Of a DNA stretch of 61,310 bases, positions 1-61,310 are shown piece by piece. Below the pieces are notes generated by a model. That model did not search any database. It saw only the letters and a list, made by a program, of their open reading frames with translations, and was not told the origin of the DNA. This DNA comes from Pseudomonadota bacterium (lineage in GTDB: Bacteria; Desulfobacterota; Desulfobacteria; Desulfobacterales; UBA2156). How positions within the stretch are numbered: the stretch's first letter is position 1; the number at the start of each line of letters is the position of its first letter. A program made the position numbers and the translations under genes. The DNA lies in contig JAZDGS010000023.1 in assembly GCA_043806755.1 (NCBI GenBank), positions 1 to 61,310 on the forward strand. Reading direction: 5' to 3'.

Positions 1-339
1 CACCCCTTTCCGAAGTTTGAAGGTATAGGTCAAACTGTCCGGGGAGATCGACCAGGATTCGGCAAGGAGGGGCTCCACATCCGTGGACTCATCCTTGTAC
101 TCAACCAGGGCTTCGAACACACTGTCGCAGATCATGAAGGAGTTGCCATCCGTCTCGTAGGCCGGATCAAGCCCGACGCTGTCTCCGCCGCGGCCGAATA
201 TGAGCATTCCGCCCGGTTTTGGAGCGGAAGCAACGCTCGCTTTTGTTTCAGCCTTTCCTCCCGGTTTTGACTGAGCCAACGCGTGACCGGAGATTAAAAA
301 TACCGCAAGCAACATCAATATCAGAATCTTTTTCACCAT
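1..339 (-). CDS. ABC transporter peptide-binding protein (family 5, DppA/OppA-like), 5' part only, runs off the window edge
   Basis: Not in the ORF track; read manually. AGGAGG RBS, then ATG at 339: MVKKILILMLLAVFLISGHALA (signal peptide)...GGMLIFGRGGDSVGLDPAYETDGNSFMICDSVFEALV...PLLAESWSISPDSLTYTFKLRKGV, which is the typical SBP family 5 N-terminus. Confidence 0.9.
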   Translation of the reverse strand, partial: MVKKILILMLLAVFLISGHALAQSKPGGKAETKASVASAPKPGGMLIFGRGGDSVGLDPAYETDGNSFMICDSVFEALVEYKDESTDVEPLLAESWSISPDSLTYTFKLRKGV

Positions 340-527
340 TTCCCCTCCTTATGTTGTCGGTTAATTTTACATGTTTCCTGTTTTAACATCGGATTGTGCG
401 CTATGATCAAACAGATGACCCATTGTCTGCTTTTAAAATGGTTATCTATCCCGAAAAACCGCTCCGGAGTCAAGGTCAAACCGTAATCAGATAGACCGGT
501 TCGGCTTCAACGAGCCGGGGAACGGTT

Positions 528-779
528 TTATTTCTGACGAATCGCTCCGAAAATAATGAAGAGCAAACCGAGCGCCCCTACAAGAATGTAGAGAGGGGTT
601 GTAATTAAAAAATTGAGATATGAGATACCTTCGATTAAATGAGTGTTCATGAGATCGTACAGGTAAAGCGTTTCGGAGGCCTCTTTTTTTTCCATTAAAT
701 TGGCCAATGCCTGGTTTCCAAGGATCAAGAGAGCCGCCAGCACACAGATGAAGCCGAAAATAGTCCGTTTATTTATCAT
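528..779 (-). CDS. Small hypothetical membrane protein (two hydrophobic segments)
   Basis: 83-aa ORF with a GGAG-like RBS, hydrophobic N- and C-terminal stretches, same strand as its neighbours. Confidence 0.6.
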   Translation of the reverse strand: MINKRTIFGFICVLAALLILGNQALANLMEKKEASETLYLYDLMNTHLIEGISYLNFLITTPLYILVGALGLLFIIFGAIRQK

Positions 780-848
780 CTCCGTCTCCCAAATCCAATG
801 GTCTTAAATGCGGTACGACCATCAAATCGCATGGTGAAGGATTCGACA

Positions 849-1322
849 TTATGAATCGGGCATTTCTTCGAATGTTAATTCATGTTCAATGTGAATGCAG
901 CCGATGATGCTTTGGGCTGCGGGGCACCGGATTAAATAATTATTGAGCGCCTCGTATGCATCCTCCTTTTGTTCCTTCGGAGCTTTAAGGAAATGGTGTA
1001 CCTTGATGCGGGTTATTTTAAGAACACCATCCACATCTTCAATGTCTCCGGCGACTTCGGCCCTGAATAAATCGTTGAATGTTCGGATCTTTTTTCCGGC
1101 CAAAACCGTGGCCAGTGTCCCCATCATTCACCCGCCCACGGCACCCACAATATGATCCAGGGTGGCGGCATGCTCTTCCTCCGGTTCGACCCGGTAGAAT
1201 TTCTTGATACCTCCGTGGACTCCATAATAGACCGGATCCTTAAATCCTCTAATGATGGCTTTTCGGGTCGGGCCTTTTTCCCGGGTAATAGTGATGTGAG
1301 ACGTATGGACGACTTTTTTCAT
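849..1322 (-). CDS. OsmC/Ohr-like selenoprotein (157 aa; UGA at 1128-1130 read as Sec65)
   Basis: ORFs 1128..1367 and 849..1127 are in the same frame, separated by a single TGA. The joined protein reads ...LDHIVGAVGG-U-MMGTL...IRCPAAQSI, so the UGA occupies the first OsmC catalytic Cys position and the second CP motif is present. AAGGAG RBS precedes the ATG at 1322, and a SECIS-like hairpin lies downstream of the UGA. Confidence 0.88.
1096..1115 (-). promoter_or_regulatory. Putative bacterial SECIS element
   Basis: mRNA reads UGA-AUGAUGGGGACA-CUGGCCA-CGGUUU-UGGCCGG: a 7-bp stem (one G-U pair) starting 12 nt after the UGA, with a GGU-containing apical loop. Confidence 0.8.
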
Positions 1323-1383
1323 ATGCTCCTTTTCTTTTTTCCGTGCGTTAGTGAAAGGTTGCAGCAATTATAAATGGAAACCG

Positions 1384-1842
1384 TCAAACGGTTGTTGCCG
1401 ATCGTTTTTTCAGCCCGTTCACTAGTGTGGTGATAATCTCTTTTTGAACCTGGCTTTTAAATTGAAATTTCAACCCAATCCCCTCTGATGTGGTTCGAAC
1501 GATTTTGGCCGGTATTTTGAATGGATTTTGTTCATCAGGAAAATTAATCCTGAGAAAGATCTCTTCTCCTACCTGAAATGCTCCTTTTGATACCATGAAT
1601 ACACCGCTCGGGCTGATATCACGTGCATAATCGGTTATCGCCCGGTCCAGGTTCACATAATCTATGGCAATGGTATATGTTTTTCGCTGATATTCCCTCT
1701 CTTCCAGGGATATGTCCCTATTTTTCATCGTCTTTTCGATGTTGGCCAGGAGGACAAAGCGTTCTTCTTCAGTCATCTGATGGATCAATTCCAGGATACG
1801 ACCCAGGACATCATAATGATTTTTTTGAGCATCTTTTTCCAT
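1384..1842 (-). CDS. PilZ domain protein (putative c-di-GMP receptor)
   Basis: RxxxR motif (REYQR), D/NxSxxG motif (DISPSG), and a C-terminal GIGLKF strand. Confidence 0.88.
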   Translation of the reverse strand: MEKDAQKNHYDVLGRILELIHQMTEEERFVLLANIEKTMKNRDISLEEREYQRKTYTIAIDYVNLDRAITDYARDISPSGVFMVSKGAFQVGEEIFLRINFPDEQNPFKIPAKIVRTTSEGIGLKFQFKSQVQKEIITTLVNGLKKRSATTV

Positions 1843-1927
1843 AAAACCTCACCTGTTCGCTGGTACAAAGGAGCCGAACCGTTTGAAAAGAAGTCGATAG
1901 AGTGAAGAAGAAAATCAAATTGAACTA

Positions 1928-1956
1928 AATATAAAAAAAACTCGGAAAAGAGTCAA
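1928..1956 (-). promoter_or_regulatory. Putative sigma70 promoter for the PilZ gene
   Basis: TTGACT-17 nt-TATATT on the minus strand. Confidence 0.55.
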
Positions 1957-1959
1957 GAA

Positions 1960-2835
1960 TTAAAGCGTATCGGTTTTCATCGGGCGTATTTCTGCTATCA
2001 CCATGCCAAGAAATATGAGCCCGCCGCCGGTGAGATGGCTCATTAAAAAAGGCTCGTTTCCGAAAAAATGGGCAAACAACGCTCCGAAAACCGGCTCACC
2101 CGTAAATATCAGGGCCGCCCGCGCCGCCGGGGTTGTTCGCTGGGCATAGGTCTGAATGATATAAGCAAATACCGTGCACAGCAATACGGTTACGATAACC
2201 GCAGTCCATGCTTCAGAAGGGATGTTACAGGTGATCCCGCCGGAGGTGATCGACAGCAACAGGCCTAATACGGCGCTCACGCCCAACTGCCATGTGACTA
2301 GTGCCAACACATCAAATTTCGGTGCATAGCATCCGGTCAGGAGGATGTGAAGCGCGACGGCCACTGCACAAAAAAAGATTAACACATCCCCGAAATTCCA
2401 CGTAGACGGAGCCCCTCCAACTAAGATATAAAGACCGATAAATGCCGCCAGTATGCCAAGGGCTGCCGATGGGGCGGGAAAGCTCCTGAAAAAAACCGCA
2501 GAAAAAATCGGCACCAGCACAACATTCAGGCCGGTGATGAATGCACCGTTGGTGGCGGAAGTCAGCGTCAGCCCCCAGGTTTGAAAGGCAAAGGATGCAA
2601 AAAGGAGGATCCCCAACAAAGAGCCGGCTTTAATCGTGGGCCAGTCCAAGTGCCGAAGGCGTCTTGGAAACAAAAGGATCATCAGGAGGAACGCCAGTCC
2701 GAATCGGGTGGTTAAAAAAGAATAGACATCCACCACAGCCACGGCGTTCTTGACCAGGATGAATGTAGACCCCCAGAAAAAGGTCACAAGAAGCAACATG
2801 AAATCCATGACAAGCTGTCTGGCGCGTTCCGTCAT
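1960..2835 (-). CDS. DMT/EamA family transporter
   Basis: About 10 TM helices; FWGSTF, FQTWGL, FITGLNVVLVP and GEPVFGALF motifs; two EamA repeats. Confidence 0.92.
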   Translation of the reverse strand: MTERARQLVMDFMLLLVTFFWGSTFILVKNAVAVVDVYSFLTTRFGLAFLLMILLFPRRLRHLDWPTIKAGSLLGILLFASFAFQTWGLTLTSATNGAFITGLNVVLVPIFSAVFFRSFPAPSAALGILAAFIGLYILVGGAPSTWNFGDVLIFFCAVAVALHILLTGCYAPKFDVLALVTWQLGVSAVLGLLLSITSGGITCNIPSEAWTAVIVTVLLCTVFAYIIQTYAQRTTPAARAALIFTGEPVFGALFAHFFGNEPFLMSHLTGGGLIFLGMVIAEIRPMKTDTL

Positions 2836-3044
2836 CCGTGATTCTCCGAATCGAGATAAAAATTTTATTTTTTACCGGAGAGCAGGCCGCATGTAAAGGT
2901 GCCTCTCCTGTTTTTTAGGTCATTGCGACATTTATTTTCAAAGAAAATCCGGAACAGGTGGATTTTCACTTTAACAATGGTTAATATAAGAGTTTAATCA
3001 AGGCATCAGAATTTCAGGAGAAAAAATCCGCATTCAAGGATGTT

Positions 3045-5393
3045 ATGGACGAAATTTTAAAAAGATACCCCTTCCGCTGCACCCTCAGCTTTCGGCCCCT
3101 TTTCGATTATTTAAGAAAAAGGGATAAACAGGGGATCCATGAAATGCCGTGCCCCGGATTCGACATTGATGTGATCCTCAAACAGGCGCCGGAGCTTTCA
3201 GAGCCGATTACCGACCTGTCCGTGCTGACAAAACATCAGGATCTGATCCGTCGGTTCATGAGCTTCGTGTTTCCTCCGGTTTTTTGGGATAAAGAAGCCG
3301 TAGCCGCATTGATCCCTTTTTCAATGAAGCCGATTTTTGTTTCTCCGGATTTTGCCCGCCTTTTCCTGGATGACGAGGGGATCCTTACCGGAAAAATTAA
3401 TGTCGGGGAAGAACGATTCGCGCTGGGGAGGACGATCAGGGCATACCTGTTTATCTTAAAAAAGTTTTACGGCATCACCCAACACCTCGATTATCCCATC
3501 ATCCGAATTGTGGAGGACAGGAACACCGGCCTGGAACGCCATTATAAAATGAACATGGATTTTCGATTCGTTGATGTAAAGGCCGAGAGGGAACCGGAAC
3601 CGCTGTCCGAAACAGAGCGAACACAGATCATGGAGCATCTGACCGATCCGGAATTGTTAAAGCGGTTGCTTCCGCCGGAAAATTTCGAGTTGTGCGGATT
3701 CAGCATCATCCAGGCGGTGGATGTGACTGAAATGGAGGTCATTTCTTCCCTTGGAAGAGATCTGATCCATAAAAAATCCATTTTATCTAAGGAGGGCTTC
3801 CTAAAGGTCCAGCAGCGGCTCCGCACCCTTTTTCGAAGACCCACATTGATCGCCGACCTTTCGGCTATTCACGAGAATCAAATTCTTTCGATCAACAGCG
3901 GTTCAGAGATGACTCGGAATTGCATTTTTGCGGACTCGCATCATGTCCATCTTTCCGAGCTCCGGGGGACGATGTATGAAAAAGCCATCATCTCTCAACA
4001 GATCGTCCGCATCTCTGATGTCATCACCGGTCCGATGCCGGAAGAAAAAAAAGCGTCGATTCTTAAGGAAGGGATCCACTCCCTAATGATCGCACCCTTG
4101 ATCTACAAGGACCGCACCATCGGAATCCTTGGTATCGGCTCCCAACAACCCATGGATTTAACTCCTCTTGATGAATTATTGGTGGAGCAGGTCCAGCCGC
4201 TTTTTTCCATGGCGATTAAAAAGGCGCTCGATGATTTTGAAAACCAGATCGAAAGCGTTATCAAAGAACAGTGCACCGCCATTCATCCCGCCGTTGAATG
4301 GCGATTCCGCAAAGCGGCGGTCGACCTTCTGGAAAACCGGCTTAGGGGAAAAAAGACGGAGATGGGCCCCATCGTTTTCAAAGATGTTTTCCCCTTCTAC
4401 GGTATATCCGATATTCGGGGCTCGGCCATGGAACGAAACCGTGCCATTCAACTCGATCTTATCGAACACCTCGACTTGGCCCTCCACGTGGTTCAACAGG
4501 CACAGCATGCCAAGCCTTTATTCATATTGGGAGAGCTTATCGGCCAGATCGAATCCCGATTAACGCGAATTCAAAACGGTTTGAAATCCGGCGATGACGT
4601 TTCGATTTTAACATTTCTCCGGGAAGAAGTGGAAACGCATTTTCAACATTTTGAGGGGTTTGGCCCCACAGCGGCGCAGGCGGTTAACCGATATCGGTCC
4701 GCACTGGATCCGAAAATCGGAACCGTTTATCGGTTACGACAGGATTTTGAAGAGAGCGTTTCAATACTGGCCGGCCGTCTTGCACTCATCCTGGATCAGG
4801 AAGAACAAAAACTGCAATCCGTCTTTCCACACTATTTTGACTGGCACCGGACGGACGGCATCGATTACCTCATATATGTTGGTGCGTCCATGAACGAGAA
4901 TGGGGAATTGAATACGATGTATCTGAAAAATCTGCGCCTATGGCAGATCCGGATCGCGGCCATGCTCGCCAGACAGAGCGAAGAACTGAAATCCGAACTG
5001 AAAGTCCCTCTTGAGACTGCACACCTGATCCTCGTTCAGGATTCTCCCATGGCCATCCGGTTTCGTTTTGACGAAAAACGGTTCGACGTGGACGGCGCTT
5101 ACAATATCCGAAATGAAATTATCAAATCCAGGATCGACAAGGCGGTGGTTAAAGGAAGCGACGAACGGCTGACTCAGCCGGGGAAGATCGCTATTGTCTA
5201 TTCCCACCCGCTCGAGGCCAGGGAGACACTCAGGCACATCGAGTTTTTAAAATCCGAAGGATATTTGATCGGAGAGGCGGAGCGGATCGACCTTGAAGAC
5301 CTGCCGGGTGTCCATGGTTTGAAAGCCATCCGGATCAGAGTCAACCTGGACTCGGAAAACATAATGCAAACAACCGGTTCAGGCACTGCTTAG
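3045..5393 (+). CDS. GAF domain-containing conserved protein
   Basis: 782-aa ORF with a central GAF signature (GIHSLMIAPLIYKDRTIGILGIGS) and conserved-looking C-terminal blocks HPAVEWRF, SDIRGS, RTDGIDY, FDVDGAYN. Confidence 0.75.
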   Translation: MDEILKRYPFRCTLSFRPLFDYLRKRDKQGIHEMPCPGFDIDVILKQAPELSEPITDLSVLTKHQDLIRRFMSFVFPPVFWDKEAVAALIPFSMKPIFVSPDFARLFLDDEGILTGKINVGEERFALGRTIRAYLFILKKFYGITQHLDYPIIRIVEDRNTGLERHYKMNMDFRFVDVKAEREPEPLSETERTQIMEHLTDPELLKRLLPPENFELCGFSIIQAVDVTEMEVISSLGRDLIHKKSILSKEGFLKVQQRLRTLFRRPTLIADLSAIHENQILSINSGSEMTRNCIFADSHHVHLSELRGTMYEKAIISQQIVRISDVITGPMPEEKKASILKEGIHSLMIAPLIYKDRTIGILGIGSQQPMDLTPLDELLVEQVQPLFSMAIKKALDDFENQIESVIKEQCTAIHPAVEWRFRKAAVDLLENRLRGKKTEMGPIVFKDVFPFYGISDIRGSAMERNRAIQLDLIEHLDLALHVVQQAQHAKPLFILGELIGQIESRLTRIQNGLKSGDDVSILTFLREEVETHFQHFEGFGPTAAQAVNRYRSALDPKIGTVYRLRQDFEESVSILAGRLALILDQEEQKLQSVFPHYFDWHRTDGIDYLIYVGASMNENGELNTMYLKNLRLWQIRIAAMLARQSEELKSELKVPLETAHLILVQDSPMAIRFRFDEKRFDVDGAYNIRNEIIKSRIDKAVVKGSDERLTQPGKIAIVYSHPLEARETLRHIEFLKSEGYLIGEAERIDLEDLPGVHGLKAIRIRVNLDSENIMQTTGSGTA

Positions 5394-5478
5394 CGTATCG
5401 AGTTTCGGATCTGTTTTTCTAAATCGATTGCGGGTTTTTCTAAACCCCTGATGCACCCTGATTTTAGAAGCGATATCC

Positions 5479-8400
5479 ATGCCGGAAGAGAATCGAAAAA
5501 CAATCAAGCGGAGCAAAAAACGCCTTATTTTCAAAGCTGTTCTTGTATCCGTCTTTTTTATCATCTTTTTTGTCCTGGCGATGCTCGCCGCTCTCCCGTA
5601 TCTGGTATCGACTCAGTATGCTAAATCCCTGGCTCAAACCGCCGCATCCCGTTTGGTCGAAAGAGAGATTCGGCTGGATCGGATCGGATTCAAATGGAGT
5701 CAGGGGATCTTTATTGAGGGGCTTCGATTGTCGGACGACGCAGCGTTTTCAACGTCACCGATGGGAACGATCAAGTCGATCCATCTCAGAATGAATTTTT
5801 TAAAAGCTCTTACCGGACGATTAAACCGTGCCGACCTGGATATCGGAGGGGTGTCGCTTCAGGTGATTCGAAACACCGAAGGGGCGACCAATCTGAACCG
5901 GTTCATTTCAAACCTCAAGAAGGAAAACAATCCTCCAATCCAACAAAAAAAACCCAAAAACGAAAAGCTCCTTTTCATGCCGCTTTCGATCAGGACCGGT
6001 GTCACCATCCGGGATATTTTCATCGGCATCGATGACCGGATGCAACGCCGTCAAATCGAATTTCATCGCGGTTTCGTCAATTTGGATCTCCCCTCCTTTA
6101 ATCAGCCGCTGACCCTGTCGGTCTCATCACAGGTGAACATAGGGAAATGGTCGCTCCCGGAGGTGAAATTAACGATGACAGGGAGCAATATGTTCGATGC
6201 CAGGGGGGAAATCGACCTTCACCGCATCGACATCGATATGGAATTGCAGGCTCCCGGCATTCATGTCAAGGCAAAAGGAAATCCGAACGATGGGAAGATG
6301 TCAGGCCTGTTGCGGGCCGATCTTTCTGATTTTTTTCAAGTCGCATCCCCTTTTTTCCCGAAATCCTTGCAGCCGGAAACGATTCGCGGAACCCTGACAT
6401 GTGAACTGGATGCAAGCAGAATTTCAGCGGCAACGACTTTTTTCGATGTTCGCGTCGACGGAGATCGGATTTACTTAAACAAGAGCTCCTGGAACAGGGA
6501 TATAGGACCGCTTGATTTCCAAATCCACCATAACGGACGTTATGATTCGGAAAAAGGGGCCCTTTTTGTGGAGAGCGGTGAAATCCGGTTCCTCAATGTC
6601 AACCGTTTCTCATGGCACGGACGTCTTTATGACTTAAAGGAATCGAATCCCGGCGCAGCGGTGGAGATCGGGTCGCTTTTACTGGATCTCTCCAGTCTAC
6701 TGAATCCGGCCGTCCCTTTTCTGCCGAAACGGTTTTTTTTGGATATTCCTTCAGGTATTCAAACAAAAGGGCGCATCACATTGGAACATGCTTCCATCAC
6801 CGGAAACCTAAATGGAGGGAACCATCGTGTCCATATCAAAGGGCTTCGGATTGACGTTCCATCCGTTCGAGTCCGCGTGGATTCCCCAAATCCGGTCGAT
6901 CTTTCCATGGATCGTATCGATATTAACTTATTGAGCGTGGAATCCCTGCTAAACGATTTCTTTCCGAACCAGCTCAAGGTGCATTCCCGTTTGGCCATTG
7001 ATCGTCTTGACGTAAAGGGGGAAAACCCTGTTTCAATCAAAGGCTTTCAAATCCCAGAACTTCGCTTTAGCGCAGACAGGATTCGACAAATCAAATCCGT
7101 ACCCCTTGGGATCACTGCTCTTTTTTCTTTAATCGGATCTTTCCGGTGGAATGAGGCGATGATCCCGCCTTTTATCCGAACAGGCCGAACGACCCAACAC
7201 ATCGATATGACCGGAACGATTCTTCCGGGAAATGTGGCAGAGTTGACGTTAAACGGCTATGAAATCATCGCATCAGAGCCGAAGCTTGCATATGGGGATC
7301 TTGCTTTTTTTCCTTCAGTGATTCGGCTTTCATCAAAGGCGAATGGAATCCGGCTGAAACAATTGCATCCCTTAAATGCGGATATCGATCGGATTCAGTC
7401 GAATTTAAAAATCGATGATGATGCCCTGAAGCTCGATCTGGAGGCCGGGCTTTCCGATCTGGGGAAACGCCGGATGGCGAGCACCGGTAAAATGGCGATC
7501 GATTTAAAAAAGCTCCTGTCAAGGATCAGAGGAAATAAGACGGATGAAGGGCGCTTGAGCGGACGGATCGATCTGTTGTGGGATGCGGCAGGGCGGCTTC
7601 CGGCAGATACGAAACCCGCCGATCAAAACCTCCCCCTGGCAATCCTGTCGAATCCGCTTCCTGACCATTTGCATCTCACATGCAGATTGGAAAATATCTC
7701 GTTTGACCGGATATCGGATAAACAGATCCCTTTTCATTTTGGCCCTCTTTCAACCACCATGCCCCTTGAATATACATTCGACGGAAAAACAGGTAAGGGG
7801 AAGATCGGAGCTTCATTTCTGGCAAAAAAAATTGATTCCGGTCTCTTTTTGGGTAAAGAACAACCACTTGCCGGCAAACCTATTGATCTGACGGTGAACA
7901 TTTCCGGAGAGCATCACCGGCTCAACTCGATGGAGCTTGCGCAATCACTCGTTATCGAGCCTTTTGGAATCAGCCAAACCTTCCGATCCTCGATCCATGG
8001 GTTGGAGCGGATTCTTTTTGCAAAAAACGACGTTCCGTTGGTTTCGTGGTTAAACGAGCTAAGCGGAAACGGAAAGGTTACGGTCCGGATTCCGGACGCC
8101 GGCATTCTATCCGGTTTTTTCAACGGGATCCGCCTTCAGGGAAAAATGAGCGCCGAAGCCGAAGCCGAGCTGATCCCTAAAAAGAGCTTGACTGTCAAGG
8201 GGTGGACAGGAAGCGACGGGTTGGATATTACGGTCGGGGAATCCGCCTCGATTGAAGACCTTAACATCAACTTTGGATTTCAAAAACATTATACGGTTTC
8301 CGTCGACCCGCCGGCATCGACGTCAGAAACACGTTTGTCGGTGAAGGTGATGGAAGAAAACCCGTCGGTATCGTCTCATATCAATCCTGAAGGGGATGTT

Positions 8401-9111
8401 ATCTCCTCTCTTTCCGGGCAGTGGCAGAAACGCCTGGGTAAAAATCATACTTTTTCTTTGAATTCCGCGCGGATCGGGAAAGCGCCTCAATCGCTTCATA
8501 TGCACAAAACAGTAGTAGATCTGGAGCTGGAGGAAGGGATTCCGAAGATCACCTATTTCGAATCCGGCCTCCTTGGGGGAGCGATCATCGGCTCGGCATC
8601 CGTTTTCGAAAAAGGGGGGAACCTGTTTCTCCGATTCAGAACCTCCTTCTCTGCGTTAAACCCCGGAAAGCTTCTGCAGGGAATGGACAACAAACCGGAC
8701 AGCGAGGACTTGACGATCAGCGGACGGATATCGGTTTTAGCCCCCCTGTCGGTCCGCTTGCCGTCGATTCTAAAAGAACTCGATCTTGATCTTCAGTTCA
8801 ACCACATCGGCTCCGGCGCCATGAGGGAAATACTCCATATCCTGGATCCTCATGAGCATAACGAAACCATTATATCCATCCGCCGGTTGATTCGCACCGG
8901 GATTCCCAGATGGATTGAAATCAATGTCAAAAACGGAATTTTGTCTCTAAACGGGGAAGTGATCATTAAAGGAGTACCCATAAAAATTCCAAGCCTCGAG
9001 CGCTTGAATCTATCCGATATTTCAGGCCTCGACCGTTACGAAAAAGGACTGAGAGGGCTTCTGCCGCTGATCGATATACTGACACTCGCTTCAAGGCGGA
9101 ATCTGCCCTAA
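5479..9111 (+). CDS. AsmA-like / YdbH-like intermembrane bridge protein
   Basis: 1210 aa; basic N-terminus plus one TM anchor; AsmA-like start (RNTEGATNL), long alternating beta-strand pattern, GLLGG...ISGRI near the C-terminus; lies upstream of a DUF1318-like lipoprotein. Confidence 0.7.
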   Translation: MPEENRKTIKRSKKRLIFKAVLVSVFFIIFFVLAMLAALPYLVSTQYAKSLAQTAASRLVEREIRLDRIGFKWSQGIFIEGLRLSDDAAFSTSPMGTIKSIHLRMNFLKALTGRLNRADLDIGGVSLQVIRNTEGATNLNRFISNLKKENNPPIQQKKPKNEKLLFMPLSIRTGVTIRDIFIGIDDRMQRRQIEFHRGFVNLDLPSFNQPLTLSVSSQVNIGKWSLPEVKLTMTGSNMFDARGEIDLHRIDIDMELQAPGIHVKAKGNPNDGKMSGLLRADLSDFFQVASPFFPKSLQPETIRGTLTCELDASRISAATTFFDVRVDGDRIYLNKSSWNRDIGPLDFQIHHNGRYDSEKGALFVESGEIRFLNVNRFSWHGRLYDLKESNPGAAVEIGSLLLDLSSLLNPAVPFLPKRFFLDIPSGIQTKGRITLEHASITGNLNGGNHRVHIKGLRIDVPSVRVRVDSPNPVDLSMDRIDINLLSVESLLNDFFPNQLKVHSRLAIDRLDVKGENPVSIKGFQIPELRFSADRIRQIKSVPLGITALFSLIGSFRWNEAMIPPFIRTGRTTQHIDMTGTILPGNVAELTLNGYEIIASEPKLAYGDLAFFPSVIRLSSKANGIRLKQLHPLNADIDRIQSNLKIDDDALKLDLEAGLSDLGKRRMASTGKMAIDLKKLLSRIRGNKTDEGRLSGRIDLLWDAAGRLPADTKPADQNLPLAILSNPLPDHLHLTCRLENISFDRISDKQIPFHFGPLSTTMPLEYTFDGKTGKGKIGASFLAKKIDSGLFLGKEQPLAGKPIDLTVNISGEHHRLNSMELAQSLVIEPFGISQTFRSSIHGLERILFAKNDVPLVSWLNELSGNGKVTVRIPDAGILSGFFNGIRLQGKMSAEAEAELIPKKSLTVKGWTGSDGLDITVGESASIEDLNINFGFQKHYTVSVDPPASTSETRLSVKVMEENPSVSSHINPEGDVISSLSGQWQKRLGKNHTFSLNSARIGKAPQSLHMHKTVVDLELEEGIPKITYFESGLLGGAIIGSASVFEKGGNLFLRFRTSFSALNPGKLLQGMDNKPDSEDLTISGRISVLAPLSVRLPSILKELDLDLQFNHIGSGAMREILHILDPHEHNETIISIRRLIRTGIPRWIEINVKNGILSLNGEVIIKGVPIKIPSLERLNLSDISGLDRYEKGLRGLLPLIDILTLASRRNLP

Positions 9112-9145
9112 GCCCTCTTTTGATTGATTTACCTTTTAGATCGCG

Positions 9146-9246
9146 ACCCCTTGAACCCTTGTGGGGTAAAAACCGAACTAAAGTCTTCGCCTAAAGACGA
9201 GGGTTTTCCTGCCTGCAGGCAGGTCTCCCAATCCCTGAAAGGGACA
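9146..9246. repeat. Intergenic cluster of hairpins including the 16-bp perfect palindrome CCTGCCTGCAGGCAGG (REP/IS200-IS605-end-like)
   Basis: Hairpin at 9180-9207 (AAAGTCTTCG...CGAGGGTTTT), perfect palindrome at 9208-9223, TCCC-TGAAA-GGGA at 9232-9244. Confidence 0.55.
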
Positions 9247-9273
9247 ACAAAAAAACGCCGGAAAGGATCGATC

Positions 9274-9855
9274 ATGAAAAAACGATTCATCGTCGTCCTG
9301 GCTCTGCTTTGCGGATGTACGCTGGCAGAGGTTAAGGTGGACGTATTGAGCGAACGGACGGCCCTTGAAAATCAGATTCTCGGGACGTATAACACCCTTG
9401 ACCGTGAGATGTTGCTTCTGGCCTCGGTCCGCAGCGTCGATTCCTCCGGCCGTATCGCATCTCCACAAAAGCAGAGCCGGGAACATCAGGATGCCGTTTC
9501 CGCCATGCAGGTCCAGGCATTTCATTCCGACGATTTGCAGCTCTTTAAACGGCTTCAATGGGTGGGAGAAAACAACCACGGTCTTTTAACCATGTTTCCA
9601 ATGACACGGGAGAATATCCCTGATGATCTAAAGCCCCCTGCGATGCGATTCACCCAAGAAGAGTTCGAATCCGTGGTCTCTCAGATCAATGCCGCCAGAG
9701 AAACCATTATGGCGCGGGTCGTTTCGATGAACGAAACCATACCCGGCTCGGACCTTTCAAAAATCCGTGACATTTTCGGGAAACTCAATGCTGAAAACGC
9801 ACGCCCGGGAGAAAAAATTCAAACCGAAGACGGCAAATGGACAATTAAGAGATGA
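9274..9855 (+). CDS. YdbL/DUF1318-like lipoprotein
   Basis: Likely start at ATG 9274 (AAGGA upstream). Lipobox MKKRFIVVLALLCG-C; motifs RTALENQILG, VGENNHGLL, INAARETIM and GEKIQTEDGKW are typical of DUF1318. Confidence 0.75.
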   Translation: MKKRFIVVLALLCGCTLAEVKVDVLSERTALENQILGTYNTLDREMLLLASVRSVDSSGRIASPQKQSREHQDAVSAMQVQAFHSDDLQLFKRLQWVGENNHGLLTMFPMTRENIPDDLKPPAMRFTQEEFESVVSQINAARETIMARVVSMNETIPGSDLSKIRDIFGKLNAENARPGEKIQTEDGKWTIKR

Positions 9856-12800
9856 AAATCGCGAGTTCCATTTTTTTCATATTCTTTTGGTTACCGGGTA
9901 TTGCGGCGACGGCGGCCGATTCCATCCCCTCCATGCTCAATTCTCCGGTGCAAATCACCGCCGAAGCGGACCCTATCGAATACGCATCGGTTTCCGCGGA
10001 TGGAAAATACCTCGTTTATGTTTCCAGGCGTGAACAGTTCACGGATCTGTGGCTTCGTTCAGCCAACCCTTCGGTGGTCTTTTTCCCGAGACGCCTTACC
10101 GAAGATCCGGCTGAGGAGGCGACCCCCGCCATATCTCCGGATGGACGGTTTGTCGCTTACGTCGGGACCGGATACGATGTCAAGGGCGATATTTATCTTT
10201 TGGATTTAAGAGAGAAACAGCCGACACCCTTGCGTTTAACCGACAGGGAGACCGAAGACGGAGCCCCCTCTTTTTCCAGAGACGGAAGGCGAATCTATTT
10301 TCACCGGAAAAAGCCGGACGACCCGATTCGACGGATCGCCTTTATGGAGATCGGTCCGGAGCGGACCGTGAGTCGCCCGATTCCGCAGGTTCAGACCATA
10401 CCGTTCGATGGCGATGCCGCGTTTCCGTCTGTTTCCCCGGATGGATTCCGGATCGCATTTATCTCCTATCAGACAAGCCCTTCCGGAACCCTATTTGTCT
10501 TAGACTTAAAAACCAACACGGCAGCGCCGCTGACATCGGGACCCTATCCGGATTTTTTCCCCGCCTGGTCCAATGATGGCACATATCTCCTGTTTACCAG
10601 GAACGCATACGACACCAACAGCGACGGCATGATCGATACCAGAGACAACGCGGCCATATTCCGGATCAGTGTCGATGATGCCGAACCACACCCTTATCCA
10701 TTGACATCTGCCCGTTTTTCCTGCTCCCAGCCGATCCCTATCCCCAACGGGTTCTACTTTCTTTCCAACCGAAAAGGGGTGAGCAACGCCTGGTTTCTTC
10801 CCCCCGAAGGAGAGGTCCCGAACAGGGATCATCCCTTGGATCAACTGAATCTTGCCGATCGCATATCCGCGGATCTTCACCGCGATTCTTTTCTTGCGCA
10901 TGCCGCCTACGGCAGGGTTCTGGAACGATATCCAAATCGGGCCGATGTTTCGGCCCCCGCTGCGTATCGCCTCGGCAACTTGTTGTTAAAGATGAATATG
11001 CCCGACGAGGCTGATCATTCATATCAGCGGATCATCGACAGGTATCCCGGCAAGAATCCCGAATCCGATCTTTCGGCAATTCAACAAATCGTCATTCAAA
11101 CCACTCGTCGAATAAAAACCGTCCAAAACGAATCGGACCGGAGCCTCATCCTCCAGGAAGGGATTTCACGACTCAGTGATATCGTCACAGGGAAGGACCC
11201 GTTCATCGTTTCCGGCTCCCGAATTGAACGAGCCAGGCTTCTCATGGAGTTTTCCGGCCGGTCGTCCGATCTTCTTTTAGCGATCCGGTTTACCGAAGAT
11301 GTGATCGGGGACGCGCATTCAGCGCCGGATCAGATTGCCCAAGCCATGGTGATCAAAGGAGATATTTACGCCCGGATCGGAAAAGTTGAGAACGTCTATC
11401 CGATTTACCTTTCCATTCTTAAAACCTATCCCGGAATAGATCCCTGGGCGGATGCCGCGTTGAAGCGTCTGCTGGATCTTGTCATTTCTCAAAAAGCAGC
11501 CTCTTTTTCAGGCGACACGATCGGCCTGTTCCGGAAAATCGCGGATGACAACCGGAAGGAGGTTCCGATCCTTTCCGCGGGTGCATTGAACCGGATCGGC
11601 GACCTGTACTATGAAGCCGGCGAATGGTCGAAAGCCAAGAGCGCTTACGAACAGGTCCTCGAACAATTTCCAACTTCAACGCCTCAGACGGCGGCCGCCA
11701 GGCTGGCCCTTGCCGAGATCTTATATAAGGAAGAGAGGTTTCGCTCAGCCCTTGATCTGTATGAAAAAGAGATCCGAAATCGGCCTGAAGACGATCGAAT
11801 CTACGCTCTTGCCCGCAGAGGGTATATTCAAAAATCGATTGAAGGTGGAAAATACCTTTTTCAACTGGGAGAAATCCACACGGCAAGAAAAGTATTTAAG
11901 GAGATGATCGATTTTGACGATACCATCGTCGCCGCTCATAGGGGATACATTCAGTGCGCTGCCGCCCAACAGGATCTGAAAGGGGTGTTGAGATCCTACC
12001 GGGTGAAAATGAAGAAAAATCCGAATGATGCCGTCGCCGTTTATGCGGTTGCCTTGATCCTCACCTACCTCGAAGATCAAAGATCCCTTGAAGAAGCGAA
12101 AGCCCTGTTATTGCGGGCGATCACCATCAACGGTCAGATTGAATATTTTCATCAGACCCTTGGATACATCCAGGAAGTTCTTGAAACGGCATTCCACCGC
12201 TCCGGCCGGCTGGAGACGGCGCTGGATTCCTATCAAAAAGCCTATTTTCTAAACGACCCGGTACAAAACCCGTCCAATCATGCTGATCTACTTCTCAATC
12301 TGGGAAACGTTTATTTTCTTTTGGGGCAAAATGCCAAGGCCTTCCATTTTTTCAGCGAACGCCTCAATACCGGAAAACCGTTTCCTCACTCCAGCGCTGC
12401 GGTTCTATTTTACAAGCGGCTGGGGATGAGCGCTTTTCATGTGAGGGAAAGCGAAAAAACCATCAACGCGTTTGAAAAAGCGATCGAATTGATCGACAAG
12501 GGGGTGAACCAACCGGAGGTCTCACATTACCTGGATCGAAATCACCGGTATGTGATGGATCAGATCCTTCCGGCCGTTGAACAAAACGGTCGTCTCTCCG
12601 GGAAGGTGAAAGAGATTGCCGAACAACAGTCCGAAACCGGCCAGTCCCTTTCCGGGCTTATTCAACATTATGCCCCTCCTCCATCAACGGAATGGCGGGT
12701 ATTTCAGAAAGGCGTCGAAAAACTGATCGATAATCAAGAAAAGATCAACGACAAGGCGATCCTTCTCCTGAAGGGACGGCCGATCCAAGGCGCTTCCGGT

Positions 12801-15800
12801 CGGCCGGATCCGGAAGAGGCGCAACGGATGATGACGGTGATGACATCAAAGGCCAAAGACGCCGTGCGGTTTTCCGAAAAAATGATCGGCCTGAAAGCCG
12901 AACTTCTTGATCGACTTGGGCTGGTATATCAGGACTCAGGTGCCTTTGAAAAGGGCGTCGCTGCTTTCGAAAAAACGATGGCGTTAAACGAGAACCTGGG
13001 TCAGTTCAAAAACCTTTCCAGGAATAAACGATCCATCGCCTATAACCGCTACCTTCTGGCGAACACCCTTTCGGGTGATCGCCGGAGAGCGGAATTAAGA
13101 AAGGCCATAACCGATTTTCAGGAGACCCTTTCCCTCTTGGACCGCTACGGCGTTCCGGATCCATCCGAAACCGGCGGAAAGGGATTGCAGCAGATCGACC
13201 TGCGGATGGCCGTTGATGAAAGCGATACGACGGAAGCGGGAAAAGGATTTTCGAAAGAGCAGGAAAAACGGCTCGCTGAATCCTTTATTGCACGGATCAG
13301 CCTCGAGTTGGGAGATGTCAATTCAGCCGAAAAAGCGCTCATGGAGCAATTGGCGTTCTATCAAACCAAACAACAGATCTCGGACCGGGATGCCTTCGGC
13401 GTTTCCCTCCTGTATCATCGGGCAGGCCATATTAACAGCGCCAAAGGAGATTGGACAGGGGCATTTAACCATTTCAGGCAATCGGCTGTCCTGTCGCTCC
13501 AGATTAAAAATACCGCCAACGCCGCCATTAGTGCCGTCAACATGGCCAAAGCCCTCTCAATTCTTTTCGTTGCCGGGTCCGAACACATTCAATTTGAAAG
13601 AGAACTTGAATCGATCGACAATGAGGTGCTTTATCTCTTTTCTCAACCGGCTCTAGCGCCGCCCAAACCGGCTCAGGCCGATTATCACAATGCATTGGGA
13701 TTCTATCTGGCTAGACACAATCGGATGCCCAAATCCGATCTGAAACATGCCGCCACTGCCGCACGGCTTTTGCAAAGAGCCGGAATCCATTTTGCCGCCG
13801 GAATCCGGTTGCTCGAAGGAGAGGCGACGATCCGCAGCCGGAAGGAGATCGCTCTTTATTCAAGCCTGAACCTCAATATGGCCGCAATCGCACTTGATAT
13901 GGGCGATATGTCGACCGCCTATGCGCTTTACGAAAAAGCACTTGCTCTATCCGAGGCCGGACTTTTGCCGGACATCCGCTGGCGGGCCCTGATCGGACTT
14001 GGGCGACCGGATGAAGCCATCAAGGTCTTAGAATCGATTACCATTCTGCGCGCCGGATGTTCCGAGGGCGAAATCATTGAGGCGTTTGAGAAAAAGGCGG
14101 CTGATCTTATTGCTGAAAAACGGTTTGAAGAGGCGTTCAATTGGATTGAACGGCTATCTGATATCGAACGGTTTCATCGCCTGGCATCATTGATCAATCC
14201 GTTTTCGGAAAATGAACGGCTGCTGTTTAGAAAGATCTTCACTCAGCTGAACCGGATTCATGAACTAAAACGCGAGATTTCCTCACCGGACCCCCAGGGG
14301 AGACGACTTTTTTCCCAACAACTGAAGCTCGAAGAAGCACATCTCCAGGACCTTCTGGGTAAAAATAATAAAAATATACCTGATCTGATCAGGCTTCTCC
14401 CGGAACAGAAATTTCAAGAGCAGGCCATGATGCTGGTCGGTATCGCTTCTGAAGCTGAATCCGCCGCGGACGACTATGTTCAACACGGGAGGCCGGCAGA
14501 CCTTCTTATGAAATACGAAAAACTGGTTGCCCAATATAAGGAACAAATAGAGAGCGCTTTGGCATCTGCAGAGAGTGATTCAAGGTCAAACCCCATCAGC
14601 CTTTTCGGCCCACAGCGTTTTGAGGCCGTAGATGTCATGGATCATCTTCCCGAAGGGACGACATTTATCCGGCTATTTCAATTCAAGCATGGTCAACGCT
14701 CTTCGGAAAAGCGTGCACTCTCCTTCATTCTGGATCCGGATCGGTTAGGCATCTCCTTTTGGGGTTCCATTTCAGAGGCGCTATCGAATTCGAAGATTCA
14801 AAAAACAGGCAACCATCCGGTCTACATCGCCTATGACCATCTCGACGAACTGTCGCCCGAAGCAATCGAGGCGGCGAATCCGGATGCATTCGTATTAAGT
14901 GCCGGCCATTTCATCCGATCTGCGATCAGCAAAAAGCCGTTTAAGCGATCCGTTTTTGCGATTCCGGAGTTATCACAACCGTTTCGTGCTTACGAGGTTT
15001 TGAAAGAACCGGATCCTTCAGATCCGGAGTCGGACCGCTTTCCGCAAGGATTTCATACCCTGATCCTTTCCGCACCGGTCTCACTTACCCATACGGTTCC
15101 AACGCGTCCGGGAGAATCGGCAATCCCTTCTGCCGTCGTGGATCGTGAGAGTGGAAAACGAACGGACATCTTCGAACTTCTCGGCCGTCTTTCCCAAAGT
15201 TCGCTTTCCATTGTTTCAAATGCATCCCCTGGAAATGCTTACTGGGTCGGACATTTATTTTCGATTTTCGGCTGCCCCACCATCATCCTTGCGTTAACAC
15301 CCGATGCCGACGGCGCATTCGTCAACTCCTTTTTAGATCGATATTCGCAGAGTTCGGCGCTCGAGGCGATCCGTGGAGCCAAAGCGCCTCCGGGCGGGAA
15401 AAGCCATTGGCTCCTTCTCGGGAATCCCGGCATGTCGCCTGGGGATGCAACAGTGTTTGCCCGCAAGCATTTTATCGCCTATGTTCAAAAAGCGAAAAAA
15501 GCTTACGAAAATCAAGCTCCGGCCGAAGCCCTTTTGCATTTTGAAAACGCCATCCTGATCGGATCCGAAGCGGATTCATTCGAGACTTATCGCCCTGCCC
15601 TTTACCAGTATGCCCGTGAGAGCGCTCATCAGGCGGGAAACCGGGAAAAGGCCCTGTATTACGCACAGGCCCTTGTTCAATGGCTGGGCGGGAAAAAATC
15701 CGGCACCGACGCCCACGCCGAAGCGCTTCTCCGACTGGGCCTTCTCCAGGCTCAATCGGAGATGTTTAACACGGCGGTGGAAACGTTGAACCGATCCCTT

Positions 15801-18317
15801 GGCATTTACGCCACTCTAAACATGACGCCCCGGCAGATCGAAGCCCTATCAGGACTAGGCGTTGTTTCCGAACAGGCAACCGAATATGATCGCGCGCTCT
15901 CTTTTTTTCAGTCGGCCGCCTCCTTAAGCCGGTCTTCCGATCAGAGAGACCATCTGGCGCGGCAATATACGAACATCGGACGGCTCCACGATCTTCGGTT
16001 GAGCAACTACATCCCGGCAATTGAAAATTATCAAATAGCCCTCTCGCTTTACCGGGAAATGAATACCGGAAACCAAAAAAGAGCGGATATATCCCAATCC
16101 CTGCTGAACATTGGACGCTGCCATCGCCTCCTCGGCAACCTGATCCAGGCTGAGAAGACCTTTGACGAGGCTCTGTCCAGCATCGGGCCTGAATCCTTGC
16201 ACCCGGAACTGTATACAAAAATCGTCATCGAACAGGCCAATAACGCGTGGTACAGGGCCAACTATGAAGACGCCTTTAAGAAACAACGCACCGCCCTGCG
16301 GATCGCACGGGAAAAAAATCTACCGTTACTGCAGGTCGTTTCTCTGAATACGGCCGGTCTTTTGTGGTGGACTCTTGGGGAAAATCAAAAAGCTCTTGAC
16401 GAACTGAAGGAAGCGCTCTCTTTGGCTGAAACACTTCGGGTTCGGGAGGATGAAATTGCCACAACGTTGAATAATATCGGATTCGTGCGCCGTGAAATGG
16501 GACATTACCAGGAAGCGCTAAAGTACTTTGATGAAGCCATCACCATCGACCGGAGGCTGAAATCAAGATGGGCCTTGGCCTACGATTTTCGGCATAAAGG
16601 AGTGACGTTGGCCAGAATGGGGGACATTCAAAGAGCCCTTCCCCTGTTAAAAAGCGCTCTCGAAGAAGCGGCGGCTATCGGAAACCGGATCAACGAATCG
16701 AGATCCCAGCTCGATTTGGGAGATGCCTTCTTTGCCGGCGGAAACTTTCGTGAGGCGGAGACCGCCTATCAGGCGGCATTGTCCCTTTCGCGCTCCATCG
16801 CTTTGCGTGAGGTCGAATGGCGCGCTTTATATGGACTCGCTATGCTCCGGCTGCCCGGAAAGCCGGATGAAGCAAAACCTCTTCTGATTGAGGCGATGGA
16901 TATGATCGAAACGATCCGTTCGAATATCCGGTTGTCCCAGCTTAAAGACAGCTTCCTCACTAATAAACTGGCTGTTTATGAAACGCTTTGCCGGCTTTTT
17001 GCCGACTCCGGCGATGCCGAAAAAGCATTCGAGATCGCCGAGCGCTCCCGTTCCCGAAATTTCATCGATCTTTTGGGAAATCAACGGCTGACCTTAAGCC
17101 GCACCGTCGATCAGCAGTTGTATCAGCGACAGTTGAAGCAAAACGAGCAGATAGAAGAACTGACGGCCCGCCTTCTGCAGGTGCAAAATTCCAATGATCG
17201 GAGAAGATATGAAGCCGCCCTTGCTTCGGCAAAACGTGAATTGAATACCCTGATGCTTGAAATTCAATCCAAAAACCCTCAACTGGGATCCCTGGTATCG
17301 GTTGAGCCGATGAGTGCGAAGGAACTCGTCAAGATCGTCGAACCGGATACGGCGCTTCTTGATTATTATATTCTGAATGAAGAGCTGTTCTGCTGGCTTA
17401 TTCAGTCGAATGGAATCCGCTTATTCCGCACTCCCATAAACCGGGAAGTACTGGGATCGTCCATACTCGATTATCGCCGGCGTATCCAAAACCTGGAACC
17501 TTTCGAAGACCTCTCGAAACTTCTTTTCAAAAAGCTCCTTTCGCCGGTTTCCAAGCATCTTGACGGAATCAAGATGCTTGGAATTATTCCTTACGGGTAT
17601 CTTCACTACCTGTCGTTCGCCACGTTATCAGATGGAAACGATTATCTGATCGATCGCTTTCCGCTGTTTTATCTTCCGAGCGCCGGGGTGTTCAAATACA
17701 CGATGGCCAAACGGGTCGCTCAAAAAAAATTAAGGGTACTCGCAATCGGAAACCCGGATCTCGGAGATCCTGCCTTTGACCTCCCCTTTTCCGAATATGA
17801 GGTTCACTCCATGAAGTGGAATTTCCCGGACATCACCATTTTGACCCAAGAACGTGCGACCGAGAAATGGGTCGTTGACAATATCGGAAAATTTGGAATA
17901 ATTCACCTGGCATCGCACGGGGAATTTAATCCCATTAATCCCCTTTTTTCATCGGTTAAACTTGCCAGGGATATCGAACGGGATGGGAACCTGGAAGCCG
18001 CTGAAATTTTTGGACTCAATATCGATGCGGATATCGTGGTCTTAAGCGCCTGTCAGACAGGACTTGGAAAGGTGACTCAAGGAGACGATGTGATCGGATT
18101 GACCCGGGCGTTTCTCTATGCCGGAACCCATACCCTTATATCCAGTCTATGGCGAGTCAGCGATATTTCAACCGCCATATTGATCAAAGAATTCTATCGC
18201 CAATATGCTCAGACCGCTAAAGGAATCGGGTTAAGGAATGCCGTATTACATGTTAAAAACCGCTACCCGCATCCGGGATACTGGGGAGCGTTTACCCTGA
18301 TTGGAGACTATTACTGA
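9852..18317 (+). CDS. Giant exported PD40/TolB beta-propeller + TPR + CHAT (caspase-like) protease, 2821 aa
   Basis: Signal-peptide-like N-terminus; repeated P(A/S)xS(P)DG PD40 motifs; many TPRs; C-terminal CHAT with IHLASHG (His2689) and VVLSACQTG (Cys2734), SLWRVSD and HPGYWGAF. ATGA overlap with the upstream gene. Confidence 0.9.
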   Translation: MKIASSIFFIFFWLPGIAATAADSIPSMLNSPVQITAEADPIEYASVSADGKYLVYVSRREQFTDLWLRSANPSVVFFPRRLTEDPAEEATPAISPDGRFVAYVGTGYDVKGDIYLLDLREKQPTPLRLTDRETEDGAPSFSRDGRRIYFHRKKPDDPIRRIAFMEIGPERTVSRPIPQVQTIPFDGDAAFPSVSPDGFRIAFISYQTSPSGTLFVLDLKTNTAAPLTSGPYPDFFPAWSNDGTYLLFTRNAYDTNSDGMIDTRDNAAIFRISVDDAEPHPYPLTSARFSCSQPIPIPNGFYFLSNRKGVSNAWFLPPEGEVPNRDHPLDQLNLADRISADLHRDSFLAHAAYGRVLERYPNRADVSAPAAYRLGNLLLKMNMPDEADHSYQRIIDRYPGKNPESDLSAIQQIVIQTTRRIKTVQNESDRSLILQEGISRLSDIVTGKDPFIVSGSRIERARLLMEFSGRSSDLLLAIRFTEDVIGDAHSAPDQIAQAMVIKGDIYARIGKVENVYPIYLSILKTYPGIDPWADAALKRLLDLVISQKAASFSGDTIGLFRKIADDNRKEVPILSAGALNRIGDLYYEAGEWSKAKSAYEQVLEQFPTSTPQTAAARLALAEILYKEERFRSALDLYEKEIRNRPEDDRIYALARRGYIQKSIEGGKYLFQLGEIHTARKVFKEMIDFDDTIVAAHRGYIQCAAAQQDLKGVLRSYRVKMKKNPNDAVAVYAVALILTYLEDQRSLEEAKALLLRAITINGQIEYFHQTLGYIQEVLETAFHRSGRLETALDSYQKAYFLNDPVQNPSNHADLLLNLGNVYFLLGQNAKAFHFFSERLNTGKPFPHSSAAVLFYKRLGMSAFHVRESEKTINAFEKAIELIDKGVNQPEVSHYLDRNHRYVMDQILPAVEQNGRLSGKVKEIAEQQSETGQSLSGLIQHYAPPPSTEWRVFQKGVEKLIDNQEKINDKAILLLKGRPIQGASGRPDPEEAQRMMTVMTSKAKDAVRFSEKMIGLKAELLDRLGLVYQDSGAFEKGVAAFEKTMALNENLGQFKNLSRNKRSIAYNRYLLANTLSGDRRRAELRKAITDFQETLSLLDRYGVPDPSETGGKGLQQIDLRMAVDESDTTEAGKGFSKEQEKRLAESFIARISLELGDVNSAEKALMEQLAFYQTKQQISDRDAFGVSLLYHRAGHINSAKGDWTGAFNHFRQSAVLSLQIKNTANAAISAVNMAKALSILFVAGSEHIQFERELESIDNEVLYLFSQPALAPPKPAQADYHNALGFYLARHNRMPKSDLKHAATAARLLQRAGIHFAAGIRLLEGEATIRSRKEIALYSSLNLNMAAIALDMGDMSTAYALYEKALALSEAGLLPDIRWRALIGLGRPDEAIKVLESITILRAGCSEGEIIEAFEKKAADLIAEKRFEEAFNWIERLSDIERFHRLASLINPFSENERLLFRKIFTQLNRIHELKREISSPDPQGRRLFSQQLKLEEAHLQDLLGKNNKNIPDLIRLLPEQKFQEQAMMLVGIASEAESAADDYVQHGRPADLLMKYEKLVAQYKEQIESALASAESDSRSNPISLFGPQRFEAVDVMDHLPEGTTFIRLFQFKHGQRSSEKRALSFILDPDRLGISFWGSISEALSNSKIQKTGNHPVYIAYDHLDELSPEAIEAANPDAFVLSAGHFIRSAISKKPFKRSVFAIPELSQPFRAYEVLKEPDPSDPESDRFPQGFHTLILSAPVSLTHTVPTRPGESAIPSAVVDRESGKRTDIFELLGRLSQSSLSIVSNASPGNAYWVGHLFSIFGCPTIILALTPDADGAFVNSFLDRYSQSSALEAIRGAKAPPGGKSHWLLLGNPGMSPGDATVFARKHFIAYVQKAKKAYENQAPAEALLHFENAILIGSEADSFETYRPALYQYARESAHQAGNREKALYYAQALVQWLGGKKSGTDAHAEALLRLGLLQAQSEMFNTAVETLNRSLGIYATLNMTPRQIEALSGLGVVSEQATEYDRALSFFQSAASLSRSSDQRDHLARQYTNIGRLHDLRLSNYIPAIENYQIALSLYREMNTGNQKRADISQSLLNIGRCHRLLGNLIQAEKTFDEALSSIGPESLHPELYTKIVIEQANNAWYRANYEDAFKKQRTALRIAREKNLPLLQVVSLNTAGLLWWTLGENQKALDELKEALSLAETLRVREDEIATTLNNIGFVRREMGHYQEALKYFDEAITIDRRLKSRWALAYDFRHKGVTLARMGDIQRALPLLKSALEEAAAIGNRINESRSQLDLGDAFFAGGNFREAETAYQAALSLSRSIALREVEWRALYGLAMLRLPGKPDEAKPLLIEAMDMIETIRSNIRLSQLKDSFLTNKLAVYETLCRLFADSGDAEKAFEIAERSRSRNFIDLLGNQRLTLSRTVDQQLYQRQLKQNEQIEELTARLLQVQNSNDRRRYEAALASAKRELNTLMLEIQSKNPQLGSLVSVEPMSAKELVKIVEPDTALLDYYILNEELFCWLIQSNGIRLFRTPINREVLGSSILDYRRRIQNLEPFEDLSKLLFKKLLSPVSKHLDGIKMLGIIPYGYLHYLSFATLSDGNDYLIDRFPLFYLPSAGVFKYTMAKRVAQKKLRVLAIGNPDLGDPAFDLPFSEYEVHSMKWNFPDITILTQERATEKWVVDNIGKFGIIHLASHGEFNPINPLFSSVKLARDIERDGNLEAAEIFGLNIDADIVVLSACQTGLGKVTQGDDVIGLTRAFLYAGTHTLISSLWRVSDISTAILIKEFYRQYAQTAKGIGLRNAVLHVKNRYPHPGYWGAFTLIGDYY

Positions 18318-18330
18318 ACGCGTACATCCA

Positions 18331-18879
18331 ATGGATTTTTTGAAGAGGAACGCCATGCGTCGAAACATGTTTACCGGATGGGGGCTTTTTTTATTGGTTC
18401 TTTTTGCTTTTGGCCGGGCAGCGGCCGGAGAGAAGGGGTGGGTCTCCTCTTATGATGCCAAATTAAAAGCCGAAAAAAGCGCTTCATCTGAAACCGTCGC
18501 CACCCTCCCCCTTGGGACGGAACTTCTCGTTTTTTCTTTTGACGACCGCTGGTACCATGTTTCCACGGCCGACGGAAAAAAAGGATTTTTGTACCGAGGC
18601 AGGGTTTCCTTTGAACCGCCCGCCGTCGCTCAGAGCAAGGGTGGGGAAGACCCTCTGGGAAAATTGCTGAGCGGCGTTACAGACAGCGGTATCAAAGGGG
18701 ATAGTGCTGATACGTCAAGAAGCATCCGGCCGCTTACGGTTGAAAAGGAGAAAAAAGGGGAATCCAGGGATGAACAAGTCCTTCAGGAGGAACTCAACCA
18801 TCTCCTTTCCCGGAGAATTACAAGCTCCCAGATCGACCGGTTTCTTCAGGAGGGAAAAGTCGGCGAGTATGGGGAGTAG
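18331..18879 (+). CDS. Exported SH3b-like domain protein
   Basis: Signal peptide (FLLVLFAFGRAAA); SH3b-like pattern AKLKAEKSASSETVATLPLGTEL...WYHVSTADGKKGFLY. Start is uncertain (18331 or 18355). Confidence 0.75.
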   Translation: MDFLKRNAMRRNMFTGWGLFLLVLFAFGRAAAGEKGWVSSYDAKLKAEKSASSETVATLPLGTELLVFSFDDRWYHVSTADGKKGFLYRGRVSFEPPAVAQSKGGEDPLGKLLSGVTDSGIKGDSADTSRSIRPLTVEKEKKGESRDEQVLQEELNHLLSRRITSSQIDRFLQEGKVGEYGE

Positions 18880-19797
18880 GTGAAACAGATGAACAACTTT
18901 ACTACAATTTCAAAAACCCGCCGGCGTTTTCTGAAAATGATCGGATTTGCCGTTGTTATGGCTTCCGTTCCATCCGATGCCGTGGACCTGTTAAAATTGC
19001 TTGATCCTGAAGACAAGTCCGGCGACCAGGAAAAAATAAAAAAAATTTTGGAAGGTGCGAAAAGCATCCTCGGGAGCGCCACGGAAATCGATTACGAATC
19101 AGAGCTGACGATCGGGAAAAGCCTTGCCGTCGAAGGGTTCAAACGATACGGGCTTCCCGTGAAAGACAACGAGCTTCAGCAATACGTCGGCCTTGTAGGG
19201 AATTCCGTAGCGAGAAATGCCGGTCGTCCCAATATACCCTATTTCTTCGTTGCCGTTCAAAGCCAATTATACAATGCGTTCGCCGGCCCGGGAGGAATCA
19301 TATTCATTACCTCGGCGCTTCTTCAGGGGATGCGGGATGAATCCCAGTTGGCTGCGGTTCTGGCACACGAAGTCGCCCATGTCGGTCATAAGCATGCCCT
19401 AAAATCCATTCAAAGGGCCAAATTCTTCGACGGCATCGGCAAAATCACCGTGGCTACGGCAAAAAAAGATAAGAAAAAAGAATATTCGGAAATGATGGAC
19501 TCCCTTCAAACCGTTCTTTTCGACAAAGGGCTGGACCAACAAATGGAATATGAAGCGGACCGATCAGGTATGAACATCTCCTATCGGACCGGATACGATC
19601 CTTCGGGGATGCTCTCGGTTCTGGAAATGCTTAAAAAGAAAGAAGACACGTCGGAAAAAAAGGGGACGTGGTTTTCAACCCATCCGCCGCTTTCACAACG
19701 GATCGGCCGATGCCATACCGAGATGAACCGTTACTCGGATGCCCGTTCTCTTGCAACCGTCCCGGAGCGATTCATCAAATATACGAAAAAGCTATAG
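18880..19797 (+). CDS. M48 family metalloprotease with a Tat-type signal
   Basis: TRRRFLK twin-arginine motif; NAFAGPGG, LAHEVAH (HExxH), EYEAD, GYDP and STHPP motifs. GTG start directly after the upstream TAG. Confidence 0.9.
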   Translation: MKQMNNFTTISKTRRRFLKMIGFAVVMASVPSDAVDLLKLLDPEDKSGDQEKIKKILEGAKSILGSATEIDYESELTIGKSLAVEGFKRYGLPVKDNELQQYVGLVGNSVARNAGRPNIPYFFVAVQSQLYNAFAGPGGIIFITSALLQGMRDESQLAAVLAHEVAHVGHKHALKSIQRAKFFDGIGKITVATAKKDKKKEYSEMMDSLQTVLFDKGLDQQMEYEADRSGMNISYRTGYDPSGMLSVLEMLKKKEDTSEKKGTWFSTHPPLSQRIGRCHTEMNRYSDARSLATVPERFIKYTKKL

Positions 19798-19877
19798 CTG
19801 TTCGTCTGTCCCAAAACAATAAGATCGATTCGGGAAAAAACGGATGCCGATGAATTTTGTATGAAACAGAAGACCCC

Positions 19878-21023
19878 ATGACGCAAAAAAACGCAAGCAA
19901 GGATCCTGGACGTGTTTACGAATCCCGGTTGAAATCCCTTCGAAAACTGATGCGCCAGGTCCATCTGGATGCATTCATGGTCCTTATTCCCGAAAACCGA
20001 CGATATTTGAGCGGGTTTATCGGAGAAGACACCCAGTTTGACGAGTCCGCCGGCGCCCTGTTGATCACCGGATCGACACTTTTGCTGGCCACCGATTCCC
20101 GTTATGAGACCCAGGCGGCATACGAAGCCCCCTTGTATCGGATTTTTTGTTACAAGGAAGGATTGGCAAAAGCGTTCCCTGAAATCCTCGGAATTCTCAA
20201 AGCCAGACGGATCGGGTTCGAGAGCATCCGGATATCGGTTAGAGATCACGGGCGGATTGTCGAAGAGATCCGATCGAAAAAAATTCCTGTTGAACTGGTT
20301 CCGATCGAAGATCTGGTTGAACGCCGGCGGCTCATCAAATCAAAAGCGGAAATCGACGCCATCCGAAGCGCCCTGAACGTGGCGGAGTCGGCCTTACTCT
20401 CTGTTTCCGGTCTTATCCGCCCCGGAGTAATGGAAACACAAGCCGCGTGGTCCCTTGAAAAAGAGATGAGGGAAGCCGGTGCGGAAAGCCTTTCCTTTCC
20501 GGTGATCGTCGCTTCAGGGCCGAACAGCGCCCTTCCCCATGCCATACCGGGGAAACGGTGTTTCAAGAGCGGAGAACCGATCCTTATCGACTGGGGGGCC
20601 AGATTAAACGGTTATTGCTCCGACATCTCCAGAACCGTTTTTATCGGAAAGCCTGACCCGGTATTCAAAAAAATGTTTGATACCGTTTCAGATGCCCAAA
20701 AAAAGGCCATCGATGCCATCCGGCCCGGAGTCAGTTCCAGGGTCATTGACCGGATCGCAAGAAGTCACATCGAAAAAAAGGGGTTTAAGGGCCGTTTCGG
20801 GCATGGACTGGGACACGGAGTCGGCCTGGCGATTCACGAAGGACCAAGGATAAACCCGCTCAAGGATACCCCCCTGATGCCTGGAATGGTATTTACCGTT
20901 GAGCCGGGTATTTATATTCCCGGTTTGGGCGGGGTTCGGTTGGAAAACATGGTTGTAGTTCGAAAAGAAGGCGCCGAAACCCTGAATCGTCTGGGCCTAC
21001 CCTATTCTTTTGCGGGCTTCTGA
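19878..21023 (+). CDS. Xaa-Pro aminopeptidase (M24B family)
   Basis: NRRYLSGF, IDWGA, YCSDISRT, HGLGHGVGLAIHE, TVEPGIY and GVRLEN motifs. Confidence 0.93.
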   Translation: MTQKNASKDPGRVYESRLKSLRKLMRQVHLDAFMVLIPENRRYLSGFIGEDTQFDESAGALLITGSTLLLATDSRYETQAAYEAPLYRIFCYKEGLAKAFPEILGILKARRIGFESIRISVRDHGRIVEEIRSKKIPVELVPIEDLVERRRLIKSKAEIDAIRSALNVAESALLSVSGLIRPGVMETQAAWSLEKEMREAGAESLSFPVIVASGPNSALPHAIPGKRCFKSGEPILIDWGARLNGYCSDISRTVFIGKPDPVFKKMFDTVSDAQKKAIDAIRPGVSSRVIDRIARSHIEKKGFKGRFGHGLGHGVGLAIHEGPRINPLKDTPLMPGMVFTVEPGIYIPGLGGVRLENMVVVRKEGAETLNRLGLPYSFAGF

Positions 21024-21946
21024 TGGATTCAAATTCCGATGAGAGGGGAATGCCATTCCTGGATCAATACGTCGATCACTATATTCATTATCTTCTTATC
21101 GAAAAAGGACTTTCATCCAAAACCATCGATTCCTACAGCCGGGATTTAATGCGATATCTCGATTTCTTGCATCAAAACGGCATTGACGGGATTTCCGAAG
21201 ACGATACCGCCGTTATATTAAAACACCTGATATCTTTGAAAAAGGAAGGGCTTTCCGCCAGATCGAGAGCCAGACATCTGGTAACCCTGAGAGGGTTCTA
21301 CCGGTTTTTAGTGGAAGAAAAGGCCATCCGGATTGATCCTGCCCGAATGGTGGATCTTCCCAAAAGCGCGTTCACGTTGCCGGATGTCCTGTCGGTTCAG
21401 GAAATAACGCAAATGCTCAATGCGCCGGATATCGGCAAGCCGTCCGGGGTTCGGGATGCCGCCATGATTGAACTCCTCTATGCCGCCGGCCTGAGGGTCT
21501 CCGAACTGATTTATCTCCATATGGGGGATGTCAACACCGAAGCAGGGTTTGTCCGGGTTCTGGGGAAGGGATCAAAAGAACGGGTGGTCCCGATCGGCGC
21601 TTTTGCAAAAGAAAAAATCGATGCCTATATCCGGACCGCCAGGCTTCACTTGCTCAAAAACCGTACCAGCCGGTTCCTCTTTCTGGGTCCGGGCGGGAAG
21701 CCGTTGAGCCGCCAGGGATTTTGGAAAATCCTCAAACGGTATTCCCGAAACACCGGCATCTCCAAACGCATCACGCCCCATTCATTCCGTCATTCCTTTG
21801 CCAGCCACCTTCTGGAAGGAGGGGCGGATCTGAGATCCGTTCAGGCCATGCTGGGTCATGCCGACATTTCCACGACCCAGATATATACCCACGTGGCGCG
21901 TGAGTATTTAAAAGAAATCCATGACCGCTTTCACCCGCGAAAATAA
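21023..21946 (+). CDS. xerD: Site-specific tyrosine recombinase XerD
   Basis: LYAAGLRVSEL, GKGSKERVVP, LSRQGFWK, HSFRHSFASHLLEGGADLRSVQAMLGHADISTTQIYTHV. Confidence 0.93.
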   Translation: MDSNSDERGMPFLDQYVDHYIHYLLIEKGLSSKTIDSYSRDLMRYLDFLHQNGIDGISEDDTAVILKHLISLKKEGLSARSRARHLVTLRGFYRFLVEEKAIRIDPARMVDLPKSAFTLPDVLSVQEITQMLNAPDIGKPSGVRDAAMIELLYAAGLRVSELIYLHMGDVNTEAGFVRVLGKGSKERVVPIGAFAKEKIDAYIRTARLHLLKNRTSRFLFLGPGGKPLSRQGFWKILKRYSRNTGISKRITPHSFRHSFASHLLEGGADLRSVQAMLGHADISTTQIYTHVAREYLKEIHDRFHPRK

Positions 21947-22002
21947 CGGCTCCCGTTTTTCCATTCGGGGCATTCCGGGAAAAGCGGATCCGCGAGCGTA
22001 CC

Positions 22003-23136
22003 CTACTGATAAAATTTCCGGATCATCTTCACCACATAGGATAACTGGTCATCCGAAAGCTCCGGATAGATGGGAAGGGCAAGGGAATTTTCAGCCGCAT
22101 ATTCAGAAAATGGAAAATCCCCCTGCCGGTATCCGAGGTAGGAAAAGCATTTCTGGAGATGGAGCGGCACCGGATAATAGATTTCCGTTCCGACTCCGGC
22201 CTCTTTTAAAAAGCGCTGCAACCCGTCCCGTTTCCCTTCGGCGATGATGACGAACTGGTTGTAAATGTGACTACCCTCCTTTTCCAGGGGAAGGGGGATG
22301 CGGTCTTCAAGCCCTTCATTCTTAAAAAAAGTGCGGTATCTTGAGGCGTTCTCCTGCCTCCCTCTGGTCCACTGATCGAGGTGTTTGAGCTTGACGGATA
22401 CAACCGCCGCCTGAACGGCATCGAGCCTGAAATTTCCTCCGATCACCTGATGGTAATATTTAGGGCTCGCACCATGAACCCGAAAAATCTGAAGTTTTGA
22501 AAATAGCTCGTCCGAATCCGTTGTCACGATCCCTCCGTCTCCGAAAGCACCCAGGTTTTTTGACGGAAAAAAAGAAAAACATCCGACATCCCCCATAGAT
22601 CCGGCCCGTCTTCCAAGATATTCCGAGCCTATCGCCTGGGCCGCATCCTCAATGACGAAAAGCCCATGGGCGCTTGCGGTGTCGAGGATCGGGGCCATAT
22701 CCGCACATTGCCCGAACAAGTGGACCGGTATGATCCCCTTGAGATGATTTTTCTCTGTTTTCCCCATCCGGTCAATGGTCTCCTCCAATTTTTCAGGAGA
22801 AAGATTAAACGAGTCCCTGTCGATATCCACAAATACCGGAATCCCTCCCAACCGGGCGATGGAACCGGCAGTCGCAAAAAAGGTATACGGCGAAGTCAGA
22901 ATCCGGTCACCGGGCCGGATTCCAAAAACCATCAGGGATATCAGCAGCGCGTCGGTTCCGGAAGAGACGCCGACAGCGTGTTTGCATTCGCAATACCGGG
23001 CGATCTCTTCTTCCAGCGACTTTACCGGAGAACCGAGAATAAACTGCTGCTCTTCAAACACCCGGTGAACGGATGCCAGAATTTCATCTTTGATTTTTTG
23101 ATACTGCCCTTTTAAATCAAGCAAAGGAACATTCAT
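22003..23136 (-). CDS. DegT/DnrJ/EryC1/StrS family PLP-dependent sugar aminotransferase
   Basis: SSGTDAL, PVHLFGQ, EDAAQAIG and FSFFPSKNLGAFGDGG (PLP Lys) motifs. Confidence 0.95.
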   Translation of the reverse strand: MNVPLLDLKGQYQKIKDEILASVHRVFEEQQFILGSPVKSLEEEIARYCECKHAVGVSSGTDALLISLMVFGIRPGDRILTSPYTFFATAGSIARLGGIPVFVDIDRDSFNLSPEKLEETIDRMGKTEKNHLKGIIPVHLFGQCADMAPILDTASAHGLFVIEDAAQAIGSEYLGRRAGSMGDVGCFSFFPSKNLGAFGDGGIVTTDSDELFSKLQIFRVHGASPKYYHQVIGGNFRLDAVQAAVVSVKLKHLDQWTRGRQENASRYRTFFKNEGLEDRIPLPLEKEGSHIYNQFVIIAEGKRDGLQRFLKEAGVGTEIYYPVPLHLQKCFSYLGYRQGDFPFSEYAAENSLALPIYPELSDDQLSYVVKMIRKFYQ

Positions 23137-23147
23137 TCAGTCACCTT

Positions 23148-24518
23148 TCATGAGTTGTCGGATAGGGAGACTTCAATAAGACGAAGCATCTCGTCTCCGG
23201 TATTTTGAATCCTCAAGGCTACCTTTTTCTGAAACGTCTTTGATTCCCCTTTGTTAAGCACGATCCGTTCGGTCTTTCCCAGGGTAATCACCGCCGCCCC
23301 GTCAATAACAATAACGCTTTTCACGGAGGCGTTGTCTTGATTCAGACGGCATATCTTGCCCGGCATAATATCGAGACGCTCCAGGCGGTAACCCGTTTGT
23401 TCTTCCAGGGAAGCCCGGGTTCCCCATGGATAAGACTCGGTCGTGTGCCGACGGTATTCCCTGCGACCGGTTTGCTGAAGGTGTTTATAAATGGATTTGA
23501 CATCCCGGCTTTTTTCCAGATCCGAAACGAACACCGAATCATCCGTTCCGATCACGACCAAATCGGAAATGCTGTTGGTGACGACCAGCCTCCCTTCTCC
23601 CATGACGAGGCATCCCCGGGTGTCTCTGGCAAGAACATCTCCTGTGATCGCATTCCCATCCTTGTCCTTGGAGAGAAAGTCAAAAAGGGATTTCCAGGAG
23701 CCGATGTCGCTCCACCCAAAATCGGAAGGTAAAACGACGCCCTTATCGGTTTTTTCCATGATGGCATAATCAATCGAGATGTTGGGCATTTCAGAATAGA
23801 TCCCGGCGCGCTGATCCGGGGTTTCTTTCAGAAAACGGTTCATCCGGGAAAACATTTCCGGCTGATGAACCCTGAATTCTTCAACCATCACCGATCCTTT
23901 GAAAGCGAACATCCCGCTATTCCAGAAAAAATGTCCTGTCCGAAGATATCGTCCGGCGGTTTTCCGGTCCGGCTTTTCAACAAACCGTTTGATCGCCGCA
24001 GCCTTCCCGGCAACCGGTCGGCCTCCTTCGATATATCCATACCCCGTCTCGGGATAATGCGGTTCGATACCGAAGGTGACGATATATCCCTGTCGGGCAA
24101 GCTCGATGGCCGACATGACGTTTTGGTTGAATCGGCCGGGATTTTTAATGACATGATCCGCCGGAAAAATGCATATGACGGCATCCGTTTCCTTCTCCAA
24201 TATGGTCAATATCGCCAGGAGAATGGCGGGAGCCGTGTTCCTTCCGCAGGGTTCACATATGATTTTTCCTTGGGCCTTGATCCCCATTTGTTCAATCTGC
24301 TTTGTGATCTCATTGAAATGAAGCTCTCCGCAAACCACGCGCAATCGCTTCAAATACACGACCGGTTCAAGGCGCGTGATGGTCTCCTGAATGAGCGAAC
24401 GGTTGCCGAAGAAACGCACCAGTTGTTTGGGAAACATCTCCCTTGAAACCGGCCACAAGCGTGCTCCGACCCCTCCGGCGAGGAGGACCGCATAGGTCGG
24501 CACGATCTGTTTACGCAT
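23148..24518 (-). CDS. manC: Mannose-1-phosphate guanylyltransferase with a degenerate C-terminal PMI cupin
   Basis: LAGGVGARLWPVSR..PKQ, EPCGRNTAPA, FVEKPD, WNSGMF, SIDYAIME and WSDIGSW motifs. Likely ATG at 24518 overlaps the dnaE stop. Confidence 0.9.
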   Translation of the reverse strand: MRKQIVPTYAVLLAGGVGARLWPVSREMFPKQLVRFFGNRSLIQETITRLEPVVYLKRLRVVCGELHFNEITKQIEQMGIKAQGKIICEPCGRNTAPAILLAILTILEKETDAVICIFPADHVIKNPGRFNQNVMSAIELARQGYIVTFGIEPHYPETGYGYIEGGRPVAGKAAAIKRFVEKPDRKTAGRYLRTGHFFWNSGMFAFKGSVMVEEFRVHQPEMFSRMNRFLKETPDQRAGIYSEMPNISIDYAIMEKTDKGVVLPSDFGWSDIGSWKSLFDFLSKDKDGNAITGDVLARDTRGCLVMGEGRLVVTNSISDLVVIGTDDSVFVSDLEKSRDVKSIYKHLQQTGRREYRRHTTESYPWGTRASLEEQTGYRLERLDIMPGKICRLNQDNASVKSVIVIDGAAVITLGKTERIVLNKGESKTFQKKVALRIQNTGDEMLRLIEVSLSDNS

Positions 24519-27500
24519 GATCGGGTCCTTTTTTATATTGCCTCTTAACATGGTTGTTCGGTTTGGAAGCGCTCAGAACAGGCCGCATTTCGGCCTTCAC
24601 CGCTTCGTAACCGGCATGATCGCGGATCTCCTGCATCAACATCGGAGAAGCCGCGGTTTTAAGGGTTTCCGGAAAGGTAATGACCGTCTCTGTTTTTCCG
24701 GCGTCTTGAAGATGAAGATAAACGGGGCATTTCCCGGGGTATTTTTTTAGAATGCCGTTGGTCCGAACCAAAAAGGATTCATCGATTTTTGCCACATCAA
24801 AATACAAATGAATGCCGCACGCCAGTTCCTCTTCGGCCCGTTCCAGCAACATGACCTTTTCACCGATGATTTTGATGGCACTTTCATCCTTTTGAATCCT
24901 TCCCTCGGTTAGTACCAGTGCATCCTGGGCCACAATGCCGGATACAGCCGAATAGACCCTGGGAAACAAGACGACCTCCACCGCACCTTGCATATCCTCG
25001 AGCATCATAAATGCCATCGACCCTCCCTTTTTGGTTGAGACGATCTTTAGATTTGAAACCATGCCGCCGATTCGAATGGCTTCACCGTCATTTCGCTCCC
25101 TGAGATCGATAGTCCTGGCGCTTATCAGTCGGTGAAGCTGGATTTCATATGGAGATAAGGGATGCCCGCTCATATAAAATCCGAGCGCTTCCTTTTCAAA
25201 TCCCAGCCGTTCCTGTTCATCCCATTCATCGATTTGAGGCATGGGAGGATAACCGGCCGTTTCATCGTTGTTCCCCGATCCGAACAATCCCATTTGAGGG
25301 TCGAATTTCTTCTTCTGTTCCCTTTGCCCGAATTCGATCGCTTCTTCCAAAATTGCCGTCATTCTGGAGCGGAATTCACCGGTCGAGTCAAAAGCCCCGC
25401 ATTTGATCAGGCTTTCGATCACCCGTTTATTTACTTTTCTCAAATCCACCCGCTCACAAAAATCAAACAGGGATGTAAATCGCCGGGACTGCCGTGTTTC
25501 CAGAATCGACTCGATAGCCCCTTCACCCACGTTTTTAACGGCGATCAAACCGAACCGTATCCGATTTCCCTCGACGATGAACTCCTTTTCGCTTTCATTG
25601 ATGTCCGGCGGAAGGATGGGGATTTTATGCGAACGGCACTCGGAAATGAATTTTTCCACCCCTTCCGTTGATTCCATTTCATTCGATAGAAGCGAGGCCA
25701 TGAATTCGAGCGGATAATGCGCCTTTAAATAAGCGGTCTGAAAGGCGATCAGGGAATAGGCGGCGCTGTGGGATTTATTGAACCCGTACCCTCCGAATTT
25801 TTCCATCAGATCGAATATCTTTTCAGCCTGTAGCGTCGGGATCCCCTTTCTTCTCGCACCCTCCATGAATCGATTCCGCTGCTTTTTCATGATCGCCGGG
25901 ATTTTCTTCCCCATGGCTTTTCGCAAATCATCCGCCTCCGACATCGTATAGTCGGCGAGAACGGCGGCGATCTTCATGACCTGTTCCTGATACACGATGA
26001 CCCCGTAGGTCTCATTCAATATGGGCTCCAGCTCCGGAACAAGATACTCGACGGCTTTTTTGCCGTGTTTGCGTTGCACAAAATCCTCCGACATCCCGCC
26101 GAGGGGGCCGGGCCGGTAGAGCGCCACAAGGGCGACGACATCCTCAAAGCATCCGGGCTGCAGCCGTACCAGAAGATCCTTCATCCCCGCACTTTCAAGT
26201 TGGAATACACCGGTGGTGTCTCCGGAACAGAGAAGCTGAAATGTCAACGGGTCGTCCAGGTGAAGGTTTTCCAGGTCCGGCGCCGTTTTCCCCTGTCGGG
26301 TGATAAGAGAGAGCGTGTCTGCGATGATGGTCAGGTTCTTAAGCCCCAGAAAATCGAATTTGACCAAACCGATCTTTTCAACCGATTTCATCTCGAACTG
26401 AGTGACGACCTCCCCTTTCTTTCCCCGATAAAGCGGCATATACTCCACCAGGGGCTTGTCGGCGATCACCACTCCTGCCGCATGGGTGGAGGCATGCCGC
26501 GGAAGCCCTTCAAGGACGCGGCAGACCTTGATTAATTCGGCATAGACCGGTTTATTATTGGCCGCCTCTGAAAGCCGGGGCTCCATCAACAGCGCATCAT
26601 CGAGCGTGATGTTTAATACGTCCGGGACCATCTTGGCGATCCCATCCACCTCATTCAACGGAATCGCCAGCGCCCTCCCCACATCACGAATCACCGCTCT
26701 GGTTTTGAGTTTTCCGAAGGTGATGATCTGGGCGACATATTCTCCTCCCCCGTATCGATCCACAACGTACTTAAATACATCCTCTCTTCCCCTGATGCAG
26801 AAATCGACATCGATATCCGGCATGCTCTTTCTCGCCGGATTCAGAAAGCGCTCAAAAATGAGGCCATGGGCGATGGGATCCAGATCCGTTATGCCAAGCG
26901 AGTACGCCACCAGGCTCCCCGCCGCCGACCCTCTTCCGGGTCCGACCGGTATCCGTTTCGATTTGGCGTACCGGATGAAATCGGAAACGATCAGAAAATA
27001 GCCGGAAAACCCCATTTCGGTAATCACGTCGATTTCGTTTTCAAGGCGGTTCCGGTAAACCGTCTCATCCGCATCCGGCCTTTTCCCCTTGATTCGTGCC
27101 ATTGTCCGCTCAAAACCGTTTCGAACATTTTCCTTGAAAAGCGCTTCCTCGCTGGTTTCCCTATCGGTCACGTACTTCGGAAAATGGTAGGTTCCGGTAT
27201 CGAATTCAAAATGGCAGCGTTTGGCGATCTCGAGGGAATTGGCCACGGCGTCCGGCCGATCCTTGAACGATGCCGTCATCTCCGATTTGGATTTGAAGTA
27301 AAGCTCCTCGCTTTTGAATTTCAGGCGCTCGGTTTCATGAATGGTTTTCCCGGTCTGGACGCAGAGAAGAACATCATGCGCCCTCGCATCCTCTTTATTC
27401 AGATAGTGGCAGTCATTCGTTGCGATTAGGGGGATGGAAAGGGTTTTGCTCATCTCCTTGATGATCCGGTTGACCTCGTCCTGTTCTTCGATCCCGTTGT

Positions 27501-28041
27501 TTTGAATCTCAAGGAAAAAATTCCCTTCTCCCATAATTTGCTCGTAATTCCGGGCCGCCTTTTCCGCCTCTTCCAGCTTCCCCTCTTTGATCAAACCCGG
27601 GATTTCACCATGAAGGCAGGAAGAAAGCGCGATGAGCCCTTCGGAGCAGGATTTAAGGAGCGGCTTGTCGATCCGGGGTTTATAGTAAAAACCCTCAAGA
27701 TGGGCGATGCTGCAAAGCCGGCAGAGATTTTTATATCCCTTCTCATTTTCAGCAAGAAGAATGATGTGCATCAACCCCTTGCTGTCCAGAGGGCTTTTAT
27801 CTTTCAAACTCCGGGGAGCAAGATAGCACTCGCATCCGATGATCGGCTTGATTCCGCTGGCTTTTGCCTTTTCATAAAAATCCAAAACGCCGAACATGGT
27901 GCCATGATCGGTTATGGCGACGGCGCTCATTTGGAAATCAAGGCACCGTTTCATCAGCGCATCAATCCGGATGGCGCCGTCGAGCAGGCTGTATTGGGTA
28001 TGCACGTGAAGATGGACAAAGTCCTGGCTGGTTTCACTCAT
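24511..28041 (-). CDS. dnaE: DNA polymerase III alpha subunit
   Basis: PHP domain HLHVHTQYSLLDGA, GPGRGSAAGS, catalytic PDIDVDF, GFNKSHSAAY, C-terminal OB fold. Confidence 0.97.
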   Translation of the reverse strand: MSETSQDFVHLHVHTQYSLLDGAIRIDALMKRCLDFQMSAVAITDHGTMFGVLDFYEKAKASGIKPIIGCECYLAPRSLKDKSPLDSKGLMHIILLAENEKGYKNLCRLCSIAHLEGFYYKPRIDKPLLKSCSEGLIALSSCLHGEIPGLIKEGKLEEAEKAARNYEQIMGEGNFFLEIQNNGIEEQDEVNRIIKEMSKTLSIPLIATNDCHYLNKEDARAHDVLLCVQTGKTIHETERLKFKSEELYFKSKSEMTASFKDRPDAVANSLEIAKRCHFEFDTGTYHFPKYVTDRETSEEALFKENVRNGFERTMARIKGKRPDADETVYRNRLENEIDVITEMGFSGYFLIVSDFIRYAKSKRIPVGPGRGSAAGSLVAYSLGITDLDPIAHGLIFERFLNPARKSMPDIDVDFCIRGREDVFKYVVDRYGGGEYVAQIITFGKLKTRAVIRDVGRALAIPLNEVDGIAKMVPDVLNITLDDALLMEPRLSEAANNKPVYAELIKVCRVLEGLPRHASTHAAGVVIADKPLVEYMPLYRGKKGEVVTQFEMKSVEKIGLVKFDFLGLKNLTIIADTLSLITRQGKTAPDLENLHLDDPLTFQLLCSGDTTGVFQLESAGMKDLLVRLQPGCFEDVVALVALYRPGPLGGMSEDFVQRKHGKKAVEYLVPELEPILNETYGVIVYQEQVMKIAAVLADYTMSEADDLRKAMGKKIPAIMKKQRNRFMEGARRKGIPTLQAEKIFDLMEKFGGYGFNKSHSAAYSLIAFQTAYLKAHYPLEFMASLLSNEMESTEGVEKFISECRSHKIPILPPDINESEKEFIVEGNRIRFGLIAVKNVGEGAIESILETRQSRRFTSLFDFCERVDLRKVNKRVIESLIKCGAFDSTGEFRSRMTAILEEAIEFGQREQKKKFDPQMGLFGSGNNDETAGYPPMPQIDEWDEQERLGFEKEALGFYMSGHPLSPYEIQLHRLISARTIDLRERNDGEAIRIGGMVSNLKIVSTKKGGSMAFMMLEDMQGAVEVVLFPRVYSAVSGIVAQDALVLTEGRIQKDESAIKIIGEKVMLLERAEEELACGIHLYFDVAKIDESFLVRTNGILKKYPGKCPVYLHLQDAGKTETVITFPETLKTAASPMLMQEIRDHAGYEAVKAEMRPVLSASKPNNHVKRQYKKGPDHA

Positions 28042-28062
28042 GGGCAATATCGGCGATTTCAA

Positions 28063-29559
<1,497 letters not shown>

Positions 29560-29872
29560 TCACACCGGCGGTTTTTCCAGCGATGAATCTGACCTGGTAA
29601 GACCGAGCGCATCATTCCGATATCGATTTTTTTTGGGGAAGGCATAGCAAAAAGGGTTTCTTTTATCAATCTTTTATTTGGTTCCATCCATAATAAACGA
29701 CCCTTTTCTCCAATTCCTGTCCTCCTCAGGCCGGCCTGTCCCCCCTTCAACCGGGAGGTGTGAAACGAGCGCCGATCCGGACAAACTCTTGACAGCCGTA
29801 TGGGCTTGCGTCATAAATAGGTCCCGTCGATCCCTGCAGGCACCCAACGCGCTCGTAACGGTGATTCAAACC

Positions 29873-30481
29873 ATGATTATTGAAATCAATCCGAAAAATC
29901 CCCAGGCCCGCCACATCTCTCGAGTCGTCGGTGTTCTTAAAGAAGGGGGAATTATCGCATACCCAACAGATACCATGTACGGCATCGGGTGTGATATTTT
30001 CAATCAAAAAGCGATTCAAAAGATCTATCAGCTCAAACAGCGAAATCAAAGCCAACCGTTTAGTTTCATCTGCTCCGATCTAAAAAACATCAGCCATTAC
30101 GCAAAGGTTTCCAATTACGCCTATAAGACCATGAGGAGGCTTTTGCCCGGGCCATATACGTTTGTTCTGGAAGGCTCAAGGCTGGTCCCCAAAATCATGC
30201 TGACCCGGCGGAAAACCGCCGGAATCCGAGTTCCGGATAATGCCATTTGCCTTTCCCTGGTCAGGGAGCTTGGAAATCCGATCATCACCACCAGCGCTGC
30301 CACGCCGGATGGGATGATTTTAAACGATCCCTATCTGATCGAAGAGTTTTTCCGTTTAAGAATTCAGATCGTCATTGACGGAGGACCCGTTCCCGGTCAG
30401 CCTTCCAGCGTGATCTCGCTGATCGACGACATCCCGGACGTCATCCGCAAGGGGATGGGAGACGTGACGGTCTTCGAGTGA
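29873..30481 (+). CDS. Sua5/YciO/YrdC family protein (threonylcarbamoyl-AMP synthase-like)
   Basis: AYPTDTMYGIGC, LPGPYTF, GIRVPD and TTSA motifs. Likely start at ATG 29873; a TTGACA lies upstream at 29789-29794. Confidence 0.92.
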   Translation: MIIEINPKNPQARHISRVVGVLKEGGIIAYPTDTMYGIGCDIFNQKAIQKIYQLKQRNQSQPFSFICSDLKNISHYAKVSNYAYKTMRRLLPGPYTFVLEGSRLVPKIMLTRRKTAGIRVPDNAICLSLVRELGNPIITTSAATPDGMILNDPYLIEEFFRLRIQIVIDGGPVPGQPSSVISLIDDIPDVIRKGMGDVTVFE

Positions 30482-30561
30482 TCCTGAGCACGGGGGCTTT
30501 CCGAACGAGAGATTAAAAAACAGTGAAAAAATGAGCCTAAAGGGAGAAGACTACCCGGGGC

Positions 30562-31467
30562 CTAGCCGGCCTTGGTCGCCGACGGCCGGTACAGATACCC
30601 CACGAATGGAGCCTGGGTGACGACCTGATCCATGATGGAGCGGATGGAAGATTCCATCAGATATTTGAGCAAGGACAATTTTCTTTCCTTTGCATAAATC
30701 GATTTGACCTCTCCTTCAATGCCCCCTAGCTTACCGGCCCATTCCACGGCATCTTCCAGATTTCCGATGCGGTCCACTAGGCCCAGTGCTTTTGCCTCTT
30801 CGCCGGTAAGAATTCTGCCATCGGCGATGGCTTCCACCCGTTGCTTGTCGATTTTCCTTCCTTTGGCCACATCTTCGACAAATTGCCGGTGGATCTGCTT
30901 CACGAAGCCCTGAAGCATCTGCCTTTCTTTCTTCGTCATTTCCCGGACCGGGGAGCCGGTGTCCTTGAATTCACCACTCTTGATGACGATGGGGACAAGT
31001 CCGACTTTCTCAAGAAGCTTCTGGAAATTCGTAAAACCCATGATCACGCCGATGCTCCCGGTAATCGTTCCCGGGCTGGCGACGATCCCATCCGTCGCCG
31101 AGGCGATATAGTAACCGCCGGAAGCGGCAATCCCCCCCATGGAAGCAATCACTTTTTTTCTCTCTATCGTCTTTTGGATCTCCCTGTAGATTTCCTGAGA
31201 GGGTCCGACGCCGCCGCCCGGAGAATTGATCCGCAGGACAATGGCTTTGATCGATTCATCCTTCCGAAATCGATTCAGCGGCTCGATGATCTCCCTGGAG
31301 TCGGAAATGACGCCGGAAACTTCAACCACTCCGACTTTTTCACCGAAATCCAGATCCGAGTCCATGCTCGAAACCACAATCAGAATGGATGTACCGAGGA
31401 TGAAAGCGGCGGAAACAGAGCTAAAAACCAGTATAAAAAACAGGTACGGATGCCTTCTCGAGAACAT
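30562..31467 (-). CDS. sppA: Signal peptide peptidase SppA (S49)
   Basis: INSPGGGV, AASGGYYIA, TGSIGV, KSGEFKD and GLVDRIG motifs. Confidence 0.95.
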   Translation of the reverse strand: MFSRRHPYLFFILVFSSVSAAFILGTSILIVVSSMDSDLDFGEKVGVVEVSGVISDSREIIEPLNRFRKDESIKAIVLRINSPGGGVGPSQEIYREIQKTIERKKVIASMGGIAASGGYYIASATDGIVASPGTITGSIGVIMGFTNFQKLLEKVGLVPIVIKSGEFKDTGSPVREMTKKERQMLQGFVKQIHRQFVEDVAKGRKIDKQRVEAIADGRILTGEEAKALGLVDRIGNLEDAVEWAGKLGGIEGEVKSIYAKERKLSLLKYLMESSIRSIMDQVVTQAPFVGYLYRPSATKAG

Positions 31468-31486
31468 CGTAATCCCCGTCCTGAAA

Positions 31487-33331
31487 TTATTCGCCCTTTA
31501 ACTTTTCCTGCAGATTGTTTCTCAGAAGCTCTCCGAGTTTGGATGTCGCAGGCCCCATATTGTTGACATATTCGCTCAAAAGGGACTGCTCGCTTTCGAT
31601 TTCCAGTCGTTTGATCGAAAGGCCGATCCGTCGTTCTTCCCCATTGATGTTCATTACCTTGGCAGTAATGGCGTCACCTACCTTGAATCGACCGATGGGG
31701 CTTTTGATCTTCTCTTTGCTGATTTCGGAAACATGAACGAGCCCTTCAATCCCTTCCTCAAGTTCAACAAAAACCCCGAAGTCGGTCAGGTTTGTGATCG
31801 TTCCTGTAATTTCTTTTCCGACTTCATACCGCTTTTCCACGGTCGACCACGGGTCCGGCTGGAGCTGTTTAATTCCGAGGGAGAAGCGTTCGTTTCCTTT
31901 TTCAATATCCAGGACTTTAGCTTGAACCAAATCTCCTTTTTTATACAACTCGGAAGGATGCTTAATCCTCTTGGTCCACGACAAATCGGAAATATGAACC
32001 AGGCCGTCGATCCCTTCATCGATTCCGATGAAAATACCGAAATCGGTGATATTTTTGATTTTACCTTCAATGACGGTTCCGACCGGGTATTTTTCGCTGA
32101 TGACATCCCATGGGTTGGGGACAACCTGTTTCATTCCAAGAGAAATACGACGGCTCTCCGGTTTGATGTCCAGCACAACGGCTTCAATCGCTTCCCCGAC
32201 CGAAACCACTTTTGACGGATGCCGGACTTTGCGGGTCCACGACATCTCCGACACATGGATCAACCCCTCGACACCTTCTTCGAGTTCCACAAATGCCCCG
32301 TAATCGGTTAAACTCACCACCTTCCCCTTAACGCGGGATCCCACTGCATACTTTTCAGCCGCGTTGAGCCATGGGTCCTGACTCAATTGCTTCATCCCCA
32401 GAGAAACCCTCTCCCGCTCAAGGTCAAGGTTTAAAATCTTGACCTGAATTCTGTTTCCGATGGCAAAAAGCTCCGAAGGATGCTTGACCCGCCCCCACGA
32501 GATATCGGTGATGTGCAGCAGTCCGTCCACACCTCCCAGATCCACGAATACTCCATATTCGGTGATGTTCTTGACAATCCCATCCATGACTTTTCCTTCA
32601 TGGATGGATGCCAGTGTGGCAGCCCGCTTGGAAACGGCTTCCTGTTCGAGGATGACCCGCCGGGAAAGGACCACGTTGCTCCGCTTCCGATTGTATTTCA
32701 ATACTTTAAACTGAAATGTTTTTCCTACCATCTCATCCAGGTTGTGGATAGGCCGCAAATCGGCCTGGGATCCCGGAAGAAAGGCCTGAACACCGACTTC
32801 CACCGTGAATCCGCCTCTCACTCTCCCTACGATCATCCCCTTGACGGTTCCATCGGTATCGTGCGCCTGTTTGATCTCTTCCCAAACCTTAACTTTCTCG
32901 GCCTTTTCCTTAGACAGAATGACGACTTCTTCATCATCATCCCACCATTCCACCATCACTTCGACGGAATCCCCGATTCTGGCGTTCGGTTGCCCCTTTT
33001 CGTCCATGAATTCGTTGATGGGGATCTGTCCTTCCGATTTATATCCGATATCGACCAAGACATGATCCTTGTCTACCGATAGGATCCGTCCGGTGACGAT
33101 TTCTCCTTCTTCAAATCTTCTGAAGCTTTCTTCATAAAGGCCCTCCAGGTCCGCCGCATCCTTTGAATATGCCGGGATCCCTTTGGATGATTGATTTTCC
33201 ATAGCGGATTCCATTTTGTCGGCCTGAAGTTGCTCCGGGTTGGCGACGTCCGATGATGGATCGGAGTTGGAACTGGATGTTACGGTCTGTTGAATCGGTT
33301 TTGCGATTGGTTCAGTGTCACGAGTTTCCAT
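31487..33331 (-). CDS. rpsA: 30S ribosomal protein S1
   Basis: Six S1 repeats (DIGYKSEG, FLPGSQ, DGLLHITDISW, EGLIHVSEMSW and others), with a low-complexity N-terminal extension. Confidence 0.98.
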   Translation of the reverse strand: METRDTEPIAKPIQQTVTSSSNSDPSSDVANPEQLQADKMESAMENQSSKGIPAYSKDAADLEGLYEESFRRFEEGEIVTGRILSVDKDHVLVDIGYKSEGQIPINEFMDEKGQPNARIGDSVEVMVEWWDDDEEVVILSKEKAEKVKVWEEIKQAHDTDGTVKGMIVGRVRGGFTVEVGVQAFLPGSQADLRPIHNLDEMVGKTFQFKVLKYNRKRSNVVLSRRVILEQEAVSKRAATLASIHEGKVMDGIVKNITEYGVFVDLGGVDGLLHITDISWGRVKHPSELFAIGNRIQVKILNLDLERERVSLGMKQLSQDPWLNAAEKYAVGSRVKGKVVSLTDYGAFVELEEGVEGLIHVSEMSWTRKVRHPSKVVSVGEAIEAVVLDIKPESRRISLGMKQVVPNPWDVISEKYPVGTVIEGKIKNITDFGIFIGIDEGIDGLVHISDLSWTKRIKHPSELYKKGDLVQAKVLDIEKGNERFSLGIKQLQPDPWSTVEKRYEVGKEITGTITNLTDFGVFVELEEGIEGLVHVSEISKEKIKSPIGRFKVGDAITAKVMNINGEERRIGLSIKRLEIESEQSLLSEYVNNMGPATSKLGELLRNNLQEKLKGE

Positions 33332-33437
33332 GAAACGGTATTCCCCCTTGCCCTATATTAAAACGATGGATGCACTATTGAAAGCGCATGTATCTTTTAT
33401 CTGTTAACAGGCTTATTTTCAAAAAACAATCATTATT

Positions 33438-34154
33438 TTATGAAAACGCATTAAAAAAGGCGGCGTTTTTTTCAATTTTCCTGATGCAGGCGATCATCGT
33501 ATCGACGACCTCATCGAGTGTAAGCCGGCTCGAATCGATCCGGATCGCATCTTTCGCCGGTTTCAGCGGAGAAAGGGCTCTGGTCCGATCCTTTTCATCC
33601 CTCTTTTTCAAATCGGTTTCCACTTCCTCAAGGGTCTGGGTTATATGTTTTCTCAGTTCATCATATCGCCGTTTCGCCCTGATCTTAAGGGATGCATCAA
33701 GGTAAAACTTGACGTCGGCATCCGGGAAGACAACGGTCCCCATGTCCCGTCCTTCAAAAACAGCCCTTTTATGTTCCGCCAGCCTTCGCTGCAGCGTTAG
33801 AAGGTAGCTTCTGACCGAGGGTTGGGCCGAAGCCGTCGACGCATCCATGGCGATTTCAGAAGTGCGGATCGACTCAGCGATGTCTTTTCCACCGGATATG
33901 AGGCGCAAGCCGGACTCGCTGATCGAAAAAGACAAGTCCAGGCCGGCACAGAGGCATTTCAGCCCTTCGTCGTCGTTCGGCCTGATCCCGGCCCTCTTCG
34001 CTTCATAGGCAACACTCCGGTAGAGCGCTCCGGTATCGATATAGTTGTACCCCAGCCGTTTTGCCAGAGCACGCCCGGCCGTCGATTTGCCGGCACCGGC
34101 CGGGCCGTCAACGGTAATAAGAAGCGCTTCCGTGACTTCATCTTCTCTTTTCAC
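33438..34154 (-). CDS. cmk: Cytidylate kinase
   Basis: ITVDGPAGAGKST, DTGALYR, EGRDMGTVVFPDA and RDEKDRTR motifs. Probable GTG start at 34154. Confidence 0.95.
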   Translation of the reverse strand: MKREDEVTEALLITVDGPAGAGKSTAGRALAKRLGYNYIDTGALYRSVAYEAKRAGIRPNDDEGLKCLCAGLDLSFSISESGLRLISGGKDIAESIRTSEIAMDASTASAQPSVRSYLLTLQRRLAEHKRAVFEGRDMGTVVFPDADVKFYLDASLKIRAKRRYDELRKHITQTLEEVETDLKKRDEKDRTRALSPLKPAKDAIRIDSSRLTLDEVVDTMIACIRKIEKNAAFFNAFS

Positions 34155-34161
34155 GTAAGGA

Positions 34162-35322
34162 TCACCGGAGGTTCTTAAGTGCTTCGATGAACCGGATATT
34201 CTGGTCATGCAGTCCAACACTCACCCGTATATAGTTCGGATAACCGTATGACGTCATGGATCTCACAATGATCCCTTTTTTAAGCATTTCCGCGAACATC
34301 TCGTCCGCGTTACCCTCCACGTCCAACAGCAGGTAATTGGCCTGCGTCGGAAAATAGCGAACCCCAAGAGTGCTTAACGATTCATATAAAAAATCGATTT
34401 CGGAATGCACCAGCGCAACGGTTTTTTCAACAAAGGATAGGTCATCAAGGGCGGCTGAAGCGGCGGCCTGGGCAAGGGAGTTCGCATTGAACGGCTGCCG
34501 GATCCGATTCAGAAGTTCGGCAATTTCAGGATCCATTACCCCGTAGCCGATCCGGAGCCCGGCAAGGCCGTACGCTTTGGAAAAAGTTCTGAGCGTCACC
34601 ACCGGCTTCCCCAAACCCTGATAATGGAGGCTGTTCAAACATCGATGATCCCTCACGAACTCGATGTATGCCTCATCGACGACGATCACTACCCCTTCCG
34701 GCACGGTGTTCAAAAAAGAGTCGAAATCGGTTTTGGAGATGATGGTTCCGGCCGGGTTGTGCGGATTGTTTAAAAAGATCATGCGGGTCTTCGGAGTGAT
34801 CCGGAGAGCCGTCCCTTTTAAATCCGTTTCATAACCGATCAGAGGGACCTCTCTTGGAAGAGCGCCGACGGAGCGGATCATGATGTCGTACATCAGAAAG
34901 GAGGGCCTGGGAAGAATCGCTTCATCCCCGCATCTCAAAAAGGCTTTGGCAAGCATTCCGATGATCTCATCCGAACCGTTCCCAAGGACGATGTTTTCAG
35001 GTGCCGCCCTTAACACTGTGGCAAGTTTTTCAACCAGCGCCTTTCCGCTCCCGTCCGGATATCGATTCAGATCCGGTAGGGCCTTGATGATGGCTTCAAC
35101 GGCCTTAGGCGACGGCCCCAGAGGGTTTTCGTTGGATGCCAGCTTGGCTGCCCCGATGATCCCGTATTCGCGTTCCACCTCCTCGATGGGTTTCCCAGGA
35201 GCGTAAGGTTGAATGGAACGGATATAATCCGGAACAATCAATTTTAATTTTTTACGATGTTGATTTCCCGGTTTCATCCTGTACACCGCCCCCAACTTCT
35301 CCCGACCGTCCGTCCCATTCAT
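34162..35322 (-). CDS. hisC: Histidinol-phosphate aminotransferase
   Basis: KLASNENPLGPS, GNGSDE, NNPHNPAG, DEAY and RTFSKAYGLAGLRIGY motifs. The true start may be some codons downstream. Confidence 0.93.
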   Translation of the reverse strand: MNGTDGREKLGAVYRMKPGNQHRKKLKLIVPDYIRSIQPYAPGKPIEEVEREYGIIGAAKLASNENPLGPSPKAVEAIIKALPDLNRYPDGSGKALVEKLATVLRAAPENIVLGNGSDEIIGMLAKAFLRCGDEAILPRPSFLMYDIMIRSVGALPREVPLIGYETDLKGTALRITPKTRMIFLNNPHNPAGTIISKTDFDSFLNTVPEGVVIVVDEAYIEFVRDHRCLNSLHYQGLGKPVVTLRTFSKAYGLAGLRIGYGVMDPEIAELLNRIRQPFNANSLAQAAASAALDDLSFVEKTVALVHSEIDFLYESLSTLGVRYFPTQANYLLLDVEGNADEMFAEMLKKGIIVRSMTSYGYPNYIRVSVGLHDQNIRFIEALKNLR

Positions 35323-35855
35323 GCCAGGGCGGCCTTCTTTCCTTCCTGCAAAGCGGCGAGGTTTAGCGGAATAAACTCTTTTTTCTTTTTAAATTCATTT
35401 CGCACCGCATTTTCCAGAATATCAAATTCGATGATCTTGCTCCTGGCAACAAAAGCCCCCAGCGCCACAATGTTGGCCGCCCTGACGCTTCCGAGCGTCT
35501 TGGCAATATCCGTCACCGGAATCCGGATTTCATCCACATCCTTCCGGCCGGACGGGATCGGTATCAGGGAGTTGTTGATGAGAATAACGCCTCCGGGTTT
35601 GATCACATGGGCAAACTTTTCCAGGGAGGGTCTGTTCATGGCAACCAGGTGCATCGGATTCCGGATGATGGGGGATCCGATCGGCCGGTCGCTGATGACG
35701 ACCGTGCAATAGGCCGTTCCCCCGCGCATTTCCGGCCCATACGACGGAACCCAGGCCACCTCCATCCCCTTATCCATTGCAGCCTCTGCCAGGATCTTCC
35801 CGCTTAACAGAATCCCCTGCCCTCCAAAGCCGGCAAACATCACTTCGCTTTGCAT
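35319..35855 (-). CDS. 2-oxoacid:acceptor oxidoreductase gamma subunit
   Basis: FAGFGGQGI, PSYGPEMRGG and NIVALGA motifs. Confidence 0.93.
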   Translation of the reverse strand: MQSEVMFAGFGGQGILLSGKILAEAAMDKGMEVAWVPSYGPEMRGGTAYCTVVISDRPIGSPIIRNPMHLVAMNRPSLEKFAHVIKPGGVILINNSLIPIPSGRKDVDEIRIPVTDIAKTLGSVRAANIVALGAFVARSKIIEFDILENAVRNEFKKKKEFIPLNLAALQEGKKAALA

Positions 35856-36613
35856 CAGTCCTCCTTGTCCTTGATCGGATCCGGAGATTTTTTATCCCCC
35901 AACTGATAATAAGGATGCATGACGTCTTCCGCCCATTGAACCGCTTCAACGGGCGTCATCCCCCAGTTGGTGGGACAAGTGCTCACCATTTCCACCAGGC
36001 TGAAACACCGCTTTTCGATCTGGTACTGGAAGGCCCTCTTGATCGCCTTTTTGGCGCGAACCACATATTTCGGCTTAATGACCGATTGTCTCGAAATGAA
36101 TGCCGGGGTTTCAAGAGCGGAAATCAGTTCGGCTACTTTGATCGGCATTCCGACTTCTTCCACGTTCCGCCCAAAAGGGCTGGTGGTGGTCCGCTGGTTG
36201 GGCATGGTCGTCGGAGCCATCTGTCCTCCGGTCATGCCGTAGACGGTGTTATTGACGAAAATGGTCGTAAACTTCTCTCCCCGATTGGCGGCGTGGATGA
36301 TTTCAGCCATGCCGATGCTCGCTAGGTCGCCGTCCCCCTGATATGTAAAAACGATTAAATCCGGCCGGACCCGCTTAATCCCTGTGGCCATGGCCGGCGC
36401 CCGCCCGTGAGCCGCCTCCTGAAAATCAAATGTAAAGTAGTTATACGCCAAAACCGCGCATCCCACCGGTGCGATGCCGACGGTCCGTCCTCGCACCCCG
36501 AGTTCATCGATGACTTCCGCCACCAGCCGGTGAATTACGCCGTGGGTGCATCCCGGACAATAATGCGTTACATGATCCGAAAGGGATACCGGTTTAAGAA
36601 ATATTTTCCCCAT
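35855..36613 (-). CDS. 2-oxoacid:acceptor oxidoreductase beta (TPP-binding) subunit
   Basis: YCPGCTHG, VGC, AHGRA, YQGDGD, NNTVYGMTGGQ and CPTNW motifs. Confidence 0.93.
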   Translation of the reverse strand: MGKIFLKPVSLSDHVTHYCPGCTHGVIHRLVAEVIDELGVRGRTVGIAPVGCAVLAYNYFTFDFQEAAHGRAPAMATGIKRVRPDLIVFTYQGDGDLASIGMAEIIHAANRGEKFTTIFVNNTVYGMTGGQMAPTTMPNQRTTTSPFGRNVEEVGMPIKVAELISALETPAFISRQSVIKPKYVVRAKKAIKRAFQYQIEKRCFSLVEMVSTCPTNWGMTPVEAVQWAEDVMHPYYQLGDKKSPDPIKDKED

Positions 36614-36650
36614 GTTTCAAACTCCTTCGCTCCATCAGAACGATTCGATG

Positions 36651-37721
36651 TCACTTGACCAGTGCCTTTACTGCTTCCATCACCTCTTCAGGTGTCGGGA
36701 CCTCCCCTCCACATTTTCCGAACCAGTGAACCGGCCGCTTTCCTCTCACGCTTCGTTCCACATCTTCCACCATCTGCCCCATGCTCATTTCGATGCTGAT
36801 CACCTGTTCGCAGCTTTCCTTTTCCGAAGCAACCAGTACCGCCTGTTCCGGAAACGGAAAGACCGTCTTCGGCCGCACCATGGCGACATCCAGATGTTGA
36901 GACCTGAGCTCGTCGATGGCCGTCCGGCAGACCCGGCTCATGGTGCCGTAGCTGACGATCAGTACGCGGTAATCCGATTCGGTATGATAGGTCTCATATC
37001 TGATTTCTTCCCGCTTCATCCGATCGTACTTGGCTTTTAATTTCAAATTGTGGGAATTCAGCTCCTCCGGATCAAGATAGAGCGATTTCACCAGGTTCCG
37101 GCGATTGCTCTTTCGGGTATCCATTCCATTAGTGGCCCATTCGTCCTTGTTGGACGGTTCGGTTTTAAGGTGATCCGGAAATTCGACCGGTTCCATCATC
37201 TGGCCGATCAGTCCGTCTCCAAGAATCATGACCGGATTTCGGTACTTTTCCGCCAGCGGGAATGCGGTCATCACCATCTCTGCGGCCTCCTGAACCGATG
37301 CGGGGGCCATCACCAGCATGCGATAATCGCCGTGGCCGGCTCCTTTGGTCGCCTGAAGATAATCGGCCTGAGACGGCAGGATGCCCCCTAAACCCGGACC
37401 TCCCCGCATGATATTGACAAAAACCGCCGGACATTCGCCGCCTGCGATATAACTCATCCCTTCGGCCATCAGGCTGATTCCGGGGCTTGAAGAAGTGGTG
37501 AAGACCCGTTCACCGCAAGCTGAGGCTCCGAAAATCATGTAAGAGACCGCCACTTCGCTTTCACCCTGGAGAAAAACACCTCCCGCTTCAGGCATACGGC
37601 GGGCCAAATACTCCGCCACCTCCGACTGAGGCGTGATCGGGTAGGCGAAATAATTCAAGCAACCGGCTCGAATGGCCGCTTCGCCGATCGCCTCGTTTCC
37701 TTTCATTAAGACCTTACCCAT
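36651..37721 (-). CDS. 2-oxoacid:acceptor oxidoreductase alpha subunit (VorB-like, 2-oxoisovalerate type)
   Basis: MKGNEAIGEAA, YPITPQSE, TSSSPGISL and RGGPGLG motifs. Confidence 0.92.
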   Translation of the reverse strand: MGKVLMKGNEAIGEAAIRAGCLNYFAYPITPQSEVAEYLARRMPEAGGVFLQGESEVAVSYMIFGASACGERVFTTSSSPGISLMAEGMSYIAGGECPAVFVNIMRGGPGLGGILPSQADYLQATKGAGHGDYRMLVMAPASVQEAAEMVMTAFPLAEKYRNPVMILGDGLIGQMMEPVEFPDHLKTEPSNKDEWATNGMDTRKSNRRNLVKSLYLDPEELNSHNLKLKAKYDRMKREEIRYETYHTESDYRVLIVSYGTMSRVCRTAIDELRSQHLDVAMVRPKTVFPFPEQAVLVASEKESCEQVISIEMSMGQMVEDVERSVRGKRPVHWFGKCGGEVPTPEEVMEAVKALVK

Positions 37722-37748
37722 TTTCTTCCTTTCTGCTGTTGTTTCCGG

Positions 37749-37973
37749 CTAAGCCGCTTTATCGGCGATTTTAACGATAGTGATCGCCACATCAGGGCAC
37801 ATGATGCAACAGGTCGTGCAAAAAATACAATCCTCCGGCCGCGCCTGAAATGCCGGAAAGTACCCCTTTGTATTGACCTGAGGGGAAATCTCCAATACGT
37901 TTTTAGGGCAAACCGTGATGCACAGACCGCACCCTTTGCATCGATTCGCATCAATCGTGTGCTTGAATGCCAT
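37749..37973 (-). CDS. 2x[4Fe-4S] ferredoxin-type delta subunit
   Basis: CKGCGLCITVCP and CIFCTTCCIMCP motifs; first gene of the oxidoreductase block. Confidence 0.93.
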   Translation of the reverse strand: MAFKHTIDANRCKGCGLCITVCPKNVLEISPQVNTKGYFPAFQARPEDCIFCTTCCIMCPDVAITIVKIADKAA

Positions 37974-38024
37974 TGAACACCGAACTCCTTTCTTTTTACT
38001 CTATCGTCCGTTAATCCTTTGATT

Positions 38025-38141
38025 GAAGCTCCCTGCAGCAAGCTGCAGGGAGTCTTCGACTGTGAGGAATTTTAGCTAATTTTTTATTCGCTCGCTAACC
38101 CCGCAACAGGCTGCGGGGAATGCGCTCGCTGTTTCAGTTCA
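38025..38141. repeat. Short double-hairpin palindromic element (possible miniature IS200/IS605-derived element)
   Basis: Hairpin GAAG-CTCCCTGCAGC-AA-GCTGCAGGGAG-T-CTTC at 38025-38057; related hairpin CCCCGCA...TGCGGGG at 38099-38118, flanked by the direct repeat CGCTCGCT. Confidence 0.65.
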
Positions 38142-38160
38142 GGTATGTCACATGCCGCTC

Positions 38161-38907
38161 TCACTCAAACCTCGCCGCCCGATTCCAGGGTGGTACCATC
38201 TGCCTTTCAATCATGAGCACCGGGCATGAGAACCGATGCAAATCGATTTGACAGGCCAGTTCCCTGGAAATCGCAATGAATTTAACGGGAAGGTTGGTTT
38301 TTTCAGAGAGCATGGCGACAAACTCGTACCCCCGTTCGATATCCTCCACCCGGGTTTCTTCAATGAGATTGGCGTTTCCAATGACCCCGGTGATAGACAG
38401 CCTTGATGCATTTTCGATCCCTGCCCTGATTTTCAGGCATCCCTCGATGGTTTCCGTAAACGGCCTAAACGGGTTGATCACCTGAAGCATATGAAACGGT
38501 TTTGTTGTGGCCGACAGCGCCCGGAAGGCATCCGACAGAGCGGCTAGAACAGTGGCTCCGGCCGAATCACCCCCCACATCGAGAATCGATATCTGGGCTG
38601 GATTTCGGATTAAACCGGCGATGGCCGGCGTCAGGATCGGAAGATCCGCCTGCAGGTATTGTTCCGGCGGAATGACGACCCGGATACCCAGTTCCGAAAG
38701 CGCCCTTCTTGCCTCCCGAGCCCGGAAGTAAGGGTTCACCAGATCCAAATCCGCAATGGTTACATCCATTCCGGCCTTTTTCCGGTTGACGGCCAGATTG
38801 ACGGCGACCTCGGTTTTCCCGCTTCCGTAATTACCGACGATGACCACCATCCCTTCCAATCGGATAGGAAATCCGGCCCGGATCGTATCGTCGGTTGAAT
38901 TGTCCAT
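38161..38907 (-). CDS. P-loop NTPase (MinD/CobQ-like) preceding the oxidoreductase operon
   Basis: GNYGSGKTE (Walker A), ADLDLVNPYFR and LDVGGD motifs. Confidence 0.85.
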   Translation of the reverse strand: MDNSTDDTIRAGFPIRLEGMVVIVGNYGSGKTEVAVNLAVNRKKAGMDVTIADLDLVNPYFRAREARRALSELGIRVVIPPEQYLQADLPILTPAIAGLIRNPAQISILDVGGDSAGATVLAALSDAFRALSATTKPFHMLQVINPFRPFTETIEGCLKIRAGIENASRLSITGVIGNANLIEETRVEDIERGYEFVAMLSEKTNLPVKFIAISRELACQIDLHRFSCPVLMIERQMVPPWNRAARFE

Positions 38908-38964
38908 AAAATAGATTCCTTGCGGACTGCTGCATCAGCAATCCTTAAAAAGTTTAAACGTTTA

Positions 38965-38993
38965 TATCTATTTTTTGAAAACGACCTTGTCAA
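38965..38993 (-). promoter_or_regulatory. Putative sigma70 promoter for the NTPase-oxidoreductase operon
   Basis: TTGACA-17 nt-TAGATA on the minus strand. Confidence 0.65.
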
Positions 38994-39120
38994 GATCTTT
39001 CAGGGCATTTCAATCCGCTCAATCAAAGTGCTTTTTATTTTCCGCTTTCCGCCCGGTGTCGCATGTGATACTTTCCCTGAAACTCTTTCACCAATTGAAC
39101 GACAAGGAGATAACCGCCGG

Positions 39121-40296
39121 ATGAATCGTGTTGAAACCGGACTTGAGCGATTGATCGGTTCGCCGCCCGATTGGATGGCAAAAAAACGGATCGGCCTGTT
39201 ATGTAATCCCGCTTCCGTTGACCGGTGGTTCAATCATTCCCGAAAATTGATTGCAGAGGCGTTTCCGGGGCAGGTCATCCAGCTCTATTCCCCTCAGCAT
39301 GGATTTTTTTCCGAAAAACAGGACAACATGCTCGAATCAGAGGACATGCTCGATCCCCTTCTCCAGATTCCGGTTTACAGCCTGTATGGCAAAACCCGAG
39401 TCCCGGATAAAAACACGATGGATCGGATCGATCTTCTCATCGTTGACCTTCAGGATGCCGGATGCCGCGTTTACACATTTATTTACACGATGTCGTATTG
39501 CATGGAGGTCGCCAGGGAACTAGGAAAAAAAGTTCTGGTTCTGGATCGGCCCAACCCGATCGGAGGCGTGTCGGTTGAAGGGAACTGTCTGAATCCGGCT
39601 TTCTCCTCGTTTGTGGGCCGATACCCCATCCCGATGCGCCATGGGCTGACCATCGGCGAGATCGCACTCCTTTTCAACCATCATTTTTCCATCGGATGCG
39701 ATTTATCGGTTCTTCCCATGAAGGGGTGGAAACGGCGCATGTACTTTGCCGATACCGGGTTGCCGTGGGTCCTCCCTTCTCCGAACCTCCCTTCCCCGAT
39801 CTCCGCCATGGTCTACCCCGGACAAGTCATATGGGAAGGGACAAACGCATCCGAAGGGCGTGGCACCGCTCTTCCGTTTGAAGTCTTCGGCGCTCCGTAC
39901 ATCGATCCGGATGAGATCCTTTCGGCGTTGGGCGGCAACTCATTTTCCGGAATGGTGTTAAGGCCCCTGGCTTTTGAACCCACGTCGAATAAGTGGAAGG
40001 GGGTCTGTTGCCGCGGTTTTCAGATTCATGTGACCGATCCGGATCTCTTTTCCCCGTATGAGGCATCCCTGAAGATCATGCAGGCGGTCATGCTCAATTG
40101 CGGCGACCGGTTCGAATGGAAAAATCCGCCCTACGAATATGAGTTCGAGAAATTGCCGATTGATCTTATTTTGGGGGACCCGCAGATCCGTCAGTCTATT
40201 GAAAAAGCCGAACCGATCGAAGATATTGCCGAATCCTGGCGAAAGGATACGGAAGACTTCCGCCGGATCAGCCGCAGCATTTACCTTTATTCATGA
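39121..40296 (+). CDS. namZ: Exo-beta-N-acetylmuramidase NamZ-like (DUF1343)
   Basis: PQHG, YSLYG, DLQDAGCRVYTF, LDRPNP, HGLTIGE, PSPNLP and SEGRGT motifs. AAGGAG precedes the ATG at 39121. Confidence 0.88.
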   Translation: MNRVETGLERLIGSPPDWMAKKRIGLLCNPASVDRWFNHSRKLIAEAFPGQVIQLYSPQHGFFSEKQDNMLESEDMLDPLLQIPVYSLYGKTRVPDKNTMDRIDLLIVDLQDAGCRVYTFIYTMSYCMEVARELGKKVLVLDRPNPIGGVSVEGNCLNPAFSSFVGRYPIPMRHGLTIGEIALLFNHHFSIGCDLSVLPMKGWKRRMYFADTGLPWVLPSPNLPSPISAMVYPGQVIWEGTNASEGRGTALPFEVFGAPYIDPDEILSALGGNSFSGMVLRPLAFEPTSNKWKGVCCRGFQIHVTDPDLFSPYEASLKIMQAVMLNCGDRFEWKNPPYEYEFEKLPIDLILGDPQIRQSIEKAEPIEDIAESWRKDTEDFRRISRSIYLYS

Positions 40297-40315
40297 TAGG
40301 AACGGATTCGCCGAC

Positions 40316-41035
40316 ATGACTGAAGATGCCCCTGACGGCACTGAAAACACGACCTTGTGGAAGCGAATGATGTTTAAAAAAAACAAGGCCTGGGTAGCGA
40401 CCGACAATTCCGGGAAACCGCTGGTCAAAAATGGAAAAGTCCTGATCAAGTACCAGATGAAACAGGAACATGAATACTGGGTTCATGAAAAAGGGGTATA
40501 TCCCATCACGCCGGATCGTGAAGCGACCGGGCCTCAGGATCCAAATCGCTTAACCCCTGTGAAACCCGCATCCGATCGAAAACGTCCGGAGGAACATGAC
40601 AAGATCGCAGCAGGTGCGATCCATGTCTATACCGACGGCGCATCCTCCGGAAATCCGGGCCCTGCTGGGATCGGGGTATATATCCATTACAAGGGGAAGG
40701 AAAAGGAGATATCCCGACACATCGGAATTGCAACCAACAATATGGCCGAACTGGAAGCGATCCGGTCCGGTCTTCTTGCCTTAAAATCCCGCGACAAGCC
40801 TGTCCGGGTTTATACGGACAGCACTTACGCCAACGGAGTATTGACCTTGGGATGGAAAACCCGGAAAAACGAGGAACTGGTGCAACGCATCAAAGAGATC
40901 ATGAACCGTTTCGGGAATTTAACCGTGATCCAGGTCAAAGGCCACGCCGGGGATGCCGGGAACGAACGGGCGAATCGGTTGGCCACAACGGCGGCGGCAC
41001 ATCAAAGGGATAAAACAGAAGCGCCCGGCTTCTGA
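40316..41035 (+). CDS. rnhA: Ribonuclease HI with an N-terminal extension
   Basis: YTDGASSGNPG, TNNMAEL, YTDS and VKGHAG..GNERA motifs; about 100 extra N-terminal residues. Confidence 0.88.
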   Translation: MTEDAPDGTENTTLWKRMMFKKNKAWVATDNSGKPLVKNGKVLIKYQMKQEHEYWVHEKGVYPITPDREATGPQDPNRLTPVKPASDRKRPEEHDKIAAGAIHVYTDGASSGNPGPAGIGVYIHYKGKEKEISRHIGIATNNMAELEAIRSGLLALKSRDKPVRVYTDSTYANGVLTLGWKTRKNEELVQRIKEIMNRFGNLTVIQVKGHAGDAGNERANRLATTAAAHQRDKTEAPGF

Positions 41036-41050
41036 TAAAGACCGGGCGCT
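41020..41050. terminator. Hairpin between convergent genes, possible terminator
   Basis: AGCGCCCGG...CCGGGCGCT inverted repeat spanning the RNase H stop codon. Confidence 0.4.
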
Positions 41051-41086
41051 TTGGGCCCTCTTGTTAACTGTTCATTCAGAAGCACA

Positions 41087-41383
41087 TTATGCTTTTTTCT
41101 CGGACTTCAGTGTTTCAACCTCTTTTTTCAGATCTTCAACTTCCTGTTTGTATTTGTTGGTGTCTTCTGTCTTATCTGTCTTAAATGAAGAATCAGCCGT
41201 CGTATCTTCTTTTTTCCAGGTGTCTTTCAGCTCATCAAATCCCAAATAAAGCGCCAACCCGCCCCCAAGCAAAAGCATGGCTGGAATCGCACCGGCCAGC
41301 AGCTGCAAGAACGGCTTCCACCAGACCGATAGACCGATAATCCCCAGGACCGCTCCTATTGCCCCACCAATCAACGTTTTCAT
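41087..41383 (-). CDS. Small two-TM membrane protein with a charged coiled-coil tail (MamI-like pattern)
   Basis: AGGAGG RBS; 98 aa; two Gly-rich hydrophobic helices around a WW motif; K/E-rich C-terminus. Confidence 0.8.
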   Translation of the reverse strand: MKTLIGGAIGAVLGIIGLSVWWKPFLQLLAGAIPAMLLLGGGLALYLGFDELKDTWKKEDTTADSSFKTDKTEDTNKYKQEVEDLKKEVETLKSEKKA

Positions 41384-41737
41384 AAAAACTCATCCTCCTT
41401 TTAGATTAAATTAACGCTTTGAAGTGACGACTCGTCTTTATTTATATAATCGACGCCGACGGATCAAGATCGGATTCATTCTATGATCCGATTGCTCTCA
41501 ATTCATCTATGCACTCCAGATGAAATCTCGTTACCTTCACGGTTCTGAAGCAGATAGCATATGAATTCCGAGAACGCAAGTCTATTTTGATAAAAATTTT
41601 ATTTCTGATGTTTTTGGTTGCCACAATCCACCGGAATACGATATCTATACGAACAGTGAGCAAGAACACCTGCTTTTTGCCGGGTATCACACAAACCAAA
41701 CTCACCGGACGCGATCCGCCACGTTGGTTTCGGAGCC

Positions 41738-44371
41738 ATGATCGAGATATTTATACAAATTTGGGGTAAGATCACAAGCCGGATCCGATCCTGGATCACG
41801 AAAACCCTGGCAAACCACCCGATCCCCTTCTTTTCCTTTTTACCCAAGCATACCGGGCGGGTTACCCCGACGATGCTTCGGCTCTTTTTCTCCGGAATCA
41901 AGATGGAGGAAGACCAGGCGGCCATCGTCCGAAACCTCCCACCCGGATCGATTTTTATTTATGCATCCAAATACCGGAGCCGTTTCGAATACCTGTTTTG
42001 CCACAATCGTTTTCCTCAAATCGGACTTCCCTGCCCTGAAATCGGTTTGGATTACCGGATAATTTTTCTTCAGCCCGTCGTACGGATCCTTAAAAACTTT
42101 CTCTTTATTTTCGATTTTTTCATTCAAAAAGGCGTTTTTCCGGATCCGTATAAAACGGATGATTTAATGGAAGCGCTGGTCGGAGGGAGAGCCGGTTTTT
42201 TAAACCTGATTGAAAAAAAAGGGTTTTACCGAAGGTTCGTCAAGGAAAAAAACGACCCGATCCGGCACCTCATTGACATCCAAAAATCGACCGATCGCAA
42301 CGTATATATCATCCCCATATTGATGTTTTTCGGCAGAACCCCCAACCGCAGCATCCCTTCCCTGTTGGAATTCCTCTTCGGCACTGAGGAAAATCCAGGT
42401 CGAATCCGCCGCATCGTGACATTGTTTAAGAATCCGGGAAAGGTGTTTGTTGAAATATCGGATCCGATCAACCTGAAGGATTTTCTTTCGTCAGGTTTGA
42501 TTCCAAACGAGAGCCCGGAATCCCAGTCCCTTCTACTGAGAAAGCAGATCATCGACCAAATCAACCGCCACCGCCAGAGCATCACCGGTCCCATTTTAAA
42601 GTCCAGAGAAGAGCTTAAGGAAGACATTTTAACAAGTCAACGCCTTACGGTATTTCTTAATCATTACGCACATACCCGAAATCTCCCGCTCCAGAAAGCC
42701 AGAAAGGAAGCCAATGCCTATCTCGATGAAATCGCAGCCAATTACAATTACGCATTCGTGAGATTCGGCGCGGTCTGCGTCCGGTGGATCATCAATTCCA
42801 TGTTCGAGGGCGTCACCGTTAATCAACCCGTCTTAAATCAGATCAAAAACCTAAGCAAGAAGGGCCCCCTGATCTTTGTCCCATGTCATAAAAGCCATAT
42901 CGATTACCTGATCCTTCCGTATATCCTCTATACGAACAATATGCCTACTCCGCATACCGTTGCCGGAAAAAATCTTTCCTTCTGGCCGCTCGGCCCCCTG
43001 TTTCGAAGCTGCGGTGCGTTTTTCATCCGAAGAAGTTTCAAAGGGGCTGTCCTCTACTCAAAGGTCTTTTTCGAGTATGTCCAGAAGCTTCTTGAAGAAG
43101 GATTTAACATTAAGCTTTTTATTGAAGGAGGGAGAAGCCGGACAGGAAAGCTCCTCATCCCCAAGCTCGGATTTCTATCCATTCTGATGAATGCCTACCG
43201 GAACGGCGCTTGTGATGATTTGACCTTTGTCCCGATTTTCATCGGATATGACCGGGTTCTGGAGGAAAGCGCCTATCTCAATGAACTTGAAGGGGGTCAA
43301 AAGGATCCGGAAAATCTGGCCCAGGTGATCAAGGCCAGAAAGTTTTTAAAAAAAAAATACGGCCGGATTTATATCAAATTCCATGAGGCCATTTCCATTA
43401 AGGACCTTTTGTCGAAAAACCGGATCAATCTTCCCGATATTTCTCAAAAGGACCTCAATACCTTTGTCCGGAATCTGGGATACCGCCTGGCAAATGCGAT
43501 CGATCGTGTTTCAGTGGTCACACCGCATGCCCTTGTGGCCAGCGCGATTCTCAATTTTTCGAAAAAACCGTTTTCGGAAAGCCAACTCAAAACCCGGATC
43601 GACTCCTATTTAACCTACCTGATGTCCCAGGATGCCACATTGGCCGACTCCATCCTGCTCGACAGCCAGCTTGCCGTCAACAATGCACTGGACAACTACA
43701 TCCAGAGGCGATTTATCGAACCGATACCTCCGCCGAAGGGTTCGCCCGACGGAGACCGGGTGTTTCAGGCAAAGGAATATCGCCGTCCAAACCTGGATTA
43801 CTATAAAAACAACTGTGTTTCGTCTTTTATTCCCGCCGCCTTCACGGCCATATCCATTCTTGAAAAAGACGCCTTTCAGTTTTCCGCCGCCGATCTTCAT
43901 GGAGGGTATGCGTTTTTGCAGGAATTTTTCAAATATGAATTTGCTTACAGTATCGACCGCCCTTCCGAATACCTGGTGAGGAAAAATATCAAAGCCTTTA
44001 TAGACGATGCCATCCTCATGCCGCACCCCACGCTTCCGGATACCTACAACCTTACCTCTTCGGGATTCAGGAAGCTGAAATTATTTGCCGGTTTCCTTAA
44101 AACGTATTTCGAATCCTATGCCGTAGTCCTCAATTTCTTAAAAAGATATCACCACAATACGACCAGCCCCAAGGATCAGCTGCGTAAAATCCAGAACCTG
44201 GGGAATCGGATGTACAAGCGCAACGAAATTGAAAACAAGGAATCCCTTTCGAAAATGTATTGTCAAAATGCCGTCGAATTTTTTCTCTCTCAAGGAATCA
44301 AAGGATCGGACAACCAGGAAAAAATCGACTACTACTGGGATATGATCAACAAATACTTAAAACAGCTTTAG
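41738..44371 (+). CDS. plsB: Glycerol-3-phosphate acyltransferase (PlsB-type)
   Basis: HKSHIDY (HxxxxD), AGKNL, GAFFIRRSF and FIEGGRSRTGK motifs. Confidence 0.9.
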   Translation: MIEIFIQIWGKITSRIRSWITKTLANHPIPFFSFLPKHTGRVTPTMLRLFFSGIKMEEDQAAIVRNLPPGSIFIYASKYRSRFEYLFCHNRFPQIGLPCPEIGLDYRIIFLQPVVRILKNFLFIFDFFIQKGVFPDPYKTDDLMEALVGGRAGFLNLIEKKGFYRRFVKEKNDPIRHLIDIQKSTDRNVYIIPILMFFGRTPNRSIPSLLEFLFGTEENPGRIRRIVTLFKNPGKVFVEISDPINLKDFLSSGLIPNESPESQSLLLRKQIIDQINRHRQSITGPILKSREELKEDILTSQRLTVFLNHYAHTRNLPLQKARKEANAYLDEIAANYNYAFVRFGAVCVRWIINSMFEGVTVNQPVLNQIKNLSKKGPLIFVPCHKSHIDYLILPYILYTNNMPTPHTVAGKNLSFWPLGPLFRSCGAFFIRRSFKGAVLYSKVFFEYVQKLLEEGFNIKLFIEGGRSRTGKLLIPKLGFLSILMNAYRNGACDDLTFVPIFIGYDRVLEESAYLNELEGGQKDPENLAQVIKARKFLKKKYGRIYIKFHEAISIKDLLSKNRINLPDISQKDLNTFVRNLGYRLANAIDRVSVVTPHALVASAILNFSKKPFSESQLKTRIDSYLTYLMSQDATLADSILLDSQLAVNNALDNYIQRRFIEPIPPPKGSPDGDRVFQAKEYRRPNLDYYKNNCVSSFIPAAFTAISILEKDAFQFSAADLHGGYAFLQEFFKYEFAYSIDRPSEYLVRKNIKAFIDDAILMPHPTLPDTYNLTSSGFRKLKLFAGFLKTYFESYAVVLNFLKRYHHNTTSPKDQLRKIQNLGNRMYKRNEIENKESLSKMYCQNAVEFFLSQGIKGSDNQEKIDYYWDMINKYLKQL

Positions 44372-44374
44372 CCC

Positions 44375-46081
44375 ATGAAGGCCATGATTCTTGCCGCAGG
44401 CACAGGAACGCGGCTTCTCCCCTTTACCCGCACCATCCCCAAACCGCTTTTTACCATTTCAGGACGACCGGTGCTCGATCTGGCCATCGAACACCTGTGC
44501 CGGGCGGGGGTCGATGCGATCATCATCAATACTCACCACCTTCATCATCAGATTGAGGCGTATCTGCAACGCCGCCGGTACCCGGTCCCGGTGCTAACCC
44601 GCCATGAGCCTGAGATCCGGGGGACCGGAGGCGGGATTAAGAATGTATCCGATTTCATGGATGACGATCCGTTTTTGGTCATCAACGGAGATATCGTCTT
44701 CGATATCGATTTGAAAGAAGTTTATGACGTTCACGCAAAGGGAAAAGCACAAGCCACGCTTGTTCTGTGTGACGATCCAACCGTCAACACGGTCTTTGTC
44801 GACCCGGAAGGATATGTCCGCACCTTCGACGAACCGGAACGCGGTCCTGCATCCCCAAAGACAACCCGCCTCACCTTCACCGGGATTCAGTTGATCGATC
44901 CGGAGGTTTGCCAATGGATACCGGACGACCCGTTTTCAAGCATCATCAGCGCCTACCGTCGGATGATCGAAAACGGGAAACCTATAAAAGCATGGGTTCC
45001 TCATAATATATACTGGAAAGATATCGGCACCCCTGAGCGATATCAACAGGCAGCTCTTGACCGAATGGCCGCCGATGCATTCCAAAAAGTCTGGAAAGAA
45101 CTTAATGTAATACATAATCAAATAATTTATAACCTATTGAAAGGAGACGGATCTGATCGACTATGGTATCGGCTGAAACACAATGAGAAAACGCTCATCG
45201 CCGTCAATCACGGAATCAAAGTGCATGAAGGTATCACCGAAATAGATGCATTTCTAAACATCGGCATGCACCTTTATCAAAATCAAATCCCCGTCCCCCG
45301 GATTTATCAATTTGATACCCTTTCAGGGTGGGTGATAGTGGAAGATGTAGGCGACATGAACCTCCAGGATGTCGTGACAAGCAGACCGTACCCTGAAACC
45401 GCCATCCCCATTTATGAAAAAATCATTTCAGCCTTAATCGATTTTTCAATAAAAGGGTATCGGGGGTTTAACTCAACATGGGCGTATCAAACAGCGGCGT
45501 ATGACATCGATCTTATCCTAGAAAAAGAATGCCGTTATTTTTTCGATGCATGCATCACCGGTTTTTTCGGATGGAACATCGGTTTTACGGATTATGAATC
45601 GGAGTTTATGGCGATCGCCGAACGGGCCCTCTCGTTCCCTATAATTGGACTCATGCACCGTGACTTCCAGTCGCGCAATATCATGGTTACAAACGGAGAA
45701 ATCCATTTCATCGATTTTCAGGGGGCGCGCACCGGCCCGATTCAATACGATCTCGCGTCGCTTCTGATCGATCCGTATGTGGGACTCCCCATTCCCATGC
45801 AGAACCGGCTTCTCGATTTCTGCATCACTCATCTTCGCGACATGCTTTCGCTTGATGAACACCGATTTCGCTTGTGCTACCTGTTCTGCGCCCTTTCCCG
45901 TAATCTGCAGATTCTCGGGGCGTTTTGCCATCTGAGCCGTGTGAAGAAAAAGGCCTGGTTCGAACGCTATATTCCAGGGGCCATCCTATCTCTTAAGCGG
46001 CTATTGACCGACACGGAACAGGATGCGTTTCCAAAGCTGAAAGCGCTTACCGCCAGAATGGCGGCGGCAGCGGTTCCGTAA
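44375..46081 (+). CDS. Fused MurU-like nucleotidyltransferase + AmgK-like anomeric sugar kinase
   Basis: N-terminal half: MKAMILAAGTGTRLLP..PKPL, GTGGGI, NGD, WKDIGTPE. C-terminal half: GDGSDRLWYRL, EDVGD, HRDFQSRNIM, IDFQGA, YDLASLL. Confidence 0.88.
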   Translation: MKAMILAAGTGTRLLPFTRTIPKPLFTISGRPVLDLAIEHLCRAGVDAIIINTHHLHHQIEAYLQRRRYPVPVLTRHEPEIRGTGGGIKNVSDFMDDDPFLVINGDIVFDIDLKEVYDVHAKGKAQATLVLCDDPTVNTVFVDPEGYVRTFDEPERGPASPKTTRLTFTGIQLIDPEVCQWIPDDPFSSIISAYRRMIENGKPIKAWVPHNIYWKDIGTPERYQQAALDRMAADAFQKVWKELNVIHNQIIYNLLKGDGSDRLWYRLKHNEKTLIAVNHGIKVHEGITEIDAFLNIGMHLYQNQIPVPRIYQFDTLSGWVIVEDVGDMNLQDVVTSRPYPETAIPIYEKIISALIDFSIKGYRGFNSTWAYQTAAYDIDLILEKECRYFFDACITGFFGWNIGFTDYESEFMAIAERALSFPIIGLMHRDFQSRNIMVTNGEIHFIDFQGARTGPIQYDLASLLIDPYVGLPIPMQNRLLDFCITHLRDMLSLDEHRFRLCYLFCALSRNLQILGAFCHLSRVKKKAWFERYIPGAILSLKRLLTDTEQDAFPKLKALTARMAAAAVP

Positions 46082-46114
46082 TATAATCTGCAACCATCCG
46101 TTGGGAGGTGTGAC

Positions 46115-46939
46115 ATGAAAATCATCCGAGTCATGGTCAACGGCATTCCCGGAAACATGGCAACCCTTGTCGCCGAGCATCTGCTCAGGGACCCCTGCTT
46201 TGAGCTGGTCCCCTTTTCCTTAACCGGACCCGACATTACCGAATCATCGCATCGGGTCCTCACGACATCGGTTCAATTGATCCATCCGAAGGACCGGGAA
46301 AAAAAGATGCCTCAAATCGATCGGCAAGATCTGATCAGCGTGGATTATACCCACCCCGGCGCCGTTAACGGCAATACCGAATTTTACTGCAACAACCACC
46401 TCCCGTTTGTCATGGGAACTACCGGCGGCGACCGCCGGTTAATGGAAGAAACGGTTTGCCGTTCGAAAATATGCGCCGTCATCTCGCCCAACATGGCCAA
46501 GCCCATCGTCGGATTTCAAGCTATGATGGCGTATGCGGCGCAGGCCTTCCCGAATCTTTTCCGAGGATACACCCTCATTGTCAAAGAAAGCCACCAGAAG
46601 GGAAAAGCGGATACGAGCGGTACCGCCAAAACCATGGTCGCATATTTTAATCAACTCGGTATTCCGTTTGAGGAAAACAAGATCATCAAGGAACGCCGCC
46701 CGGATATCCAGAAGACCACCTGGGGGATCCCCGAAGCGTTTCTCGGAGGGCACGGCTGGCACACCTATTCGCTTCTTTCCGCCGACAAAACCGTGAAAAT
46801 GGAGTTCACCCACAATGTCAATGGAAGAGACGTCTATGCCGTCGGGACCCTGTATGCCGTCCTCTATTTGGAACGTAAGATCAGGGATGGCGCCAAGGGG
46901 CGTGTTTTTTCGATGATGGATGTGTTAAAGGGGGCCTGA
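46115..46939 (+). CDS. dapB: 4-hydroxy-tetrahydrodipicolinate reductase (plant-like DapB type)
   Basis: VMVNGIPGNMA, DYTHP, FVMGTTGG, ESHQKGKADTSGTA and GHGWHTY motifs. Confidence 0.9.
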   Translation: MKIIRVMVNGIPGNMATLVAEHLLRDPCFELVPFSLTGPDITESSHRVLTTSVQLIHPKDREKKMPQIDRQDLISVDYTHPGAVNGNTEFYCNNHLPFVMGTTGGDRRLMEETVCRSKICAVISPNMAKPIVGFQAMMAYAAQAFPNLFRGYTLIVKESHQKGKADTSGTAKTMVAYFNQLGIPFEENKIIKERRPDIQKTTWGIPEAFLGGHGWHTYSLLSADKTVKMEFTHNVNGRDVYAVGTLYAVLYLERKIRDGAKGRVFSMMDVLKGA

Positions 46940-46971
46940 TCCTTTTTTTCAAACCGAAACCCGAAAAAGGG

Positions 46972-48744
46972 GTGATGATGAATCGAATTGTTTTTTTAGC
47001 ATTGCTGATCTGTTGGTTCAATCCGGTTTTTGCCGACGAATTTTTTCCAGCGAAAGATTGGGCTCCATCCGCCAATCCGTTGGCCGGCCCCAAGGCTCTT
47101 GTCGGAGGGGAATTCTCCGTTTTTCTCGCCCAATATCCCAAAAGCCTCAATTATTATCTGGATATCAGCACTCAGAGCGCCCAGATTTTCGGGGCTGTAT
47201 TCGAAACGCTTTTATCCACAAACCCTGTTACCCTCGACTATGAACCCGGACTGGCCAAACAATGGTCCCTGTCGGAAGATAAAAAAACCTTTACCTTTTT
47301 CATCGATCCGCATGCCAAATGGAGCGACGGCCGCCCGGTGACCGCATATGATGTTCAATGGACCTATGATTCCATCATGAATCCGAAGCATCTTACCGGC
47401 CCTCACAAAATCGACATGGAGCGTTTTGAACCGCCGCTCGTCCTGGATGAGCGGACCATCCGGCTTAAAGCCAAAGACGTCCACTGGAAAAACCTTGGGG
47501 CCGCGGGCGGCTTCTATATCATGCCCCGCCATGCCTATCAGGATGCAGACTTTAATAAAATCAATTTCGATTTCCCCGTCGTATCGGGCCCTTACCGGAT
47601 CGGAGAACTCAAAGAAGGTCTTTTCGTCACTCTGAAACGGCGGCCGGAATGGTGGAACATCAAGGACATCCGTGTCAAGGGGACCGGAAATTTTGAAACC
47701 ATTAAATTTCGGTTTTTTTCTGAAAATGAAAATGCTTTTGAATCGTTTAAGAAAGGGGAGATCGACCTTTATCCGGTTTATACGGCCCGCTTGTGGGTCA
47801 ATGAGACCAGAGGAGAAAAATTTTCGAACAACTGGATCGTCAAGCAGAAAATATACAACCATAACCCGATCGGATTTCAGGGTTTTGCCATGAACATGCG
47901 CCGGCCCCCTTTTGACGACATCCGGATTCGAAAAGCGATGGCGCTTCTCCTTGACAGGAATAAAATGAACGGCACGCTCATGTATAATCAATATTTTTTA
48001 CACCGATCATATTTCGAAGATCTCTACGATAAATCGACCCCCTGCGCGAATTCGTTGACGGCGATGGATCGGCAGAAAGCGCGCGACCTGCTCCGTCAGG
48101 CAGGATGGATCGTCAATCCGAAAACCGGAATTCTGGAAAAAAACGGGAAACGGTTCACCTTTAAGTTCTTAACGCGCGACGCCTCTTCCGAGAAGTTTTT
48201 AAATATGTACGCAGAGGAATTGAAGGACGTCGGAATCGAGCTCGTGATCGATAAAAAAGATTGGGCCGCATGGGCCAGGGATATGGATGAGTTCAACTTC
48301 GAGATGACCTGGGCAGCATGGGGGTCCGGCATCTTCAAGGATCCGGAGGGGATGTGGTCTTCCAGGGAGGCGGATCGGCGCGGAGGAAGCAATATCACCG
48401 GGTTCAAGGATCGGCGCGTCGATGAGCTGATCGAAACGCAAAAGCAGATGTTCGATATCCGAAAACGGAACGAGATCTACCGCAAGATCGACGAGATCAT
48501 CTTTCAGGCACACCCGTATGTACTGCTGTGGAACATCAATTACACCCGGCTTCTGTATTGGAATAAATTCGGCATGCCCCCGGCCGTCCTTTCGAAATAC
48601 GGCGATGAAAGCAGTGCCTATTGGTTCTGGTGGCTGGATGAGGATTCTTACGCCGATCTGAACGATGCCGTCAAATACCGGCTCATCCTCCCTCCAAAAA
48701 AAGAGTCCGTCTTTTTTGACGACATCTTCCGTAAAACCAATTAA
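46972..48744 (+). CDS. ABC transporter substrate-binding protein, family 5 (YejA-like)
   Basis: Signal peptide; FETLL, PGLAKQW, AKWSDGRPVTAYDV, SGPYRI, MNMRRPPFDD and LLRQAGW motifs. Confidence 0.9.
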   Translation: MMMNRIVFLALLICWFNPVFADEFFPAKDWAPSANPLAGPKALVGGEFSVFLAQYPKSLNYYLDISTQSAQIFGAVFETLLSTNPVTLDYEPGLAKQWSLSEDKKTFTFFIDPHAKWSDGRPVTAYDVQWTYDSIMNPKHLTGPHKIDMERFEPPLVLDERTIRLKAKDVHWKNLGAAGGFYIMPRHAYQDADFNKINFDFPVVSGPYRIGELKEGLFVTLKRRPEWWNIKDIRVKGTGNFETIKFRFFSENENAFESFKKGEIDLYPVYTARLWVNETRGEKFSNNWIVKQKIYNHNPIGFQGFAMNMRRPPFDDIRIRKAMALLLDRNKMNGTLMYNQYFLHRSYFEDLYDKSTPCANSLTAMDRQKARDLLRQAGWIVNPKTGILEKNGKRFTFKFLTRDASSEKFLNMYAEELKDVGIELVIDKKDWAAWARDMDEFNFEMTWAAWGSGIFKDPEGMWSSREADRRGGSNITGFKDRRVDELIETQKQMFDIRKRNEIYRKIDEIIFQAHPYVLLWNINYTRLLYWNKFGMPPAVLSKYGDESSAYWFWWLDEDSYADLNDAVKYRLILPPKKESVFFDDIFRKTN

Positions 48745-49457
48745 CGCGACGGCGAGTTCTTTTTCCTAAGAAACCGTTTCCGTTCGGCCTCCGGGTACCT
48801 TTCAACGGCGTATCGGAGCATGGTGCGCGGCATGGCCCGGGAGTGGGCATCCAAAAATCGGTTGAGCAGATCCTTACGCCGCTTCCCCACCTCTCTCAGC
48901 ATCCATCCGACCGCCTTATGGATGAGGTCTTCCGGGTCGTCGAGAAGGATTTCGGAAATCTCAAACGTCTCCTCGAACCGGTTTTGCCGGATAAAATGAA
49001 AGGTTGCCAAAACAGCGATCCGGCGCTCCCATAAACTTGTTGAACGGGCCAACCGGTAGAGCGGTCCCTTATCTCGATACATCAGGAACCGCCCGACGAT
49101 ATGTTCGGCCGATGTATCGACCAGATCCCAGTTGTTGATATATCGGGTATGAGCCAAATACGAATCGTAAATGGTCTTTTTTTCATCATCCCCGTTGGAC
49201 AGATAGCGTCGGATCAGGATGAAGAGGGCCAGCAGCCGCTCTTCATGGATCGGGGACTTAAGCAGCGTAAGCGATTCATTCAGAGAAAGGCCGGCATACT
49301 CTTTGGAGAGCTTCCGGATCATCGGGACACGGATTCCGATAAACCGGTCTCCCTCTCCGTATTCGCCCGGTCCTGTTTTGAAAAATCTTTGGGAAACCTT
49401 CGCCCTTGCGGGATCCGCCAAATCCGCCAACCGGTTTCGAATCAAAGGCACATTCAA
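48741..49457 (-). CDS. DNA alkylation repair protein (AlkD-like)
   Basis: FFKTGPGEYGEGD, HEERL, NNWDLVD, HKAVGWMLRE and MPRTMLRYA motifs. Confidence 0.9.
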   Translation of the reverse strand: MNVPLIRNRLADLADPARAKVSQRFFKTGPGEYGEGDRFIGIRVPMIRKLSKEYAGLSLNESLTLLKSPIHEERLLALFILIRRYLSNGDDEKKTIYDSYLAHTRYINNWDLVDTSAEHIVGRFLMYRDKGPLYRLARSTSLWERRIAVLATFHFIRQNRFEETFEISEILLDDPEDLIHKAVGWMLREVGKRRKDLLNRFLDAHSRAMPRTMLRYAVERYPEAERKRFLRKKNSPSR

Positions 49458-49469
49458 GCGGGAAAACCT

Positions 49470-50129
49470 CTAAGCGCCGACCATGTTGTAACTCGACGAT
49501 TTATAACCATGAACTTTTTGGACGTGGAAAACCAATATCCGACTTTCATAATTTTCGATCAGTCGCTTTAATCCCAGTCTGGCCATCCTGAATGTTTTGC
49601 TTTGCAGATTTTCGACAAGCCGGTTGATTTCCTGAGCCCGTCCTTCACAAATGATATGGGGTCCATCTCCGATGAGAACTTCCCATTCTCCGGCCATGGT
49701 GATCCCTAATTTTTCAAGGCAGGGGTAAAACTCCTCTGTCACATATTTTTCATATTCATCCTTTTTACGGCTGTCGATATCCCATAACTGATTGAATTTA
49801 ATCGTGTTTTCCTTAACATCGATCGAATATGTTTCTTTCTTGCCGGTGTTGACCAAGACTTTTGTTTTATATTTTTTAATGTAATTTTGAAGTTCATGAT
49901 TTAATTCTTTGTATTTTTGATCTCTTAATGCTTTCTCCAGAAGCTCAAGGTCGTTTGTGACTCCTTCAAAGATGATCTCAGTATAGCCGCCGACAAGAAT
50001 GCACCAGCCTGCCACTGTATGGATCCCAAGTTGATTGATCCCCGGAACGAATTTTTGGATGATAAATTTTTCATATTCCTTTACTTTATCATGATCCACC
50101 GTCCAGTATTGGTTGAATTTGACCGGCAT
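49470..50129 (-). CDS. Hypothetical protein with a tandem duplicated ~105-aa domain (NIPSNAP-like)
   Basis: KFNQYWTVDHDKVKEYEKF...LGIHTVAGW is repeated as KFNQLWDIDSRKKDEYEKY...LGITMAGEW; AGGAGG RBS. Confidence 0.75.
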   Translation of the reverse strand: MPVKFNQYWTVDHDKVKEYEKFIIQKFVPGINQLGIHTVAGWCILVGGYTEIIFEGVTNDLELLEKALRDQKYKELNHELQNYIKKYKTKVLVNTGKKETYSIDVKENTIKFNQLWDIDSRKKDEYEKYVTEEFYPCLEKLGITMAGEWEVLIGDGPHIICEGRAQEINRLVENLQSKTFRMARLGLKRLIENYESRILVFHVQKVHGYKSSSYNMVGA

Positions 50130-50205
50130 CGTCCGATCCTCCTTTCATGCTTGGAATATGTGATTTGTCTTAATCGTCCAACCCCCTTCCCTTAAAAGAG
50201 CGGGG

Positions 50206-50994
50206 CTACCGAAGGGTTCCGGCTGCAGGAGCAATAAGGGAATGAAGCATCCACCAGAATGCTTTTGCTTTATTATAACAGTTGATGCATTGAGAATGGG
50301 CACACTCCTCGCTGCAGGAAGGACATGCATGAGTTTCACACCATGAAGAACACCATTCACACCAGTCGCTTCCGTCCGGAAAGTAATTTCCATCCGGGTC
50401 GTAACTCTCAATATCGGCGAAATCAAAGAGCACTTTCTGATTTGCCGTGCAAAAGGACCGGATCATCTGATTGTTGCCGTACAGGGTTCCAATAGGGCCG
50501 GATCCGTCAAGATGGCCGGTCATGTAAACAAAAGTCACATGGGGATAATCGCGTTCGAGCTGATTCATCCGGTTCAGATAATCGTTGACTTCATGGGGAG
50601 CATATCCTGAAAGCTGGCCGCACCACGACCAGATTACCAAGTTGGTCTGCGGATAGGTCCCTAAATAGGTCCGGGTTTTCGTCTCCCATTCCGGATACCC
50701 CAGGTCGGGATCATCCTCGTAAATGAGAGGCCGATCGTAGCGGCCGGGAAAGAGCGTATCATCTTCGCTTTCAAGAAGGCCCATGCCGGTAACGACCTGA
50801 CTTCCATGCGAGGTATGCCCGTAATAGATAGAAAAGTGAGCCCGGATCTGATCGAAACGGTCTACCGAGATGAGGGGGAACTGGGTTACGGCCTGATGAT
50901 CTACAACAACAAGGGCGGCTTGCACGGCCGGACTTCCGGTAGCGCAACAGAGTGCTGTGGCAACAAAAACGCACTTCCACCATTTGATACTCAT
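50206..50994 (-). CDS. Secreted hypothetical protein with a Cys-rich C-terminus
   Basis: AGGAGG RBS before the ATG at 50994; signal peptide ending AVQA; motif-like blocks YGHTSHGSQ, WSWCG, YMTGH, FDFADIESYDPDG and CAHS. Confidence 0.75.
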   Translation of the reverse strand: MSIKWWKCVFVATALCCATGSPAVQAALVVVDHQAVTQFPLISVDRFDQIRAHFSIYYGHTSHGSQVVTGMGLLESEDDTLFPGRYDRPLIYEDDPDLGYPEWETKTRTYLGTYPQTNLVIWSWCGQLSGYAPHEVNDYLNRMNQLERDYPHVTFVYMTGHLDGSGPIGTLYGNNQMIRSFCTANQKVLFDFADIESYDPDGNYFPDGSDWCEWCSSWCETHACPSCSEECAHSQCINCYNKAKAFWWMLHSLIAPAAGTLR

Positions 50995-51175
50995 GAATGC
51001 CTCCTTTTCTTCGGCGATCGATAACATCACCGATTGCGGAACAGTTTGGTTTTTAAAGGAGATTCGAGAACACCATCGTGTCATCGCTTCCATTACCGGA
51101 TCAACGCGATAAGTCGTTTGAAACGGTTAAACCGGATCGATCGAAATGCTTTTTTCTCAATAAGGGAATGTGATT

Positions 51176-51205
51176 TATCTAGCACAAGTGGAAAGGCAAA
51201 GTCAA
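51176..51205 (-). promoter_or_regulatory. Putative sigma70 promoter for the secreted hypothetical gene
   Basis: TTGACT-18 nt-TAGATA with an extended TG, on the minus strand. Confidence 0.4.
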
Positions 51206-51270
51206 TAAAAAGACTTTTTACAAAAGGAATGGGTTTCGGAAAATCGAAACTCCGCGATAGCGGGATCGAT

Positions 51271-53892
51271 TTATTTGACCACGTCATAAACCTGTGCAAG
51301 GGCTTCATCGATCATTTCGGTCCGGGTCCCTCCGGCCTGGGCCATATCAGCCCGTCCACCCCCGCTTCCTCCAACCGTGATTGCGATCTTGCCGATGATT
51401 CTTCCGGCATGGTACCGTTCCGTTAAGTCCCTGGTGACCACGGCGATTAAAAATGCCTTTGAACCGGCCACGGTCCCTAAAACGACGATTCCGGATCCGA
51501 TTTTTTCCTTGAATGTATCGGCAAGCTCCCTTAACGCCGCCGGAGTGTCGACGGATACTTTTTTGGAAACGACCCGGATCCCGTTGACCGATCGGGTCTC
51601 TTCATCGATGCGGTCCACCGATTTGGCAGCAAGCTTCCCTTTCAGTTTTTCGATCTCTTTTTCAAGAGTTTTCTGGCGGGACAAAACGGATTCCACACGC
51701 TGATATAACGATTCCGGTCTATCTTTTACAAGCCGTGCCGTATCGTGTATAATCTTCGAAAACTGCTGAACATAAGAAAGAGCCGCCTCTCCGGTTACGG
51801 CTTCGATCCGTCGCACCCCCGAAGCCACACTCGATTCACCCATGATCTTGAATAATCCGATATTTCCTGTCCGGTCAGTATGGGTGCCGCCGCAAAGCTC
51901 CTTGCTGTAGGAAGAAAGACTGATCACCCGGACCCGATCCCCGTATTTTTCTTCAAAAAGGGCTGTAGCGCCGCTTTTAAACGCCGCTTCGGCCTCCATT
52001 TCCACTGAACTGACCGGCGAATTCTCTCGGATCCGTTCGTTCACCATCCGCTCTATCTGGGTCAACGTATCCGCATCGATCGATGAAAAATGGGTAAAAT
52101 CGAATCGAAGCCGGTCGGGAGCCACCATCGAACCGGCCTGCTTGACATGTTCACCCAAAACGCTTCTCAGAACGGCATGTAGGATATGGGTTGCCGTATG
52201 GTTCAACGCCACGGCACGGCGATTTTTTGGATCGACGTTGAGCAAAACCGAATCACCGGCCTTTAATTTTCCTGAAAGAACCGTTCCTTTATGTATAATG
52301 ATCCCCGTCGGGTCTTTGATCGTATTCCAAATCCGGATACGCGCATCCGGCCCGACGATCTCCCCGATATCCCCCACCTGTCCCCCGGCCTCTCCGTAAA
52401 ACGGCGTCTTTTCTGTAACGATTTCCGCTTCACTCCCCTGGAGCGCTTCTTCTGTTTTACTTCCGTCCGTTGCGATCAGCACGACTTTCGAATGGGCTAA
52501 AAACGTATCGTAACCCACAAATTCCGGTTTGAAACCGCTTGAGGAAAGCGCTTTGTAGGCATCTCCGATTTCGGCAAACACCGCCGTGGACCTGGATTTT
52601 TCCTTTTGAAGGGTCATGCACTTATTGAAGCCGGTCATATCAACGGTCAATTGTTCATCTCTGGCCACATCCATGACGATATCGACCGGAAATCCATAGG
52701 TGTCATACAGCTTAAAAACAACCTCCCCCGGGACTTGAGAAACCCCCTTGGCCTTCATATCCGACAAGGTATCGTTTAAAAGCCTTAATCCATAATCGAG
52801 TGTTTCAGAAAACCGGATCTCCTCGTTTTGAATCACATTCCCGATGAATGTCCGTCCTTCGTGCAACTCGGGATAGGACGCCTTCATGATCTCATACACC
52901 ACTTCCGCGGTTTTGTTTAAAAACGATTTGGTTAACCCGATGTTGCGCCCGTACCGGATGGCACGGCGCATGATCCGTCTTAATACATATCCCCTCCCCT
53001 CGTTGGACGGAAGCACGCCGTCCCCGATGAGAAAGGCGGCCGCCCGGGAATGATCCGCGATGACCTTCATGGCCACGTCTGCTTGGGCGGATCCTCCCAG
53101 TTTCTTTTCCGAGAGCGATTCCACTTTCGAAATGATCGGGCGGATCAGGTCCGTATCATAGTTGGTGGGCGCATTTTGGATGACGGAAACGACCCGTTCA
53201 AGCCCCATCCCCGTATCGATGCTCGGCTTTGGAAGCGGAGTCAGCTTCCCGGTCGAATCGCGATTGAACTGCATGAACACCAGGTTCCAAATTTCCAGAT
53301 ACCGGTCGCATTCGCATCCCACCCGGCAATCCGGTTTTCCGCACCCGTATTGCTCTCCCCGATCGATGATGATTTCGCTGCACGGGCCGCATGGGCCTGT
53401 ATCCCCCATGGCCCAAAAATTGTCTTTCTCCCCAAAACGGACAATCCGGTCTTCAGGGATTCCGATCATCCGATGCCACAGATCATAGGCCTCATCATCT
53501 TCAAGATAGACTGAAGCCCATAGCTTGTCCGGGGGGAATTTAAAACCGTTGGTTAGCAAATCCCATCCGTATTCGACGGCCTTCTCCTTGAAGTAATCCC
53601 CAAAGGAGAAATTCCCAAGCATTTCGAAAAAGGTATGGTGCCTTGCGGTGTATCCGACGTTTTCCAGATCGTTGTGTTTGCCGCCGGCCCGGACGCATTT
53701 CTGAGATGTGACGGCCCGTTTGTAACCCCGGTTTTCTTCTCCCAAAAAACAGCGCTTGAACTGAACCATCCCTGCATTGGTGAAGAGGAGCGTGGGGTCG
53801 TCGGATGGAACAAGGGATGAACTCCGGACTACCCGGTGGTCGTATTTTTTAAAAAAATCCAGAAAGTAGCTGCGAACCTCGTTTCCGGTCAT
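51271..53892 (-). CDS. alaS: Alanine--tRNA ligase
   Basis: LLFTNAGMVQFK, HHTFFEMLGNFSFGDYFK, NHTATHILH, ELCGGTH and GGGRADMAQAGG motifs. Confidence 0.98.
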   Translation of the reverse strand: MTGNEVRSYFLDFFKKYDHRVVRSSSLVPSDDPTLLFTNAGMVQFKRCFLGEENRGYKRAVTSQKCVRAGGKHNDLENVGYTARHHTFFEMLGNFSFGDYFKEKAVEYGWDLLTNGFKFPPDKLWASVYLEDDEAYDLWHRMIGIPEDRIVRFGEKDNFWAMGDTGPCGPCSEIIIDRGEQYGCGKPDCRVGCECDRYLEIWNLVFMQFNRDSTGKLTPLPKPSIDTGMGLERVVSVIQNAPTNYDTDLIRPIISKVESLSEKKLGGSAQADVAMKVIADHSRAAAFLIGDGVLPSNEGRGYVLRRIMRRAIRYGRNIGLTKSFLNKTAEVVYEIMKASYPELHEGRTFIGNVIQNEEIRFSETLDYGLRLLNDTLSDMKAKGVSQVPGEVVFKLYDTYGFPVDIVMDVARDEQLTVDMTGFNKCMTLQKEKSRSTAVFAEIGDAYKALSSSGFKPEFVGYDTFLAHSKVVLIATDGSKTEEALQGSEAEIVTEKTPFYGEAGGQVGDIGEIVGPDARIRIWNTIKDPTGIIIHKGTVLSGKLKAGDSVLLNVDPKNRRAVALNHTATHILHAVLRSVLGEHVKQAGSMVAPDRLRFDFTHFSSIDADTLTQIERMVNERIRENSPVSSVEMEAEAAFKSGATALFEEKYGDRVRVISLSSYSKELCGGTHTDRTGNIGLFKIMGESSVASGVRRIEAVTGEAALSYVQQFSKIIHDTARLVKDRPESLYQRVESVLSRQKTLEKEIEKLKGKLAAKSVDRIDEETRSVNGIRVVSKKVSVDTPAALRELADTFKEKIGSGIVVLGTVAGSKAFLIAVVTRDLTERYHAGRIIGKIAITVGGSGGGRADMAQAGGTRTEMIDEALAQVYDVVK

Positions 53893-53895
53893 AAA

Positions 53896-54930
53896 TTACT
53901 TCTTCTCCTGCGGATGTGTGGCTCCGGGTCCTTTTTTGGAGATACCGAACACCTCTTTGGTTTTCAGTAAAACGGCGTTGGCGATATCGGCGTTTTCTTC
54001 GAGAAATCGTTTGGCATTTTCCCGACCCTGGCCGATCCGTTCCCCGTTGTATGAAAACCATGTTCCGCTTTTATCGATCACGTTCCATCCAACAGCGGTA
54101 TCGAGAAGATCCCCGGCTTTGGATATCCCCTCTCCATAGAGGATATCGAATTCCGCTTCTTTAAACGGCGGAGCCATTTTATTTTTTACCACCCGGACTT
54201 TGGTCCGGCTTCCCACGACATCCTGCCCGTTCTTGATGGCACTGACCCGCCGGATATCGAGTCGGAGAGAGGCATAAAATTTTAATGCATTCCCCCCTGT
54301 GGTGGTCTCCGGGTTGCCGAAAAAGACGCCGATTTTCATCCGGATCTGGTTGATGAAAATCACCGAGGTCATGGTTTTTCCGATAGCCCCGGTCAGTTTT
54401 CTCAACGCCTGAGACATGAGCCGTGCCTGAAGCCCCATGTGGGCATCTCCCATTTCTCCTTCAATCTCGGCTCTCGGTACGAGAGCAGCCACCGAATCGA
54501 TGACGATGACATCAACGGCGCCGCTTCTCACCAGCATTTCCGTGATTTCAAGGGCCTGCTCGCCGGTATCCGGCTGGGAAACGAGGAGTTCATCGCTGTT
54601 GACCCCCAGCTTTTTCGCATACAGGATATCGAGAGCATGCTCCGCATCAATGAAAGCGGCAATCCCTCCCTGCTTCTGGGCCTCGGCAACGGCATGCAGC
54701 GCCAGAGTCGTTTTACCGGAGGATTCGGGCCCGAATATTTCAATGACTCTTCCTCTGGGAATACCGCCGATTCCAAGTGCATGATCGAGTGCGAGAGATC
54801 CGGTGGAAATAACCGGAACTTCAATGATGGAATCACCTCCCAGCCTCATAATCGCGCCCTTGCCGAATTGGCGCTCGATCTGGCTGATGGCGCTTTCCAC
54901 CGCCTTTTCCTTTTCCGGTGAGCTCACCAT
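53896..54930 (-). CDS. recA: Recombinase RecA
   Basis: [32 protein letters not shown] and GGNALKFY motifs. Confidence 0.99.
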
Positions 54931-54944
54931 GGCATCCTCCTTTT

Positions 54945-55541
54945 TTATGGTGACAAACGGACGCTCGAAAGCGTCGTATAAACGACTCCTGAGGGTTTTA
55001 ATTCGCTTTGAAAGAGTGTTATCGTATCCAGGACGAAGGGGGGGGACTCAAACGATCCCAACGCTTCCAGCGCTTTTGAAAGCTCCATAGGGTTGATCTG
55101 TTCCTTGAACCGTCCCAGCGTTAAATGCCCCTGAAACGGCCGGCTCTCCTTTTGGTATCCGATGGATGCCAGGCGATCTTGCAAAACGCCCTGAATTTGA
55201 ATCAGAGCCTCTTTCCGGCCGGACAGGCCGACCCAGATGACGCGGGGGCGATTTACACCCGGAAATACACCGATCCCTTTTGCCGACAGATCAAACGGTG
55301 CAACCCCTTTAACCGCATCCTGCATCACGTGAACAACCGGTTCCAATTGCGCCGGGTCGATACGGCCGAGAAATTTGAGCGTCAGATGGATGCTCTCGGG
55401 TCTTATCCATCTTGCTTTCAGGTGAAACGACCGCAATCGGTCCGAGAGTGCTGCAATGGATCGACGGATCTCTTCCGGAAGTTCAAACGCGATAAACGAC
55501 CGGATCCCCTCTTGCATATTGCGTTTGGTTTTATCCGCCAC
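54945..55541 (-). CDS. thpR: RNA 2',3'-cyclic phosphodiesterase (2H phosphoesterase)
   Basis: Two HxT motifs ([14 protein letters not shown]) and PRVIWVG; located upstream of recA. Confidence 0.93.
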
Positions 55542-55571
55542 TTCGTATCGGGCAACCTATCCGTTATTCCA

Positions 55572-56744
55572 TCATTTCGCCGGGAGTGTAAACTGAGGCG
55601 TTCCCAAAAAAAACTCCCCTTTCAAGATCCACTGTTTCAATGTTTCCGCAATTTCTCTTGCTTTTACCACGCTTGAAAGCGGAACCGTGGGAACCGTTTC
55701 TCCGTTGACCTGAATGCTCCCGCTCTTTAACTCGGCATAGCTGACCTGACCATAGCTTTTCCGGATGCCGTTCGGATAGTCATGGCCATAATCCACCACT
55801 TGGGTGAAGATCTCTTCATCGGATATTCCGGTATATTGGGCGATCTCTTCATTTAAAACAGGAATAGGGGCCCCCAATCCCACGGATAACGAGCATCCAT
55901 ACCCCTGGATGCTCGCCCCCACCAGCCACCCTGGAGCCATCTCCTTCAGGTCACCCATCACCCAGAGCGTCCCGGCAGGGGAGAAAGGAACCCCTTTACC
56001 AGACCTCTTTATGGAAGGGTTGTGTTGCGTCCCGTGCCATGTCACATACCCTACCCCTCCTCCAAGAAATATCCGCGTCCCCAGTCCGATCGTCTGATAG
56101 TAGGGATCGTTAAGGAGGGGGCTTAACTGTCCGGCTGAACAATAATTGGCATTCCCCATCCTGGGTTTGAGCGCTCCCATGTAAGTATAAATGGTTTTGT
56201 TCGTCAAATTGACCGCACAGTTATAATTCTGATACCCGTTTCTCGGATTGCAGAGCGTTGCCTGAGGAAGCGTTGCGAGATTGATCACTTTTTCGATCAT
56301 CCGGTTGGGATAGCAATCCGTACCATAGGCGACGGCTTTTAAATAGACATCCTTCTTTGCGACCAGATCCTCGATGACATGCCCTCCGCCGTAATTGAAT
56401 TCACCCGGATAGACCTTGTTAAGCGGATCATCTTCGCACGGCTCCGTGACCCCGATATAACAGTCCACGGCAGCCAGGCCGGCATAGGCCGGAACTTTAT
56501 TCAACCAAACCTTGGATGCCTTGATCGGAGGAACCGAATGCCCGAAATTGATAAACGCTCCGGACGAACACATGGGAGCGAACGTGCCGGTAGTCACGAC
56601 ATCCACCTGTCTTGCCGCTTCCATGGCCCCTTCGGATTTGACGATTGGGATCATTTCTTCCGCAGTGACCACAACCACGTCACCGGATCTGATTTTTTCG
56701 TTGATTTCTTCAATTGTTTTATTCACCCGGTATTTCTTTTTCAC
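55572..56744 (-). CDS. Homocysteine biosynthesis enzyme (DUF39, MA1821-like)
   Basis: KTIEEINEKI, DVVTTGTFAPMCSSG, YGGGHVIEDL, GTDCYP, NPRNGYQNY and TIGLGTRIFLGG motifs. Confidence 0.88.
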   Translation of the reverse strand: MKKKYRVNKTIEEINEKIRSGDVVVVTAEEMIPIVKSEGAMEAARQVDVVTTGTFAPMCSSGAFINFGHSVPPIKASKVWLNKVPAYAGLAAVDCYIGVTEPCEDDPLNKVYPGEFNYGGGHVIEDLVAKKDVYLKAVAYGTDCYPNRMIEKVINLATLPQATLCNPRNGYQNYNCAVNLTNKTIYTYMGALKPRMGNANYCSAGQLSPLLNDPYYQTIGLGTRIFLGGGVGYVTWHGTQHNPSIKRSGKGVPFSPAGTLWVMGDLKEMAPGWLVGASIQGYGCSLSVGLGAPIPVLNEEIAQYTGISDEEIFTQVVDYGHDYPNGIRKSYGQVSYAELKSGSIQVNGETVPTVPLSSVVKAREIAETLKQWILKGEFFLGTPQFTLPAK

Positions 56745-56785
56745 CTGAGATCCTCCGCCGCCCTCTTCCTCAAATCAGGTATCGG

Positions 56786-58159
56786 TCAATCGCTTTCCGC
56801 ACCGTTTAACTTCGCATCGATCCGTTTTTGAATCCACAAGGGATCCCACCATTCCACTGGATGAACAAAAGTATTATGGATAATGATGCTGAAATGGAGA
56901 TGGTCCCCCCCGGCTAAACCGGTAATGCCGGTATGCCCGATGACCTGCCCCTTATCCGCCATTTGACCGTTTTGTATATCAAACCGGCTCAGGTGTGAAT
57001 ACATACTGAATAGACCGAACCCATGATCGATAATGATGGTTTTTCCGTAAATTCCGAGTTGATCCGCAAAAATCACCTTTCCGGTATTTGATGCAGGAAC
57101 CGGCGATTGTTCAAGTGAGGCAAGGTCGACACCCAGATGAAACTGGCTGTCGATGACCTTCCCTTGATAGAGGTATTCCCGGTGATCGGCAAATCCGGCC
57201 TGAGGTCCGGAATTGGGAAGCCGCAAAAAGGGGCCTTCCCAGTACTTTTTTCGTTCCGGGTTTTTACAGATCTCCACGACTTGACGGTAATTCCGCTCCC
57301 GGAGTTCCCGGTTGACTTTCAGGAAGCGATCAATGGGGCTTCCTGACGCACCATTTCCCAGATCATCGTCGAATTCCGGCATTTTATTGTTTAAAAATTC
57401 GTCAGAAAGGGTAATGACATCTTTTTTAAACGACTTGGGCTTGATTTGATGGGAAAACCCGGACCGCACGCTGTTTCCGACTTCATCCGTCGCCTGAATG
57501 AAAAGGGTCGTGCCGGGACCCTGTTTGTGATCGAGCGCAAAATAGGAGAGATACGTCAGCGGATCCTGAAAGTAGCCGGAATACCCCGGGAAAAATCGAT
57601 CCCCGACCATCACTCCGTTTTGAGGGCTCGGCTCTGAAATTTTATATACCACAAGCCCTGTCCCTCCCTGGTTAAGATAATGAAATTTGCTCAAAACCGC
57701 CACTTGAGGAGGGTGGGTGTCGATAGTGAATTCCTTTTCAACCCAAACCTTATTCCCGCTCAACCAGTTTCGCCACGACGCATCAACGGCGATTATACGC
57801 AGCTTTCCCTTCCCATCCGGAATTCCCAGTTTTTTTGGTTCGATCACAAGAGGATACGACTTGCGTTTTACATCGCTTCCTGAAAAAAAGCCGGGCGAAG
57901 AGAGGCTTTCGTCAATCAGAACAAACTCCCTCCCGTCCTTTATCAGGGTAGCCCATATTTTTTTCAGACCGCTCTTTTCATCGGATACCGCTATTGTCAG
58001 ATCGCGACGAAGACCTATGGAAACGGATTCGGGGGACATCTGAACCTGCGGCAACTCCCCTTCCAGCTTGAAGACAAGAAGAACAATGCAAACGATCAAG
58101 ATGATCCCAAGCATGGGGATCGCGAATCGCCATTTTGTCTTTTTTTCTTTTGTTTTCAA
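56786..58159 (-). CDS. M23 family metallopeptidase, membrane-anchored
   Basis: N-terminal TM helix; HLGVD (HxxxD), YSHLS, GDHLHF (HxH). Probable TTG start at 58159 after GGAGG. Confidence 0.9.
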   Translation of the reverse strand: MKTKEKKTKWRFAIPMLGIILIVCIVLLVFKLEGELPQVQMSPESVSIGLRRDLTIAVSDEKSGLKKIWATLIKDGREFVLIDESLSSPGFFSGSDVKRKSYPLVIEPKKLGIPDGKGKLRIIAVDASWRNWLSGNKVWVEKEFTIDTHPPQVAVLSKFHYLNQGGTGLVVYKISEPSPQNGVMVGDRFFPGYSGYFQDPLTYLSYFALDHKQGPGTTLFIQATDEVGNSVRSGFSHQIKPKSFKKDVITLSDEFLNNKMPEFDDDLGNGASGSPIDRFLKVNRELRERNYRQVVEICKNPERKKYWEGPFLRLPNSGPQAGFADHREYLYQGKVIDSQFHLGVDLASLEQSPVPASNTGKVIFADQLGIYGKTIIIDHGFGLFSMYSHLSRFDIQNGQMADKGQVIGHTGITGLAGGDHLHFSIIIHNTFVHPVEWWDPLWIQKRIDAKLNGAESD

Positions 58160-58242
58160 TCGATTATATATAACCTCCCCTTTTGATCGGGAGGAGACAA
58201 TAGCAGTTAAACCCGCGGCGATCAAGGCTTCTTTTTCGTTTC

Positions 58243-58271
58243 TTGACTTTTCGACTCATTAAAGATAGATT
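58243..58271 (+). promoter_or_regulatory. Putative sigma70 promoter for the kdsA-lpt operon
   Basis: TTGACT-17 nt-TAGATT. Confidence 0.6.
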
Positions 58272-58418
58272 TTATATCTTTCACATCGCAAGGAACGAGC
58301 CCGCCGGAAGCTCATGAATCACGAGGCACGAACCCGCCAAAGGCGGGTAAAGGACAAATCGCGAAAAGAAAAGCATGAAACCCGGATACGATGCTTTGAA
58401 TAGCCAACCGAGAGGAAA

Positions 58419-59252
58419 ATGATGCGGCCATCCAGACAGGTTCAAATCCAAGGCGACCTGACCATCGGCGGAAGAGGTCCTCTGGTATTGATTGCAGGCC
58501 CTTGCGTGATCGAAGATCCGGACACAACCTTTGAAATCGCCGCATTTCTTCAGGATCTGACCTTAAGGCTTAAAATGCCGTTTGTTTTCAAGGCATCCTA
58601 TGATAAGGCCAACCGAACCTCCATCGATTCGTTCCGGGGTCCGGGTATCCTCGATGGGCTTCAAATCCTTGATGAAATCAAACAGAAGTTACATATCTGC
58701 GTTCTTTCAGATGTCCACCGGATTTCCGAAATTTCGAAAGCCGAAAAGGTGCTCGACATGATCCAGATCCCCGCCTTTTTATGCCGGCAGACCGATTTCA
58801 TCGCCGAGGTTGCCCGAACCGGCAAACCCGTCAATATCAAAAAAGGGCAGTTTTTATCGCCCAGAGATATGGGAAACGTCGTTAAAAAGGCAACCTCCAC
58901 GGGAAACCACCGGATTGTCATCACGGAACGGGGAAGCATGTTCGGCTATAATAACCTTGTCGTCGATTTCAGGGGCGTTCCGATCATGCAGACGATCGGG
59001 TACCCGGTGGTATTCGATGCCACGCATAGCGTTCAGCTGCCGGGTGGAGAGGGGTTGAGCTCAGGCGGCGAAAGGGAGTTCGCACCGCTTTTGGCAAAAG
59101 CCGCGGTCGCCGCCGGAGTCGACGGCATTTTCATGGAAGTCCATCCCGATCCGGATAAGGCCCTGTGCGACGGCCCCAACTCCCTCAGGCTCGATACCCT
59201 CGAGGAGCTTTTAAAAAGCCTCATAAGGATCCGGGAGGCGGCGGTTTCATGA
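58419..59252 (+). CDS. kdsA: KDO 8-phosphate synthase
   Basis: AGPCVIE, KASYDKANRTS, PAFLCRQTD, KKGQF, DATHSVQ and EVHPDP..ALCDG motifs. Confidence 0.97.
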   Translation: MMRPSRQVQIQGDLTIGGRGPLVLIAGPCVIEDPDTTFEIAAFLQDLTLRLKMPFVFKASYDKANRTSIDSFRGPGILDGLQILDEIKQKLHICVLSDVHRISEISKAEKVLDMIQIPAFLCRQTDFIAEVARTGKPVNIKKGQFLSPRDMGNVVKKATSTGNHRIVITERGSMFGYNNLVVDFRGVPIMQTIGYPVVFDATHSVQLPGGEGLSSGGEREFAPLLAKAAVAAGVDGIFMEVHPDPDKALCDGPNSLRLDTLEELLKSLIRIREAAVS

Positions 59253-59318
59253 CCTGCCCCCCCGCGGGTCGTATCGGACATCACTTGTAAATGACTTACG
59301 AGCAAAGCGTTTTCTAGA

Positions 59319-59849
59319 ATGAAAAACCGGCCGGACATCGAAACCAGATTGAAACAAGTCAAACTTCTTGCCATGGATGTGGACGGCGTGCTGACGGATG
59401 GAAGCATCATCTACAATGAGCACGGAGAAGAAATTAAAATATTTAACGTCAAAGACGGTCTTGGAATTCGATTTCTGATCAAGGCAGGGCTCATGGTATG
59501 CATCGTCACCGGGAGGGCCTCCGGAGCTCTTTTGCAACGCTGCCGGAACCTCGGAATCCATCATGTCTATGACGGCATTGCCGACAAAGCGGCTATCCTG
59601 CCGGTGATTTTAAAGGATATGCAGGTTAGTGCCGGTGAAATCGCTTTTATCGGCGATGATCTTCCGGATCTCCCTCTAATGCGCCAGGTCGGGTTGTCGA
59701 TCGGTGTTTCCGATGCCCACGACTTGATCCGTCAATCGGCAGATTGGATCACATCGGCAAAAGGAGGGGCCGGTGCAGTTAGAGAAGTCTGCGAAATGAT
59801 TCTCAATTCCAAAGGCCTCTGGAATCCGGCCCTTTACTCGTCCCTATGA
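59319..59849 (+). CDS. kdsC: KDO 8-phosphate phosphatase (HAD family)
   Basis: DVDGVLTDG, FNVKDGLG, GDDLPD and GGAGAVRE motifs. Confidence 0.95.
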   Translation: MKNRPDIETRLKQVKLLAMDVDGVLTDGSIIYNEHGEEIKIFNVKDGLGIRFLIKAGLMVCIVTGRASGALLQRCRNLGIHHVYDGIADKAAILPVILKDMQVSAGEIAFIGDDLPDLPLMRQVGLSIGVSDAHDLIRQSADWITSAKGGAGAVREVCEMILNSKGLWNPALYSSL

Positions 59850-60436
59850 AACGTCGAACCCGCTTCGTCACATCAAAAACCCTCCGATTCCTCCTTGCCG
59901 GTCTCATTTCATTGACGCTTTTGGGAGTTGCGGCGGTATTTATCGGGTACCGGAGCGTGTTTCAGAAACCGGATAAGGCCATTTCGATTTTGAATCAGAG
60001 GGAGGCCACCATTTCCCTGGCGGAGATACAACACACCGCGACTCGTGACGGAAAAAAAGAATGGATTCTGACCGCTAAATCCGCATATTTCGTCAGCGAA
60101 AAAAAGAAAACCTATATCCAACACCCTTCCGTCGTCTTCTTTATGGATGATGGAGGGGAAGTGCTCCTGTCAGCCCAGGAAGGTGTTATAAAAACAGACT
60201 CCAATGATATTACGGCTAGCGGAAACGTCGAGATCAAGCATAAGGATTATATTCTCAACGCTCAAAAATTATATTATATTCATGACAAGCGACTCATATT
60301 TTCGAAACTGCCTGTAGAAATCAGAGGGGCGAATTTTCATCTCACTGCAGATCGGATGTCGTATGACCTAAAAGCCAACAAATCCGTGCTCGACGGAAAT
60401 GTCAGAGGAACGCTTAATGAAAAAATGCCGTTATAA
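59846..60436 (+). CDS. lptC: LPS export protein LptC
   Basis: N-terminal TM followed by a beta-jellyroll pattern (EWILTAKSA, SGNV); position between kdsC and lptA. Confidence 0.85.
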   Translation: MKRRTRFVTSKTLRFLLAGLISLTLLGVAAVFIGYRSVFQKPDKAISILNQREATISLAEIQHTATRDGKKEWILTAKSAYFVSEKKKTYIQHPSVVFFMDDGGEVLLSAQEGVIKTDSNDITASGNVEIKHKDYILNAQKLYYIHDKRLIFSKLPVEIRGANFHLTADRMSYDLKANKSVLDGNVRGTLNEKMPL

Positions 60437-60992
60437 GACTGCACTATGTCAAACGATCGGGGTCCGTTCGATGCTGATCAGCACTTGCATCATGGTTGTC
60501 GCAGCCGCTGTTTTTGCCAAAAACACCGCCTCTCCCTCAAAACCAATCGAACCGGAGAAAACGATCCATATTATCTCGGACCGGCTTGAAGCGGACAACG
60601 AATCCAACGTTGCCGAATTCATCGGAAACGTCAGGGCAACCCAGGGGACTACGGTCATCACTTCAGACCGCCTCAAAGTCTATTATAAAGGGAGCGCCGA
60701 TCAAGTCGAAGCCATTGGCCCGGGCGAAGAGTCAATCCAGAAAATCGTTTGCACCGGCCATGTGGTCATCTCTTTCGATAACAGGGTTGCAAAGGCTGAA
60801 AATGCCGTATACATAGCAGAATCAAGGATTCTTATTTTAACAGGCCCTAAATCAACCCTGACAAGCGGTAAAAATACCGTAACCGGGGAAAAGATCACCA
60901 TATATCGAAACGATGGAAAGATTCATGTGGAAAGCGGAAGAGACGGCCGTGTGGAGGCCACTTTTTTTTCAACCGGAAAAGGGCTGGATTAA
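60399..60992 (+). CDS. lptA: LPS transport periplasmic protein LptA
   Basis: Signal peptide; IISDRLE, FIGNVRATQG, TGHVVI and GEKITI motifs. Start uncertain. Confidence 0.88.
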   Translation: MSEERLMKKCRYKTALCQTIGVRSMLISTCIMVVAAAVFAKNTASPSKPIEPEKTIHIISDRLEADNESNVAEFIGNVRATQGTTVITSDRLKVYYKGSADQVEAIGPGEESIQKIVCTGHVVISFDNRVAKAENAVYIAESRILILTGPKSTLTSGKNTVTGEKITIYRNDGKIHVESGRDGRVEATFFSTGKGLD

Positions 60993-61043
60993 GCCGGCTT
61001 TCGGAAAACCCCTTCGGCAGCCATCGTCTCCGGATCTGAACCG

Positions 61044-61310
61044 ATGACGGCTGTTTTATCCCTCCGGAATCTCGTTAAAGCCTATTACGGGCGACAGGTC
61101 GTCAACTCTGTTTCTATCGATGTCGAAAGCGGAACCGTCGTAGGGCTCCTCGGCCCTAACGGTGCAGGAAAAACCACCACATTCTACATGACCATCGGCA
61201 TGATCAAACCGGACGGAGGTCAGGTCTTTCTCAACGAGGACGATATTACCGAACTTCCAATGTACATGCGTGCCCGAAAAGGGATCGGATATCTCCCCCA
61301 GGAAGCATCC
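61044..61310 (+). CDS. lptB: LPS export ABC transporter ATPase LptB, 5' part only (truncated by the window end)
   Basis: Read manually: [20 protein letters not shown]...[16 protein letters not shown]...[19 protein letters not shown]. Confidence 0.93.

Follow-up and report, generated by a model that had tools for sequence, protein, structure and literature searches.

An OsmC-like gene interrupted by one in-frame UGA in a Desulfobacterales contig: a probable selenoprotein with a conserved hairpin behind the stop codon

Near one end of the window, i.e., the whole stretch of 61,310 nucleotides analysed here, two open reading frames on the minus strand abut in the same frame and are separated by a single TGA. 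Are these two genes, the remains of one, or one intact gene in which the stop codon is read as selenocysteine (Sec)? The first-pass annotation had proposed the last, an OsmC-like protein with Sec in the place of the first OsmC cysteine. Our analysis points the same way. Judged from its sequence, the product of 849..1322 is very probably a selenoprotein, and we consider it highly probable that the minus strand here carries a single functional gene whose product has the OsmC/Ohr fold and takes up Sec at its UGA codon 65. The features on which the argument is built are the following.

849..1322, minus strand: putative OsmC-like selenoprotein gene, complete, 157 aa, from ATG at 1322..1320 through an in-frame UGA to TAA at 851..849
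1326..1331, minus strand: Shine-Dalgarno-like AAGGAG, 3 nt 5' of the ATG at 1322, read from the sequence
1128..1130, minus strand: UGA codon 65, presumed Sec, where OsmC has its first conserved Cys, taken as peroxidatic
1096..1115, minus strand: candidate SECIS-type hairpin, beginning 12 nt past the UGA, with a 7-bp stem CUGGCCA/UGGCCGG and the loop CGGUUU
1105..1107, minus strand: GGU forming the hairpin tip; with the U of UGA as nucleotide 1, it occupies nucleotides 24-26
924..926, minus strand: TGC codon for Cys133, putative resolving Cys, based on conservation in homologues and the alignment with OsmC structures

The upstream ORF (1128..1367) ends with the TGA at 1130..1128 and the downstream ORF (849..1127) opens with the very next codon, an ATG at 1127..1125; counted from the proposed start, the same-frame halves 1322..1131 and 1127..849 are parted by this one codon. 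Read-through from the ATG at 1322 gives a protein of 157 aa with the TGA as residue 65, in the context GAVGG-U-MMGT and followed later by IRCPAAQS, which contains Cys133. The homologues start at the same position, with MG(E/K)(V/I)VHTS aligned at ATG 1322, and the ribosome binding site that had been placed before this codon is borne out by the AAGGAG in the sequence. The Pfam model of OsmC (PF02566) matches the read-through product with 39.5 bits (cutoff 27.5; E=7.8e-10) over residues 56-147 and crosses the stop codon. The coordinates, the common frame and the 157-aa product proposed for a single gene split by one TGA were thereby confirmed. When the window gene is aligned with 80 relatives (81 sequences in total), both halves are seen to be under purifying selection, the alignment is ungapped and each sequence has exactly one stop.

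These relatives were obtained from a scan with one genome per species, which yielded 585 confirmed loci, the best 80 of which were kept for codon analysis. All of these best 80 of 585 relatives carry TGA at the aligned codon. Their proteins are 67-78% identical to that of the window and stem from many independent assemblies, mostly of metagenome-assembled genomes of Desulfobacterales, Desulfobacteraceae and Syntrophobacterales, but also of the cultured Desulfosarcina cetonica JCM 12296 (L072) and of genomes labelled Methylomirabilota (L067) and Pseudomonadota (L062). The gene also occurs in the complete chromosomes CP070735.1, CP070689.1, CP070768.1, CP070652.1 and CP070692.1. More distant full-length homologues have Cys at residue 65 in 27 of 33 cases, the others having Ala (2), Trp, Asp, Ser or Gly (1 each); since these residues occur in 6 of the 33, a redox residue at this position is not indispensable to the fold. 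Cys133 is kept in 31 of the same 33. In the family profile, the T. thermophilus (1ukk) and E. coli (1qwi) OsmC proteins have their first conserved Cys opposite residue 65, in agreement with the position assigned to the UGA in the first-pass annotation, and the Cys of their CPV motif opposite Cys133. We take these first and second OsmC cysteines to be the peroxidatic and the resolving one, respectively. The comparison of homologues at residue 65, which had been suggested as the first check, thus gave TGA in 80 of 80 genome loci and Cys in most of the distant proteins. A UGA that is conserved and has Cys as its counterpart in homologues is the pattern by which selenoproteins are classically recognised, and neither a sequencing error nor a recent pseudogene is compatible with it. 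Actual insertion of Sec at UGA65 is what we infer from this pattern.

The hairpin behind the UGA tells little when it is considered by itself. The minimum free energy (MFE) fold of the window sequence in ViennaRNA has exactly the 7-bp stem and the 12-nt spacer listed above, and its energy is unremarkable: -19.5 kcal/mol against a mean of -15.06 kcal/mol for shuffled sequences (z = -1.51), with 18 of 200 shuffles folding as well. The comparative data are more telling. In an alignment of the 72-nt surroundings of the TGA from all 81 sequences, the RNAalifold consensus predicts the same seven pairs unaided, and 95.9% of the cells of this 7-pair structure are paired. An alternative apex, in which an invariant U (column 38) is bulged and two extra pairs close a GGU triloop, has 93.4% of 640 cells paired, while a control with slid partners reached at most 52.5% for this version and 52.7% over the two structures. 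The apex would thus be either a hexaloop of the type xGGUxx, as RNAalifold models it, or a 2-bp extension capped by the GGU triloop. Double-sided changes occur in three pairs (25-44, CG/UA; 31-37, GC/AU/UA; 32-36, CG/UA/GC), and none of 500 shuffles reached the covariation score of the triloop version, although this statistic overstates the evidence, as only a small number of independent events lies behind the covariation. In a quick tree, for example, the U-A form of pair 32-36 is confined to one clade of 14 rows.

The strongest evidence in our analysis for a functional RNA element comes from the synonymous sites, which are frozen only within the hairpin. Over 44 conserved four-fold degenerate codons the entropy of the third position is 1.1-1.95 bits, except for codons 69, 71, 73 and 75 (0.80, 0.19, 1.02 and 0.10 bits, respectively). 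Leu70 and Leu74 always have G as their third base, as against 1.77 bits for Leu55, and at codon 72, where the majority amino acid (Thr) accounts for only 36%, the third base is nonetheless G in 80 of the 81 sequences. The G, the G and the U of the hairpin tip are each kept in 80 of the 81 as well. The hairpin is thus more than a chance feature on comparative data, though not on the single sequence, because the OsmC match crosses the stop, the TGA is present in 80 of 80 loci and synonymous change is arrested only there. In the 81 sequences, conservation, covariation and synonymous constraint all uphold the SECIS-like hairpin that had been noted 12 nt after the UGA. The proposed search for a bacterial SECIS did not add to this: Rfam, run over the whole window at the gathering threshold, gave no match, and a permissive Rfam scan of 1030..1180 returned no SECIS family, its two hits being fortuitous and on the opposite strand.

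The AlphaFold2 model, built from 34 sequences, has a mean pLDDT of 97.5 and a pTM of 0.89 and adopts the alpha-beta fold of OsmC/Ohr. Foldseek retrieved 63 PDB matches at E<=0.001, headed by 2onf and by Ohr and OsmC chains (probability for OsmC/Ohr 1.00), with TM-scores of 0.64-0.85 (up to 0.77 normalized by query and 0.85 by target) at an identity of 8-18%. By sequence profile the best PDB match is the OsmC 1ukk (E=7.8e-07). Both redox Cys positions of OsmC are present, as Sec65 and Cys133, at the OsmC spacing. The close family also has an invariant N-terminal block (Y33, H36-G37-G38 and F42-Y43), which falls outside the Pfam match that starts at residue 56, and most rows have R or K at the position of R20, as judged by eye. 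A conserved basic residue is also a trait of OsmC/Ohr proteins.

The surroundings of the gene are those of an ordinary chromosome, with dnaE, guaB, rpsA, alaS and recA in the window. Neither selA, selB and selD nor tRNA-Sec was found in the 61-kb window, which contains no tRNA and of which 44 ORFs were compared with NCBIfam; likewise, no tRNA-Sec was found beside the gene in the 60 of the 80 loci that were scanned, the sole tRNA type there being tRNA-Arg(CCT), in 7 loci. Selenoprotein biology is nevertheless expected for the lineage, the Thermodesulfobacteriota being among the most selenoprotein-rich bacteria according to the available text of recent reviews. The 44 picked ORFs of the window end with TGA (19), TAA (17) or TAG (8), and translation table 11 leaves the long housekeeping ORFs intact. 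Since 19 of the 44 end with TGA, the organism uses the standard code. A mechanical scan of the window listed 39 places where a TGA splits a reading frame; besides the one at codon 65, that at 50145..50147 was considered and rejected, its upstream part looking non-coding and lacking a family match. A scan of 400..2000 for promoters and terminators gave results at chance level.

The neighbours of the gene differ among the loci. In 12 of the 80 a rubrerythrin gene starts about 15-20 nt past the stop codon. In 14 of the 80 a regulator of the Rrf2 family lies upstream on the same strand, in 12 of them directly adjacent and ending about 13-20 nt before the start codon. The two sets do not overlap and represent two separate clades, and most loci have neither gene. 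Both rubrerythrin and Rrf2 regulators are linked to peroxide and redox stress. Only 4 of the 80 loci have the neighbours seen in the window itself (a PilZ-domain protein, an EamA transporter, a GAF protein and an 83-aa membrane protein), and the 80 share no general conserved operon partner; nor was a lipoyl or thioredoxin gene seen as a conserved neighbour in the loci examined. The largest apparent cluster of neighbours, with 62 loci, was discarded as an artefact, as it consists of a long antisense ORF over the gene itself, which is found in 62 of the 80 loci and forms a further trap for gene callers.

How else could the stop codon be understood? A lone in-frame stop in an otherwise intact gene resembles a fresh nonsense mutation, but a pseudogene, or an error of sequencing or assembly, would not bring the same stop to 80 of 80 independent assemblies at the protein distances given above, nor would it leave both halves under purifying selection and all 81 sequences ungapped, each with that single stop; we regard the chance of it as negligible, and the doubt about the TGA that the first-pass annotation had allowed for is removed. 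A genuinely split gene deserves more thought. Translation would stop at UGA65 and restart at AUG66 or AUG67, and pieces of 64 and 92 aa would assemble into an OsmC-like protein without residue 65. The TGA is followed by ATG ATG in 77 of the 81 sequences and by CTG ATG in the other 4, a classic stop-start arrangement, and of the best 150 representatives in the databases (see below for their clustering) 45 do end at residue 64 and 21 start at residue 66 or 67. Any gene caller, however, will generate such fragments when it meets a Sec codon, and the protein sequence itself accounts for the ATGs, since Met66-Met67 are also present in full-length homologues of the Cys form (CMMGT). Moreover, the residue that would be missing is exactly the conserved Cys of the 27 distant homologues, the third positions of Gly63-Gly64 vary freely (entropies of 1.30 and 1.26), so that no conserved ribosome binding site precedes AUG66/67, and the GGU hairpin would be conserved without a role. 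We therefore deem a split gene very improbable. Thirdly, an altered code or leaky read-through might place one of the ordinary amino acids, Trp or Gly, at the UGA. Trp in homologues had been named in the first-pass annotation as a sign against Sec, and it is indeed what half of the close full-length homologues in the protein collection have at residue 65 (8 of 16, the other 8 having Cys). That part of the objection stands, though it is probably superficial: TGG is absent from codon 65 in all 80 genome loci, and the eight Trp forms are all encoded on contigs of only 0.9-4.6 kb, whereas the Cys forms include contigs of 18 and 44 kb. Trp and Cys rows are also intermixed in a quick tree, from which the fragmentary P0017 and P0018 were left out, with a Cys form (P0004) and a Trp form (P0007) as sisters. 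The Trp-form proteins have no close match among the kept genome loci, the best identities being 60-72%. On short contigs, metagenome gene callers may translate TGA as Trp (code 4). Because of the short contigs, the lack of TGG in the 80 loci and the intermixing with Cys rows, the Trp rows are probably TGA codons rendered as Trp by such a program. Add to this that the standard code is in use in the window, with its TGA-terminated and intact housekeeping ORFs, and that Trp at the active site of a Cys enzyme would make it inactive, and decoding as an ordinary amino acid becomes extremely unlikely.

If the gene thus encodes a selenoprotein, the remaining question is what the protein does. We lean towards hydroperoxide reduction, by analogy with OsmC and Ohr, but another redox role is conceivable: Sec65 and Cys133 could serve thiol-disulfide exchange or the handling of persulfide or selenium, with the N-terminal Y33, HGG and FY residues setting a different substrate. 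That the similarity to characterised OsmC/Ohr proteins is low, as the identities and the best profile E-value above indicate, and that 2onf, the best match by structure, is a structural-genomics protein yet to be characterised, would fit such a role, as would the lack of a lipoyl or thioredoxin gene among the conserved neighbours. This role has to be kept in mind because the invariant N-terminal block, with its HGG and FY motifs, sits outside the Pfam match. On the other hand, both Cys positions of OsmC are retained at their usual spacing, the basic residue at R20 is conserved as it is in OsmC/Ohr, and two clades place the gene beside rubrerythrin or an Rrf2 regulator, with their link to peroxide stress. 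On balance a role other than hydroperoxide reduction seems unlikely to us, though less so than any of the alternatives for the stop codon.

For the preferred reading, a Sec-dependent hydroperoxide reductase, the following sequence of events may be envisaged. The hairpin, which lies within the reading frame at 12 nt from the UGA and has GGU at its tip, would act as a bacterial SECIS: it would bring SelB, loaded with Sec-tRNA(Sec), to a ribosome that has paused on the UGA, and Sec would be inserted without termination. Sec65 would stand in for the first conserved, presumably peroxidatic, Cys of OsmC/Ohr; as a selenolate it would attack and reduce a hydroperoxide and be converted to a selenenic acid, which Cys133 would capture as a selenenylsulfide, and a dithiol reductant would then recycle the enzyme. 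That the protein acts as a peroxidase, forms a homodimer and uses a dithiol reductant is here presumed from the better known members of the superfamily.

The way in which the gene has been split by gene callers, foreseen in the first-pass annotation, is apparent from the databases. Among the best 120 relatives in a collection clustered at 90%, 17 span residue 65 and the other 103 are proteins of about 90 aa that begin at residue 66 or 67, several of which NCBI names 'OsmC family protein' or 'OsmC family peroxiredoxin'. Among the best 150 representatives after clustering at 50%, 51 span the site, with the remainder including the fragments on either side of it that were counted above, those of the upstream part ending exactly at residue 64. 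NCBIfam has no family model for the protein, the best match being the SACOL1771-family peroxiredoxin with 15.8 bits against a cutoff of 166. The truncated database proteins lack the active-site residue, and a family model that combines the UGA with the hairpin would correct hundreds of records.

Bacterial SECIS elements are described, in the available text of two sources, as a stem-loop just past the UGA with a small apical loop that contains a conserved G (and U) (PMC1088965; PMC8659212). The candidate hairpin has a spacer of 12 nt, a G+C-rich stem of 6-7 bp and GGU at its tip. It is like the fdhF-type SECIS of E. coli in being a hairpin within the ORF, at 11 nt from the UGA in E. coli and at 12 nt here, and the loop nucleotides G23 and U24 of the E. 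coli element can be compared with the GGU at nucleotides 24-26 in the window family (PMC8659212, as far as its text was available). The two differ in the bulged U, which according to the same source lies on the 5' side of the E. coli SECIS, whereas the candidate for it in the window family, the invariant U of column 38, lies on the 3' side (PMC8659212). As a natural SECIS candidate supported by covariation, the hairpin should be useful for the study of SelB recognition.

With the characterised OsmC (1qwi/1nye and 1ukk) and Ohr (1n2f, 1zb9 and 6eb4) proteins the window protein shares the fold (Foldseek TM 0.64-0.82, probability 1.00). It differs from them in that Sec would replace the first Cys, in an identity of only 10-18% and in its N-terminal 50 residues, which carry the family-specific invariant residues. 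Of seven PDB profile matches, the weakest is that to E. coli YhfA (1ml8; E=0.0063, versus 7.8e-07 for the OsmC 1ukk), which is also seventh by structure; by sequence profile, the window protein appears to be nearer to OsmC proper than to YhfA.

OsmC-like selenoproteins as such are not new. Zhang, Fomenko and Gladyshev (2005) described three sequences from the Sargasso Sea, assigned to COG1765 and with the motif UxxT (PMC1088965), five sequences followed from the GOS data in 2008, and the group is also listed (PF02566/COG1765, UxxT) in reviews of 2022 and 2026, all as far as the available text of these sources goes. The statement in the first-pass annotation that such proteins have been reported in anaerobes does not agree with these accounts: the published sequences come from surface-ocean metagenomes, and for the deltaproteobacterial symbionts of Olavius the text available lists no Sec and three Cys forms. 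In the full-text literature searched, survey supplements lying outside its scope, only the marine family and the reviews were encountered and no description of the branch from Thermodesulfobacteriota; the main text of Kivenson et al. (2021; PMC8318568), in the part available, does not contain the word 'OsmC'.

From the same partial accounts, the marine family and the window protein are alike in combining a bacterial protein of the OsmC-superfamily fold with a UGA for Sec, which appears in both to fall at the first conserved Cys, and a downstream SECIS hairpin with a G in its loop. A Sargasso sequence of 137 aa shares the pattern A-x-L-x-x-I-V-x-x-x-G-x-U before the Sec, in a comparison made by eye only. 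However, the published text describes the marine family as short (137 aa, in an AT-rich sequence), assigned to the YhfA-like COG1765 and from the surface ocean, whereas the window protein has 157 aa and belongs to Thermodesulfobacteriota; unlike the marine family as published there, it has an extra N-terminal part with the invariant HGG motif. The motif around the Sec differs as well: the available marine sequence is UxxT (u-L-L-T, with Thr at +3), while in U-M-M-G-T of the window protein the Thr comes at +4, so that UxxT is lacking. Among the OsmC-like selenoproteins, a kind already known, the window protein possibly forms a new subfamily. No new category is opened by it, since OsmC-like selenoproteins and the recoding of UGA are already established; rather, it adds a candidate for selenium-dependent peroxide defence to the anaerobic sulfate reducers, which are already rich in selenoproteins. 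Somewhat more speculatively, and with slightly less than even weight, we propose that it represents a distinct and undescribed Sec-bearing branch of OsmC, characterised by its length of 157 aa, the U-M-M-G-T motif and the N-terminal HGG, widespread among Thermodesulfobacteriota that reduce sulfate or live syntrophically (all of the best 80 of 585 loci having TGA) and systematically annotated so far as an 'OsmC family protein' of about 91 aa. Such a branch would have gained Sec independently of the marine UxxT family, would form a peroxide-defence module with rubrerythrin or Rrf2 in some of its lineages, and would use a SECIS with a GGU triloop and a bulged U on the 3' side.

Among L001-L080, the best 80 of the 585 genome loci that encode relatives of the OsmC-like protein, two arrangements of neighbouring genes recur. 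A same-strand rubrerythrin gene is found downstream of the OsmC-like gene in 12 loci (L010, L012, L015, L016, L017, L020, L021, L026, L032, L038, L049, and L058), in most of which only ca. 15-20 nt separate the OsmC-like stop codon from the rubrerythrin start. This arrangement suggests that in one clade both genes form a common peroxide-defence operon.

~280-950 nt 3' of the TGA, same strand as the OsmC-like gene: rubrerythrin gene (PF02915 plus rubredoxin-like domain)

The second arrangement, which has no locus in common with the first, comprises a same-strand Rrf2-family regulator (PF02082) located 5' of the OsmC-like gene in 14 of the 80 loci (L001, L003-L006, L011, L013, L014, L019, L023, L027, L028, L030, and L048), with 13-20 nt between the end of the regulator gene and the OsmC-like start codon in 12 of them. 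All seven loci with an upstream tRNA-Arg(CCT) gene (L003, L004, L005, L019, L023, L027, and L028; 60 loci scanned) fall within this Rrf2-linked clade.

~2.6-3.0 kb upstream of the TGA, opposite strand: tRNA-Arg(CCT) gene (7/60 loci scanned)

Eight close full-length homologues from the protein collection (P0003, P0005, P0007, P0009, P0014, P0016, P0017, and P0018) carry Trp at the Sec position. The codon behind this residue is probably a TGA that a metagenome gene caller, applying a TGA=Trp model, rendered as Trp; real TGG variants are the less likely alternative. The source contigs of all eight are at most 4.6 kb long. Annotation of the OsmC-like gene is affected in another way by a long open frame on the opposite strand, which overlaps it in 62 of the 80 loci; under greedy longest-ORF annotation this antisense frame ousts both halves of the gene.

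Elsewhere in the window, a mechanical listing yields 37 further TGA-separated frame pairs besides the OsmC-like gene and the following:

49470..50462, minus strand: two open stretches in the same frame, split by a TGA at 50145..50147

The latter was considered as a second selenoprotein and rejected, since its upstream stretch looks non-coding and neither stretch has a family match. Other genes in the window include:

5479..9111, plus strand: 1210-aa ORF with a LIC_11026-family N-terminus, preceding the 2821-aa ORF
9852..18317, plus strand: 2821-aa ORF with TolB-like beta-propeller matches and many TPR matches
55572..56744, minus strand: sulfur-incorporation enzyme of homocysteine biosynthesis (E=2e-157 to Pfam HcyBio)

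The C-terminus of the 2821-aa ORF weakly matches the TPR-CHAT protein Csx29, and the HcyBio protein is a relative of "methanogenesis marker 16," here in a bacterial setting.

The TGA-containing OsmC-like gene also occurs in two MAGs labelled outside the Thermodesulfobacteriota, i.e., Candidatus Methylomirabilota (L067) and Pseudomonadota (L062), which reflects either lateral spread or noise in binning and labelling. A 2026 review mentions 63 selenoproteins predicted in a Methylomirabilota MAG.

Follow-up and report, generated by a model that had tools for sequence, protein, structure and literature searches.

The co-inheritance, in a group of bacteria of the sulfate-reducer type, of genes for an AsmA-like bridge protein, a DUF1318 lipoprotein, a giant exported protein and two helpers points, from the sequence evidence, to an undescribed cell-envelope system. 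They lie in the window, the whole 61,310-nucleotide stretch of DNA that was analysed. We consider it probable that the genes encode an envelope system, chromosomal and vertically kept, in which a core trio is joined by an accessory pair and the giant serves as a protease and scaffold dedicated to a trans-periplasmic bridge. The core trio would consist of an AsmA-like groove protein in the inner membrane, an outer-membrane-type lipoprotein with a YdbL fold, and a Sec-exported PD40-TPR-CHAT giant; in the accessory pair, an SH3 protein that is exported and an M48 zinc protease would act as a single unit. An earlier note on this DNA knew of no account of such a combination, and our literature search likewise found it nowhere described in print.

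Five ORFs, all on the plus strand and in the same orientation, occupy positions 5479–19797. Their translations and Pfam matches, counted above curated cut-offs, agree with the domains that the earlier note had read from the letters.

5479..9111, + strand: AsmA-like protein, 1,210 aa, predicted to be inner-membrane-anchored with a repeating beta-groove (Pfam AsmA, AF2, Foldseek)
9274..9855, + strand: DUF1318 lipoprotein, 193 aa (Pfam DUF1318, lipobox, AF2, Foldseek, hhalign)
9852..18317, + strand: giant exported PD40-TPR-CHAT protein, 2,821 aa (ORF, Pfam, full-length orthologues)
9852..9917, + strand: Sec-type signal peptide at the start of the giant, residues ~1–22, ending A-A-T-A-A (sequence reading)
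9939..10811, + strand: PD40 (TolB-like) beta-propeller of the giant, about residues 30–320 (Pfam PD40)
10872..17441, + strand: long TPR-type helical region of the giant, residues 341–2530 (segment-wise Pfam scan, conservation profile)
17511..18308, + strand: CHAT caspase-like protease domain of the giant, residues 2554–2819 (Pfam CHAT, dyad)
18331..18879, + strand: exported SH3-domain protein, 182 aa (Pfam SH3_3)
18880..19797, + strand: M48 zinc metalloprotease, 305 aa (Pfam Peptidase_M48, motifs)

The tight packing claimed for the last four genes holds at every junction. An ATGA at 9852–9855 is common to the lipoprotein stop and the giant start, 13 nt separate the giant stop codon (18315–18317) from the first ATG of the SH3 gene (18331), and the TAG that ends the SH3 gene (18877–18879) abuts the GTG that starts the M48 gene (18880). 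Because they overlap, translational coupling of the lipoprotein and giant genes is suggested. Translation of the lipoprotein most probably begins at ATG 9274 and not at the first in-frame TTG, at 9124. Export signals, assessed by eye and by simple pattern counts over orthologues, bear out the view that all five products carry export or membrane signals, which supports their being envelope proteins. The neighbours of the locus are housekeeping genes (DnaE, IMPDH, S1, AlaRS, RecA, LptC/LptA).

In the AsmA-like protein, Pfam AsmA matches the N-terminus only (residues 23–163; 41.2 bits versus a cut-off of 29.8), and a hydrophobic N-terminal 17-mer is found by pattern count in all 56 orthologues. 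The AF2 model of residues 11–1210 (mean pLDDT 80.9) has a helix at its N-terminus and then some 55 long strands. Among its matches Foldseek ranks the LPD-3/BLTP1 complex first (9cap_A, prob 0.96) and also returns the Atg2 N-terminal domain (6a9e_A, prob 1.00). The 1,210-aa protein is thus modelled as a repeating beta-groove, as had been anticipated. The last 130 residues hold 15 of the 24 invariant alignment columns, and this strongly conserved C-terminus is the likely docking site of the putative bridge. Since TamB-family proteins are also present in three genomes (G010, G011, G155), the AsmA-like module is an extra rather than the general lipid route. The majority of genomes in the order manage without it.

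The lipoprotein has a lipobox (L12-C13-G14-C15), a conserved N-terminal extension (residues 16–87) and a DUF1318 domain (residues 88–193; Pfam 34.1 bits versus a cut-off of 27). C15 is invariant in 56 sequences, and a strict lipobox followed by C-T occurs in 78 of 81 lipoproteins, the remaining three reading x-G-C-T-L. The AF2 model (mean pLDDT 83.2) superposes on the crystal structure of E. coli YdbL (28oj; Foldseek TM 0.87, target-normalised, rmsd 2.7 Å), and hhalign pairs residues 88–192 with YdbL at 83% probability; the C-terminal half is accordingly modelled as a YdbL fold. The available text of a preprint (bioRxiv 10.64898/2026.03.16.712125) names R61 and N72 of YdbL as two of three residues that hydrogen-bond the YnbE helix, and in the alignment these candidate helix-binding residues fall on R142 and N153, both invariant across the lipoproteins.

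By analogy with E. coli YdbH-YnbE-YdbL, the AsmA-like protein and the lipoprotein may form a trans-periplasmic bridge that transports lipid, to which the lipoprotein would contribute an outer-membrane anchor and a YdbL-like helix-binding module. The resemblance that the earlier note drew to this system stands in part. As far as the available texts describe the E. coli system (PMC11126948; bioRxiv 10.64898/2026.03.16.712125), the two share an AsmA-like groove gene directly upstream of an outer-membrane-type lipoprotein, together with the DUF1318/YdbL fold. However, sequence orthology of the AsmA-like protein to YdbH is undetectable (hhalign probability 1%) and a search of five genomes found no YnbE-family gene, so the analogy draws on the fold and the DUF1318 partner only. 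The conserved extension of about 70 aa resembles YnbE in its lipobox alone, and the YdbL-fold domain behind it is lipid-anchored, whereas E. coli YdbL is soluble. The annotated E. coli locus also lacks both a giant CHAT protease and SH3-M48, which here are co-inherited with the bridge genes.

The giant has full-length orthologues in many species (36–92% identity) and matches PD40 (97.3 bits), many TPR families and CHAT (186.7 bits versus a cut-off of 24). Its predicted signal peptide, on which the claim of export depended, recurs in pattern counts: 49 of 51 giants have a hydrophobic N-terminus ahead of a conserved Q-I-T motif, and the two exceptions have over-long called starts. Scanned separately, residues 1–340 give four PD40 repeats (116.8 bits); a segment-wise Pfam scan returned no family match for residues 1481–1780. 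In a profile of 45 giants, conservation peaks in the CHAT domain. The proposed dyad lies at the named residues, His2689 (codon 17916–17918) and Cys2734 (codon 18051–18053), each at least 97% identical in these giants, and the domain appears catalytically intact. Separase and Craspase (Csx29) likewise fuse a helical-repeat scaffold to a clan CD caspase-like domain and are TPR-CHAT proteases regulated by bound partners; unlike the giant, they are cytoplasmic, much smaller and without a link to envelope genes. The NCBIfam Csx29 model matches the giant weakly (43.5 bits versus a cut-off of 300) and does not place it in that family. A precedent for a periplasmic TPR-CHAT protein with a His-Cys dyad is Myxococcus DdvA which, in the available text (PMC11506125), is about 1,000 aa long, combines a transmembrane helix with a cytoplasmic zinc anti-sigma domain, and has an ECF sigma partner controlling CBASS/CRISPR. 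The giant, in contrast, is 2,821 aa long, starts with a signal of the cleavable type, includes a PD40 propeller and lacks a sigma partner in its neighbourhood.

We propose that the giant is a periplasmic scaffold and protease for the bridge, with propeller and TPR surfaces that would bind the bridge or other envelope components and a CHAT domain that may cleave a specific partner. E. coli offers a precedent: according to the available preprint text (10.64898/2026.03.16.712125), YdbL that has no YnbE bound to it is degraded by DegP, a protease of the periplasm.

The giant could also be the client of the other proteins. The AsmA-like protein and the lipoprotein would then form a TAM-like device that places or anchors it at the outer membrane or the cell surface, and SH3-M48 would mature it. 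Co-inheritance and adjacency fit this reading equally well, the AsmA-like protein of the cluster is an extra paralogue alongside TamB, and TamB, itself AsmA-like, was first described in protein assembly. Nevertheless we judge it unlikely: the giant has an ordinary Sec-type signal, Pfam finds in it no beta-barrel, autotransporter or sorting domain, and PD40 and TPR modules are typical of soluble periplasmic proteins.

It is similarly doubtful that the giant is mainly a structural connector of the Tol-Pal/CpoB kind between outer membrane, wall and inner membrane, with a CHAT domain that serves only for self-processing and an adjacent AsmA-like module that takes part in one shared envelope process, for instance division or constriction of the outer membrane. 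TolB and CpoB do share a periplasmic PD40 propeller and short TPR modules with the giant, whose N-terminus matches the NCBIfam TolB propeller model (65.7 bits) and whose TPR parts match YbgF/CpoB, BamD and PilW; a TPR block at residues ~600–850 is its best-conserved non-catalytic part. Yet the TolB score is well under its cut-off of 343 and the others are far below theirs, the modules sit within one giant protease, and Tol-Pal genes are neither adjacent nor recurrent in the neighbourhoods of 80 loci. That the catalytic domain and its dyad are the most conserved part argues that proteolysis is central to the function of the giant.

In our preferred reading, of a bridge with a dedicated protease, SH3-M48 would provide a second proteolytic step, downstream of the first or parallel to it. 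The SH3 protein (Pfam SH3_3, 32.1 bits versus a cut-off of 27) has a hydrophobic N-terminus in 22 of 23 cases by pattern count, a conserved linker motif A-D-T-S-R-S (nt 18706–18723) whose S131 and R133 are invariant among 21 aligned homologues, and, at the C-terminus, some 50 aa that are also conserved. The protease (Peptidase_M48, 109.5 bits versus a cut-off of 20.3) carries a twin-arginine signal, RRRF (nt 18919–18930), an HEVAH motif (nt 19366–19380) and a downstream E-Y-E-A-D. Of 22 M48 proteins, 16 show the twin-arginine pattern; the other six are three SH3-M48 fusions with a Sec-type signal, one distant paralogue, one protein with RR in another context and one with a Sec-type signal. BepA and LoiP, M48 proteases that act in envelope quality control in the periplasm, share the M48 fold with HExxH, but the scores are far below their cut-offs (BepA equivalog, the best match, 96.2 versus 570; LoiP 43.1 versus 365), and the protein here has a twin-arginine-type signal, no TPR domain and no lipobox. 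It also differs in its obligate SH3 partner: SH3 lies directly upstream of M48 in all five unlinked M48 loci that have upstream sequence, and the two are fused in three loci (L118 and L147, as one 410-aa protein, and L091).

CHAT proteases act in type III-E CRISPR, and the giant could be a periplasmic TPR-CHAT sensor that detects a phage or competitor protein, with M48 and the bridge carrying out envelope remodelling or self-damage. Such detection has been proposed for DdvA, which the available text links to phage defence (PMC11506125), and a system present in just ~11% of sampled genomes of the order would suit it. We consider this very unlikely, given the housekeeping surroundings of the locus, a PADLOC search that returned only generic TPR models for the giant and no match for the other four proteins, the good conservation of the proteins (lipoprotein identity 54–65% among the 80 best loci), and the neighbourhoods of 80 loci, where sigma/anti-sigma pairs, nucleases and other effectors do not recur.

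Co-occurrence in other genomes, which the earlier note had made decisive, was found both in phyletic profiles and in neighbourhoods. In one sample of 301 genomes of the order, the same for all four genes profiled, the giant is present in 33 (~11%), the lipoprotein and the AsmA-like protein in 31 each and the M48 orthologue in 22, every holder of these three being among the 33 holders of the giant, and 268 genomes have none of the four; related genomes in the sample mean that these counts overstate independence. Presence is patchy in concert within families (one of five genomes for all four genes in f10, two of seven for the trio in f23), and one genome that is 98% complete (G003) lacks all four although two of the same genus (G005, G007) carry the block.

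The neighbourhood survey, anchored on the lipoprotein, kept 80 species loci from 189 relatives. Where at least 1.5 kb of sequence precedes the lipoprotein gene, the AsmA-like gene is its immediate upstream neighbour in 66 of 70 loci; where at least 2 kb follows it, the giant comes directly next in 61 of 71. Of 41 loci that extend 1.1 kb or more past a complete giant, 29 have an M48-like gene after it and 12 do not. Within 10 kb of these 80 loci, no further gene is seen repeatedly. Distant lipoprotein homologues (L163, L164; 40–42% identity) adjoin neither an AsmA-like protein nor a giant. Collectively, the profiles, the neighbourhoods in many species and the SH3-M48 fusions support a conserved gene combination rather than a chance neighbourhood. 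That adjacency and co-distribution merely reflect joint inheritance in related lineages, with no functional link, is highly improbable: although all holders so far are Desulfobacterota-type genomes of one phylum, most of one order, synteny in the family of the window reaches unrelated flanks (GAF, pepP) and the block is split in several genomes, the profiles coincide even in families with patchy presence, the block is kept while its flanks change between families (Lon, DHFR and TrmO in L020), genes persist after unlinking, SH3 and M48 are fused in three loci, and the lipoprotein and giant genes overlap.

The idea of five genes in one assembly holds for their co-inheritance, but SH3-M48 was not found, at the threshold used, in 11 of the 33 giant holders, about a third, and three modules (AsmA-like plus lipoprotein, giant, SH3 plus M48) are unlinked in several genomes. 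These modules occupy three separate loci in G035, and likewise in G155. The giant stands alone in six loci (L018, L019, L059, L063, L064, L068), and such giants are found in no fewer than three separate parts of the giant tree. Genomes in which the block is split retain its pieces elsewhere.

The block consists of five genes on the forward strand of the window, whose products have the following Pfam matches above curated cut-offs.

Genes of the block
5479-9111, + strand: AsmA-like ORF (Pfam AsmA, N-terminus only)
9274-9855, + strand: DUF1318 lipoprotein ORF (Pfam DUF1318)
9852-18317, + strand: giant ORF (Pfam PD40, TPR and CHAT)
18331-18879, + strand: SH3 ORF (Pfam SH3_3)
18880-19797, + strand: M48 ORF (Pfam Peptidase_M48)

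These coordinates bear out the junctions described in the earlier note (an ATGA overlap, a short gap and a TAG-GTG contact): the lipoprotein gene ends and the giant gene begins within one shared ATGA at 9852-9855, 13 nt separate the giant stop from the SH3 gene, and the SH3 TAG abuts the M48 GTG directly at 18879/18880. The 162-nt spacer between the AsmA-like and lipoprotein genes holds a perfect 16-nt palindrome, CCTGCCTGCAGGCAGG, at 9208-9223. The remaining window is ordinary chromosome, with genes for DnaE, IMPDH, ribosomal protein S1, AlaRS, RecA and a KdsA-LptC-LptA group. The row of KdsA-type, KdsC-type, LptC and LptA genes at 58419-60992 implies LPS synthesis in this organism and thus an outer membrane, which is consistent with an envelope reading of the block. 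A gene for a XerC/XerD-type tyrosine recombinase after pepP (21023-21946) is syntenic in the nearest relatives (loci L017 and L021) and looks like a housekeeping recombinase rather than a mobile-element marker.

Of 301 sampled genomes from the order, 33 carry the giant (E ≤ 1e-100), representing 21 of 156 genera. The lipoprotein (E ≤ 1e-5) and the AsmA-like protein (E ≤ 1e-10) each occur in 31 genomes and the M48 orthologue (E ≤ 1e-60) in 22; all of these holders fall within the 33 giant holders, and all four genes are missing from the other 268 genomes. As for exceptions among the AsmA-like protein, the lipoprotein and the giant (the trio), one genome that is 65% complete (G108) has the giant without a lipoprotein or AsmA-like match, G220 is without an AsmA-like match, and G302 is without a lipoprotein match. 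Presence within families is patchy, and jointly so, the by-family denominators being identical for all four gene counts: one of five genomes in family f10 for all four genes, and two of seven in f23 for the trio. Genome G003 (98% complete) is without all four, and G005 and G007 of the same genus carry the block. A clean deletion of the block between the same flanks in G003 was considered and rejected: pepP has different neighbours there, so a deletion scar cannot be shown. Because the genomes are related, we attach no probability to the co-occurrence counts. We conclude that the data establish a co-inherited envelope gene set, not its mode of action.

The order AsmA-like, lipoprotein, giant, SH3, M48 is found at eight of ten giant-orthologue loci, the giant standing alone at the other two. 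Among 14 further giant loci, five have the full block and four the giant alone; one each has lipoprotein-giant-SH3-M48 behind a contig start, AsmA-lipoprotein-giant, and lipoprotein-giant, one ends at a contig edge, and one is a giant fragment. The flanks vary by family (GAF and pepP in the window's family; Lon, DHFR and TrmO in locus L020). A scan with the lipoprotein alignment, one genome per species, kept the best 80 of 189 relatives' loci. Where these could be tested, the lipoprotein gene has the AsmA-like gene as its upstream neighbour in 66 of 70 loci and the giant as its downstream neighbour in 61 of 71; of 41 complete giants, 29 have an M48-like gene next. At loci titled Desulfovibrionales and Desulfatiglandales, the proteins are much more divergent and the gene order is kept. 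Loci L080 and L114, from records titled Desulfosudis oleivorans, have the full block. Clustering of ORFs of at least 90 aa within 10 kb of the 80 loci gave no sixth conserved gene, only known genes and antisense shadow frames.

Breaks in the block fall between three modules: AsmA-like plus lipoprotein, giant, and SH3 plus M48. The three lie at three loci in genome G035, and are dispersed and all retained in G155. On a midpoint-rooted FastTree phylogeny of 45 giants (LG plus gamma, 2,673 well-filled columns, support values not considered; L061, where the contig is cut, unlabelled), the six giants that stand alone occupy at least three separate places. This fits an ancestrally linked set, repeatedly unlinked and then retained, and co-inheritance is demonstrable even where some genomes have the genes physically apart. 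At loci L130 (19435-20592) and L141 (15731-16921), whose records are titled Desulfatiglandales and strain NaphS2, the place behind the giant that SH3-M48 takes at other loci is filled by a dCache-domain protein.

The AsmA-like protein matches PF05170 at residues 23-163 only (41.2 bits; cut-off 29.8), and a pattern count found a hydrophobic 17-mer anchor at the N-terminus of all 56 orthologues. Its AF2 model (residues 11-1210, 51-sequence alignment, mean pLDDT 80.9) is composed of an N-terminal helix (model residues 3-33) followed by about 55 long strands. Among solved structures, Foldseek ranks LPD-3/BLTP1, a bridge-like lipid transfer protein, first (9cap_A, prob 0.96), and it matches the N-terminus to the N-terminal domain of Atg2 with prob 1.00; TM-scores are low (0.06-0.18), as is expectable for long bent rods. 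By its strands and matches, this 1210-aa protein folds as a repeating beta-groove, contrary to the refuting outcome named in the earlier note. TamB-family proteins are also present in genomes G010, G011 and G155, so the AsmA-like protein of the cluster is an additional paralogue.

In E. coli, YdbH (AsmA-like), YnbE (a lipoprotein) and YdbL (a soluble DUF1318 protein) form or modulate an intermembrane bridge (PMC11126948; bioRxiv 10.64898/2026.03.16.712125). The three genes are encoded together and, as at that locus, the DUF1318/YdbL gene adjoins an AsmA-like gene in the window and in the 66 of 70 loci. No sequence orthology of the AsmA-like protein to YdbH was detectable (hhalign probability 1.1%, 51-sequence alignment A2). 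The YnbE family (PF13617) was matched in none of five genomes (the window's genome G000, G003, G010, G011 and G155) and in 2 of 14 controls, E. coli among them.

The lipoprotein matches PF07027 (34.1 against a cut-off of 27), and the sole good solved-structure match of its AF2 model (pLDDT 83.2) is the E. coli YdbL crystal 28oj (Foldseek; target-normalised TM 0.87, rmsd 2.7 A). Alignment to YdbL by hhalign covers residues 88-192 with a probability of 83%. Residues 16-87 are an added, very conserved extension, modelled as a low-confidence segment after the Cys and then helices 27-50 and 69-93. The mature protein has about 179 residues, unlike the soluble periplasmic YdbL form of about 90, and its YdbL-fold domain would be membrane-tethered. 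The full-length family is small, with 244 representatives at E ≤ 1e-10 among 1.84 billion. Of 81 lipoproteins, 78 have a strict lipobox with Cys-Thr and three have x-G-C-T-L; the lipidation-site Cys15 does not vary among 56 sequences, and Thr follows it in the window. In E. coli, the residue after the lipidated Cys guides membrane targeting, and by this sorting rule the sequence suggests that the lipoprotein may be targeted to the outer membrane.

Three YdbL residues, R61 and N72 among them, are reported to hydrogen-bond the YnbE helix (bioRxiv 10.64898/2026.03.16.712125). R61 and N72 align with R142 and N153 of the lipoprotein, both invariant, and YdbL E60 aligns with Ala; given the two aligned and invariant positions, a YdbL-type pocket seems to be kept in this family. 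Sequence lends no support to a YnbE-YdbL fusion: when the lipoprotein family is aligned to E. coli YnbE with hhalign, only the lipobox pairs, and it is the one feature in which the two resemble each other. The architecture seen in the model (lipidated Cys, short segment, helix, YdbL fold) would be compatible with such a fusion. Predicted as a complex, giant residues 40-860 and lipoprotein residues 16-193 scored 0.00 against a mark of 0.32, an uncontrolled result that says nothing either way on binding.

A segment-wise scan of the giant gave the following map.

Domains of the giant, in residues
N-terminus: signal sequence
About 30-320: PD40 propeller
341-2530: TPR-type repeats, with a stretch (1481-1780) without family match
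2554-2819: CHAT domain

The giant is among the largest CHAT proteins, and its caspase-type dyad is intact. The CHAT domain (PF12770, 186.7 bits) is the best-conserved part across 45 giants, with His2689 and Cys2734 at least 97% identical, and is predicted to be catalytically competent. Export signals were assessed as simple feature counts over orthologues, and a hydrophobic N-terminus is present in 49 of 51 giants, the two misses being over-long start calls. DdvA is the only characterised periplasmic TPR-CHAT protein that we found, and it differs in architecture and context (PMC11506125); unlike DdvA, the giant has a signal-type sequence as its sole N-terminal feature, with no cytoplasmic anti-sigma domain or transmembrane helix. 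No sigma gene, such as the cognate ECF sigma gene of DdvA, recurs within 10 kb of the best 80 of 189 loci.

A second, degenerate CHAT-like domain at about residues 1760-1860 of the giant (window about 15129-15431) was rejected: the segment, from the giant's family-less middle, lines up in register with CHAT's C-terminal half, without the dyad, and hhalign against true CHAT gives 1.9%, which is not significant. The window's genome also encodes a second, much shorter TPR-CHAT protein, an 895-aa open frame on contig C25 (498-2909) with 38% identity to the giant's CHAT. In genome G076 the giant is split on contig C1: the piece with residues 174-2246 (2058254-2064526) lies about 4 Mb from the piece with residues 2537-2820 (6044876-6047496), and SH3 and M48 come after the latter. 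Either a rearrangement or an error of assembly accounts for the split.

The M48 protein (PF01435, 109.5 bits) has HEVAH at residues 163-167 and a downstream E-Y-E-A-D at 223-227. It scores below the equivalog cut-offs of BepA (96.2 vs 570) and LoiP (43.1 vs 365), and it has neither a TPR domain, a BepA trait, nor a lipobox, a LoiP trait. Of 23 SH3 proteins, 22 have a hydrophobic N-terminus. The M48 proteins show a twin-arginine pattern in 16 of 22 cases, and three of the six without it are SH3-M48 fusions with a Sec-type signal. At all five unlinked M48 loci having upstream sequence, the gene immediately before M48 is SH3. The two are one protein at loci L118, L147 and L091, which runs from a Sec-type signal through SH3 and the conserved linker motif to an M48 domain that has no Tat signal of its own. 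An invariant S-x-R sits inside a conserved A-D-T-S-R-S linker motif of the SH3 protein, whose C-terminal region is also conserved; the fused proteins keep D-T-S-R-S in the stretch that joins SH3 to M48. The D-x-x-R in this linker may resemble separase-type sites.

We infer all functional steps of the system. The joint reading that we favour, and to which we give somewhat better than even chances, is that the AsmA-like protein and the lipoprotein would form a YdbH/YnbE/YdbL-like bridge, the giant would be a bridge-associated periplasmic scaffold and protease, and SH3-M48 would act as a second proteolytic unit. A role in cargo assembly is unlikely, and so is a Tol-Pal-like scaffold. Sensing or defence in the manner of DdvA is very unlikely, given the housekeeping context of the locus and the result of PADLOC 2.0, in which the giant matches two generic TPR models only and the other four proteins match nothing. 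Mere co-descent of the genes is likewise very improbable. Beside the favoured reading of a bridge with two proteolytic partners stands a more detailed mechanism, which we consider decidedly unlikely: the giant would be a separase-like licensing protease that docks on the AsmA-like protein and lipoprotein, cuts the D-T-S-R-S linker of SH3 upon an envelope signal and frees or activates M48, which would remove or remodel the lipoprotein's tethered YdbL-like cap and thereby turn the flow of lipid towards the outer membrane on or off. If true, this would be the first known dedicated proteolytic cascade controlling a bacterial bridge-like lipid transporter.

The gene set bears on the open question of how Gram-negative bacteria control phospholipid traffic via AsmA-like bridges. 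YdbL, itself subject to DegP proteolysis, is the only known modulator of the E. coli YdbH-YnbE bridge (10.64898/2026.03.16.712125). Here, a YdbL-fold domain, tethered as its sequence predicts, is co-inherited with two putative dedicated periplasmic proteases. An AsmA-like bridge with a DUF1318 partner is already known; the dedicated protease partners are undescribed. Searches over the main full text of openly available papers returned no paper with both "AsmA-like" and "CHAT" and one unrelated paper with DUF1318; in broader searches we recognised nothing relevant among the matches listed. If the link is functional, the block would offer a natural system for directly testing whether proteolysis regulates an intermembrane bridge. 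It would also add a second periplasmic CHAT protease to the one known, and an obligate, so far unstudied SH3-M48 protease pair.

The system occurs in a narrow bacterial group, most of it known only from metagenome-assembled genomes; related records are titled uncultured Desulfobacterales and allied orders. In a phylum-wide sample the lipoprotein was found in 8 of 361 genomes, the window's own included, and five of the seven other holders have AsmA-like, lipoprotein and giant in a row. The remaining two have a more distant lipoprotein (40-42% identity) and different neighbours. In this more distant branch of the long DUF1318 lipoprotein, at loci L163 (4789-6386) and L164 (4996-6702), neither an AsmA-like protein nor a giant CHAT protein lies beside the lipoprotein, and a conserved 341-349-aa ORF without a Pfam family comes next. 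At L164, a 2,896-aa gene of GH94 glucan-synthase type follows.
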